Positions 1 to 64,000 of a stretch of DNA of 64,000 nt are shown here, piece after piece. Position numbers and translations under genes: made by a program. Source of the DNA: Acanthaster planci (Eukaryota); NCBI RefSeq assembly GCF_001949145.1, contig NW_019091356.1:3392934-3456933 (forward strand). Reading direction: 5' to 3'. The notes beneath the pieces were generated by a model that was given only the letters and a program-made list of their open reading frames with translations, ran no database searches and was not told where the DNA came from. The stretch's first letter is position 1, and every line of letters starts with the position of its first letter.

Positions 1-184
1 GTGCAGAAGCTAACAAAGAAAATCCCGATTATTTCAAGTGGCCAATCCTTCTCCAAGATTCTCCAAGATCTTGGGTAGATTTTGAAGGACCACGGAGGGT
101 TCCAAATTTGAACCCAAAAAGTTTTTTCTGGTAGCAGTTGATGATTTATTTTTTAAATCCTTTTAATTTCATTTCAATTTTCAG

Positions 185-3100
185 GAAGATGAGAAGGAGG
201 TCCTTAAAGCTTTCAGTGCTGGTCGTATCATGAAACTCAATGCTCCTGAGTGGTTTTACATTCTCGTGGGCAGCATTGCAGCCGGTATCAACGGCGCTGT
301 GCAGCCCGCCTTTGCCGTGGTCTTCAGTCGGATCTTGGAGGTAAAAGCCTTTTTTTTAACCGTTGAACTCTGCGAGATACACAGATGATGGGCTAAACAA
401 AAAGTCCCATATTGACACCTACTAAGCCCCTTCTCATAGGCCTCTTACACAAGCGAATAGAGGAAATGTACCCTTCCCTAGACAATTCAGTTTAGCACCT
501 AATGACACCTTTGCACCCCAGGAATCCTATTTGGCACCCTCTGAGAATTCTCCTGTCTGGTTTTGTCTCCTAGGTCTACAGCTTGGACAAAGTTACCCAA
601 TTGGACGAGATTAACCGTCGAACCACCCTGTATTGTCTGCTCTTTGCTGGACTTGGTATTGTCACCATGGCAGCAAGTCTTGTGCAGGTGAGTTGGTAGC
701 TCGCCGTTGAGAATCATACCCACCCTTTTTAAGGTTCTTGTTCCTTATGGAACCACATTGGTCTTTGTTAATGTTCTGCGTTCTTCTCAGAATGCACATA
801 TTTCTTTCGGATGTAATCACAGGAGGTCCATGGTAGTGAGCCCTTTTTCAGAATTTCTTTGTGCTAATTCTCAGGGTGCAGCGCTTGGAAAATCAGGGGA
901 AGAACTGACGATCCGACTGCGACACATGGCATTCAAAGCGATGCTTCGACAGGTAATAACCCCCGTTATACCTCCCAGGCAAAAGTAGGAGTTTGTCTGA
1001 ATCAACTGGCTGTGGCTGACTGCAACACAGGAATCTATGGGAATGGACTATAGCTGCTAGCTAGTGGCTTCCATTGGCACGTGGTGGGTCTAGCCGTAGC
1101 CATATCATTCATGATAGCCAGTGTTCTCCATTGGTGCATGTGTTAGATCTAGCCATAGCCATAGCCGTAACACTCTTGCTAGCCAGTGGTCTCCATTGGT
1201 GCAGGTCTCAGGTCTAGCCAAAGCCATAACATTCATGGACAGCCGTCTAGTCCAAGTTCAATATCTTTAAAATCCATGCCAAAATCCACATCCATCGTGA
1301 CATTAAAAAACGTTAAAGAATACAGAGACAAGTCCAACCTCACCCACCACTTTGTCTTGGGCTCCAGCGGAGTTTTACCATTTTTGTACTTGTACGTTTT
1401 TGGGTTGCAGGAGATTGGATGGTTTGATGACAAAAAGAACAGCACCGGTGCCCTGACAACAAGACTAGCCACAGAAGCTTCTCAAGTCCAGGGGGTAAAT
1501 TCTGTCCTAAATGTTTTCACAGTGCTAAGAAACATCACCCATGATCAGCATGCCAGTATTTAAATGTTAATTCTATCTTTAATATATGTAAGTTCCCCCT
1601 CACTGACTCCCCAAGGATTGTGTTTAAACACCTTGTTCCATTGATCTGTTTCAGTGTTAAAAGAACTAGAATTCCACCTTGATTTCATTATTTATATCTT
1701 GTCGGGTACCCACCAGGCCACCGGTGCCCGTATCGGTGTCATGATGCAGTCCATCTGCAACATTGGCGTGGCCATCATCATCGCTTTCATCTATGGTTGG
1801 CAACTGACGCTGCTGGTACTGGCCTTCCTCCCTTTCATCGCCATCGCCGGCGCCATCGAGTGGCAACTGGTGCAGTCCTCGTCACAACAGGACAAGGACG
1901 CCCTGGAGATCTCGGGAAAGGTACGGAGAGGGTCACTGAGTTGCAGGCAGCAATATTGAACCTGGGCCTCTGAGAAAATGTCATATTTTGCATTGACACT
2001 GCCATTGTGTGCATGTCCTGTGCATTTATTGTAACTTGAAGAGTGCATGCGATTTGGCAAGTCACCACACCCTCATTAGTCAGAACAACACTTAGGCAGT
2101 GTTTGAATTACTTAGCTGTGGCTTGAAATTACACACAACTTTAATTATGGGGGAATTGTTTGTAGTCACAACTGTAGACTCATGCAAAGTTTCAAGCAGC
2201 AACCAAGTACTTTGGACATGTCCTTTAATGTGAGTGAACAACTTCTGTGTGAACCTGGTGCCACTGTAGTAATGGCTTGCTAATTTGTGATTAAATATTC
2301 ATGAGCCTGACTTCTGAACTGAAACAGTAAAACCTCCTGATCTGTAAAGCGCAAGCCTGATGTTTGCCTGAATTTCAACCTTCTCCTGGTACTGAGGGAG
2401 AAGGGACTTTAAATAACGGTGGCAGTGGTGGGATTTGTAGGTCAGAAACCCCCAACTTGGGCTATTTTCAGCAATGTATTAGCTGCTTCCAATGTGGCTT
2501 TGAGGTTGCATTTTTGTAAATGATTTTCAGGCATAAGCTACCTACTTTTATACTGACATTTGTATTTGCTCCAAGTTGTCAAGGTTTTTATCTTTGATAT
2601 TAGATTGCAACTGAAGCCATTGAGAACATCCGAACCGTGGCTTCGCTGACTCGGGAGGAGACGTTCTACAAGAACTACGTCAGTCTTCTGGTTGGACCCC
2701 ACAAGTAAGTCTTCATAAGGAGAGAAGCCAAATTAGTTCCAAGGCTTTGTGATCCTGGGGAGTCCCTTGGGGTTTCCCTGATACTTTTATCAGTCCGGGA
2801 TCAGAACTTTGTCAAACTACCTGTTTTAATGAATCATCCTGAGCTTTCTGGACCAAATCACTGCAGAGGATTTCTCGTTTTCGTGCTTGTTTGCCAGGAC
2901 CAACATGAAGCGGGCCCAGGCCAGCGGCCTGGCTTATGGCCTCTCCCAGGGGATCATTTTCTTTGCCTATGCTGCAGCCTTCAGGCTCGGGGGTCACCTG
3001 GTGTTGATTGGAGAAATGGAGTTCCAGAACGTGTTCCTGTAAGTGCAAAGTGCCTGAAGGAGAGTGTTTTCATTTAATGTAAGCGGTCAAGCAGTGATGT

Positions 3101-5529
3101 TGTACTCTGTCTCATATTCAAGAACTTTTTTCATGCTCATACTCAAACTGTGGGAAATGGACTCATCAAAATTACAGTGTTGCTGGACTTGTACTCATAC
3201 TTTTTCCTTGCTCGCACTCACACTCAAGCTCAGGGATACGTACTCAACTGAAATTACAGTCTTGCAGGATTCATACATTGTCCACGCTCACGCTCAAACT
3301 TGATTACAGTTCCGTCACTTTGGCACTTTGTTTCCTCTGAGTGTGCCCTGCTGTAAAGAAATGCATGCGCCTGTTGATGCATGTTGGAAAAACTGCTATG
3401 CAGGCTGTAGTTATGGGTGTGCGCTTCATTGCCCTTACTTTTGCTCTATTCTCACGTCGTTAGGGTGTTTTCTGCGATCATCTTTGGTGGCTTTGCTTTG
3501 GGTGGAGCGACCGCCCTGGCACCAGACTATTCCAAGGCCAAGTTTGCCTGTGCCAACATGTTCCGGCTCATGGATCGTGAGCCCCTCATTGATGCGTACA
3601 GCACCGAAGGAGACACTTTGGTAAGTCCAATTGATTTGAATTTGGGAGCAAAAGCGGAAAATAACAACAAAAATAAAAAATGACTTACGATCAGCCATAT
3701 TGCAAAGTTGGAGTATTGAAGGAATTTTCTGACAGTATTCATTCCCGAGGAGAGTTTGTATGCTTGTGTGTGAGATTACATCACTGATCAACCACCAAAT
3801 CATGCTCAAACTCCGGACCTTTGGGAATTCCCCAGGTATTGTCTCATTTCTGTCCTTTTTGGGGATTCAAACCGCCAGGACCACTACAACCCAGAGGTCG
3901 CGTTTGAGGACGTCCGCTTCCGATACCCAACCCGCCTAGATGTGCCCGTCCTACGCGGCCTGACCGTCTCGGTCAAGCCGGGAGAGACCCTGGCCCTGGT
4001 GGGCAGCAGCGGCTGCGGGAAGAGCACATCCATCCAGCTACTAGAGAAGTTCTACAACCCTAGGAGCGGCACAGTGGTGAGTTGAAACAAAAATTGACCA
4101 GAACCCTCCGAGATCTCTCTAAATCCATCAAGATGGTTTTATGGAGGAATCTTCGATGATTGAGGATGACAAAGCCCAAGCTGCTCTCAATTTCCATGGG
4201 GCTTGATGCTCCTGCAAAGTTTGAGCTCAGAGAAATGTTAGAAAAGTTTCCTCCGCAGTAGAGGACTTTGGGAAATTCTGGAAGAATTCCTCACAAGAAT
4301 AAACTAAAAAAAACTTTTTGCAAACTAACTCTTTTGCTTTCAAAGTGTAAAAAAACTTTCTGCATTGCAACATTTCAGACACCGAGAAAATTTCTGAAAC
4401 TCTTTTTGTATGCTTGATCCCAGCTGTTGGATGGTCATGGTCTTGACACCCTGAACCTCCAGTGGCTGCGGGCTCAGATCGGCCTGGTATCCCAGGAGCC
4501 CGTCCTCTTTGACCGGACCATCGCTGATAACATTGCCTACGGCGATAACTCCCGAGAGGTTCCCATGACGGAGGTCATCGAGGCAGCCAAGAAATCCAAC
4601 ATCCATGAGTTCATTGCCTCTCTGCCTGCTGTGAGTAGTCCTGGGAAAACAAATGTTTCTTCCAACTCTTAACTTCAGCTTTGTTGATCTAGGTTTCACC
4701 AGTTTCTGGTGAGAAGGTTTCATGTTCCCAATCGGGCCCCGTTCTCAGTTGGGATAGGTCTTTTGCCACTTAGGAAAGCCAGGCACTCCTGCACTGTTCT
4801 CACTGAGGTCAGCACACCATCCCATCCATTCAAATTGGAACAATATTCCTTGACCATATTCCTTTTACGTCCCATCTTCCATTCTTGTTTGTCAGATGTG
4901 TCCAGCCCTCTTTGTTTCCATACACAACAAACTCCGTTTCCTATTCTTGCAGGGTTATGAGACTAAAGTTGGAGAGAAAGGTACCCAGCTGTCCGGGGGC
5001 CAGAAGCAGCGTGTGGCCATTGCGAGGGCGCTGGTCCGTAATCCCAAGATCCTCCTGCTGGACGAGGCCACGTCAGCCTTGGACACTGAAAGCGAGAAGG
5101 TTCGAAAAGAAAAATTATAATCCAAAAGAATTGGCTCCAAAGAGAAAGGCAATTCAAGCTCGGAGAAGAGACCAATAATTGTAATTTTTTTTAATTAGTC
5201 AGCAGTGGCTCATGTGTTTCTAGTGTTCCATCAAAACGAATGGGTAGCTGTGCTGAAATAGCAGTTAAACTTAAATGTTAAGAATGTAATCTCAGTGAGT
5301 TATCAAGAACTTTTTCTTTTCGCTCCAGGTGGTGCAAGCCGCCTTGGACGAGGCCAAGAAGGGGCGGACCTGCATCACCATCGCCCACCGGCTCTCCACC
5401 ATCCACGACGCCGAGAAGATCGTCGTCATCCGTCACGGCAAAGTGGCTGAGATGGGTCGCCACGAGGATCTGATGCAGCTGCAGGGCCAATACCACAGCC
5501 TCTACACCAAGCAGGACCTTCAGCATTAA
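185..5529 (+). CDS. ABCB1: ABCB1/MDR (P-glycoprotein)-like ABC transporter, copy 1; 5'-truncated by the window (TMD2 + NBD2 only)
   Basis: Twelve GT-AG exons splice in frame: 185-340, 574-687, 875-952, 1411-1494, 1717-1920, 2604-2704, 2898-3038, 3464-3620, 3879-4076, 4424-4630, 4953-5099, 5329-5529 (TAA). Motifs: Walker [10 protein letters not shown]-loop VSQEP, signature LSGGQKQR, Walker B/D-loop [13 protein letters not shown]-loop IAHRLST. AATAAA at 7642-7647 suggests a 3'UTR of about 2.1 kb. Confidence 0.95.
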
Positions 5530-8500
5530 AAACTCCCGGACATCCGATGAGTGACTGCTTCAGCCTTACTTGCTCCGGCCTTCGCAGCATTTCTGGGCGG
5601 TAGATGCCTTCCATCAACTTCCTGACACTGCCAACACAAGCTTTTCCGTAAATGGAAATTTTGCCTCTTCCATAGAATTGAAGCATGTTAAAGCCCCCCA
5701 AAAAGTGTGATATTAAAATACAGAACACATGCACCATGCTCAGTTTGCTGTAAGTGATATAAAGGGAAATATTTCATGTTATGAAGTGCTCAGGTTTCAA
5801 ACTTTTCCTACTGGTGCTGTAAAAATTTTCAGTTAAGGATCTTTAGGAAAGGATTTTTGAAGCAAGATTTTTTTTTCTTTGACGAATACTGTGTCAAATC
5901 ATTGAGCAGGTTTTACTCCCAGAATTAGTGTGTTTGGAATAATACATTTTCTTTGTCTCCACTTCATCCTGAAAGTTTTAATCTGCTTTGAACATTTTTA
6001 ACTGTGAAGTACCTTGTGCCGGCTTGTTGAGTGAGTTTTTTTTTTAAATCCATGAGATTTTTGAAGGATTTTGCAGAAGGACAGTAGAGCCCTGCCAATA
6101 GCCCAACACTATTCCACATGGGATTGGTAGCCCCTTTAAATTGTTGAAGTACGAAATCTGTGCCGTCAGTTTGTTGCATAAGTTGTGACGTAAACACTAA
6201 AGAACTGAGGGTTAAACTTACCATCAAAGTTTGAAAGTCACACATGAGGAATCTGACTAAAGTGTGTGTGTGATTGGTGTATACAGATATATTTCATGAT
6301 GCATTTGCGCTTGTTCAAGTTTTGCTTTTAGTGCAGCTAGACTGAAAAGAGACATTGAGATAACCAGACCTCACCACAACTTAAAAACAAAATGTCTTGG
6401 CCTCGTTTCCACCATGCACCACCAAGGCACCGCACAACTGGCAACCTGGGTTTGTGATGTGCGTTTGAATTTCACCGGTGCCCAGCATGGAGCAGATTTT
6501 TATTTGCAGAAAACAGAGGCATACTTGGTAAGAAACATATGGAGCACTTATTTTTCTAAATCTGGACAGATGGACATCGCTTGTAGCACAAACGTCATAC
6601 AGCAGTGTCCTCATGATATCTGGCAGCCACGGGTACTTTTTATATGTACAGATATTGCTTGTAATTCATGCAGACCTCCACAATAGCATTTGTAATATAC
6701 GAGATATAGTTTTACTGCTCGTGTAAATAGCAAATGACCAAGAGATATGGCATTGCACTGTAGTGATAGTTGTATTGTGAAGTAATTTTTGCATATTGAA
6801 GAGAATGTATTTGTTAGAATTATCAAAATCACTTTAAAGTATTGCAAATCTATTTTCTTAACTTGTAATTTGGGTAAACAAAATTTTTCTGAGGTGTAAG
6901 AATGTCCGTGTGATGGAATGATTTCAACATCCATGATTTTTGAGTGCATTTCTGATGTTTCATTATCAAGAACTGTCAACAGAACAAAAGATTTTTTTTC
7001 CAAGAAGGTTGAAAATTTTGTACCATTCTATTTCTTCAAACTGGAAGAAACACAGTCGAAGTTCGGCTGTGTAGAGATCAGCCCACTGCATAATGAGAAC
7101 TCTTTTTGTTTCACTATTTTTTATTGTTATTTTTTCACTTGATAACTATTCCTGGAGGAAAACAGGCACTTGGTTGATAAAAAGAAAGTACATGTATTTA
7201 TTGCAAATTATGATTGGTGTTCATTCAGTTAGACCAGACGTGAGACATATATCATATTTTACCTTTATTTAGAGACATTTTAGTGGTGTAATACATGTGT
7301 CATATAACAACCAAAGAATTTAACGTAAATGAAAATAGAAACTCAAATCTTTTGGCAAAAGATTAAGTGAAGTCTTTCGATCCAGTAAAAACACTTATTG
7401 AGATTTTGTTTTTAATATGAAAAATGATTTTCTTTTGTTTTCACCCCCTCCCATAATTTTCTTGTCAGTTTCTTATGGTTTACATAAACTAAGGCCAGAA
7501 GCCACCCCACCCATGTGGGCTGTTAATGTAGACTTGTAGAGTAATGTAGCAATGTAAATTGCATATTGGAACCACACATATTTATTGTTTTAAATTGCAA
7601 GAGAGAATATTTTGTAAGCTTTTGATTTCTGCCGTTGATTCAATAAAAGTCTTTCGTTTTAGTTTTCTGCTTGAAAGATTTCTTTAACGTGTCGTATTCC
7701 AGTTAAGACCTGTTATTAAAAACAGACCACCGTTTTGTGCATCTTCGAGTTTTTTGCCAGGAATTTTGTTGGAAAAGAAAGAGGGCAGATTCGTCATTGT
7801 GCACCACTGAAATTGCTATCAAACATTTCGCATGACGAATTAAACTTGTCTAGCATAGGTGACCCGTCTTTTTTGAGTAAGAAAGAAAGAGAAAGAAGCG
7901 AGCTCAACTGTTGGGCTAGACATTTTCAACTTGGAATTTCACTGCCCAATCAAAGCTAGGGAAGTGCGAGTAACTATGCAAATCGGTGACTTCAAGATAC
8001 TTTCAGCCAATTGGTTTTACCTCACCAAGCATGCGTAGTGGAAAGAAGCCGTAGCACGTAGACTGGTCTGATAACTGGACGTTATGATGGACATGTACAT
8101 GTAAATTACAGTATCGATGAACGGCGTGAAACTAGGGGATATTGCATGCTCTGCGAATCTAGTTGCAAAACGCGAAAGCGAGCACTAGAAAAGGGGGTAC
8201 ATTTTCTACACGGGGTATCCAACTGATTAAGAAATTCGTAAAAACAAACTCGTATGATCAACTCGCCGCATTGCTATCAGACAACAACTGCTGCTTCCCT
8301 GAAGGCTGAAGAAAAGCGTAGGTAGACTAGGCCCCAAAACTTGACGAGCCACTTCAAACCAGACTGAATTAGGGGAACTGACTAGGCCAAGGAGCATGCA
8401 GGAAGTACAGAGCATCTACTACATGTACTAGTACATTTAGTACTCAGAACTTACGGCTCCTTATGCTGGAGTTGGAACACGGAGCTATAAAAAACGGCCT

Positions 8501-9174
8501 TCTGGCATGTGAAGTGCAAATTTAAAGTTATTCTCTGAAGACATATTATTTACTGATACATTTAGTTTATGTGACGTGTTCCAGTTGGACGCAATTTACT
8601 TTTACTGACCACCGAAGCAAATGCCAGCAAGTACTTGCAGTTCGCAGCGCTAGCGAATGGCGGAAGAGTAGAGTTGCCCGGCCGCAACGCTAGACAGCCT
8701 GGCCGGGTTGGCTGCCGCAACGCGGCGCGTGGCTTTAGGATGGGACCGCTCGCTAGGCTGGTTACACAATGCATTACTTTTGTTAGCCCCGCTAGCATGG
8801 CTATTGTGCTTACGATATTGCTTGGTTTTCCACAGCATTATCCAAGCATGCCTAGCCTGGCAATCACTTGTGGGGCCAAGGCCTATTTTGTCATGTTTGT
8901 GGGAAAAGTCATGAAATTAATACACATAACAGAATAGGCCCTAGCTAGGCCTACGGTATCTGCCAGTAGCTGTATCCCCAGTGTGATCAAGGGACAGACA
9001 TTGACAGTCTGGGATTTGGGAGGAGAGTGGTGAGGGAAGTAATTGACATGTTCATAACGTAACTTACGTCTTAATTGCAATTAATTTTGACCCTCAGTTT
9101 GAAAATTACGGCTTGAATTAAGATTTCATTTTATAAAGTACATTATTCCTGTTCCGTTTTCAGCCTGGACCACG

Positions 9175-12100
9175 ATGAGGATAATAATCTTAGCTGGCGG
9201 TTATGGAACTCGTCTTCAGAGGGATTTGCGGAACCATGATCCACAGGGGGTGTACAGACACCTTCAGGGCATGCCCAAAGCACTGCTTCCTATTGGCCAT
9301 CGGCCGCTAATATCTCATTGGATGGAGACGCTTTGGAAATGCAGAAGTCAAATAGATGAGATATATGTTGTGGTGAATTCCCTGTAATTTATGTAGGTTT
9401 TTCCTGTCGTAAATATAAAAAGAGAAATTCATTGTCTTTCTTGCTCTTTATTTTTTTCAAAACTGGAGAAAAATTCCATTTCACAAGAGATGAAAATTAG
9501 CAGTTGGAGTCAGGTTATTGGACAGCTTTCCTTTGATGCTGTGATAAAGATGTTGCGCAGAGATAAATGATTTGTTTTTGTTTATTGCGATGCCATTTTC
9601 AGTGTAACGACTTTTACTTCAAAATGTTTGAGGATTGGGCCAAAGATTGGGAAGAGGCTGTCTTGTTCAACGATGGCACCGGCACAAACGAGGTAATGTA
9701 ATGAAAACTGATCAATAACATGAACTCTATACAAACAGACTTGCTAGATAACGTCCGTAGTCCATGATGTTTTAAAGACAAATTCATTGCACTCTGCACT
9801 TCCGCGTTGTGATCTTTAATCTCCAGACCAGGCTGGGAGCTGTCGCCTGCATCTATTTGCCGGTTGACAGAATCGGTTTTGAAGACGACGTGACGGTCAT
9901 TGGAGGGTATGATTTTCTTATTCTGTAAAGGAGGCTTTTTGTAACATTTCGGATTTGGTGAAGCTTTATCTAGCCACTATATTTTTCAAATCGGCGAGTG
10001 AACAACCTGTGCTAGCGCGTTTGTCTAGCAGCTGGCGCAATGATCGTGAAGGTTTTTGTTTGTTAAAGTTAGGCTGAGCGAATTCTGTCAGATGCGTGGA
10101 AATGATCCGTGTGCTTTAATATGAAACCACTGTCTAAGCTGTATTCCACATGGCACATTTCCCACAATCATGTATTATTGCCTAGCTGCAGCCGAGCAAT
10201 TTCAACACGGCCTGAATATATGCTGGTACCCACGGCTGTCAAATGGTTGTAGTAATGGCTAGTTTCTGTGAATTGTTATTAGATGGAAATATGTTCGACC
10301 TTTGATCCAAGGTCACCACTACCAGTCATGCATTGAATGTCTGTGCATAGATGACAAAGGGAGGTAGGGCACCGGCCCATGATTTGTCATTTCATCTCGG
10401 ACATTTTGCTAGTGAGATCAGTCGTTACCTGTTCTTTTGCACTGTGCACGTAGCAACATTCTGTGGGACTTAATCAGCGGCCAATTCCATCTTCATTTGC
10501 AGGGACACGCTCTTCAAGGACGACTTTGACTTGGCGTCTGTCTGGCAGGAATTTAGACGGCGTCAGCAGCAGACCCCAGATGCTAGTCTGGTGCTGGCCT
10601 GTCCCTGCACAGATGAAGGTAGGCATGCAGTATGGATACCAGTCTGGAGAGAAGAGCCAAACAGCAAAGAGGCCATGTCTCAAATGTTGGTTTCTGTCCG
10701 TCTCTGGCTTAGATCCCTGAGTTTTGAGGCATCCAAGGCTTACAAAGCCAAGCTCAGAGAAAAATGTTCCAACTGAGAAAATGTAGGCGTCTCTGTATTC
10801 AAACCCATGTGTTGACTGTATGTATTATACTTTTTCTGTTCAGACACGGTGAAAGTGGGCATCTTGGAGACAGACGACAAAAGAGTGACCGCCTTCTTGG
10901 AGAAACCAGGACCCAGCCAAACTACTTCCAGAAAATCGGTAAGCCATTATGTGTCTAAATCATCTGGCTGTGGCTGGGAATATAGCACATGCTTTTATGG
11001 GAAGTAGCCAGAGCCGCTAGACATGTCATGTCCAGTTTGGGCCATAACATTCAGAAAGCGGCCCCAGTTCTGATTTCAAGGAGGAGATGAGACCCACAGC
11101 GCCCTCTGCCGGGGATGCACAAGGCTAATACCTCTCCGGTATACCCACTGCTATCTCATTGTCTCCATATGCACGTACATTTACATCTATTTGCATAAAA
11201 CTGTCTCAGTGCAATCATTTCTCACAATTTCCCGACAGTGCCCTTGCTTCTACGTCCTGTCCAAAGCCAGTCTGCCGCTCATCGAGCAATACTTGGAAGA
11301 AAGGAAGGTAAATTTGTTGACATATCAAGGGTGAATTTGCAGAACTGACAAAAATTTCATATGCCAGTCAAATACTAAACTGTTGATCCCTTTTGATTTA
11401 TATATATAAAATGCAATACTATTAGCTATCACACAGGTGCAAGTGGAAGGCAGAATAATGTATTGCGTCTCAGTCCCATAGACCACAATGGCCTTCGGCA
11501 TCTGTGGCCCGTATAAGGCCTCGCAGTCTACAGGACTCAGACACTAGGTTCTACGAGCACGAGCGCAATAACGAATTTATCTTCAAGCAAACTTAACGCG
11601 CAGTAAAGATTTTATAGATAAATCCGAAGAGACGCCATTCCGAGAGGCCATATACACTTACGTAGCTGTCTCAAGCTGATTGCGCACACTTCGGCAATCG
11701 ACTGCTGCCTTCTGGTCAAGGAGGAATTTCACGCGCGTGCACAGCCTGCGTGCAAACAGGATGGACCCGTAATAACGATTTCTACTTTTGGTGGTCAGAT
11801 TTGTCTACAGGGGCCAATCTATGCGAGCAAACATACTACCCATTTTGTCAACGGTTGGTTTGAGCTTATTGACCTTTTTATAAAAAATTATTTTTTTTGT
11901 CTTTTGACTATCGTTTATTCACAAATGTAAACGTATATTGAATAATCTACTCTTTTCCCTCAAGGAGGGACCAGTCGAAGGGAGGGACGCTACCGGCAAC
12001 TTTATACAGTATCTTTATCCAAGGTAAATTAATTCACTCTTGTTGAGTAAACCACCGGAGATAAAAAAAAAATCACTTTGGGTTAATTCTGGCTGGTACA

Positions 12101-12976
12101 TTCTTCACAAGAGGGGTGAATTTTTTGTGACAGATCCCCGAGGATGTCATAGTGAAACAAAATTCTCATATTAACCACAGACGAAAACAGACCAATGAAA
12201 CAAGAAAAAAAAGAAAAAGGTTTAAATCAACCCCTCCAGAAAAAGAGCAAGATTAGAACCCATGGCATATGTCACCTCAGCTTATTAATTTTAAAAATTT
12301 CCTTGCCAAACATGGCTTAACTTTGTAAATGGCTTAAATTTCCATGGGGGGGGTTAGAAATTGACAGAGTTAAGAATGACACGTGTTATGTTACACTCGT
12401 GACTGCCTGGTTCAACAGTATACTGCAGTTTTCAGGGGGGAAATCAATTATATCATGCTCTGTTACTTCTGAATTTCCAGGTGCGCTCGACCGTGGCAGT
12501 TTGCCCTCCGAATAAAGCATGTTGTGCTAAACGTTATGCTTGAAAGCACAGTGCTAGCCCGACCTTTCTCTCAACCTTCCTGCTGTTGCAAATGTGCGTA
12601 CCAGTCATGCAGAGGTTGAATTACTGCAAAAACAGCCATTTACCCGTTGGGATGGTGGTTTAGAAGCAGTGTTGGTTGAAAGCACCTACAGCTCAGGATT
12701 GAAGTAACAGTTGTCTCCGTTTGTCTGGACAGCCGCACAATGGTAAACTTTGTAGCTGAAACAGATGAGTGGACAATGGATAGATAGTTCGGATCATCTC
12801 AGGTTTGTAACTGAGAATTTGTTTCATTTGCAGTGGCCAACATCGTATGTACTTTCCTTGCAGGTTGCCCGTTTACACGTATGATATAACTGCAAGGTTT
12901 GACGTCGGCGCTCTGTCTTCCTATATATCGTGTCACCAGTACTTTCTTCGCCAGGGCAGTCTCCAGAGCAGAGACG
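9175..12976 (+). CDS. Sugar-1-phosphate nucleotidyltransferase (NDP-sugar pyrophosphorylase-like) module, about 273 aa
   Basis: N-terminal GT-A signature ILAGGYGTRL...PKALLPIG, followed by NDGT, IGGDTLF, FLEKP, CPCFY, RDATGNFI and RFDVG motifs over exons 1-8. From memory it resembles the animal family that includes the pyrophosphorylase domain of fish glucuronokinase fusions; no search was run. Confidence 0.9.
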
Positions 12977-15900
12977 GTAAGAGGCCATCAGAGTTTTCAC
13001 TGCAATTGTGGAATTCATTCTTGTGCGAAAAAATTGTGGGATCTCTATTTTTGACGTAGCCCAGGCACAATCAGTTTTCATTGTGATTGCCAAATTGTTC
13101 AATCTTGCAGCAAAAATTGTTTTCTTCTTTGTGACACAAGCAAAAAACCCCCAAACGAACCAAGAAGGCCCTAAAACATTTGAAGTCGCACACAGTCTTT
13201 TTACAATATTTACCAGGTCCAACTTTGGAACACAGTATCAGCTGTCGCAATGTCGTCTCTTTGAGTCGGTGACAGATGTAAGCAATGCTTCCCCCCCTCC
13301 CCACTTTGACATTCCCATGCTAGATAACCCATTTCAGCATCCAGCTGGCTTTCGTTTCTTTCAAGGAACATTGATCGGTGAGTCTAATGTCATCTGTGAG
13401 TGTGATGTATGACATTCAAGTTTGTGTATGTTCGTTTTTCTTCACTTCAGAAATCAAAATGTCGAAGCAACATCCAAAGGGAGAAGGGCATATGATGCAA
13501 AAGTCCAAATCTAAAAGGTAATGCTGTAAAATCAATTATTATCTTTAATTTTGTTGAATACATTTTACTATCGGTGTTTCAGTTTCCTTTGAATTTTTTG
13601 AGTTGTTTCCATGCGGAACTGATTTTAATTTCAGAGAACAACTTTGTTTTTAAATTTGGTTTGGTCAGTGGTTTAAATTGTTTTTCGGTTCTTCATTACC
13701 TTAACTTGGAAATAAGAGTGTTCCTTATAATAACATTCCACCACACTGGAAATTACCCCATCAAAAATTCCTGGTTGAGTCGTTGTTGGCGTTTGATTGT
13801 GCAGGTTACCAGCGACTTTTCTCCCTGGTTTCCATGACAAGGGGGCAGTGGAATGCATGCGGTACAACACACTTGGGAAAACAGGCCTGGAGGTTTCACT
13901 GATAGGGCTAGGTAAGTCGGCAAAGGGTCACTTGCGCCGTCCAATTTTTTGGCCAAGTGTTGCTGGTTTTTCATCAGATTCAAAGGAACAGTTTGTTTTT
14001 CTCAGTGGGCTCTTCGGGTGTAAAAGCAAGGGACCCTACCTTCACCTTGACGTGTGGTTATTCAGCATACACTGAGGAATGCTCCGAGTTCTGAGATTTT
14101 CCCTTGTCAGTGCACCGCCATCTATGATCAGTGCATAGGGCATTTACAAAACGAGTGGTTCAGGCTTGGTCTTCACAGGCTTCAGCCATTTGAGGAGACT
14201 GCAGGCTGGAACCAGTGAAGCCAAAGACTAAGCTGAAGTTCGTAAACGCCCACAGAGTCTTTAAACCGGCATCTCTTTTTTTCCTCTATGACAGGTGGAT
14301 CTCCCTTTGGTAGTGTGTTCCATCCCATGTCGCTAGAGATGGGTTCCAAGGTCGTCCGTAAGGCGCTGCAGAGCGGCATCAACTACATTGACACGTCGCC
14401 GTATTACGGCAATCGCAAATCAGAGACCATGTTGGGCAAGGTACAGAAAGGGGATGAGATCGCAGTGCTAGTAAAACAAGAGAAAAAGTGTACCGGAAAA
14501 GCAATCTGAGTACAAGGTTTATAAATGGATAAATGGCCTGTGAACATGCCCTCTCCTTGACCCGATGATTGATTTTGAGCAGATCATGTGACCTCCTGTC
14601 TCGTTGGTGTAGAACTGCTTCTTTCGCATTGTCGTCTTCACTTCATCTTTTTGATTCCCTCCCTAGATTCTGAAAGACATACCCAGGGAGGCGTACTACA
14701 TCGCCACCAAGGTCGGACGGTACAAGCCCAACGTGGAGGAGATGTTTGACTTCTCGGCCGAGAAGACGCTGAGCAGCGTGGACGAAAGCCTCCGATTGCT
14801 GGGCCTGGACTATGCAGACATCATACAGGTAAAAACTCACCGCAGAATTCCTGGGGGGGAAAAGCTGTAATTTAAAATGCACAAGAAAAAAAAAAAAGCA
14901 GAGGTAACGCTTTTGTAGAAAGCTGGTTTAGATGTGTAGTATAATTTTGCTGAGCATAGCAAAGTCTCATGAAGCAAAAATCAGGTTTACTAGGCAGAAT
15001 GCCCAGTGGTCGTGACTATTTCCCAGTAATACACAAAAATTGAAACCCGTGACTGAATTTTTTGGTTTGTTTTGGGTAGGTACATGATATCGAGTTTGCT
15101 CCAAACCTGGATGTTGTCCTTAAGGAGTGCTTACCCGCTCTGGAATGCGTCAAGAAAGCAGGAAAGGCCAGGTTCATCGGAATCACCGGCTTCCCGTTGG
15201 ACATGTACAGGTCAGGCACTGTCCACAGACTGGTTCCCTGCTGAAATGGCAAATAGAGTGTTATCTCTTGTGATGGTTTCCAGCTCATCAGCTCTGTGAA
15301 ATGTTGCACGATAGCTTACAAAAAAGATCGTGAACATTTCTCGTCATTCCAGTTGGCGAGCAGTTGTGAGCTGGTACCATTTGAAGAGCAACGAGCAGTT
15401 GAGATAATTATTCTTCTTAAAAAGAGCCGTTCTTCACAGCACTGTTGCCTACTTTTTCTTTCCTTTTTTTACGTTCTCACTTTAGAAATATCCTGGAACG
15501 TAGCACTGTGCCGATTGATGTAGCTCTTAGTTACTGCCATCTTACTTTGCATGATACGTCTCTACTGGATCTCATCCCGTATTTGAAGGTAACGTCTCCC
15601 CCCCGTAAAAAAGACAAGAAATGAATGTGAATGTTCAGCAAAAAAGCATTTGCACTTCCATGCACCCACTTGGTGTGTTGCCTGGTTTGGTTGGTGTGTA
15701 CAGCGTGATGGGTCGTCAAGGAAAGTTCAGTGGCCTGGGTTCCCTTTTTAGATCCATGATGAAAAGGGCATTTTGGCTAATAAATATCCATGAGATGTAG
15801 GTGTCATCCTTTGTTTTCTTTGGGGGGGGCAGGAGAAAGGTCTAGGTATCATCAACGCATCACCCATCAGCATGGGGCTACTCACCCACCGCGGTCCCCC

Positions 15901-16701
15901 CGACTGGCACCCGGCTCCCGCGGCTATCAAGGAGGCCTGCCGCGAGGCCGCCCTCTACTGCCAGTCACTGGGTGTCGACATCTCTAAGCTGGCCATGCAT
16001 TACACCCTGTCCCAGAATGCCACCGACCTCACCTTGGTCGGCATGGATACGGAAGAGATCGTGCGGAGCAACCTGGAAATTGCACTGGGGACGCTGACGG
16101 AACTGGAGAAGGAAACGTTAGATCATATCCTTAAAAGGTAACTCGTTCCTTGCAGCCTTGAAGAGCCAGAAATTTAACCCCTTCGCGCCATTAATTCCTT
16201 TGACCGTGACTGCTGGGCTATGTTGTGCCTGAATAGATGGCTTTGTCCATCAGCAGGTCCCATTGAACCAGCAGCTGCATGGTGAATAGACTGTATGTGT
16301 GGTATGCACAAATCCTCACACAAAACCGTGGCTCTTGCCGTCTCCCGGAGCGAAGGGGTTAAGTTAGATTAAGCTTGACAAGCCCAAATACATGTCCACA
16401 GAAAAATGGTAACTTTGTGTTTAATAGATGCTGGACTCTGGTGGAATATAATTATTCATTTTCGTGAAGTATTTCTCTGCGGTTTACAGAACTGTTGGTG
16501 TTAGATTAACAATTCGATCATCTTCCAAATGCTAATCTCCTTAACTTTCTGTAGCTGTCATAAAAAATACATTCAATTGGTAAATATGGTTCTGCCGGTT
16601 TTTCTAGGTTCTTTGAACCCCTGAAAAACAAGAGTTGGGAAGGAATTGAAGTGAAAAACTACCGTGCCAAGTTGAAAGATGTGGAGGGAGCGTGCCATTG
16701 A
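9175..16701 (+). CDS. Putative fusion protein: nucleotidyltransferase (NTP_transferase) + linker + L-galactose dehydrogenase-like aldo-keto reductase, 644 aa
   Basis: Sixteen GT-AG exons with matching phases and no internal stop: 9175-9372, 9603-9692, 9827-9906, 10503-10618, 10844-10938, 11239-11307, 11965-12023, 12864-12976, 13451-13517, 13805-13911, 14295-14440, 14667-14828, 15080-15210, 15486-15588, 15833-16137, 16608-16701 (TGA). Total 1935 nt = 645 codons. AATAAA near 17230. Confidence 0.7.
13805..16701 (+). CDS. Aldo-keto reductase module, L-galactose dehydrogenase / D-arabinose dehydrogenase-like clade
   Basis: N-terminus LPATFLPGFHD...MRYNTLGKTGLEVSLIGLGG. The complete AKR catalytic tetrad is present: D (GINYIDTS), Y (PYYG), K (IATKVG), H (IIQVHDIEF). 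Also RFIGITG, GIINASPISMGLLT, PPDWHPA and a C-terminal SWEGIEV, all typical of L-GalDH-like proteins. Confidence 0.92.
16178..16358. mobile_element. piggyBac-type non-autonomous element (MITE), 181 bp, in the last AKR intron
   Basis: Flanked by TTAA (16174-16177 and 16359-16362). TIRs CCCCTTCGCGCC and reverse-complement CCCCTTCGCTCC. Confidence 0.75.
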
Positions 16702-17300
16702 TGTATTGTGCCCAGACTTCCCGAGGCGTTTTTCCTGAGAAACAAATGGGTGAATCCTCCGGATCACTCCTCCACCATGCAGGAAACCAAGGACACATTC
16801 TACTCTTCCAGCTGGGCTCTAAATTCCTCAATCCGACAAAACTCTCCTAATGGGTCTCAAAGGCTCAGAGATGTGTAGGGTCACTTTGAATGCTTCATGT
16901 CCTTAAAATTTTGAAATCGAAGTATCAAGTTTTACAACAGTTTCTAACAATTTTACTGAAGGTATCTTTTTTTTCTTAACATTTGGGGAAAAAAATAATT
17001 CTAAGACATGTAGTGCTCTTAATTTTTCGTTTCTGTGTCTTTTGTATTGGCTATACAAAGACGAGATGAAGATTTCGGGGTAAATGTGTTCTATACCTTG
17101 TTATTGGCTTTAGGATGTTCTTCCATAATGGTTCTAAATTTCTTTATTGGGTTGATTGGGTGATGTTCTGTAGTTATTTTCTCTGATCAAGTGCAAACTC
17201 TTTTGTGGTGTGACAGTTTAAAAGAGTGAAATAAAAGGAACTTTTCAAAATAAAAAAGGGATTCTCGTAAAGGGAGCTGATTGAATGAACACCATGGAAG

Positions 17301-17554
17301 CAGAGTTGCTGACTCGACTTGTGACTTGACTTGGACAAAATGACTTGTTACCAACCCATCAGATGCTACTCGACCGGCCCCATATAGTTTTATAACTCAT
17401 AACCTTGTAAATTGACGCCTGGTTCTTTTTGCTTATTACTGCTGGACAAAATAATGTGCAGCTTGACTTGTACTTGGATAAAGAGACTTGTGACTGGACC
17501 GAATGACTTGTGACTTGACTTGGACTTGCAAAATATGACTTGCTGCCACCTCTG
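17301..17554. mobile_element. hAT-type MITE, 254 bp, with perfect 8-bp TSD
   Basis: CATGGAAG duplicated at 17293-17300 and 17555-17562. Termini CAGAGTTG / CACCTCTG. Subterminal GACTTG arrays at both ends. Confidence 0.85.
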
Positions 17555-18674
17555 CATGGAAGTGGAAGAGCTGTTATCCTTATTTAGCCAATCAGGATCA
17601 AGGTGGTGACGAGACCAGTCACATTCGTCCCTTTGTGTTTGCTCTTCCTGTGCCACTGGTGTTGAAAATAGTTGTCGTTGACAGTGACCATCTTATTTGG
17701 TAACTCTTCTTTTAAATTGTGTTTCACCCCCAAAAAACAAGCAAACGCATAACAACCAAGTAAACAAAAGTTGTTTATTCAGCCAATATTTTGTCAACAA
17801 TAAAGTGCAAATATATACAAAATCTCAATAGTTGGTGGGAATGCACTATTTTGTATAAAAGGTTAAATTATATGATAAAGATTAAATGTAGATCTAATCG
17901 CACGTTTGGCTTGTAATTATTCATTTAAAATGAGTAATATGTTTATTCCTACAGCAAACAATACTTTGCCCTTAAAATAAGTAGAAATCAATGTTTTGAT
18001 TGGAATAATTTAGCATAAAGTGTGAAAAATATCATTCTGATGCCTTGGGGTGGAATTCTGAAATTTTTATCCTGCAGTTTCCCATGTTTAACTCTGGATG
18101 TCTTTTTTTATATTAATCTATTCGTTGATTCTTACAATGTATTCTGTTTATTTCCATTAGAAAATAAATTGAAAAAGATGAGGTTTGTCTTGCATGAAAA
18201 TCCCTGCACTAATGTTTTACGTGGTTTAAGTTAGCTCGGAGAATTTGGTTTTGTGTAAAAGTAAATAAGCCTCTGCATTGCACTTTTAGTACACCTGTGT
18301 TTGATTGATAAATCTAGCCCTGAAATGGGAAAGGACAAACCCAACTCAGCACATGTATTTTAATTCAATTATTAAGCCACACAATCAATGTCACTCCCAA
18401 TTTTGTTAAGCAAGGCAACAGAAATTACAAGCCAGAACCTTCACAAATACAGCTGACTCATGCATAACTCATTCAGAGCTATATTATAAGCTGTGGAGCT
18501 GATCATTGTGAAGTTCTAAAAATAGTCTTGGGCATGCTCCTTGAAGCAGAACTGAAGACCTGTTGGTTTGCTCAAGTTTCACTGAAGCCTCTACTGTTTT
18601 AAACCCTGTTTTGCTCACACACATTTCAAGCCAGGAGATTTTGCAAGTGAATCCAGCAGTTCTGTGCATCTCTA

Positions 18675-21028
18675 TCAAGAGACATCCATGCTGTGTTCAT
18701 TGGCTGAGCTTGGGATACTCTGACTGTGAGCACCCACATCTCGGTATCTGTCGGCGTCGCTTCCTCCGTCGCCAAGACTACCCATCCTAGCTGCGCTGCC
18801 TCGATGACTTCCCCCACTGCTGGCCAGTTGGCTGTGCCTCTGTCCACTCATCTCTGTGTCCATCCAGCCTCCGGTCTGTCCACCAGCGTCGCCTCCCTCC
18901 CAGGGGGAGTGCACTGTGGAGGCTGAGTCCACCTGCAGCCTGGCAGCCAGTTGCCTAGCAACCTCCTCCCTGAATTGCTTCTCCCTCTTATCTCTCTCCA
19001 TCTCCGTCTGGATGCGTTCCCGTTCCTCCTCCTCCTGCTTCCACCTTGCATCCAAAGTGCCTTCAATCTGGTCGAGGAGGACAGTGTGAGGGGACCTGTT
19101 CTTCCTCCGGAAACGCTGTCAGTAAGAAAAAATATTTGTTTTCATCTCCATAGCAACCGAACCAAAGTAGAAGTGAGCATGTACAAAAAACAAAGACAGC
19201 TTTTTTCTCTCTTCGTGAGAATTTTCTTTGGGACTCACCGAGAATTCACCAGATGTTGTCGGCCATTTCAGAGGAGGCATGATGAGCTCGGGTTGGTAGC
19301 GGGGTTGAGGGGTCATCGCTTGACCCATCTGGCGACCTTGTGACCTCTCCGATCTTGGCTCAGGAAGCCCAAAAACTGAGACAAAGAGACGTTTACGTGG
19401 GTTACAACAGTGATCTTTTGAAGAACGTTTCTTTACTGATGTGACATTAAAAGCACGTCACACTCATTGCATTTGGGAATTTTCTCAGAAACAAATAACG
19501 TCCCCCTTGCTGTAGAAAAAAAAAAACTTTCTCTCATCTTTTGGTCATTTGTAAATCTCCTCATGTGACTTACTCATGTCTCTGTTTCTTGACTTGAAGT
19601 GGATGTTGTATGGATCATGCTCTGAGGCTGTGACAAACTCAGGCAAGCCAAGAGGACCCAATGGTGGATACTAGAAAAAAATGCAGAAACAATTAGGGAG
19701 AATCCTGGAATTATCGAGGGAAAGTCAGAAGACTTATGTCAGAGATTTTGTCACTATATTAATTTGATGTCTCTTTGCCGGATAAAATGGGACAAGCATA
19801 TTTATTTGCAAAATTTTGGAGATTGTTGAATGTACAAGTAACATGGGTCACTTTGTCTTGCAATTTCTGAATTTTGTTATACAAATAATTTGAATCTCTC
19901 GGATAAAAAAAATTGTTAAGAGGTCCAGGGTCCACGAACTTTCCCCTCAAATACAGCAGATATTTCTGACAGCCATAGACGGTATTTAGAGTGAGTTATA
20001 GCCTGATTTGTCCACTAAAATCGGCCAAAGAAAGAAAACATCCCCTCCCAATAAACGAAGAGGGCGAGAAGTACTGTTTTTAAAAACAGCTCTTGCCACC
20101 CAGACTCCACCATCTTACCCCCCTGAAGTCGTGCAGTTTCGGCATCTGATATTTCTCCTTGGGGTACATGCCCTCTTTCACAAATTTGACTCTGGTCTCA
20201 TGGGGGTCATCAATCCTGAATCGGGTCACCAGCTGGCTGCTGCGCGGCTGGACAGGTTGAAGGATCTTGGGCAACTCTACTGCCTTCTTTCCTTTGGCTT
20301 TCCCCACTGCTTTCTTCTGGCCTGTGTGAGAAACGGGGGAACAGAAAAACCAGTGTGTTAGACAGCAATTGGTAAACCCATCCAAAACTGTGATTGCAAG
20401 TTGAATAACCTTAAACAAATGTGCCAATTGTACCGAACAATTAAAAAACCTTAAAATAATTATATCTTTCCAGCCATGAGAGTTTGATACAAAATCAGTG
20501 GGGTCCAAAAAGTAACAAAAACAATTGGATAATATTTGTAAAGAGTTTTTCTCTGAATTTAACAGTTGCTGGGAAGTGCTGTCAATGAAAAGGAAAAAAG
20601 ATTATATTGAGTAACAAGGCTTCCATATAAACAGACAACTTGAAATCTCTGTCATAATCGTGTCATCCTGTCTGTTGAGATAAAAATGGTTTGACTGAAG
20701 TGATGGTGCGGAACTGAAAACTACCTGGAAAAGTCCCATATTTCCAGGGCTGCATGCTTCTCGGGAGTTCCGCTTGGGTGGCTTGGGAAGATACTGCTGG
20801 GGGCGGAAGTCTGGAGGAGGCCGGTCCCAGATGCTGTACTCCTTGGGCGGCTTTGTGAATGACGTAGCTGTCGCTCCGCGTCAGCACCAGGTCCCGGCCT
20901 GCGTTGAAGCGGCTCTGGGTGGCAAAGGAGAACTCGCGGATGTTCAGGCTCTGGGCGGCCGAGGGCTGGCGGGTGGGATGAGAGGCGTGATGACCTCTGG
21001 CATCATGCGAGGCCACCATGGTTGCCAT
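18675..21028 (-). CDS. Uncharacterised C7orf78-like protein, about 393 aa, with C-terminal charged coiled-coil
   Basis: Five coding exons in frame: 21028-20725, 20321-20119, 19670-19574, 19375-19239, 19115-18675 (1182 nt). Motifs KFVKEGMYPKEKYQMPKLHDFRGYP, LPEFVTASEHDPYNIHFKS and LIMPPLKWPTTSGEFSRFRRKNRSPHTVLLDQIE resemble human C7orf78 as I recall it. Non-coding upstream exon with donor at 21936; polyA signal at 17774-17779 (minus strand). Confidence 0.8.
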
Positions 21029-22196
21029 TGACTTCAAAGTCTAGCAATAAAAAAAAAATTACGAAAACAGCTGCATGAAACACTGCACTTGATAAGCCAC
21101 CAACATTGTGGATACAAATACATTAGGTGTAACTGCTTCAATCAACAGCAAACAACTATTTTGGGTCAGTCAGAACAAGAACAGCGTCAATACTCAACGT
21201 TGGTTGGTATATTCATACTCTGATGGGCACTGAAATTATTCCCTCACCACAGGTAAAAAAAATTGTCCAAAAGCAATAAAGAAAAAATAATCACAAGCAG
21301 AGTCTGTGAACGATCCCAGCTCCTTTCCCGCAGCAAGGGATTGGATGGCGTCTGGTATGTGCGACGCTGTGACAAATTACTCCTAAAGCTATTTATGCAC
21401 CTTTACCCAGTCTGATATCGATTACATGGGCCCCCGGGATTAAGTAACACAGCTGCATGGCTACTGTTTGTGTAGAACTGTGAAAAAAAAGACCCAGGCA
21501 GGTGTTTCTGGCATCATAGGTAATCCCAAATCTTCATAAATGCAGAAAAATTATGTTAATGTGACACCCTGGTTTGCCAACTTGGCCTGAGTCCAATAAT
21601 TCTTTGAAAGTGAGGCCATAGTGGATTGTGATTTATTTCTAAATCCTTTTTCCTACTTTTTTCATACTGTTTTGTACTTGTACATGCATTATCACTTTAT
21701 TGCTTGTTTTTTTATGTGTGTGTGTGTGTTTTTTTTTTAAGAATAGAAAGTTTCAGAGCCCGTAGAAGTTCAATAATATGCATAAGAAACTCAAACAACT
21801 GTGATGCAACAAAAACTCTGCAATTACAAGAAAACAGACACATAGAGAAAAAGTTGACCTTTCGAGCTTGTGAATAACCCTTAACTCAGAACTGAGACTA
21901 AAATGGAATCACAACAAACACCTGTACCCAACTTACTTCTTTTAACAGGCCTAGCTTCGTCCAGAAATTACGATCAAAAGAAATCTTTCATCGTTTTTGT
22001 CCTCCACACGTCCAGACAGAGTGTACTTCATGAGCAGATTCAACTCCTCCGAATCTAACCCAGAATATTTCGACAATATTTATTTGTTTTTATTGATCGC
22101 TGCATTAATACTTCGTAACCTCCATACCGGCCCACATTCACCTGTTGCAGAAGATATGCCGATACCCGTGCACCCGCTTGAGGTGTACACATTTCG

Positions 22197-22210
22197 GTTG
22201 ATATAGCAAC
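22197..22210. promoter_or_regulatory. RFX X-box-like site at the promoter of the C7orf78-like gene
   Basis: GTTGATATAGCAAC matches the palindromic X-box GTTGCCATGGCAAC at 11/14 positions. It lies near the 5' end of the non-coding first exon, with a CCAAT box at about 22242. Confidence 0.5.
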
Positions 22211-23268
22211 TGGGACTGATCCAACTGTTAGTAGGGGTGGTCCAATCAATTGATCGGCTTTCCCCTTGTAAAAATAGCTTTTTTATATTTGAATAGAAAC
22301 TAACCATTCGCCTCATACATATTTTTATCATCACAATAGTAAGTGCACAGAGTCAGCCAAATCTGAACGTCTGTATAAGTTGAAAATAATGAGAAATTTG
22401 GAATGAAAACAATATTCCGCCCACGTTAATATATGGACAATCCTATCACGTCTCTTCTAAAAGTTGGAACTGGGACCCTGTTGTTGGGACAAAAACGACG
22501 CCCTCTTGTGGAGTAAATAGACATTGAGAAAAGAACGGGGGGGGGCTTGAGGGGTATATTATGTACTAAGCACAAAATTCAACCTGTGCAGTTCATCAAA
22601 TTTGAGGGAAGGGCAGGCACTCTTTCATGAGGAAGAATTTTGGTTCCAAATTTTTTATGCTTTCAAAAAGACATGAAAAGTTTTGATCCGCTCATGTTTC
22701 AAGAATGAAACCTTGTAACCTTGTTCAACTACCGTCAATGCAGCGTTACGGTACATGTATTTTAATTAAAAATATTAAAAGTAAATCATTCCAATCCTGG
22801 CCTACTCTTATTCAAAGCTGATTTACTAATATCCTTTATTAACATTAATTTAAAAACAGTTTCTCCACAGAGAAATTAAATCTAACAAAAACCTGCATGT
22901 ATACAGGTACATGTACAGTACATGTTAATGAAAAGTTGCACCTTACAAGGTGCAGCAGACGACAGTGCCTAGCTGTCCATCACGCGCTACACTGCCGTCG
23001 AGGTCGCGCGGTATATTATGCATGTAAGCGAAAGTTACGCATGTAACGCGCAGAGTGGTTGCGCTATACAATTAATCTTATGACACATAGTGATCGAGTA
23101 CCGGTAAGAATGTACGCACGTTTGGGGAATACCTTGAAATAAAGGACATATTTCATCATTTCGGAGGGCTGTTGTGTAACCAGATCTCATCCGTTAGTTT
23201 ACGACTGGCCACAGGCATTTGGAAAAGCAATGCTGTCCGGGGAAGCTGCCTTAATTCTCATGCCGACA

Positions 23269-23458
23269 GCGTGCAAGTACCCGCTGAATGACTAAGCTCT
23301 TTATACGGCGACCGGCCAGGGATAGCGTGATTTTAATTCCAGCTCATGCAAATGGTCGGTGCACTGGCCGCCTGAACATCAAAGCGAGATCGACTTTGTA
23401 GCTAGCGCTGAGGAAGGCAGCAGTTATCCTCTGTTGATCAAAATATTAAATTGTAAGT
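23269..23458 (+). promoter_or_regulatory. Candidate promoter / first non-coding exon of ABCB1 copy 2 with ARE, XRE and octamer motifs
   Basis: CpG-rich patch containing GCGTG 23269-23273, ATGACTAAGC (RTGACnnnGC) 23288-23297, TAGCGTG (TNGCGTG) 23323-23329, ATGCAAAT 23346-23353 and donor GTAAGT 23453-23458. Confidence 0.4.
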
Positions 23459-25763
23459 TGCTGTTTCTTCTATTCTGTTTCCCCAAAAATTGTTGGCGAA
23501 TTTATTATTCCACATTTCCCACAAAAAATGGAAAAGATTGTTGTGTTCTGCCACCACATTTTTTCATTGGTTACAATCTCGATGAAGCCGGGTTGGTCAT
23601 TGCTAAAAAGTGATGGAAGGACACGAATCTACGACTAGAAATGTTCAAGTTTTCGAATCTTAGAAAATACAAATACACATGTACTTTGAAAATGCAGTGA
23701 GCTCTCCACCATATGAGTCAGGATGTTGCACATGTAGGCTAATTAACTGACCACCTTGCGGACTTTCCAATTTCCACCATGTCCGTCGTGTCCGTAGGGC
23801 TGATACATCTAGGTATAGGGCCTTCCTCGTTTTCCACCTGCAGCTTATCATAGGCCTAATTGGTCTTAAATTATTTCTGATAACACTTGAACAATGTCCA
23901 ACGATTCCTTAAATTTTAAGTCAAAAGTATCCCAGGCACTAGCTTGCAAGCCTTAAGAGACCTGTCTGTGGAGAAGAGACAATAGATCATGTATGCAGTT
24001 TGTGTGAATGTAACTGTTACTCCCTGACTATAGCATCAGTCCCAACTATAGTTGGGCCCATTCCAACTATACTGTAGTTTGATGGCTGTTCTAACATTTG
24101 AAGAGAGTATTAGTGTGGTATGGAACTCTTGCCCTATAGTTTTCAAGTTCTAGTTCAGATGAGACTGCAACAGACAGGATTCCATCATGGACGCCATTTG
24201 ACACCCTTTGCAGAAGCCCTTTCAGACTGGCCTGAAAAAGAATTTTTTTTAAGTGAATACTTTAATATTTACACTGCTAGATAAGACTTCTTGAGGACAT
24301 GTTCTTGCTTTTAGATGCCTAGTAGGTCACCTCAGGGAAAAATGAGTGATGTTCGTGTGTGGAATTCTTTCCCAGTCAGATCTGCATCACGACCAGAAAA
24401 ATACAGCAAAGCTAACACAGGAAACTGCATAACAAGTTATTTCCCAATACACTTAACTTAAGAGACTTTTCTAGAAAGTTTCAACGTATGCAACCTATGT
24501 TTTTTGTCGTTTCGAAACTGTTTGGTTGATTGATAAATGGGGGGGGTACCTTGAATGGTTATGTGATCATTCTGTGTGGAAAATAAAAATGGCTGCTCAT
24601 GTATCCAGATGTAAAGTACGATTGGCACATGTCAAAAGGCTTCCCAGAATACACTGCAAGATTGTATAGTAGTTGCATCATATTTGGTCCACAGCAGCCT
24701 CATGAAAGAAATTTCTGGAATAGTTCCATACAGGTGTCTGTGCAAGTTGTGTACATTACAAATGAGGTCCTGAAAGCCAGATAATTGAAATGCGCTTGGA
24801 AGGACTGAGAATAAAAATGAATATGTAATATCATTCTTCCTTTTACCCAAATACCTGTACATGTATACAATGTATAGCAGGTCGGATGCCCCTCATGCAT
24901 GCAACGTGGAGCCCAAGGCTGAAGGCCGAATGCAGAAGTGCTATATTTAGGACAAACGTACATGTACATTGTATATATATATGTAAAAGGTGAGGCTTTG
25001 TCTCGCTTGTAGGATGTGAGACAAGGAAATTCACCGAGTTTAATGGAGTGTGTTGGGTAATAGGCAGTTCCTGTGGCCTATGATACGTTTATGAAGAATT
25101 AATATTGATGAAATATCGACACCCCCCCCCCACTTCACCAACATGTATAAGCAGGGGAGGTTCATTCAACCCTTCTGAACCCCGCTGCTTTGTCTAAAAG
25201 GTCACAGTACAACCCCCTCCTCAATGCAAGTTCATGACGTCCTTATGCAAGGCAGGATTTTTCAATAGCAACATCTGTTTTGCGTGCGAAAATGACAGAT
25301 ATAGGCAAAAGTTCACTGGGGCAAGGTTTTTCACCATTTGTCATCCTGCAAACAAACTGCATTTTAAACTTGCTTCCAAAAGTGTTCTGCTCCAGTGCAC
25401 GGGTATAGACCTGGCTGTCTTTAGATAAAATTTGGGTCATAGAACGAGTGTCCTTGGGCCAACTTGCTGGCTAATCTCTCCGTGTACCAACTCTAGACGA
25501 GCCTACAATTCCTCTGGGCAAGTTTGCATTTGACGGCATTTGAGGGGCAAGGATTGTACTGAATGACATAATGGCAGTAAATGCAATGAAGGGGACCGGT
25601 CATTTTCAGAAGTGTTTTCCCTGCATGTATCACTTTCTTCAAGTAGTTCATTTATAATGCTTATGATTGAGTTAGCATGTACATGCAGGCTGTTGTTTGC
25701 ATGAAATGGTCAAGGCGTTCCTTTTGCAGTCAAAAATATGTACACTGTGGTTGAAACAAAATA

Positions 25764-25988
25764 TTGACATTAAAATGGACATGGCTTTTGAGGTCAATCC
25801 AGTTATCACTGTGAACATCTAACAAAAGAAACGCGGTGTAACAACAACGGAAGCTCATTTTGACATTAGAATGGACACGGCTTTTGAGGTCAATGCAGTT
25901 ATCACTGTGAACATCTAACAAAAGAAACGCGGTGTAACAACAACGGAAGCTCATGGTCAGTGCACATGTTTCTTTTGTTAGATGTTCA
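25764..25988. repeat. 96-bp tandem duplication plus 20-nt inverted copy
   Basis: Unit TTGACATTA...AAGCTCAT starts at 25764 and again at 25860. 25969-25988 is the reverse complement of 25908-25927. Confidence 0.9.
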
Positions 25989-27448
25989 TAGTGTCCCTGC
26001 TGGTTCAGACTGCAAGAAAAAAAAAAGCTCAACAGATCCATAGCAAAAATGTACCGGCGTCAGGGACGGAACTACTGTGAATGAGACGGACAGATGGTAT
26101 TTTCTGACCGCTGTTATTGCTCAATCTACCGGTAGTTATGACACTCAGCACAGTCTTTTTTTACAGTTGTTGTATTTTTTCATACAGTACTGACTGGAGA
26201 GACTTTATTTATGTACTTGATTTAGTTCTTGAAATGATATTTAATGGTAGGGCCTACTCAAATGACTCTCAGTACCAGTGTTCTGTTCATGTGTGTCAGT
26301 GAATGCACAGGCATTGAGTGGAATTATGTACATAAATGTGTGACGTATTTTTGAGTTTTGACTGAATGTGCACAACTTCAATTTTTGTCCCCAAGTAGAG
26401 ATGTGTGCTGTACGCCAGTATGCATGTACACATGTGCATGTGTTTGTATAGGTTCCATCTTTGTTGTTGCCTGTCCACGCAGCCCTATATCTGTTTGACC
26501 TTGTCAATACAAAACTGCCTCCTCTCAGCTAGTCTGAATCCTGATCCCTTATTGCATGGAGCTTTAGAGTAGAGACTGTAAATTCTGGCTGGAGGTCTTT
26601 TGTTGACACTGAGCAGTCTTTTGTTGATATAGTGAATATCTGCATGAAAGCTGCCAATGAAGGCACTTGTAACGAGTCAAACAGGTATTTTTGTCCTCTT
26701 TTATTTCTATTCTGTCTCATCTTTTGTCCAGAAGACAGGCTAAAACAAATTTGTACACTGCAGTTTATGGTCAGCCGAAATTTACAACCCCCCCATGGTG
26801 TAAAACCTTTTTTTTAGTTGGTGAACATACATGTACTGGTAAGTCTCCACATTTCCTTCCTAAATGCTGCTTGAGGGTGGAAATATGATCCCATAGGGCA
26901 CCAAGGGGTGTCAGTTTCAAAAACTTTCCTGGGTCAGACAGTTTTTAAGGTTGGCCAGGAAGGGACAGCCAGGCACTACAATCCTAGATGAAACCCTGCT
27001 GTCCCTCAATAAGTAAATTTTTGGTCGGGTTTAAACCCTTAGATAAACATGTAGGTTTTATCGCTGTGATCTTATGGCACCACTCCCTTCAGGTGTTACT
27101 TATATTAGTTTGCACTGTTTTTGATTGCATATTCATAAATTCCTCAGACAGTCTCCCTATTCAAAAACGTGAAACTTGACCGTGTATTAACATTTAATAA
27201 TACTCAGTGCGTAAATCATGCACAGGCGCCTTGATAAGAGACAGTTTAATCTATTCTGGTTGGTCAAAGAGTCTGTGTGCACGCTGCTTGCCATGCCCAT
27301 GAAAAGTCCATATAAGGAAATTCTTTTGGACAACCATAATATAAAATGGACAGGGGTGTTCCGGAAATTGAAAGTAAAATTTTAAAACCACATCATTGGA
27401 AATTCGTCACATATTGGCTTCTTTGGCCTCTGTGACTAAAAAGGTATT

Positions 27449-27752
27449 TATGAGTGGGAATAAATACTAGTACGTGATTGGCCAGTCTTGGGCCGTGTCC
27501 GAAACGGGCTTTCAGAGCTACGGCTAGGTCTATTGTCTATGAGTCTCCACGCATTTCCAATGGAGCGAAGACCTAGACCTAGCTCAAGACAACAGATTCG
27601 GATGCAGCCTTAAACTAACGTTTAAGAGCGGCTAAGGAGGCTGAACACTGACAATGCCCTCGGCTGTGGCTTGGGCATTAGTCGCGTCCATTCCCCTCAG
27701 CCAGTCTTAAACGCACATCTAAGACTGACCAAGCACATATTTATTCCCTCAT
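27449..27752. mobile_element. Palindromic MITE-like element with a nested Harbinger-type MITE (about 27492-27609)
   Basis: The ends ATGAG(T)GGGAATAAATA...TTGGCCAGTCTT and AAGACTGACCAA...TATTTATTCCCTCAT are inverted. The inner element is bounded by GGCCGTGTCCGAA and TTCGGATGCAGCC. Confidence 0.55.
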
Positions 27753-29299
27753 TTGACGGCAGTGAAGTAAATAAATTGTATTTACAACCCCGTCAGTATC
27801 TTATGTCACAGTATGCCCTGCTGCAGCTGCTAAAACAGTAATCCCCTTGCACTTTCAGCTGATTCAGAGAAAGATTGTAAATTACTGATACAAGTGATTT
27901 AGGTTTGCAGAAGCCTTGTAATATTGAACCCTCCAGGATTCCACAGACTTGTGAACGGAACGATACGTGATATTGATAAGGAAGGGGTCTCTTTCAACAC
28001 GTGCCTCAGCCTCTCTCATCCGGGGATTTTATTTCTCATCTCTTTGTTCACTCCCGTGATTAATATTCTCATGGATGGTGCGGTGCACAGTTTGAGCCTG
28101 GAATCAAGGACGATCACTGGCATAGACTGGCTCACTGCAAAGCTTGAGTTGACACAACTTTCAGTCTAGGCTTAAATTGCCAAAATATACAGCCTCATAA
28201 GCTACAGTAACCCTGAGCTACAGTGTTCATGTACATATCTGGGCACTGTTATTAAACTGCAAAGCCTTTGACATATACTGTACACATGTGTGCACACTTT
28301 GCATGCAGCAACGTCCTCCATCCTTTACAACACGGGTTGGATTATTGCATTGTGGTACTGTGTTTGCACAGTACATGGGCTACTCTGTTGGTAAATTCCT
28401 TGAGGGGAGAGAGTGGTGCAAGAATGAACAATATGGAGACAATCATGAGGTTGATCTGTTTGCACTTTACTGCCGTTAACTTAGTCTTGGCCCAAGACAC
28501 CAGTAATCCATAGCTGAGTTGACATTTGTTTGCCCAGTTTTTTTTTTAATTACATTAGCTTCATGTGGTTTGAGATTTTTAACCGTCTCTATGTATCCTA
28601 TTTTTGAGTTGTGTACATGTGCATTTTATGAATATTGGAAAATGTTTTCACCCGGTGGCTTAAGTTGAAAATGCTTTCCGCTGTGTCCCTTTTTTCTTGA
28701 ATATCAAAATGGTACAGCATTTTTGTTATAAATGCTGGGCTTGTTGTGGATGATTTATATTTAAAAAAAAAAAGAACTTGTCATTTTGGAGAGATCTTTT
28801 ACCGCAGTGATTTCACCTCATCGGAAAAAATTGTCCCCTGCAAATGTCTCCTGTCTCCTGTAAATCTGCATGAGCAGGATTGTGGTCATGCTATACTGCC
28901 CATCCTGTCAGTACATGTATAAGTGGTGTGCATACAACTTACAAGGACGAGTGCATGCATCGGTTAATTATTGACCCCAATCAATGGAACCTTCCCGTTG
29001 TTTTCCATTGTTAAGGGATCGACTGGGACGTAGAGGTTTTTTTTCTTTTTTTGCTGTGTCGGTTCTGTTATCATTGCACTGTCCGTGGAGGCTCTTGCAA
29101 GAATAGAGCAGAGGCAAGTTGGTGAAGAAATCTTGATGTTATTTCACACTTGACTGATTTTTAAAAAAAAGAAGAAATCATCTGTGTATAGCAGCGTGCA
29201 AGTCAGTGCCAGGTTGTGCCAATAACAGGTAGAATCTGACTGTTGTTTTTATTTCATTTATTGATAATTTTGAGGGGGAGACTTTTTGTTCATTGCTGA

Positions 29300-29770
29300 A
29301 GAGAATCATAAGTGATTATAAAGATGAACAAAGAAATTGACTGGAGAAATAAGAAAAGTAAGATTTGAAGCTTTGCATGGTGGAAGAGACATGAGAAATA
29401 GGTTTGCGGTTACACCATGGAATCAATCTCTTTTGGGCGAGGTGTGGTTCTTAAAAGAACCGGTGAGTGTTAACTCGACGTTTTGGCCAGTGTGCTCTGG
29501 CCTTCCTCGGGAAAGTGTGCTGGACTGGAGTGGGCTGTAGTGCTAGTAGTGGACGCCAGATGTCGCTGAGCTTGAAACCGATGTCTTGGGGTATGGTGGT
29601 GTGCCAGAAAATCTCTATGGCTTCTCGAATTGTTCTTGGGGAGCCAGTTCTGGATGGTGGCGATGAGTTCTGCTTTGTCCCATTCGATGCAGTGGAGTAG
29701 GCATGTCTGATGATGGCTGACTTGTCGTATTCTCCTCGTCAGCCATGCGAGCGGTGCTCTTTGAGTCTGG
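29300..29770 (-). mobile_element. Penelope-like retroelement fragment (decayed GIY-YIG endonuclease C-terminus and 3' region)
   Basis: The minus strand, with a stop and frameshifts, reads RLKEHRSHG*RGEYDKSAIIRH / HCIEWDKAELIA / RTIREAIEIFWH...QDIGFKLSDIWRPLL. A hammerhead-like motif lies at 29474-29513. The left boundary is approximate. Confidence 0.75.
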
Positions 29771-29780
29771 TGGGGAAATT

Positions 29781-29854
29781 TACTGGAGCGGGATTAGAAC
29801 CTGCGACCTCCGGAACACCGTACTGGTTGCTCTACCAACTGAGCTATCCAGCCC
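29781..29854 (-). mobile_element. tRNA-derived SINE head
   Basis: GGGCTGGATAGCTCAGTTGGTAGAGC...GGAGGTCGCAGGTTCTAATCCCGCTCCAGTA has a pol III A box and a near-consensus B box, but the anticodon stem is broken. Confidence 0.7.
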
Positions 29855-30581
29855 TATATTGGTGTCGCTCTGCTCCAGTCAATTTCTTTATTCATTTTTA
29901 GAATCATTTATAAGCATCTAGTCAGTTTCCTATATGCATTTAATTTGTTTCATGAGAATCATAATTCTTAAATAATAGTAAATACATGTATACATCAATA
30001 CTCAACTTGTTGGAGTCACCCAAGGCTTCAAATGGCAAACATGTATCGGGTTCAGGTTTTGGTTAATTTTTCTGGTTACTATAAATAAATTGAATAAACG
30101 TAGGGCAGAAAAACATAGTGGAACTTAGTGATAACATTGCGGGGAGGTCAGACAGGAAGCCATGCAGGCTTGTGCTGGGTCTGTCCCGTCACAAGGACAA
30201 GGACATATGTGACCCGGTACGTCGCAATCAGAAATAAATTGCTGAGGCCGTTTTACGTAATGGCCGAGTAAAGTGGGGAAGTGGGTAAATGTTGAAATAA
30301 TTGATGTGGCGGTTTCTGTGTATTTTGAAAGTGTATGTATGAAAGGTTACCATCAACACACTTGTAATGTGTACCATTTGAAGGCTTATGTAATTCTTTT
30401 TCTGACCATGTACCCATCTCAAAAAGTACATTTGTGACTTATTCCTGATTTCAATGTACCACGTCACATATAGTTTATACGATCTGTGATTGATATCACT
30501 TACACGTATTTCCACAGAAATCTGAAAGAGCTTCCCTAGAACTACATAATCATTGGACGTCATCTGCCTTGAGATTTGACG

Positions 30582-33500
30582 ATGGCTATCGATGATGAAG
30601 ACCCCACCCCAAATGGTGCCATCAATGGCCACGGTGAAGATGAAAAGGGCTTTATAGAAATGCAGGATAAAGGTATTTTTTTAAGGTACTTTGTTAAGGT
30701 TACAATAATTTTATTTTTTCGAGGTGTAAATTGCAATGGACGTGTTTTTGCAATGTTTTTATTATGTGTGTATTGTAATGGTCATTGGTTAGGTTTTGAC
30801 GGTTATCTTTTTATGTGTAAACTGTAATGGTGATTGTTGTCAAATATTTCTATGATTTGGTATTAATTTATTATTATCATTAAATCCTGTAAGACAGTTT
30901 TTAACTGCAAAAATGGATAAAAATTAACCAATATAATAATAATAATAAATTTTGTTTAGAAATCTCCATTTGACATCAGATAACTATGTATATATATTCT
31001 TGGCCATATTCTGTCTTTTTTGGGCAGTAACTTACCTAGCTGTGATATCCATTACATTATCCATTACATCCCCTTCGTGATTGTGGAATGACCTTATCTG
31101 TTGTTACGTTTGGTGGCCAGGCCTTCCTCAGCCAGAATATGGCGGAGTGCCCACAGCCGGTGACCAGAATGAAAATGAGGTCGATGATGCCGATGTTGCT
31201 AAGGAGATAGAAATTAAGATGAAGGATGCGGAAGACGGAGACGGAGAGACTGAGGGAAAGGAGGAGGAGGAGGTTGAAGTGAAGACCAGACAAGTCAGTA
31301 CGCTTCAGCTGGTGAGTGGCAAAGCTCGGTCTAGCCCCCTGTAGCATTTCATGTAACCGGCTGCAGACGGCGCCGCAGTTAAACAGAAGCATATAGACGG
31401 AGTTGTGACACGAAGTCATGTATGGCATAGTGTGCGATGCCATTTTGTGGCCAAAATGATTGGGTCTTGTGCATTGTATTGTAGTAAAAACTAATTGAAT
31501 TGGAAAAATGGCCGGGGTGCATTTACATTGCTTATTGCTCTGCTAATAATTAATGTACACATACCGTTGAAAGTAAAATGGCTTCTAATCTGAAGTTGTC
31601 ACAACTGTCTTTGTGAACAGCTCTGTTACCTCCCTTTAAAACGTCGGGAACATTGCAAATTCCCCAGCTTTTCTTGATATTCTCTGCTGTTTTTCTTTAT
31701 TTTACTTGAGTAATCCGCCCCCCCTCCATTTTTTTGTAGTTCCGATTTGCTGGTCCCTTTGAGGTCTTTCTCATCATCCTCGCCACCATCTTGGCTTTTA
31801 GCCAAGGCATATCGCTCCCCATGGTGCTATTCTTCTTTGGTCGGGTGACGGACGCGTTCATTGATTTTGGCCGAGAGTACATGAACTTGAACGACACTGA
31901 ACAAATGGAGTGAGTTATGTCGTGTTTTCTTTTCTTATGCAGTATTCCTCATTTGAAATTACTCTGTTTGGCTTAAATAGATCTAGTTTCACTCCCTCAG
32001 ACAGGAAAGGGGGGGGTTTAATGAAAGGAAAGGGGTGATTGCGCCGTTACATCATTGGAGCTGTTTTTGCACTAACCCCAAACTCCAAATGGCACTATGT
32101 ACATATAGCTGTAGCACTAGACTGGATTATATACACACCTCCCAGTTATATTTGCCACTAGACTGGATTATGTACACACCTCCCAGTTATATTTGCCACT
32201 AGACTGGATTATATACACACCTCCTGGTTATATTTGTCACTAGACTGGATTATATACACACCTCCCAGTTATATTTGCCACTAGACTGGATTATATACAC
32301 ACCTCCCGGTTATATTTGCCACTAGACTGGATTATATACACACCCCCCCGTTATATTTGCCACTAGACTGGATTCTGTATAGCCCCTTATAATATTTGGC
32401 ACTAGACTAGATTATATACACCTCCCAATATTTGGCACTAGACTGGATTCTGTACACCTCCCAGTTATATTTGGCACTAGACTGGATTCCATACACCTAT
32501 CAGTGTGGACAGGTTGCTGTTACTGCTCAAAAAAGGTTGATACCATATACTGCAGTTGCCGGGTGGTCATTTCCCTGACACGCATTTTCCCACTTTTGTC
32601 TGTTGAATATCCGAGTACCGAGGAGCAGCACGAGCCAGGTCGGCAAAGTCCCATCATAAAGTCAACTGTTCCTCCCGTGCAACTTTTGCAAGCACTGCTT
32701 GTAGCACAGGGGTCGACAAAAGACAAAACCCCAATATGTTAAATCATTCTTCCCTCCTCTTGCTCCCCTCCCCCCGCCATGGTAGCTGCCCGCCTATCAG
32801 CGTCGACATCATCATCGACTTCTCTGGCTACTATGCCATCTTAGGCGGCATCATCATGGTCGTAGCCTACCTGAACAACATGCTGTGGAACATGGCGGCA
32901 GAGCGTCAGATCCACCAGATCCGTCTCCGGTTCTACCGGGCCATCGTCCGTCAGGAGATCGCCTGGTTTGACACCCACAAAGCGGGCGAGCTCACCAACC
33001 GGTTGGCAGAGTACGTCTTACTGCAACAATTAAACAGTTTTCAAAAAATGTGCTGTTCCTCCTTCGTTGAATTTTTTTACAATGACAATTTTGAGAGAGA
33101 TTTCACATTTCTCGAAGCTTTCCTCAGGAGACATTCAACACTGCACAATATTGGAAACTGCAAATTCAATTTTGTCTTAAATGGCACAAACTGAACTGGT
33201 TTTCTTATTAACGCTGAATGTGAAGGGAGTTTTGACAGAAATGTTGAGACCAACAGCTTCTAAAGAAATCGACTGCTGAAGAACAGGGAGTTGGAGGTGC
33301 TCTTTTAAAAACTCAGTCTTTGGCTCTCCAACTCACTGGAGCCAGTCAAACTATTAAAACATGTTGGGTACCTTAGTATTTACATCAAAAATCAGAAGTC
33401 CACATCTCGTTTTGGATCTAAAACCTTTTGTCAGGTGAGCTGTCATGTGAGCAAATATTTTTTGGATGCTCGTCTCGTTTCCCCAGAGACATAGACAAAA

Positions 33501-36500
33501 TCCGGAAGGGGTTTGGAGACAACCTGGGCCTTCTCCTGCAGTACTTGGGTACCTGCATCGGAGGCATCGCCCTAGGGTTCACCAAATCCTGGAAGCTGAC
33601 CCTCGTTATTCTGGCCGTCGCCATAATCATCATGGTGCCTTCCATCACTCTGGGTGTCAGAGTATGTAGATGGTCTTTTTTCTTGTTTTCCTCTATTGCT
33701 CTGAATCCGTCAATTTCAGTATAAGTTTTCACATCTTCACTGTTATAGTTTTTGCCTGAGAATGTCTCTCGGGGTACGCATTCTCTAAAACATCCCTAAA
33801 AACTCCCAACCTGTCTCATGCAGTTTGCAGTAAAAAAAGGAGGGTAGTTACATCAAAAACTTTAGGCTTGCCAGATTTAACATTAGAAACCAGTTTAAAG
33901 CCAGGAGAAAATAGCCCTTTCATTGGCCCTGCTTTGGTTTGCCGTGTCAGTATACTTTTTCATGTAAGCACAAGAAACGGGTATGCACTTTCTTTTTTCA
34001 AAAGAGTTAAGTTCTTTGTTTTTCTTAAGTAGATAGTTGTTTGTAGATTGGAATCTCCAGTCGTTTTGTTCTCCAGTTTATGTCTGGACATGGAATATTT
34101 CTAACAGTTCAGTGTTTACGATTTTTTTAAAATAAATTTTTTGCAGCTGATTCGAAAGATGGCCCAGAATGCTTTAAATACGTACGCCAAGGCGGGGGCC
34201 ATCGCTGAAGAGATACTTTCCTCCATCAGGACGGTGGCTGCATTTGGAGGAGAAAAAAAGAGTCTGGAAAGGTAAAAAGAAAAAAGTTGAACTACACGTT
34301 GAAAAGTAACAGAATAGCCTGGACAAGAATGGAAAACTGAGACAAATTGAAAAGTTGCAAGCTTCTGAAAGGGTTGAAGAACTTTGTCAAGAAATAAAAA
34401 TCTGTTAAAAATGTTTATTATTTTTTAAGAGAACCCACAGTCTCCGATCAGAACAAAAAAGTTTTGGAAATACTGGAAGAACCGTAAAGAAAAAGCAAAT
34501 TTTAAAGAATTCAGTCTCTGAAAGGACAAGAAATATCTTCCTGAGATCGGGAGGCTGTGACCTTATGAATTTAAAACAATTCAAAAAATGGTTCTTTCAG
34601 CAGTAATCGGAAACAGTTTGAAAAAGTAAACAAAGCTTAAGGTTTTGGAAAAACCAAATGATAGCAGTGAGTAAGCACCCATAATCTGAACTGAAAGAAA
34701 TACCTGAGTGCCCTGAAATTAATGGAGAAGGTAATCCATGATAGAATTGACATGGAACCAAGTGGGAAAAACAAAGAGAAAAAAAAAGAAACAAGAGCAT
34801 AAAAGTCACTGGATTAACAAGAGACAAAAAATTTGTCAGCCTCTGCTCCACTCTGTGCACTCAGTGAAAAATGACCGCTAAGTTCCTGGGGTATCAATCA
34901 GAGACCGTTTGACTTAACGAAATCGTGTCTGGACAAAATCATTTGCAGATACACAGAAAAACTCAACGGAGCCAAGAAGCAGTCTATTAAGAAGGACACA
35001 TTGCAGGCGGGCTTGGTTGGCGTCTTCTTCTTCAATTTCTATGCGACATACGCTCTAGCTTTCTGGTATGTCACCTCTACATGATATAATGTGTCCCTAA
35101 CCGTGTTTGATATCCACATGGAACCACTCTTGAAACCTTTTTCTGCTGAGTTCCAATAGAATGTCTTTACTTGTGACGATTTCCTTTCTGTAAATAATCA
35201 GTTATATTGAACTGTTTTCTGGACAGGTATGGATCAACGCTTTTCATCAACGAAGGACTTCCTGCCGGGGACATCATTGTGGTATGTGTGAAATAGACCT
35301 GCCAGCCTGAGAGATATCATTGCAGCGTGTGTGGAATAGACTCGTTTGCACGTGTCATTGAATATTGCCACTGACGCTTGGCGTTTGTTTCTCTTGTCTG
35401 TAGTGCTTCTTAGGGATTCTGTTTGGGGCCTTCTCACTGGGTCAGGGGACCCCCTACATCACCGACTTCATCACTGCCAGGGGTGCGGCGAGCACCATCT
35501 GGGAAATTATCGATCAGGTATGCCAAAAACCTTGAACCATTTTCCACTGGAGAAGAGAACAGAATGTTACCCAACCCTTAAATCCAACATGATGAACACA
35601 ATACAAACATGCTAAAGCCCCCCGCATGACAAAACTGTCAGATGTAGGAGAAAAACCACCAAAATCAAATAATTCTAAAAACATATCTCAAATTGTTCAA
35701 AGTTTCTTAAGGAAAAGTATATTCTCTCAATGCATTATACTTTCCATTATATATCAGCTATATATACAATCCTCCAGAGTATATTCCCCTTGACTATATC
35801 ACCCAGTTGGAGATATTACCATGTTAGGATGCCTGTTGATGCTCCTTCTTAAGGCTGTGTCGCCACACTATCGCCCTACTCTCATATGTTGCCCTGCATT
35901 ACTTCCCCTTTTGAATATTTTCCCTCTTGAAGGTACCGGATATTGACAATGCCTCTGATCTGGGTCTGAAACCAGACACACTGACTGGGGACATCACATT
36001 TAAGAATGTGCACTTCTGCTACCCCTCGAGACCGGACACTCGGGTAGGACTGCATTTCAAGTCGTTTTACTAAAGCTCTGTAATTGTTGTAACGCAGTAT
36101 TTTAATTTTGTGAAACTCTCTTGAATTCACAAAAACTCCAGTGAACTAAGGGCACATTTTTGAGACTAGTCTGTAAACGGCTGTAAACCTGTCCAAATCC
36201 TTTAATTACTTAGTGTGGGTTTCCATGGAGTCAAGGAGCATTGAGCATGGAAGTGAAAAGATGTCCGAGTGGTTAATTTTGTGTTGTTTTTCCGCCGGGG
36301 GCAGGTGCTGAATGGCTTGAACCTGGAGGTCAAACGGGGCCAAACAGTGGCCTTGGTAGGCAGCAGCGGGTGCGGCAAGAGCACCACTGTGCAACTCATC
36401 CAACGATTCTATGACCCGTTGTCTGGATGTGTAAGTCTTGTCTAAAAATCCATCATGCGCCCTCTCCCTCCCCCCAAAATTCCACGGTACCCTTCCTTGA

Positions 36501-39500
36501 ACCACAGAGAACCTCAGAAATGAGAATTGTCCAACTCAGTTTGGTTCTAAACCTTTAATATTACCTGAAATCAGCTAAATCACAAAGTTAAAAAATCAGT
36601 AAAATTCGAGACTGCAAAAAAACACAAGGCTTGATATGCAAGTTGGTAGAGAACGGGTAGAAAATTGCAAAGTTTGGAAACTGGCATCCGAAGTCCATCT
36701 ATTCATGTTGTTTGAGTAATCAGTGGCATGTAGCTCATCTTCACAGTTAGGCGTTAGGTATTTTATGCTTCCATGACAACTGTCTACTCAGGTCGAACTT
36801 GATGGCAACGATCTCCGCGACCTCAACGTCCGGTGGTTACGGGAACACATTGGTGTGGTCAGCCAGGAGCCGGTACTCTTTGCCACGACCATCGCCGAAA
36901 ACATCCGCTATGGTCGGACGGATGCCACCGACGAGGACATCAAAGCGGCTGCGATTGAGGCTAATGCTCACGACTTCATCTCTGCACTCCCTGACGTAAG
37001 ATTTTTGACAATAAAAATTGAAGTAAAGCACCTTGCTCAGGAACACGAGTACAAATCCAAGGCTGGATTTTGAATCGTGTTTGAAATATTGTGCCATTTG
37101 ACCATTAGTCTGACATAGAACCCTTGTGACAATATTGATTACTTTATTCATTTTTTGCGTTGTCATTTTTCTTGTTTCCTTTTTTTTTCAGGGATATCAG
37201 ACGTTGGTTGGCGATCGGGGAGCCCAGCTGTCCGGGGGCCAGAAGCAGCGCGTAGCCATCGCGAGGGCGCTGGTCCGCAATCCTAAGATCCTCCTGCTGG
37301 ACGAGGCCACCTCAGCCCTGGACACGGAGAGCGAGGCTACAGTTCAAGCAGCGCTGGACAAGGTAAACTTTGCACTAGCTCCCCAACACCCTGAGCACAA
37401 TTAAGGTAGGGACTCACATGGCTATGCTTGCAATAATGTGCACGTCTATGAGAAATGGCAGCAGCCACTAGACCAGTGGTCTCTGTTCAAGTGTGTGGTG
37501 TTGACAGCCGTAGTCAATTCAATTCAGTCACGGCTCACTGCCAGGTCCATCAAGTTATTGGCTCTCGCGGAAACCATTAAGAGTTCCTTGTCCTGCAAAC
37601 TATAACACTGGGAATCTTATTGGATGCTACAAATAGTTACTTTTGACAAGAACAGGGGTTGTTCACTTTAACAACCTCGCTTTCTGAAATGGTTGTCATT
37701 GATTCTGTGATGAAACGGGGGAGGAGGTTGGGAACAGACAAAGAAAGACTAAAGAATAAACGATTTCTCCCAAGGTCCAAGCCGGCCGCACCACCATCGT
37801 CATAGCCCACCGCCTCTCCACCATCCAGAACGCCGACGTCATCTGCGCCTTCAAGGGGGGCGTTATCGTGGAGCAGGGCTCCCACGAGGCCCTGATGCAA
37901 GACAAGGAGGGGCTATACGCCCAGCTGGTGCAGCTGCAGTCCCGCAGGGAGCAGAAGGGGGAGGAAGAAGGAGACAAGAAACAGGAGGAAGCGGATGAGG
38001 AGGAGGAGGATGAGGATGAGAAAGGTGAGAGAGGGGGAATCGAACCGCCCACCACCGGTTTTCTTGAGCAGTGTTCTCATGAACCATCAGAACTTCATTT
38101 AAAGGGAAGGGATTCGAACCAGTGCACTAACACTTGAGCTAAGCTGCCCTGTGTTGTCCACAGTCTGCCAAGCTGTCACAGACAGGAAAACGCCATGGGG
38201 AATCGAACCTGTGACCCTCAGAATGCAGCTCCAGTGCTCCACCCACTGTGGCATAAAAAACAGTAGGGGTACCAAACTCATGACCTTTGGCAAAAAGCTT
38301 AAGCCTTGCTGCCTTTTGGGCCCTTGCTGATGTTTTAGTTTTGGAGCTCAACGTTCAAACTTAGCATCTTTTCAGCATTTAGTGGAGAGGCAAGAATAAA
38401 TCATTACGAAAAGACAGCTCAAGGCAGTAATTACAAACACAACGACTGCAGTTTTCAGGTTTAGCCTTTATTTGATTTAGTTTAATTTTATTCAGAAATT
38501 AATCAACTTAGTAACAATTGTACATATACATAGAGAAGCCAAGAGACGGTTGATTCATTCTGGGATAACACAAGAAAGCCAATTACTCAGGCTTATTTCC
38601 ATTCGGGTCCCTTAAGTTTGGCAAATTTACACTTGTACAAAACAAACAAAACATGACAAACAAGTAAATTACCAACCATTTACCCATCACTCATTAATTA
38701 ATTACTAATTAAAATCATCTTCCAATCTCCATGCATTTAAAATTATTTAACTTTTTATTTATTAATTGGCTTTTTGTGATAGATATGACTTTACTTGTTT
38801 TTTTTTTTTAATACGGGAAGACTGGAGTCGATTTTTTTTTTAAGATTCGATCTATCACCCTGGATATCTTCCTGACACCAATAATGATCCATCTTGCCTG
38901 CTGTTTTCCTTATATTTCGTGAAACATTTCTGCCCCGGGAAAATGCTAGTTTTGTCAAAGCAAGAGCTCCAGAATCCATCCACAGATCTTCAGGTTGAAA
39001 CAGCATCTCTTCATGGTATGGTGTTTGTGTACCACTTTTTGGGGTGAACTTTCCATGCCGTGACTCAAGGAGAACTTTCAAATCTTGTCACACTCTTGTT
39101 GCAGTGGAGTTCGGACTATTGCTGTATCCTAAGACCCTCTCGTCTAAACCAAGTCTCTCACTGTGGACTTAATGTGATTGTAGCCTTAAAATGTGGACAC
39201 AAAATGGTTGTTGCGTGTATTACCACATGGCACTCTTCAACATTCATATTCAAATTCCCGACCACCATATTGTGCCCAAATGAAAGACACCAGTTGTCAT
39301 GGACTCTCTCGTAGGTCTGTGGTCTGTGCATTTACACCGACTGTTTGCATTCTTTTGACTAACCTTTCTCTTAATATTTCTGACAATTCTAACCCTTTTC
39401 TCTAACAAGACCGCCCAAGTGAGGAGGAATTTGACCCAATACCAGGTAGGGTGTGGCGCAGCCCTCCTTTGCAGTCATGCAGCGCACCGAATGTCGCATG

Positions 39501-42500
39501 CCAGCTGATTTTATTTCCGTCCTGCTTTTTGTTGTCAGTTTATGTAGTCGTTAAATTGTGCGTTTTGTTTTTGTCACGGTTTCTTCGGTGAGCATTTCAA
39601 AACTAGGAATGCTGGAAAGTTCCTTGGGAGTTGATGATTCTAATTGGCCCATGTACTGATGACATCACACTTTGTTTATGCGTGCACCTTCCTATGGAAC
39701 CAGTGGGTGTCCATGAACCATCGAGCACCATAGGAAAGCATACGCGCAAACAGACTGTGGCATCATTAGTACAGAGGTCAGTTGGGAATGCATGTTGCTT
39801 CCGTTTGGAACAGCGTGAAGGAACACCAGATATTCCCATTTTGGAACGCTTGCTCAAGTGATTACTCTCCTCTCGAGAACAACCATTTCACCTTGGGGCA
39901 TACTGGGACCACTCTTCACACGTAGTTTGGGACATTGCCATGGTTTCTTGTAGTTTTCTTTTCAATTTTTGTTGTGGAGTGACTTTCTGTTTTTGTAGTT
40001 TGTTTATTGAATGAGTTAATGAGTTACTTAGCAACAGCTCTGTGGTTTGAAATGGCCGTGGCTTAAAATTACACACAACTCTATGGAAAGAGGCTGCAGC
40101 CGCTACCATAGACCTACAATTCCAAGCCACAGCCAAGTAATTCAAACAAGTCCCAAGTAGGAGACTAGGCTTAGAACATTTTATTTGCTAAGCAAAAAGT
40201 ACCAGAGTACCAGTTTGAAGAAGCATTCACTGCAAGATGTTCTTGCTGGTCATCAGTTATGCTTAGAACATTTTATTTGCTAAGCACAAAGTTCCAGAGT
40301 ACCAGTTTGAAGAAGCATTTACTGCAAGATGTTCTTGCTGGTCATCAGTTTTTTTTACACAGTGAATATTTTCCATGCTTGCCATGAAATCGGTTCCAAG
40401 GCTGTAGTTGAGGAATTTTTGGCACACATTTTCTGTAATATATTTAGCAAAATTGCTCCCAATTGGCTGTATAGTAGTACCATGCCGCTTGCCTTCAGTA
40501 TTCAGATGACATTGGTACATCAACGGAAGCAAGCCCGTTACATATTTTGCGATATATTGTCATTTGTTTGGTCAGGTACTAAGGAAGCCCGCAGTGCTGA
40601 GAAGGAGCCGCTGTCCAGTTCCCGCCAACGGAAACTCTCCAGCTCAAGCGAAAAAGGCCCTGAGTTGAACCGCATGGTGTCGGCCATGTCCACATCTTCA
40701 GATACACCCGAGTCAAAGGTTGGTGATTGTGATCAGCAGAATACGCCAGCGGTGGTATTTTTACCGATTTACCATTTGTGCTTTTTTGATGTGCTAAGGT
40801 GCAGTGTCGACAATTTTGTTTTGTCAAGCTCATGAGAAAAGGTTGCTAGGCAGTTTTCAACTTTAAAGGAACCATGTAATAGAAATATTTTATGAAATTT
40901 CAATAACTACCCTTGTAATTGCCCCTTTGTGTTTCAGTGAACCTTGTTGTAAATTGTTGTTTTACTATTTTAACCCAGATTTTGGAGCTTTTCTGTTTGT
41001 ATGCTAATGCACATTTGCATATTCATGAGCAAAACTGTGATATCATCCCAGGCACTGAACCTCAATGTTACACTGATTTGTACATAATGAATGTCTAGAT
41101 TTTTGACCACACTGCTATCGTAGATTTCATTTTCTTTGGCAATTTATTGTTGCGTACGTTGAAGGCAATGAAGCCAGTGAGCAAGCTTTTCCAAAAGTGT
41201 TTTCGCATAGCAAATTTCAAGTTCACAATTTGAACATGAAAACATGCAAACTGAGCAGTGTCTTCCTGGATTTACCTCAAGGCAAAAGTGCCCTCACTTG
41301 TCCGCATATGCTTGATCAATTTTGGATGCTTTGATAATCCACTTTTCAGTTCTCGTAACTCAAAAAAGATTCCATGCAGTCTTCATACGTTGAGGAAGAG
41401 TGAAGACATACACTAAAAAGATTTCAAGAAAAAAATTATTGCCTGGTTCCTTTAAACTTGCGCAGTGGCAAGCTCACATTGTAGTCAGGAGTGCATACTT
41501 AGCGCATGGGTTTCTTGGTTTAAGGAGTACCCCATCTGGCAGACGAAGATCTTGATGATTTCTGCCGTTCACACAGTAACCAATAGGTTTCTTTCAATCA
41601 GGTTCAGTAATTAACACAAATTGTCCGTGGCACTGTTGAACACTAGTTAACTAATTAACCCCTTGACGATGGGAACTTTTCTCTGAAAGCCGAGAATTCC
41701 AGCCTCGCTTGGCCACAAAGGCCACCTGCCAAACTGCAAATTCTCTGTTTGTGGCCCTGCGTGCTCTACAAGCTTTGAATTACACAGTGAAAAGGCTCAT
41801 TATTCGGTGGCATGCGGCTCTACTCACACTTCCACATTCCCGTTTCCTCTTTTCAAAGTGGGGACTATTGTGAAGCTGGTGATCATGATGCAAATTCGGT
41901 CTTTTCATTTCTGGGCTACACACAAAGGCCAATCACCATATATACAAGAGCCAGGGTCTGCCTTCTTTCACCGTGTTCGCTCGAGTGTCGGCCGAGAATA
42001 ATAGCTGAAAAGCGGGCTGAGGATCTCAACTTTTACGGCGGCTTTTACCGTCATCCGTCGCGAAGGGGTTAACAGACGTACGTGTATGCTGCATTGTGCA
42101 TATTATGAACATTCAAAGTGCAATTCAGATAAGTTATGCTTTTTTCTTTACAGGAAGAAGACGAGGACGTTCTGAAGAGTTTCAGTTTCTTCCGAGTAAT
42201 GAAGCTGAACTCTCCAGAGTTGGCCTTCATCATCGTGGGCGTGATATGCTCCGCCTTCAATGGGGGAGTGCAGCCGGCATTTGCTGTCATTTTCAGTCGT
42301 ATTCTCCAGGTATTCATCGGAGAAAGAAAGAAGATCTTAGATGTTGTGTTTACTGCGTTGCATTGTGGGATCTTATGAGTCGTATGGTCCAGGGTTGTCC
42401 AGTCCAGCTTGCACTTTTTTTTCCCTCTGTCACATGACTCTGTATGGAAGTCCATTTTTTCAGTTCATGAATATTTCTAACTGAGCAAAAGCAATGATGC

Positions 42501-45500
42501 CACTTTGTTGAGAAATGAACAGAAACGTCCTGGAGCTCAGTTTTGTGACTTAGCTGAAAAGAGAAGCAGTTACATCGAGCAAGGAACGACAGGTCACCGG
42601 CCAAGAATGCCATGCGATATATGGGATTTGTGATTGGTCCCCGCCTCATTGGCGCTCAGCAGGGACAGTTACATGTAGCTGAGCAGTTGTTTTCCTACAT
42701 AAGAAGCAGCATGCGACATTGGGGTTTGCACTGGTTGTGTGAACGACTCACACCTTGGCATGCATATTAACTTTCATGGAATGGTTTTCATGTCTTGCTT
42801 TTTTGTAGACCTTTGCTCTCCCAGTTGACCAAGTCCGTGCTTCGGTCGTAATCTACTGTATTCTTCTCTTCGGCATTGCCGTCCTGGCTCTGATCACCAA
42901 TTTTACAGGGGTGAGCTCATCTTTCAATTGACCCTCCTATGAGTGACCCTCCCCCATCCATTTTGTTGATGCCTGTCACAGTGTTGCATTCGAGTCCAGT
43001 CACAAGTCCCTTCACAAGGCCAGTCATAAGTAACAGGGTGAACACTGAGAGAAAAATTCTTTTGTTGCAGCTTATTTAAATTGGCGTAAGACTGAAGGAC
43101 TTGTGATGGACTTATAGAGACTTGCAAGGACTTGTGATGGACTTATAGAGACTTGCAAGGGCTTGGATGGATTTATAGGGACTTGCAAGGACTTGGATGG
43201 ATTTATAGGGACTTGCAAGGACTTGTGATGGACTTGAATACAATACTGAGCTGTCAGTATCCCAGAGATCATCCAGGCTGCCTACAGTGTGACAGTGTCT
43301 ACATCACAAAAACACACTGCTCCATGGTCATGCTCGCCCACATGAGTCGTTCGCTGCGCAGTTGTGATTGTGCCCTCTTGTGTTGGCCACCCCTGACCCC
43401 GTTCTCGTTTTCGTTTTGCTCAATTTCCCTGTTTTGCCCATGTGCATTAAACCTCCTCTATATCCGACAAGGCAGTTTCACATTTGCAGTTCTTGTGTGT
43501 CCAAGGAACCTCTTTCCTATAACTGGCTCTGTGTCTTTGAATAAAGAACCTGAAAAAAAAACCTTCAAAATACACAACAGAGAGCATTAACCCACAGTCG
43601 GTTGACCCTGTGGGTTAATGGCTCGCCACATAAATCTGTCGTGACTAGGAATAGGATGCTCGACTGTCACAGTTTTCTAACAGTCAAAGCCAAACAGTCG
43701 GAAAGCCTCTCCAAGATTCCTGGTTCCAGCTGTAAAGGTCCCAGAGCCTCAATATCTACCCAGATGATATCACCAACTAGTCATGGGCTGATTGGTCTGT
43801 TCACATCTTCTGTTTACAGGGCGCGGTGTTGGGCAAGTCGGGTGGGGAGCTGACAATGAGACTGAGAGGGATGATGTTCAAGGCTATGCTGCGACAGGTA
43901 GGATCGGCATCCCAGAAAACCGATTAAACTTGTTTTTCATTTTGGCTCAAATGATCTAAAAATGCACAGAAGATTTTGTGTGTTTAGCATGGGCGAGGAG
44001 GCCAAACCAGGGCGTGACTGGAGATAGTTTAGTCCGGAACCATTGTTGCCATAACATTGCTGAAACCTTTATCAAATAAACTTGGGTTGCTTGACAGTCG
44101 GACTAGTCTTGGCAACTGTTCAGGTCGGTCGAAGACTGGTAGCCTGACCGGTTGTCCATTGTAGCCCACGATGCACAGTGCAGGGAAAAGCGGAGCTCAC
44201 AGATTTCTCTTGACAGTGTTGCACTGCCAAAATGGATCAAATTATCCAACGCCTTAATTTTTTCGGTCTCGTTGTTGGACGTGGGTCTTAGATGTGACTT
44301 CAGCGCTGCTGCCTGTCCACTGTGAATCGGCACACAGGTCCCTTAAACACCCAGTGGAACTTTCGTGAAATAAAGTCACGTAAGATGCGTCTAGTTTCCC
44401 CATTTCTTCATCTGCCTGTATGTCTCTCACAGGATATCGGCTGGTTTGACGATCATAAGAACAGTAGTGGGGCACTGACCACCAGGCTCTCCTCTCAGGT
44501 CTCGCTGATTCAGGGGGTGAGTCAAGTACCTTTCCACTATTCCTCCAGTAAAGATGCAAAATGGTCCAAGATTTTTGACGCAATCACCCCAAAAATTATG
44601 CCAGATTTTTTCGCTTTTGATGACTTTGTGTGCAACAACATTGCACATTGACTTTCAATTTAGGGATCAAAGCTCCAAGCAAACTAATCGTGGGTAGACT
44701 CTAACTTCCTCAATCCTTCTAAATCCCTTGAAATGTGGATAGATTTTGAAGGATAAGGGAGGATTAAGCATGGCAAATTCCATTAAGTCTCTTCTCTAGC
44801 CGCTTCCCACCTAACAGTGTCACAGTGTCCTGGCTGCATTTACCTTGTGCAATGCAGTGAACTAGTACAGATCATGAAGCCACTCGAGTGATGGTATTAA
44901 AGGTGATTGTTGGTACCTTCTTACCCTTTAAAGGTGTCTGGTGACCGATTTGGCTTCATAACCCAAGCTTTCTTCAATATTGGCGTGGCCATCATCATCG
45001 CGTTCATCTTCGGCTGGCAGTTGACGTTACTTGTGCTGGCCTTCCTCCCCCTGATTATGTTCGCAGGCCTCATCCAGACCAAGTTCCAGAGGGGCATGGC
45101 CGCCACCAAGAAATCCAGCAACGAAAACATTGGCAAGGTTAGGGCTGTCCAAAATTGCCCTTGTGCGTGGCATGCATGTGAGGACAGTGAGTGTCCTCAG
45201 AGCTTACCTGTGATCCACTTGTGAGGACCTTCAATGTACTAAAAACTCACACATTACCCCTACATGAGGATATAAGCAATGTCCTCAGATCTTTGTATGG
45301 AAACTGCATATGAGGACAGACAGTGTCCTCAAAGCTCCTGAAACTGTATCAGCAGTTGTGCACTTTGTCAAGTTTTCAAATGATCTGAGGTCACAGTATC
45401 TGTGCTGATGCATTATAGTCAGTTGACCCCATGTCAGAGGTCATCAACACAACAATGCATTGGCTGGTCCCCATATTTGAGATATTTGAGCAGTGCGTGG

Positions 45501-48500
45501 TCCGGGTCAGAATGATTTTGAAGGGCCAACCACAGTGTTTCCTTGTTGATAATATTTCATTGAACTAGGTGAATTAGGTGGTCATGTAGCCACGTAGCCC
45601 TATTTTCTCACAGCCAGCAGCAGTCTCTGTAAAGAATGTTCCATTGCTCCCTCTTTTTTTTTCGTTTGTTCAGATCGTAACAGAAACCATCGAGAACGTT
45701 CGCACGGTTGCCAGTCTGACCATTGAACCGGCTTTCATACAGAAATATATACGGCTAATGGCCAAGCCTTACAGGTAGTTTACCCCACCCACTGCCCCAA
45801 AAAATGTTTATGAGTTCCAAAACAGAATTAGTTAAAAATGAATGCCTTTGAGGACAGAGTTTGGTTCCACTGAATACATGGAAACACCCACTCATCCCCT
45901 CACAGTTTTTTGGACTTTTGCACTGGCCAGAATTTGACGGGTTATTCCATTGCCTCATGCCATTTTATAAGGATATGAACTTCCAACAAGGGGTAAGAGA
46001 GAAATTACTTCGTTTTAACCCTTCACTTTTAACTTCCATGACTTTTGTCTCTTCAAACAACTTCAGGGATAGCAAACGGGATGCTCATCTGTCTGGCATC
46101 GCGTACTCCATTTCGCAGTGTGTGATTTTCTTTGCCTATGCTGCGGCGTTTCGTTTTGGGGGCTGGCTGGTGCAGAATTGCTACATGGAATTCCAAAACG
46201 TCTTCTTGTGAGTACTTTGGTCCCTGATGGGCAAGCCTTTGTTTCTCATCGGCTGAAAAATCTTCCTGAAGTCAAGCACTGAGTGTTGTTCGACGTTACC
46301 CGTTTTCCGGCATTCTGCAACCTTCAAATCATCCGAAACATGGTGTTTGATTTCATAGGACATCGGATTTCTGTAACATAGAAATCCAGTCACCACAAGT
46401 CAGTCATGAGGCAGTCCAAAGTCAAGTGTCAAACTGTATAGATGAAATTTGATGACATGTTTTTGTCATCGTTCTTCATCCACTGACCTTAACTTGTGTT
46501 CATTCGTAGGGTGTTCTCGGCCATTATTTTTGGCGGGTTTGGTCTGGGTCGGGCTATGGCCTCAGCACCAGACTACAACAAAGCTAAGTTTGCAGCTGCG
46601 TACATGTTCCACCTACTGGACAGAGTCCCACCTGTCGACAGCTACAGTGACAAAGGCCTGAAACCGGTGAGATGTTTAAAAAAAACTTACTTCGTAGTGT
46701 TTTAGAAAAATTTTTTTGAAGTGTTTTGTATGCAGTTTAGATTCTATAAAAATGAATAATTTTCCTCCAAAGTTATTTTTCCACCATCTTTTAAGATTAT
46801 TTATTAAATTTATTTTTAGCTCAAGATGAATTCGCTCAGTAGTAAAAGTATACAATTTCTGTGAAGTTGCAAGCTTGAAAAATCTCATGTGTAAGTCAGT
46901 CTGTGTTCCATTCAGAGTAGAAAACTAAAGCCCATCGAAACTTTTACGATTTCCCCTCGACTACAATTCCTGCGATAGCATTTTCACGACTTGTCCATAA
47001 TCCGCTTTGGTGTCATGCTTTGACAGGAGGAGTTTGAGTCGAAGATATCCTTTGACAAGGTGCGCTTTCGATACCCGACCCGCCCAGACGTGCCCGTCCT
47101 GCGCGGCCTGACCGTCTCGGTCAAGCCGGGAGAGACCCTGGCCCTGGTGGGCAGCAGCGGCTGCGGGAAGAGCACCACAGTGTCTCTATTCGAGCGCTTC
47201 TACACTCCGACTGCTGGACTAGTGGTGAGCCCCGTGATTTTGATCACATTTCTCAGTGTCTTCTCAAGAGGAGAGGAGGAACGTAAGCAGGTGGACCTAC
47301 TCTGATCAGCAGCCATTTGTAAACCGCTGGTTGACTTTGCCCGGTAACCCATGCATAACATATTAAAAAAGTGGAGGGCTTGTGTCATAAAAATAACAGG
47401 GTAAATGTTTTAATGAAAACTTGAGAGAGTGGCGTAAGTCGAAAGTCTTGTAGCAGAAAAATTAAGTCGGATGGCAGAGCATCAAAGCACGATGGTGCTC
47501 CACCAGAATCCTTTTAAGGGGCTTGTTAACTTCTGTTTCTTGTTTCATCTTGAGAAGTCTTGTCAAACCCTTGTGAATGTTGAAGAGTCTAGGAATGTTG
47601 CGGGTTTAAGAACCTTTTCTTTGGATTTCGCTCCTTGCCGTCTTTGACAGAGCTTGGATAGTAACGACATCAAGGTCCTGAACACAGGCTGGCTGCGTTC
47701 TCAGATTGGCCTGGTGTCCCAGGAGCCTGTGCTCTTTGACCTTAGCGTGGCTGAAAACATCGCCTACGGGGACAACTCCCGGGTGGTTCCCATGTTGGAG
47801 GTCATTGAAGCGGCCAGGAAGGCCAACATCCATGACTTTATCGCCTCCTTGCCTGAGGTGAGTTGAATCATGGCCGATTTTATCGCCTACTAGTGCTCAG
47901 TGACATAATGTGTTTGCCATTGACGTCTTTGGTCTGCCATCTTGATGCTAAGCCCTGGTCAAAATGAGGTTTGTTGTCTGCGACTTCAATCTGCATCCTG
48001 CGTAAACAGGGGAAAAAAAGCCCTAGGTGGAAGGTGTAGATATGGGCACTGTCTCAAGGCAGAGAGTGAAAGCTTGAAAATGGATCCATATGTCTTGTGC
48101 ATAGATGCTAGAGGGCGCTGTGGAGTTTAATAATGGAAGTCGAGAGCATGTCTGAATCAACTGGCTAAGGCTGCCAGTAACACATACCCCTATGGGCAGT
48201 GACCGCAGCCGGTAGCTAGAGGCTTCCATAAAGTGCATGTTGTATTGAGGCGCAGCCATAACATGTTGATGGAGACTTGGGCTGCGGCTGTATCAGGTGC
48301 ATCTGTGGGAGGTAGCTGCAGCCACTGTCTAAAGATTGGAACACAGCCCTTGAGAGGCTGGTGCCCTGACTTTTCTTTATATTCCCTCCTGGCTTTTAAA
48401 GGAAGGGAGGTGAGAACCAGTCTCTCTGAGAGCCTTTTCTGCGTCCAAGCTCAACAACCATTGTTAAGTGTCTATTTTTTCTTCCAGGGGTATGAGACGC

Positions 48501-49326
48501 GAGTTGGGGACAAGGGCACCCAACTCTCTGGAGGCCAGAAGCAGCGTGTGGCCATCGCGAGGGCGCTGGTCCGCAATCCCAAGATCCTTCTGCTGGACGA
48601 GGCCACGTCAGCCCTGGACATGGAGAGCGAACGGGTGGGTTGGGATCCTTCGGTTCTTATCCTTATTTCTTTTCGGTTCTCTTTACAGTTTTATATTCAA
48701 GAGCTTTAACGTTTTGTCATCTTTGGAAAAAGAAATGTAGCGCAAAAAAATGGAGGAATTGAGCCGGTGCCTTTTACACACGTTATTTGCGCGTTCTATA
48801 ACCTGTACCAGCTGCCTGGATCCAGACTGGGACATTTTTAAATCTTGACACTTTTCCCCTCAACCTGAAAAGAGGTTTGCTGGTTAGATGTATTTCGGAG
48901 GATTTTACACGTCCTCAGAGTTGGCTCAGTGCTAATTCACATTGCAGAGGTTTTGACTGCATTCGGGTTGAACCCTTTTTTATGGAAGTCACCCAACACA
49001 AGGCCCCAAGAGGCCGCTCAAGGTGAAAGAAGAGAAGTAAAAGCCTAAGACATTTAGAACCGCAACTGTTAGTTGCAAAGGTTGGAATACAGTGGTCACT
49101 CGGTGGCGGATTTGTTTGGCCGCAGGTGGTTCAAGCGGCCTTGGACGAGGCCAAGAAGGGGCGGACCTGCATCACCATCGCCCACCGGCTCTCCACCATC
49201 CACGACGCCGAGAAGATCGTCGTCATCCGTCACGGCAAAGTGGCCGAGATCGGTCGTCACGAGGATCTGATGCAGCTGCAGGGCCAATACTACAGCCTCT
49301 ACACAGCCCAGGACATGCAGAGTTGA
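30582..49326 (+). CDS. ABCB1: Full-length ABCB1/MDR (P-glycoprotein)-like ABC transporter, copy 2, about 1359 aa
   Basis: 28 coding exons in frame: 30582-30672, 31121-31311, 31740-31909, 32786-33010, 33487-33661, 34147-34271, 34949-35065, 35227-35281, 35404-35517, 35933-36043, 36305-36430, 36792-36995, 37192-37362, 37775-38024, 39410-39445 (optional microexon), 40576-40718, 42154-42309, 42809-42910, 43820-43897, 44433-44516, 44934-45137, 45674-45774, 46067-46207, 46510-46666, 47027-47224, 47651-47857, 48488-48634, 49126-49326 (TGA); 4080 nt. Architecture TMD-NBD-TMD-NBD with both NBDs intact. Confidence 0.95.
32115..32498. repeat. About 41-bp minisatellite, roughly 9.5 copies
   Basis: Unit CACTAGACTGGATTATATACACACCTCCCAGTTATATTTGC starts at 32115, 32156 and onward, decaying toward the 3' end; intronic. 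Confidence 0.95.
38195..38253 (-). mobile_element. Degenerate tRNA-derived SINE fragment
   Basis: Minus strand GCCACAGTGGGTGGAGCACTGG...GGTCACAGGTTCGATTCCCC contains a B box. Two further B-box fragments lie near 38035 and 38110. Confidence 0.55.
38480..38790 (-). mobile_element. LINE (CR1/L2-group-like) 3' tail remnant
   Basis: The minus strand has an RT-terminal-like KLNNFKC...KMILISN remnant, then GGGACCCGAATGGAAATAAGCC...GGCTTTCTTGTGTTATCC and an A-rich tail. Family assignment is from pattern recall. Confidence 0.4.
40169..40350. repeat. 92-bp tandem duplication
   Basis: GCTTAGAACATTTTATTTGCTAAGC...GCTGGTCATCAGTT occurs at 40169 and 40261, near-identical. Confidence 0.9.
40867..41451. 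mobile_element. Kolobok-like non-autonomous DNA transposon, 585 bp
   Basis: TTAA at 40863-40866 and 41452-41455. TIRs AGGAACCATGTAATAG and reverse-complement AGGAACCAGGCAATAA (purine-purine termini). Confidence 0.7.
41659..42068. mobile_element. piggyBac-type MITE, 410 bp
   Basis: TTAA at 41655-41658 and 42069-42072. TIRs CCCCTTGACGATGG and reverse-complement CCCCTTCGCGACGG, related to the element at 16178. Confidence 0.7.
43089..43235. repeat. About 30-bp minisatellite, roughly 5 copies
   Basis: Tandem units of the GACTTGCAAGGACTTGTGATGGACTTATAGA type. Confidence 0.85.
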
Positions 49327-49698
49327 GCTTTATATGTCTTACAGGGCTCCAGTTTTGCTTACCAGAAATATATCACTTAGCAGATGTGTGCACTGAACAT
49401 AAGCTGGCAACCAGTCACGTGCAGTGCATATTGGATGATACTTACATGAGCTGCTTTCGAAGCAAATAAGGCCATGCCTGAATTTATTGTCTGCAGCTTA
49501 GACTCAAACGGAATTTCAAGCCGCAGCTGAGTAATGCAGATATGCCCTCTCTTCTGTGCAAAGCAAATTTTTGCGCTTACCAGGTCGGTGACATTGGCCT
49601 TTGGAGGTCAGATTTCTCAGGTTTCCCAACCAGCAGTGCGTGTATTAGGAGTCTAGAAACTAGACCATAGAGTGTCTGTACTGTAAAACTAGAACTTA

Positions 49699-49822
49699 GG
49701 CTGTGTCTAGTTTATCTGGCTGCGACTTGAAATAATACACGACTCTATGAGAATTCGCTGCCGCCTCATACCATAGGTTCCTGTGTAATTTTAAGCCACA
49801 ACCAATTAAGTTGGACATGGCC
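49699..49822. mobile_element. PIF/Harbinger-type MITE in the 3'UTR of ABCB1 copy 2, representative of a dispersed family
   Basis: TTA TSD at 49696-49698 and 49823-49825; TIRs GGCTGTGTCT / GGACATGGCC. Related copies sharing TGTGGCTTGAAATTACAC / AAGCCACAGCC motifs occur near 2095-2140, 40040-40150, 48146-48350 and 61110-61247. Confidence 0.7.
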
Positions 49823-52800
49823 TTACATACTCTTGTTGTAGAGAAATTTTCAGACGAGTGGTGGTGTGAATGTGCAAACTCTTTAAATGGGTAAGAAAGG
49901 TGAAAAGAAACTATCATTGATCAAGCAGAAATTTTTACAAAATACTACTGAAAATATGGACATTTTAGTACATATGCAGTGATTTGTTGAACATGTGAGA
50001 AATATTGTAATCTTTGTCCTCAGCAGCAGAATGGTTTTAAAAGCGGGGGGGAGGGAGCCCTGCCCATGAGACTGAAAAGAATACATTATGAAGTTGCAAT
50101 GTACCTCCAATGGCTGGTAGGCCTATAAAGTGGGGGAAAAATAACTACCTCTGGCAATGGCCCCGTGGTTCTGCCACCGTTGTTTTGTATATGTATGCTT
50201 GTGGTAATGGAATATTCTTCAGTCAATTAAAAATTGTAAGCGCAAGAGTATGTCGCAGAAAGCGTGTACTCATGTTATTCTAATTCTGTCAATGCATTCA
50301 CTTGGGTAATGTTTATATTTCTACCTCTAAAACTGTAAGAATCTGTACTTTTGGTACTTTTTTGCAGTTTGCTCAAGTGTGTATTTTCATTTTAACCTCT
50401 TGCTGCATATGTGGTTACATTTCATGTTGGAATTGAGTCCTTTGCCGGGTACACTGCTCCTGGTGTCTGCTCCTTGTGCATGTTCAGATGAAAGCCAGTT
50501 TTGTAACTATTTGTGCACATTCAGATGAAAAACAGTGACTGGTATGCATTAAGTCATATTAGTGCAAATAAGGCATCACTGCATTTTGAGTATGTAAACC
50601 ATGCCATTGACTGTATACAGAATTGCACAAGTGTAAACTTTCAATGCACTGTATACCAATTTTAGGGCTTTACTTTCTTTGTTCCAGGTGCATAAATGTC
50701 AGGATGTTATATTTAGTTAAAAGTGTAGAAAATATTCCTTGTATGACGATCTTGTAGTGCAAAATCTGCATATATTGTTGGCAAAAGAGAGTGTATATAA
50801 AACATGACTGTATCTTTTCAGTTACAGGTACTGTAAGATCGAGGGGAAGTGAGTATAATTTTGGGTATTGGATCTTAAACTTTCTTCTGAAGCCAGTGCT
50901 TCTCGTTCTACGCACTTAAAATTGCTCATTCACAAAGGTTTCATGACTGACAAGTCTGATTTTTTTCCATGGACTGATTTATATGAAGATGAATGAGAAC
51001 ATCATTGTCATTTGCAGTATTCCTTTGTAAAGTGAGCACTGATTGATCCACATTCCACAATTTTACCCAGCAAAGTTTTTAAACAGGTGTGTAGAAGCTC
51101 AAACTGTACGTAACTTTTATTGTAACTTGCTGCTCTTTGGGGTATTTGCAGTTTTGTGGTCACCTATCATTTGCCTCTATTCTTGGTTCATACTTTGCAG
51201 CTTATTTGAGAAGGAAATATAAATGTGATTTTCTGAAAGGAGACCTCCGTTTAGTTTAGGGTCATTCCTCCGTTTGTTAACTACTGAAACACTGCACCCC
51301 CAGCAAAGTAAATTTGTAAAAAAAAAACATTTCCCATTTGATCAATTTTTACGAGTCTGTATTTTGGTTCCATAAGTTTTACCCTGAAAAGAAATTTTTT
51401 CATGAAAATCATGACGTTGAAGTAAAAAGACAACTTCCAACTGTCTTTGTCACATGTATGTTCACATTGTATGTACACATGGTTTTGTTTGTATTTGTCT
51501 GCCAGCGTATGCTATCATGCAGCAGCCTCTTTTTCTTGGAGAGGGGCGATCTGTCAAACAGCAATGAAAAGTGACACTGAAACCGGCCTGATGTACAATA
51601 TGTTACAAAGAGGTCTTTATGTACCGTCAAAAAGAGATACTGTGACTTGGTCAAATGCCGACATGGCTTAAAAATTAGAGATGGAATCAAGTCGGACCAC
51701 AAATCAGTTCATAAGTCGGACCATAAATCAGTTCAGAACTAACGAGGGAAACAATGAGTAGGGAATGAGTTGACTAAAGGGCTGAATGACTCGTACCTGA
51801 CTTGTGATGACTGGATTCCATCTATTCAAAATTATGGAAGATCATCAGAAAGACTGAGGGCTGTGTGGCCCGGTCTCCAGTAACTTCGAGTTAGGTCAAC
51901 ATTGCATGACTGTCAACACTCTCAAATTGGCCATGTGAAGTAAGTCCTGATCTTTACTACTGACCATTTTACAGGAGAGGACATGTAAAAATGGTCTAGC
52001 TACAAGACACGTGAGCATGACTGACAGGGTAAGCACCTCCATTTTCACTGATTATTAGAAATGCATTTCCAAAGTTCAAATTTTTAAGGATCACATTTTT
52101 AAGTCATCATTTCAGAATATGGCGCTGCGTTAAAACTGTATTTACAAGCTTAATAGTTTTCGAATACAAATGAATTATTTACAAATCAGATTTTGCTCAA
52201 AATATATCAACCCCAACTCCTTGGGGTGTGTGTGTCAAATTGTAGAGGACTGAAAACATAATTCTAACTTCTACGTAAGTCAATCTACAAAAACTAGTTA
52301 GTTTTATCTTCCCTTTATGTGTCAACAGGCTTCAAGCCCACACACTAACTGGTGGCCGTCTGACATCTGCTTAATATTTACTGATGGTATCACGTGTGTT
52401 GGGGGCAGACGTCAATCAACTGACTTTTTATGGCCGCAGCATTTTCGGGGGAACTTGCAAACCCAGGTCGTGTTCTAAATGGGAAAGGCATTTGAAACGA
52501 GAGTGCAGGGGTCGGATATCCTTCACAGACCATCCCCCATATCTGGGGGCACGTAGTCATCTGTTGGTGGGCCTGTCACGTAAACAGAGTACAGCTCCCT
52601 CCCTACATCAAAGCAGAAATGAACCCAAAAAAATAATGTCAGTGGCATGCAGTAATAGGCCACACCACGGTGTAGCCAAAGGCAAAATCGGCCAGTGATC
52701 TTGGGTAACCATTCCGGATTTCGTGAGCAAAAGCAGGAAACAGAAGTTGCAGGAACAAAACATGTCGCCATGACAACCCAAAGGCGAAAACAGTTCACCC

Positions 52801-52974
52801 AACAAACGAGGAGTAGCTTTTTGTCAAGAGAGCTAATTGACCGCTAAAGACACTGTTCTTGTGAGTTCCATTCCAAGATGGACATTTGTTGAAAATCACG
52901 GTGGGCGATGTGACGGCATTGCCATGTGTCGTTAACTGACACTTGTGAAAAAATCGTAGTGCAAAGCTGACAAC

Positions 52975-53235
52975 CTGTATGACTACACAGTTTGATTAGG
53001 GACCGTGACCCATTATTTTCTGATCTGTAAGACTGCAGTTTGATTAGGGACCGTGACCCATCATTTTCTGATCTGAAAGCCTGTATGACTGCAGTTTGAT
53101 TAGGGACCGTGACCCATTATTTTCTGATCTGTAAGACTGCAGTTTGATTAGGGACCGTGACCCATCATTTTCTGATCTGAAAGCCTGTATGACTGCAGTT
53201 TGATTAGGGACCGTGACCCATCATTTTCAAATCTG
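52975..53235. repeat. Minisatellite with higher-order 104-bp (48+56) structure, 5 monomers
   Basis: Core TTTGATTAGGGACCGTGACCCAT starts at 52991, 53039, 53095, 53143 and 53199. Confidence 0.95.
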
Positions 53236-53285
53236 CGTATTCAGGGACTTTATCCAGCAGACTCAAATATGAGTAAGTGTAATGG

Positions 53286-56200
53286 TCACTCACCAATCTT
53301 TCCTATAAGGTCCACAACTTCAAATGCTTTGAGTCGCCTGTTGATGACATGCTGGATGAAGTGACGCAGCCTTTCGTCAATGTTGGAAGGCAACTTCACT
53401 TGCTGAGAATTTGTCTAAAAGGGAAAAAAGATGTACATGTAAGAGCCGAATTCGTAAATACGTTTTTCTCCTCATAACGATGACATAAATGAGAAAAAAG
53501 CAGTTGTGTTTACCCTGCTTTCATAGTCCAGTGAGGAAGTGCATCCCCCAAGAAGGCGAATGTATACAAATATAGCGCACCACACATCGTAATACTCGTC
53601 ATCACGAACATCTTGTTCTCTGCCTGATGAACAACACAAAAGCAAAAATATGGTACTAAGTGTGCGACAATCAAAACGCATATGTCAGAACCAACAAGAT
53701 TGTCATAAATGAAGTGGTATTTCCAAGGATTCCGCTATAAAGAGCCAAAGTCAGAAAAAAAAGAAGAGTGGACAACAAAAGAAAAAGACAACTGTGAATG
53801 CAGATGGGACACAGCCTCGGTAACGTTAGATGTGACAGGCGAAGAATTCCTCCACCCTCAAAAAAAAAAAAAAAAAAGAACTTTGATATCACTTTGTGCC
53901 ATCAGGAAAAAATTCACCAAAAGTGTATCTTATCTTACCCGTGATCCTCTTGGATTCGCCAAAATCGATCAACCTGAGGCGTACCCTGTCCAGGCTCGGG
54001 CTAACCAAGATGTTGTTGCCTGCAAGAAGTTAAACATTGCACCACTTCAAGTAAAATACGGTCAAATATGCTACCGTTTCCAATAGATCTGGGTCTGCAG
54101 GTGACCAAGTGCTTAGGGCTTGTGACTCCTGCTCAGTAGGTCGGCGGTTCGAATCTAGCTGCTGGCCAGAAGTTGTGACCGTCAGTGAGCCACTTAAATA
54201 AGCCCTACTTGTACTTGCCCATCTTTACCCAGGAATATAAATGAGTATCAGCATTAGCTTAGGAGCAACCTGCAATGGACAGACATCCCATCAAGGGGGA
54301 CAGGGGGTTGGGGAATGCGAGGGAGGCTGGAATACAAATATTCTGTCGTATCAAGCCAAGGAAGCCAGGGATAAACATTGGCGTGATGAGCCTCACGGCT
54401 TGAAACAGACTTGCTAATAGGGGAAGCATGAACACTACATGTTAATTGTGTTGAATTCTAAGAACTTGTTGAAGCCTGTTCCGTATCGCCATGTTAGAAG
54501 AGATTGAAGTCCAATTATAAAAACTGAAAGAATGAACTGACAAGATGAGAGGTTTACCGTGAATGTCTTTGTGTATAATCTTCAGGCCATGCATGTAAGC
54601 CAATGCTTGAAAAAGCTGGTCCATCAAACCCAGCGCCTGCATCTGGTCAATGCGGAAGTTGCGTCCTTCCCTGAAACTCTCCAGCGTCCGGAAGCCAGGA
54701 TTGTACTCCGAGAGGAACATGATAGTGACGTCCGTCCGGATGAGGCCCAGGAAGCGCACGATAAAAGGAGAGCGGTCGGTCAAATGGCACCAATTCACTG
54801 CCTCGTTGACTTGAAAATCTTTAAGTTTGATCTGTAAACGAACAGTTGCAAAAGTGAGGGCTTTTCGTGCTCTCCGTCTTGGCGTACATCAGCATGCATG
54901 CTCGGCTTTGTACAATGCACCCAGAGTATGCGCCATCTTCAATTAGTTATAAGTGGGATGTAACAAGGAGAAACGACATGTAAAAGGGGAAGTCTATGGT
55001 TCGAGAGTAGAAATGATGATCTCTAGTTGATACTTTGAGTTTTGATGATTATGTTAGAGCTACTGGTGGAAACTATTCGCAAATGACAGGCCTGTGATTT
55101 GAATGCTTTGCCATGAATAACAACTTGTTGCATGTACTTACGTATTTGGCCACGGCGTCCTGTTTGGTCCTCTTGTCTCTGATGATGCTAACCTCACCAT
55201 ATGACCCTTCCCCTAGTGGTGGGACCAATTTGTCGAACTCTGCGTTTTCCCGATAGTTGTTGTTGTTGATATGCAACTGTTAAACGTACAGAGTTAAAGG
55301 AAATACCTGAGAAGTGTATTTTTTTAACAGCAGCAAATAACATCTCACAAAGAATTCGTCCCAATGATATCCCAATTTGTAAAATGAGGCTGCTAAGCAG
55401 GCAGTCTCAATAAAGTACATGTACATGTATATGGCAAAGTGCACCATAAACACACACTCAATTATGAAAGGAGGGCCCCCAGAATGCTACACAAAAGGCA
55501 GGCTGATGACTTGGTAAAGAAATTTGACCAAGAGAAACAGCTGAAATCAAATGTACATGTAACTGCTAGCTTCGCATTCCAGCCACTGCGAAAAATAATC
55601 TAAAAATGAAGGGGCACTAATTCAGAAATGAAAAATGTTGAAGTTTTTCATCGAAATTCTTTGCCTTTTTTCAGACACTGACCATAGACTTTGTGCGCAA
55701 GGTGAGATGGTTGTCGCATATGAACTCTTTCTAAAAAGGTGCAAGTACCAACCTTTTCGCCTTTCAACAATATTCCATCCTGTCCTGGAAGTGTCAATCC
55801 CTGCTTTCTTATCTCATCTTGCTTTTCAGCAAAATTTTTCAAATCGGCCAGACTGCCATAGTTCACCCCTCCACGCAGCGGATCTCTGGCAAGGTCAGGC
55901 TGGACTGCTATGTTGTCCAAGGTTTGCTGAATATTAGGCTGGTCCCGGAGATAAGTAGCGGCCGGTGTGTTAGATATGGAATCCCCTGCTGCATCCAAGT
56001 GAACCTGGGCCCCACTTGGGCTGCCATGCTCGGGCAAAACAGGCAGCTCGACTCCGGAATCAATGGAAGCGACGCCTCCTTGGGGCTCGTCCTGATTGGC
56101 CTGGCTGTTACCGGCTGCATCTATGCAACTTGGGTCCTGTCGTCTCTGAATTAGCTGTCCAATGCCTTGGTGGTCTCCAGCTTGGACTTCTGATGGGTTA

Positions 56201-56823
56201 CCAACCCTGTCAAACAGGTTTAACAGACTCAACACTTTCTGATTTGCATAAACAGTCACAATAATCATTCAAATCAATATTCTGTGATTCTTAACTGGTG
56301 CCCAAAACTGCAGGAAAGAGTTCCGTATGAGGATTACACTAATTTTCCCTTAGAACGTTTTAACAGCTTTCAGAAAGTGATAACGTGTCCTAAAAAGTGA
56401 AACTTAGCAAAAAAAATTCTGAAGCATTTACTTGAAAAACATATAGCTTTTTCAGACAAGTACGTTTTTGCACAGCGGCATCAAATGTTTTCTGTTTATG
56501 AAACTCTTTCCAAACTGTATCTCCAGCCACGACAGACTTTTGTTTGACCGGAACTGATCCAAATATGCTTTTGTTGTTGCCATATTCTCGTGGTCAGAGG
56601 CTGTTCCATTTATTGCACTCACGTCTGGGCAAAGGGGCAACTCTCCGTTCACTTTGTACAGGGATTGCATGTTTTCCTCCTTTTTTGCTGCAACATGATA
56701 CAAGTAACTGAAACCTTTTTGGCACGGTGTGGGAGATACAGTGCATATATAATAAATTTCAGGCATATTTGATGAAAAGGTTAGGAGTTTAGTCATGTCC
56801 ATGAATGGAACTCTCTCCCTCAT
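53286..56823 (-). CDS. NIK (MAP3K14)/Tpl2 (MAP3K8)-like Ser/Thr kinase with truncated activation segment, about 520 aa (start and final exon uncertain)
   Basis: Exons 56823(?)-56464, 56238-55753, 55276-55142, 54831-54558, 54019-53939, 53623-53514, 53414-53286 (or donor at 53293 to a terminal exon at 51738-51728). Motifs: DGILLKGEKLHINNNNYRE (NIK-type N-terminal extension), GEGSYGEV, AVAK, alphaC Glu (VNEAV), IIHKDIHGNNILV, LIDFG, YDVW. Probable non-coding first exon ends near 59965. Confidence 0.75.
54100..54412 (+). mobile_element. tRNA-derived SINE, full-length-like, in a kinase intron
   Basis: A-box-like GTGACCAAGTGCTTAGG, B box GGTTCGAATC, core TTTACCCAGGAATATAAATGAGTA...CCTGCAATGGACAGACATCCCATCAAGGGGG, tail TGATGAGCC...CAGACTT. 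Confidence 0.7.
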
Positions 56824-58700
56824 GGATTTCCCCCTGCAATGGTTCACCTGCCATTAGAAAGCGACACGCCTTCAACAACATAAAAAGCCAAAGACGGCAG
56901 GGAAACTACGGAAGGGGAAGAATTCCACATACAGACGCCAATTATTATTCCCTGCAGTGACCTATTAACCTTCAGAAAGCAAAACATGTCCAGAAAAGTT
57001 CAATTTAGGAGCGAAAAAGCCAGGTCGTTTACTTAGAAAAACAGAATATTTCAGACCAGTCCCATGGGGTGTCAAGTGGCATCTGTTTAGATGGAACTGT
57101 GACTGATGTGAAGTTAGGTCCTTGTTCCTCGTTCAACATTCAATATTGAACAAGTAACTGATATTCCAGCGAAACTGTTGGACATTCAGGGTGCATACCC
57201 CTAAAATTGATGGAGTGCAAAATGAGAAAAGTTAAAACACACTCCCCCACCATGCACATCCTTCCAATGTACTCAGTTTACATTGTACGTGCCAGATCAC
57301 AGTGATGCATACACAAACAACTTTCTTCCACAGAGGGAATCAAGGGCAACAGGTTTTCGGGGTCAAACAAGTCCTGAACTGTTGGCGACGTTTTTTTACT
57401 GCAGTTTCATTATTAAAGGGAAAAATGGTTGTTTAAATACATGTACTTTTTAAATACCATTTCATTGAAACTATTCCAATCCATCGAAATAATATGCATC
57501 AATCCCATGCCCGTTGAATCCATTTCAACCTGGGCAAGGCACTATTTTCCACTTTCGAAACCGCTTTGACTAAAGTCTCGTCCACGGGGCACGTATGTTT
57601 CAGAGGGAAATTATTAACTGTGCATGTCCCATTTTTAGGGTCATTTGCATGCGTAATAAGGCCATGGGAATTCATGTCAGGTAAACAGCTGCTTCGTTTC
57701 ATGAAATTTACATCTTATTTTCACTTTTTGGAAATAAAAATTCCTGCCCCAAATATTTTCACGGTAAGCTAAGGCCTTTTCCTAACGTGTTATGTGAAAG
57801 TAAAATTGAGAAATAGTACCAGAGTAGTCAAAACTAGTGATTGTTGTGAAAAGCTCTTTTCGTAAGCGGTAGCGTGTTTACGTTTTGATGCGATTTTTGA
57901 AGGCTCTAAACAAAGAATTGGAAGTCTTCCTAAAGTTTTCAAAAGTGGACTGTGGTGGAGGTGTGAAGGTTTTAGATTTGCTGATGGTTTTCCGTTAGAT
58001 TTTTTTCTCTTCCCGACCAGACGCATTTGCATATCGACTGCTTCCGTTCGTCCCACATAATCTTACAGCCTTGTGAGCGTAAGAATTTAGTGACTCGGGG
58101 ACGAAAGATGAACACAAAAGTATAATAAGTTTACTATTGAAGCCGAGGTCAATCTGTCATTATGAAATTGCCAGGAAAATGTTGAAATTTAACGTATATA
58201 TTGCCAGTTTTACATGTACTATCCATGCATGAACCACATGAACATGTACACCGGCTCCGTCGAAAATTTCCATGTACATGTACGCCGCAGTACGCATGTA
58301 CAACGTAACAGGCCGCAGTATACCGTGCATGATACGTGGCTGGATTGGTTTTGTGCATGTAAAACACGTATAGATCGCGCTGCGCAGAAGTATAAAATAT
58401 AACTCATGAAAGTTAACCAAAACAAATCTACATGTAGCTACATAGAACTGATTGTACCATGTCGTATGCAGTGTCTCACTGTTCTGGGAAACTTCTAAAA
58501 TTGAGAAATTTAGTGGAAAAAAGACCAAGTGATCGATTGAAAATGGAAATAATTTATCATCTTAGCAACCACTTTGAGGCTAAATTTCATATTTATGTAG
58601 CATTTCTTTTCCTGATTCAGTCGTATTTTTTCTCCGATTTAAGCCTTCTGGAGCACATACAAAGAGTTTCAATGTGATCGTTCGTTAACTTTGTGCAAAC

Positions 58701-59062
58701 CATAGACCTGGAGGAGAAAAATACAATGGACTGCCAACTCCTGCGCTGCGACCGTCACGTGTCACTGCGCACGTAATTTTGCCTTGGAATTCTTTATTTT
58801 TCATGTTTTTCGGGGATAAAATAAAAACTCAACCCCCTATTTGTATCTTTAAGCGCTGCTTCCAACAACTGCACAATTATTACCTGGAAAATTATGCCAT
58901 TTCGAGTATTTCTGTGTTACGCATTGTGCTGCATGCACAATTTAACATACAGAGACCAGCAAAATGGAAGCTGTCGGTAACTTTGACACTTCCAATTGAC
59001 ACAAGATCGATGTGCACCCGCTGGAGTTGGCAGTCCATTGTATTTTCTCCTCCAGGTCTATG
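58701..59062. mobile_element. MITE with about 40-bp TIRs (CATAG...CTATG), 362 bp
   Basis: 58701-58741 CATAGACCTGGAGGAGAAAAATACAATGGACTGCCAACTCC is the inverted match (1-nt indel) of 59023-59062. Flanks TGCAAAC / TGCAAAT look like a 6-7 bp TSD. Confidence 0.85.
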
Positions 59063-60625
59063 TGCAAATAAAGTCTTCAAAAATGAGATGGCTCAACAGA
59101 GGATTGGCAAGTTGCTACGGACATTTTCATATGGTTCAGAGGGTCCAGTCAAGTAACCGCCGCGCAGTTGAAGTAATAAGTTCCACATGCCGAATGGGAG
59201 TGAAACCGGGGAAAGTGAATATATCACACCACACTTTTCAGAAAAAACGTTGCATCCTGTCTCCACTTTTTCTCATCATATATCATCTCAATAAAAGTCG
59301 GACATTACAGAAATGCTGGAAAGACACGAATTCTGGACCGACAAACATTTACGGATGTTGTTGGGAAATACTTCGAAAAGTTTCTTCACTCCCCATAGAC
59401 TTTGTACACAACTGCGGAAGTGGAGTCATGAGGTCAGCATGCAACATTTTTCCCCACTTCTCTCAAATCGAAATAAAATATCCATACCCTATGCCCTGCC
59501 TAGAGATCAGGCTAACTTGAATCTGATCTCATTGTTCATGCAGTGACGACTTGTAAGTTGTAGCAACCCGGGGCCTGCGGTGTTTTTCGGGGTCACACAA
59601 GCCCTATTAATGTATTTGGCACAGTTTGTTTCTTGTCCCCTTTGCACTTTACCGCTTTCAGGTTTTTTTCATGAATTCTTATTCAACGTTGAACGTCGAA
59701 CGTCAAACCAAACTTGGGAATAAGTAGGGCCTAGGTCCTAGGCCTAACTAACTTCACACCATCATGGATTCTGAGTTTCCATTTTACAAGTTTTAAGACA
59801 TAGCTACGCTAGTAACAGTTATCCCCTGACACCTGTAGCTACGTACAGCAGCAAAAGTTCACAAATTTGAAAAGTTTTGATCGACCAAACTTCATAATCA
59901 TATAGTGATAGGCATGGACATGAATTCAGATGTTTTGTGTGGGTCTAGGCTCAACGTTACTTACTGAACCGATGAGGCAAAATCGGCAGCCATTCTTTCT
60001 TCCCCGATTTGATCCATGGTTCCTTAAATAAGGCGGCTTATTACGCGGCCGTCAAATCCCGGCAGAGATCCAGGCTGTGCGCACACAAACCACGGCAAAC
60101 AAGCTGCCACCCTTGTTGTATGTAGATACTAGATGTAGGCAGTAGCACAGTTCAACGCCGAACGTCAGATCCCTGTGCACAGACTTCTGAAGGCTATCCG
60201 GCCGGGGTTGTCAAAATCAACGCTATGGCTCCTTGAGATGTGTAGGCCGAAAAGCCTATGTCCTACCTGGCACTTACGATCGCCGGCTTTTAATCTTTAA
60301 AAAGCAATAACTTGATTAAGCTCTAGCCTAGCTCTTGTGCCATCACGAATTAACTGGTTAAAGTCAGGCCTTTCTTACGCAGCACATACATGTACATGTA
60401 GTGCATGTAATGATGTAGGCCTACGTGGGGTTGAGGTCGACGGTCATGGCAGTGTTCGTGTTGTTGTAGATTAACTGCACCATATGGCAGACTAGCGCCA
60501 CAAGCAGTATAGTCAGCGTCACTCGTAGGTTGTTTGGGTATTCATCGCACATTATGTAAAAATGCACAAAGGAGAGAGAAAAAAATATGGCCCGGTGTTG
60601 TTCGTGCGACAAGCCTCCCTCTTTC

Positions 60626-61735
60626 ATTTTTTCCCGCGTCTTGGAATTCCCCGACATACTGTTTGCGGTGTTCTGATTGGCTTGCTGCATTGGGCTATAT
60701 ATGTAAGCCAATCCTAAAGCACCACCTTGGCCTTCCTGACCCTGGAAATGGTAGTCACTTGAGTCATGCGACTCCGTCACAATTCGCGCTTTTTGGCGGG
60801 AAAATCGGCGCCTTAATCAGTTTTGTTTTGTTAGGGTAAATCTTCTACCTGGTTTCTGAAGTCAACCACAAATAAACGCACGGAAAAGGCGATTGTGGAA
60901 AGGTAGACCTTTGTTAAACTTTTTTTAATTGCTTAACTTCTTTAAAGTGTTACGCCAGCAACTCCTTCTGTTGAGCTGCATTTTGCCCTTCCAAGTGTTC
61001 TGCATAGTGTGGGCGCGCGCTGGATGACGAGAGAACGTCTTTTACGCCTCAAGCACCCACATTTCTGGCTGTATGCATGATTTGGGCTGCGCCGCTGCGG
61101 CTTGAGTGCGGCCGTGTGACTTATCAAACTTCGCTGTGGCCTGAAGTTACGCACGAGCTACTCAGGCATCTTAATGGGCGGCCATAGACAGTTCCCACAG
61201 CGTTGTGTGTAATTTCAAGCCATAGCCAAGTTATTCGGATGCAGCCTACCAGCAGCCATTTTATAACCTGGTGGCATGGCTTCCCCGTACAGGCACACAT
61301 GCACGCGCACACAGCCATTCGTTTCCACCGTACCACAGACCAGCAGTGTACATGTACATGCACATTGCGTACCAAGGTATGCCCGGCGATGACTCATGGT
61401 GGTAAGTCGCTCTTAAGGCTTCGGCTTAGTTCCGAGCCGGCTCTGGCCATGGCACGTGTTCAACTGGTAGCTTGCGCTTTTTGGCGGGAAAAGTCAGTGT
61501 ATCTTTTTGTGTCATTGGAATTGCATCATCGCATCAGTTTTATTTTCTGCCAGTGAATTTTCTGGTTTCTGAAGTCAACCACGAATAAACACAAGCTTAC
61601 TGGCAGGACTGTCAGGACTTTTTACTGAAAGAAATTTCACTATATTTTGAAATTCAGACAGAAGAACACCCAGAAGTTGAATTAGGACGACAATGACGAC
61701 AAGGTAGGCCGCTAGTATCAGGCAGCCATCTTGGT
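60626..61735. promoter_or_regulatory. CpG-rich, probably bidirectional promoter region with kB, CCAAT, duplicated E2F module, CHR and YY1-like motifs
   Basis: GGAATTCCCC 60643-60652; ATTGG/CCAAT at about 60675 and 60708; TTTTGGCGGGAAAA at 60791-60804 and 61479-61492; TTTGAA 61646-61651; GCAGCCATCTTGG at about 61722. Minus-strand donor at 59964 and plus-strand donor AAG|GTAGGC at 61704. Confidence 0.5.
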
Positions 61736-63138
61736 CATATTGGTAGGGTGTTGATCAGCCAATTTGGCATTAGGCTGTACAGAGTCATTTATGCTGTCCG
61801 TAACACGGTTTTCCGCAGAAACGTTACAGGCAGTCTTCTCTTTTGTTGACTCGACGTTTTCGACCTTGCTACAATGCAAGTATACGTGTTATTTGAAACA
61901 GTTCAGTATCAAGGCTACGCCCTTCGGCTGCTGTAACCTAGCAGATCCAACTTCGTCGTTGCAAAGTCTCGAAGCCAGGCAAAAAGGTGGACAAATCTGT
62001 GAGTACTGTGGGATTATAAGCCAAGACCTTTGTACGGATGGGCCCATCAGATACCAGGGCTAGTTCAAATATACCAATTGTCAACATTAATGGAGGATGG
62101 TGCGAAATGGATATTTTATATTGGAATGAATGACCGCCCATTTTTCATTTATAGGCCTGTGGATGATCTCTCTCCCAATACACTACTGTAGGGTGTGTAG
62201 AATCTTAGTAAAATTGGAGGATGAAGGAAGTTTGGTGCCAGGGAGTGAAAGCAGTAGGCCCTATGCTGTGTGATGTACAATTATTTTTACCTCTGTTGAT
62301 TGAAGTTGTTGTGTCACTTGTGGATGTGTACATGATTGTGCATGCATGTGTAATGCATATCAAGTGGTATAACCTCTTGGGCAGGTACAGGTTTCGTCAT
62401 CTTGCAAACTGTGCCTTGTATTTGCGGCCAAATTGGCTATGTATACATGCAGAGTAAGCACCCATTACAAGTACATCAGGTGGACTTGGTAACTTAACCT
62501 AGGCATAACAAAGGAATGCCTACTGTAGCACCAACAGTTATCAGCCAGTCCTTGGTTTCGTTTTATCATCAGGACAGCTCATTTGTGAAACACACAGTCT
62601 CAGTGCAATACCGGAATGAAATGCCTTGCTCTTTTTCAAAAGGTAGTGGTACCTTTGTCCAGTACAGCATGACTTTGTCTATTTCAAGTTTATAAGAAGT
62701 CCCGTAGGGTGATATGGTAGTTTAGGATTCAGTGTCCTATGGTCCTCGGACACTAGTGTTTTGGTGGCCCTGTAGGCCTACTTAGTCAAACGCAGAGCTG
62801 GTGAGTGCTGGAGGCTCACCTTTCATGTTAATGCTAACATGAAGCAGCGCCAGGCACTTGCCAGGTTTGAAGTTGTTCAAAAGCATGAAGCATGCTCTGA
62901 AATCTGAGTCATTGACCAATTTTTGTACTTGCTCATTTACTGTGCCTGTCCAATTAGCCATTTACATGTTACATTTGAATAAAGTCTGGTACACTGTGTT
63001 ATCTGATTGCTCATAAATGTAACAATTTGAATTCCTCAGACTAAAGGCACTGTTACTATACCTCATGATTTGGGGCGAGCTTTTGTATAGCGACCACCAT
63101 CTCTGAAATGACTAGTTCCTCTGTGCCCTTCTTATCCA

Positions 63139-63197
63139 TTAACCCTAACCCTCCTCAATCCTCCAACAGGTGAAGGATTGAGGAGGGTTAGGGTTAA
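63139..63197. repeat. Perfect 24-bp inverted repeat bounded by TTAA (mini piggyBac-like hairpin)
   Basis: TTAACCCTAACCCTCCTCAATCCT (63139-63162), an 11-nt loop, then AGGATTGAGGAGGGTTAGGGTTAA (63174-63197). Confidence 0.85.
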
Positions 63198-64000
63198 GAA
63201 CAGTGTATTGGTTCAAGGCATGTCTTGTGTAACTGAGCAAACGAATCACGAGATATAGTGTGGCGAATTCAAATTGTTATGTTCACGTGAATTTAAAGAA
63301 CTATAAAAAGTGTACCAGAGTTTATTAAAATTTAACTTGCAAATGGCTTATTGGAAACTATCGCATTTAATATCTTTCACTGTACAGAATTCTGATACCT
63401 TTCATTTGTGCCAAAGGGCCCTTAATCTGTTTTCTTGCAGATTTGCCCAGCAAAGAAAAACTTTCTCATTGCCTCTTTTGATCAAAGTACAGTCATGGCT
63501 GTTTAAATTTAAAGTAATCTTCACCCTATTTATGGCACGGTGTCATGGTGCCCAGCTAAAAACCCAAATAATTGCTGTCATCCAAACCTTAAAATCCCTT
63601 TTTAAGAGAGAGCAAAAATAGAGCCAGTTATCAGCTCATGAAAAGTTGGATTTTCATATTTCCTTTTGGTTTCCTTTCAAACAACAAGGGACTGATATGC
63701 TAGATATTGTGATGTAGTATACAGTGTCTCAGGTTGTCAGACCCATACTATACTGCCAAGTTTCATGTATCTAGCCATTAAATCATGAGATAAAACTGTA
63801 TATGTCTATACTAGGTTGAGGGGAAACAGTAATTTGCTAACTCTTGTAGTAGCAGTGATAAGAAGATGAACAGAACTTATACAGCACCAATTCCTTAGGT
63901 TTCAAGGCACTAAAAAAAAAGACAATACCACAAATGACAATGAAAATTCCCCCCCAACTCTGCCAAGCCCAGACTGTGGCAGTCATCAGACAGAGGTAAA

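What the first reader, a model, noticed from the sequence alone, without database searches (positions are those of the whole stretch)
9175..16701. In-frame fusion of an NDP-sugar pyrophosphorylase-like nucleotidyltransferase to an L-galactose-dehydrogenase-type AKR: a candidate bifunctional sugar-metabolism enzyme in an animal
Seen in the sequence: nucleotidyltransferase exon 8 (12864-12976) has no stop before a strong donor (ACG|GTAAGA, phase 1). A 67-nt exon (TTCAG|13451-13517|GTAATG, phase 1 to 2) encodes a Lys-rich linker EIKMSKQHPKGEGHMMQKSKSK. The AKR then begins at a phase-2 acceptor (13805) with no Met ahead of its conserved LPATF...GFHD N-terminus in that exon. All 16 exons give one 644-aa ORF. 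Both modules keep their catalytic signatures (GGYGTRL/PK and D-Y-K-H), and the 474 nt between the modules has no evident polyA site or promoter. Established knowledge: NTP_transferase enzymes interconvert sugar-1-P and NDP-sugar; related animal domains are fused to glucuronokinase in fish; plant L-galactose dehydrogenase and yeast Ara2 oxidise L-galactose or D-arabinose to the lactone precursors of ascorbate and erythroascorbate; in the plant Smirnoff-Wheeler pathway a GDP-mannose pyrophosphorylase acts upstream of L-GalDH. Inference: the fusion may functionally link nucleotide-sugar activation or turnover (L-galactose, L-fucose, D-arabinose or uronate) to lactone/ascorbate-like synthesis or rare-sugar salvage. 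I know of no described protein with this architecture, but I could not search.
Basis: partly seen in the sequence, partly recalled or inferred. Interest (0 to 1): 0.88.

Follow-up and report, generated by a model that had tools for sequence, protein, structure and literature searches.

The report
Sea star fused sugar-enzyme gene
In sea stars, two sugar-metabolism genes that are separate in other animals are spliced into one protein-coding gene, which likely makes two independent enzymes on a flexible tether, and the crown-of-thorns copy also has an internal first exon whose transcripts would encode the second enzyme alone.

Summary
The fusion is real. The 16 exons give a 644-aa protein identical to the Acanthaster planci RefSeq model XP_022086075.1. 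The bridging junction 12976>13451 has 44 reads in 7 of 7 raw RNA-seq runs from 3 studies, and intron 8 is essentially uncovered. The same fusion is annotated in Patiria miniata, Asterias rubens and A. amurensis. Other echinoderms examined have two separate genes, on one chromosome in five species. Each half groups as one sea-star clade, so it likely arose once. An internal first exon in intron 7 (about 12650-12742/12802) yields AKR-only mRNA in some samples. The nucleotidyltransferase belongs to the zgc:136439 clade, a paralog of fish GKUP. Both active sites are intact by sequence. Direct channelling is unlikely because nucleotidyltransferase products have a blocked C1 and the dehydrogenase needs a free aldose. 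No substrate is known for either half in animals. Verdict: a genuine lineage-specific fusion, already in databases as 'uncharacterized' and not found described in the papers searched. Moderate interest; the ascorbate link is unsupported.

The parts
8254..9164 (+). Main promoter and alternative 5' exons. The N-terminal extensions of RefSeq isoforms X1 and X2 map at 8254 and 8463 (X3 possibly at 8621, a 3-residue match), with an acceptor just before the ATG.
   Evidence: low RNA depth 8420-9187 and contig 8492-9372
9175..12976 (+). Exons 1-8 (9175-9372, 9603-9692, 9827-9906, 10503-10618, 10844-10938, 11239-11307, 11965-12023, 12864-12976): sugar-1-phosphate nucleotidyltransferase domain, zgc:136439 clade, aa 1-273
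12650..12802 (+). Internal first exon in intron 7 (start approximate). Donor after 12742 splices to exon 8; donor after 12802 splices directly to exon 9. It would give an AKR-only protein of 368 or 356-357 aa.
   Evidence: joint 12742>12864 has 0/10/2/6 reads in X14/X18/X20/X19, and 5 X19 reads leave at 12802 into the start of exon 9; ORFs
12977..13450 (+). Intron 8, the fusion intron (474 nt, GT-AG). Read-through would stop at 13057 but is not seen.
   Evidence: 44 junction reads in 7 of 7 raw runs; depth at most 1 inside
13451..13517 (+). Exon 9: linker, poorly conserved and predicted disordered; holds Met277, Met288 and Met289
13805..16701 (+). Exons 10-16 (13805-13911, 14295-14440, 14667-14828, 15080-15210, 15486-15588, 15833-16137, 16608-16701): L-galactose-dehydrogenase-like aldo-keto reductase, aa 297-644
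16702..17254 (+). 3' UTR with AATAAA at 17230 and 17249; one contig runs on to 17446

Best explanation
The locus is one spliced gene encoding a 644-aa nucleotidyltransferase-AKR fusion that is also annotated in three other sea stars, and it likely arose once in the sea-star stem from two genes on the same chromosome, with the halves likely working as two independent enzymes on a flexible tether. Shown: the fused splice path, the internal first exon that gives AKR-only mRNA, intact active-site residues and the sea-star distribution. Inferred: the N-terminal half is most likely a UTP-dependent sugar-1-phosphate uridylyltransferase for sugar salvage. The C-terminal half is most likely an NAD+-dependent aldose 1-dehydrogenase of the L-galactose/L-fucose/D-arabinose type that makes aldonolactones for sugar breakdown. 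The likely origin is a new splice donor at the end of the NT coding region joined to the AKR's ATG-bearing exon. In A. planci the NT would be made only as the fusion, while the AKR would also be made alone in some tissues or individuals.
For: Fused mRNA: exon 7>8 has 34 reads and exon 8>9 has 44 reads over 7 runs. Exon 8 has no other exit and intron 8 is empty. Run X14 has zero depth on the internal exon yet 4 reads across 8>9. Distribution: 3 of the 120 listed hits carry PF00483+PF00248, all sea stars, plus A. rubens. None of the 25 other long NT relatives has an AKR. Single origin: fused NTs form a clade (96/92) next to Amphiura, and fused AKRs form a clade (100/99). Linkage: the separate genes share a contig length in A. 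japonicus, S. purpuratus, D. setosum, L. variegatus and L. pictus. Both halves are conserved (Acanthaster vs Asterias amurensis: NT 174/267, AKR 231/339) while the linker is not (2/30 vs Patiria, 9/32 vs Asterias; pLDDT under 50 at 275-320). UDP-sugar lead: one same-clade NT is fused to GalE, the sister clade is fused to GHMP kinases (8 of 30 scanned), and the best sequence hits are GalU-type. AKR: top hits are L-GalDHs (E 1e-93), and the tetrad, S59/Y61/R93/D128/Y185 and the lack of Arg279 described in PMC9381564 are all matched in A. planci.
Against: No long read or single molecule spans exon 1 to exon 16, so full-length fusion is chained from short-read junctions, and part of the 8>9 reads come from the internal exon. 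No protein-level evidence. Retention in two sea-star orders could reflect selection for coupling rather than indifference. The nucleotide is not fixed by structure: RmlA, GalU and GMPPA/B lie within 1.5 Z. The GalE fusion is one unnamed record. Adjacency of the ancestral genes is not shown (accession numbers lie 72-597 apart in four species). The brittle-star outgroup rests on one gene model. Substrate-site residues vary (S59 to A in the three other sea stars, Y61 to W in Asterias), so the AKR substrate may differ from L-galactose.
Confidence: 0.6

Rival explanations
1. The fusion is selected because both halves handle the same rare sugar at a branch point (activation to a nucleotide sugar versus oxidation to the lactone), or because one half regulates the other, possibly for sea-star glycans or saponin sugars.
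For: Kept with both active sites intact in 4 of 4 sea stars found. This NT family fuses repeatedly to sugar enzymes: GalE and GHMP kinases. No NT-only transcript was seen. That sea-star saponins carry unusual sugars is recalled, not from a call.
Against: The reactions are not consecutive; a kinase or phosphatase must lie between a C1-blocked sugar and a free aldose (established chemistry). The linker is not conserved. The same NT clade also appears fused to DJ-1 and ThiF-like domains. The halves are often not found together in other animals. Neighbours are ABC transporters, not sugar genes. A search on asterosaponin sugars gave nothing relevant.
Confidence: 0.27
2. Two separate overlapping genes with occasional read-through splicing; the 644-aa protein is a minor or absent product.
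For: An internal first exon exists (18 reads on 12742>12864 plus 5 on 12802>13451). Exon 9 has its own ATGs that give 356-368 aa, close to the 352-359 aa of 11 stand-alone homologues. The 9>10 junction has more reads than 7>8 (71 vs 34).
Against: No NT-only 3' end: exon 8 always splices to exon 9 and intron 8 is empty. The frame is kept in four species. The Patiria linker has no Met.
Confidence: 0.07
3. A plant-like (Smirnoff-Wheeler) ascorbate module: GDP-sugar pyrophosphorylase plus L-galactose dehydrogenase.
For: The AKR is about 48-49% identical to plant L-GalDH structures, and GMPPA/B is tied among the NT fold matches.
Against: The NT scores far below every NCBIfam cut-off and is only weakly like GMPPB (E 3e-8). 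Three enzymes lie between these steps in plants. VTC2 is restricted to Viridiplantae and animal L-GalDH-like genes occur in auxotrophs (PMC4396506). C. elegans has an L-GalDH homologue, but no evidence was found that it uses the plant route (PMC4357563, passages).
Confidence: 0.06

Closest known systems
Zebrafish GKUP, glucuronokinase/putative UDP-glucuronate pyrophosphorylase (PMC3938481)
   Same: N-terminal nucleotidyltransferase of the same wider family fused to a sugar enzyme; similar size (619 aa).
   Different: The partner is a GHMP kinase, which is the preceding step. Its NT domain lies outside the clade of the sea-star domain (99/97); Carassius GKUP is 34% identical to the brittle-star NT against about 50% for zgc:136439. 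Its pyrophosphorylase activity was barely detectable.
zgc:136439-like stand-alone nucleotidyltransferases (fish, amphibians, sharks, amphioxus, echinoderms, sponges, choanoflagellates, early fungi)
   Same: Orthologous clade; same motifs and the same insertion after GTRL.
   Different: Stand-alone proteins of about 270 aa; no functional study was found.
Plant and bacterial L-galactose dehydrogenase (7EZI, 7SMI/7SVQ, 8SCC, 9W6Y, 7LH6)
   Same: AKR barrel, tetrad, substrate-pocket residues and no Arg279.
   Different: Stand-alone; the plant enzyme is a monomer in ascorbate synthesis. Animal homologues were described only by similarity in the papers seen.
Bacterial GalU and RmlA
   Same: Same fold (Z 25-26.5, rmsd 2.4-2.6 A over about 235 residues for 4ECM and 3JUJ) with aligned GxGTR, K, EKP and DxG motifs.
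   Different: About 20% identity; substrate not transferable.

Membership tests
NTP_transferase (PF00483) sugar-1-phosphate nucleotidyltransferases | Profile score above the curated cut-off | tested here: met
   68.2 bits vs 21.2, aa 4-262
NTP_transferase (PF00483) sugar-1-phosphate nucleotidyltransferases | GxGTR..K, GD, EKP and DxG motifs | tested here: met
   R13, K35, E181, K182 and D249 are in 4 of 4 sea stars and 63 of 63 other rows; D124 in 62 of 63; aligned to GalU and RmlA. Their catalytic roles are recalled.
NTP_transferase (PF00483) sugar-1-phosphate nucleotidyltransferases | GT-A-like pyrophosphorylase fold | tested here: met
   pLDDT 91-98 per block over aa 1-260; Z 26.5, rmsd 2.6, 235 aligned to 4ECM
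NTP_transferase (PF00483) sugar-1-phosphate nucleotidyltransferases | Enzyme activity, nucleotide and sugar used | not testable with these tools
   RmlA, GalU and GMPP folds are nearly tied
GKUP (glucuronokinase-pyrophosphorylase fusion) | GHMP kinase domain in the same chain | tested here: not met
   P0005 has only AKR and NTP_transferase families
GKUP (glucuronokinase-pyrophosphorylase fusion) | NT domain inside the kinase-fused group | tested here: not met
   8 kinase-fused rows are split from 16 rows that include the sea stars and zgc:136439; Chromosphaera has both types
GDP-mannose pyrophosphorylase (VTC1/GMPPB) | Orthology and C-terminal left-handed beta-helix (feature recalled) | tested here: not met
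   The domain ends near aa 270 and is followed by the linker; GMPPB hit only E 3e-8
L-galactose dehydrogenase-type AKR | Catalytic tetrad D57/Y62/K90/H127 (spinach numbering, PMC9381564) | tested here: met
   D364, Y369, K395, H436 in 4 of 4 sea stars
L-galactose dehydrogenase-type AKR | Pocket residues S59, Y61, R93, D128, Y185 | tested here: met
   All five in A. planci; S59 is A in the other three sea stars and Y61 is W in both Asterias
L-galactose dehydrogenase-type AKR | No Arg279 (NAD+ preference) | tested here: met
   I588 in A. planci, I or V in the others; G at 273
L-galactose dehydrogenase-type AKR | Oxidises L-galactose | not testable with these tools
   Needs an assay
Channelling bifunctional enzymes | Domains in contact and catalysing consecutive steps | not tested
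   Domain contact is open; by established chemistry the steps are not consecutive

The most novel reading that the evidence does not exclude
Sea stars evolved a two-mode locus in which a previously unassigned, catalytically intact UDP-sugar pyrophosphorylase is always tied to an aldose dehydrogenase while the dehydrogenase is also made free; the pair partitions one rare sugar between activation and breakdown, and the fusion points to the substrate of the whole zgc:136439 family, the likely active partner that fish GKUP lacks.
Probability: 0.2. Interest if true: 0.7.

Novelty: new variant of a known kind. Interest (0 to 1): 0.42.

Why it matters
It is a datable case of gene fusion in an animal, with separate same-chromosome genes in relatives and a surviving or regained internal first exon. 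It also joins two animal enzyme families for which no assigned substrate was found in the papers searched, so one recombinant protein tests both. If the halves share a sugar, it would reveal an undescribed salvage route. If not, it is a neat but ordinary lineage-specific fusion.

Tried and rejected
No whole genome is held for this window, so paralogues, GKUP and GULO in A. planci were not checked. A mixed NT+AKR alignment (A2) misaligned the AKR rows and was dropped. The full-length model had only 4 rows for the AKR half (pTM 0.49), so it says nothing on domain packing; no complex prediction is available and contact stays open. Accession spacing could not show gene adjacency. D. antillarum (fragmented assembly) and Branchiostoma gave different contig lengths for the two genes. 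CpG content did not mark the internal promoter. Pfam on 139 of the longest open frames found no sugar gene near the locus (short exons can be missed). The ESM Atlas added only NTP_transferase clusters. Earlier-findings look-ups were empty. Paper searches found no description of the fusion. Supplements were not searched and may list the locus. No indexed run was on record as RNA; the evidence comes from laid raw reads.
Full report
Observation. Joining the 16 exons gives 1935 nt with GT-AG at every intron and one frame of 644 aa. A search with exon 1 returned a 100% match named Acanthaster planci LOC110976781. Its cluster holds five isoforms of 571-669 aa, all fused, and isoform X4 equals my model. 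Pfam finds NTP_transferase at aa 4-262 and Aldo_ket_red at aa 329-611.

Transcript test. I laid 7 of the 9 raw RNA-seq runs offered (3 studies) and one contig set. The fusion junction 12976>13451 had 10, 7, 5, 4, 7, 5 and 6 reads, 44 in all. Exon 7>8 had 34 and exon 9>10 had 71. Depth inside intron 8 was 0 in five runs, 0.22 in X16 and at most 1 in X20. No NT-only 3' end was seen, although read-through would stop at 13057. Only about a fifth of each run was read, and reads are 150 nt, so no single molecule spans the gene.

New feature. One search shows an exon inside intron 7. Coverage starts near 12650 with no upstream joint listed. It splices from 12742 to exon 8 (0, 10, 2 and 6 reads in X14, X18, X20, X19), and 5 reads in X19 leave at 12802 straight into exon 9. 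In these forms the first long frame begins at Met277 (368 aa) or Met288/289 (357/356 aa), after short upstream ORFs. Eleven stand-alone animal homologues are 352-359 aa. None of the five RefSeq proteins in the cluster is AKR-only. Some 8>9 reads therefore come from this internal start. X14 has no depth on the internal exon and still has 4 reads across 8>9, and transcripts that join exon 7 to 8 have no exit except exon 9. I conclude that both a fused and an AKR-only mRNA are made. That the exon is a true start site is inferred from the lack of an upstream joint.

Distribution. With the Patiria protein as query, 3 of the 120 listed hits (of 244, from 7998 candidates) carry both domains, all sea stars; Asterias rubens is a fourth. 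Crinoid, urchin, sea cucumber, hemichordate, amphioxus, cnidarian, mollusc and arthropod AKRs stand alone. NT relatives stand alone in a brittle star, urchins, a sea cucumber, fish, amphibians, sharks, a sponge, a choanoflagellate and early fungi (that search covered only 149-475 aa). The profile-free scan of 1.84 billion representatives listed the best 150 of 2202 hits. Of its 26 rows of 345 aa or more, one is the Patiria fusion; the other 25 were scanned and none has an AKR. In trees of 22 chosen rows each, the fused NTs (96/92) and the fused AKRs (100/99) each form a clade, and the NTs sit next to Amphiura at 88/85. The separate genes share a contig length in A. japonicus, S. purpuratus, D. 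setosum, L. variegatus and L. pictus, but not in the fragmented D. antillarum assembly or in Branchiostoma. These species are related, so this is one inherited state, and adjacency is not shown. The neighbours in the window are ABC transporter genes on both sides.

The NT half. It keeps R13, K35, D124, E181, K182 and D249, which align with GalU and RmlA motifs, and its model matches RmlA, GalU and GMPP folds at Z 25-26.5. It belongs to the zgc:136439 clade. Eight kinase-fused domains, including Carassius GKUP, lie outside this clade (the longest row is of unsure place). Gangl et al. (PMC3938481; abstract, sections 21, 25, 26 read) found glucuronokinase activity but only trace UDP-glucuronate formation for zebrafish GKUP. 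One same-clade NT is fused to GalE (439 bits vs cut-off 262; single unnamed record), which points to UDP-sugars. Others are joined to DJ-1 and ThiF-like domains, which weakens any single fusion as a guide to function.

The AKR half. The five best solved matches are L-galactose dehydrogenases (E 1e-93 to 1e-72). The tetrad, the pocket residues and the missing Arg279 named in PMC9381564 (passages read) are matched in A. planci. S59 and Y61 vary in other sea stars and most animals. Wheeler et al. (PMC4396506, passages) report such genes in metazoan ascorbate auxotrophs and suggest other roles. PMC4357563 (passages) lists a C. elegans homologue at 37% but found no evidence for the plant or animal route. 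PMC9602106 (passages) added nothing on echinoderms.

Mechanism. The linker is the least conserved part (2/30 identical to Patiria, 9/32 to Asterias) and is predicted disordered. A pyrophosphorylase interconverts sugar-1-phosphate and nucleotide sugar, both blocked at C1, while the dehydrogenase needs a free aldose, so the two cannot hand over a product directly (established chemistry). I therefore favour two independent enzymes on a tether (0.6), formed by a new donor at the end of the NT coding region splicing to the AKR's ATG exon. Coupling around a shared sugar is the main rival (0.27). Whether the domains touch is untested. The fused mRNA itself I put at about 0.93.

Novelty. The architecture is in RefSeq and UniRef as uncharacterized. 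Searches for the locus and accession ids, for the concept and for the NT family found no description in the open library; subscription papers and supplements were not covered. Enzyme fusions in nucleotide-sugar metabolism are a known kind (GKUP read here; GAL10 appears), so this is a new variant. Interest 0.42.

Noticed in passing
P0392 (Carassius GKUP), NT domain: It lacks the Arg of the GxGTR motif and the Asp of the DxG motif, both present in 63 of 63 rows of the zgc:136439-like alignment. This could explain the near-zero pyrophosphorylase activity reported for zebrafish GKUP and makes zgc:136439 a candidate for the active enzyme. One fish sequence only; Chromosphaera GKUP also lacks the Asp.
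   Followed up: partly
P0282, P0266, P0295 (database proteins): Independent fusions of this NT family to GalE, DJ-1/PfpI and a ThiF/E1-like domain (three Entophlyctis records).
   Followed up: partly
window 12740, 12776, 13494: Read alleles remove two upstream ATGs of the internal exon (A>G, A>C) and Met288 (G>C). Reads running on past the 12742 donor all carry the 12740 G, which hints at allele-dependent donor choice.
   Followed up: no
window 1183-7575 and 32607-49466, + strand: Two ABC transporter genes (ABC_membrane plus ABC_tran, P-glycoprotein-like by recalled motifs) flank the locus; the downstream one has both halves.
   Followed up: no
window 54445-54888, - strand: Protein kinase exon (PF00069, E 5e-9).
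   Followed up: no
window 11560-11680, 16190-16330, 17480-17550: Intronic and 3' repeats that attract many reads from other loci; the last is a short tandem array.
   Followed up: no
P0250, P0256, P0131/P0251: S. purpuratus and L. variegatus each have two near-identical AKR records on one chromosome, and S. purpuratus has two NT records.
   Followed up: no
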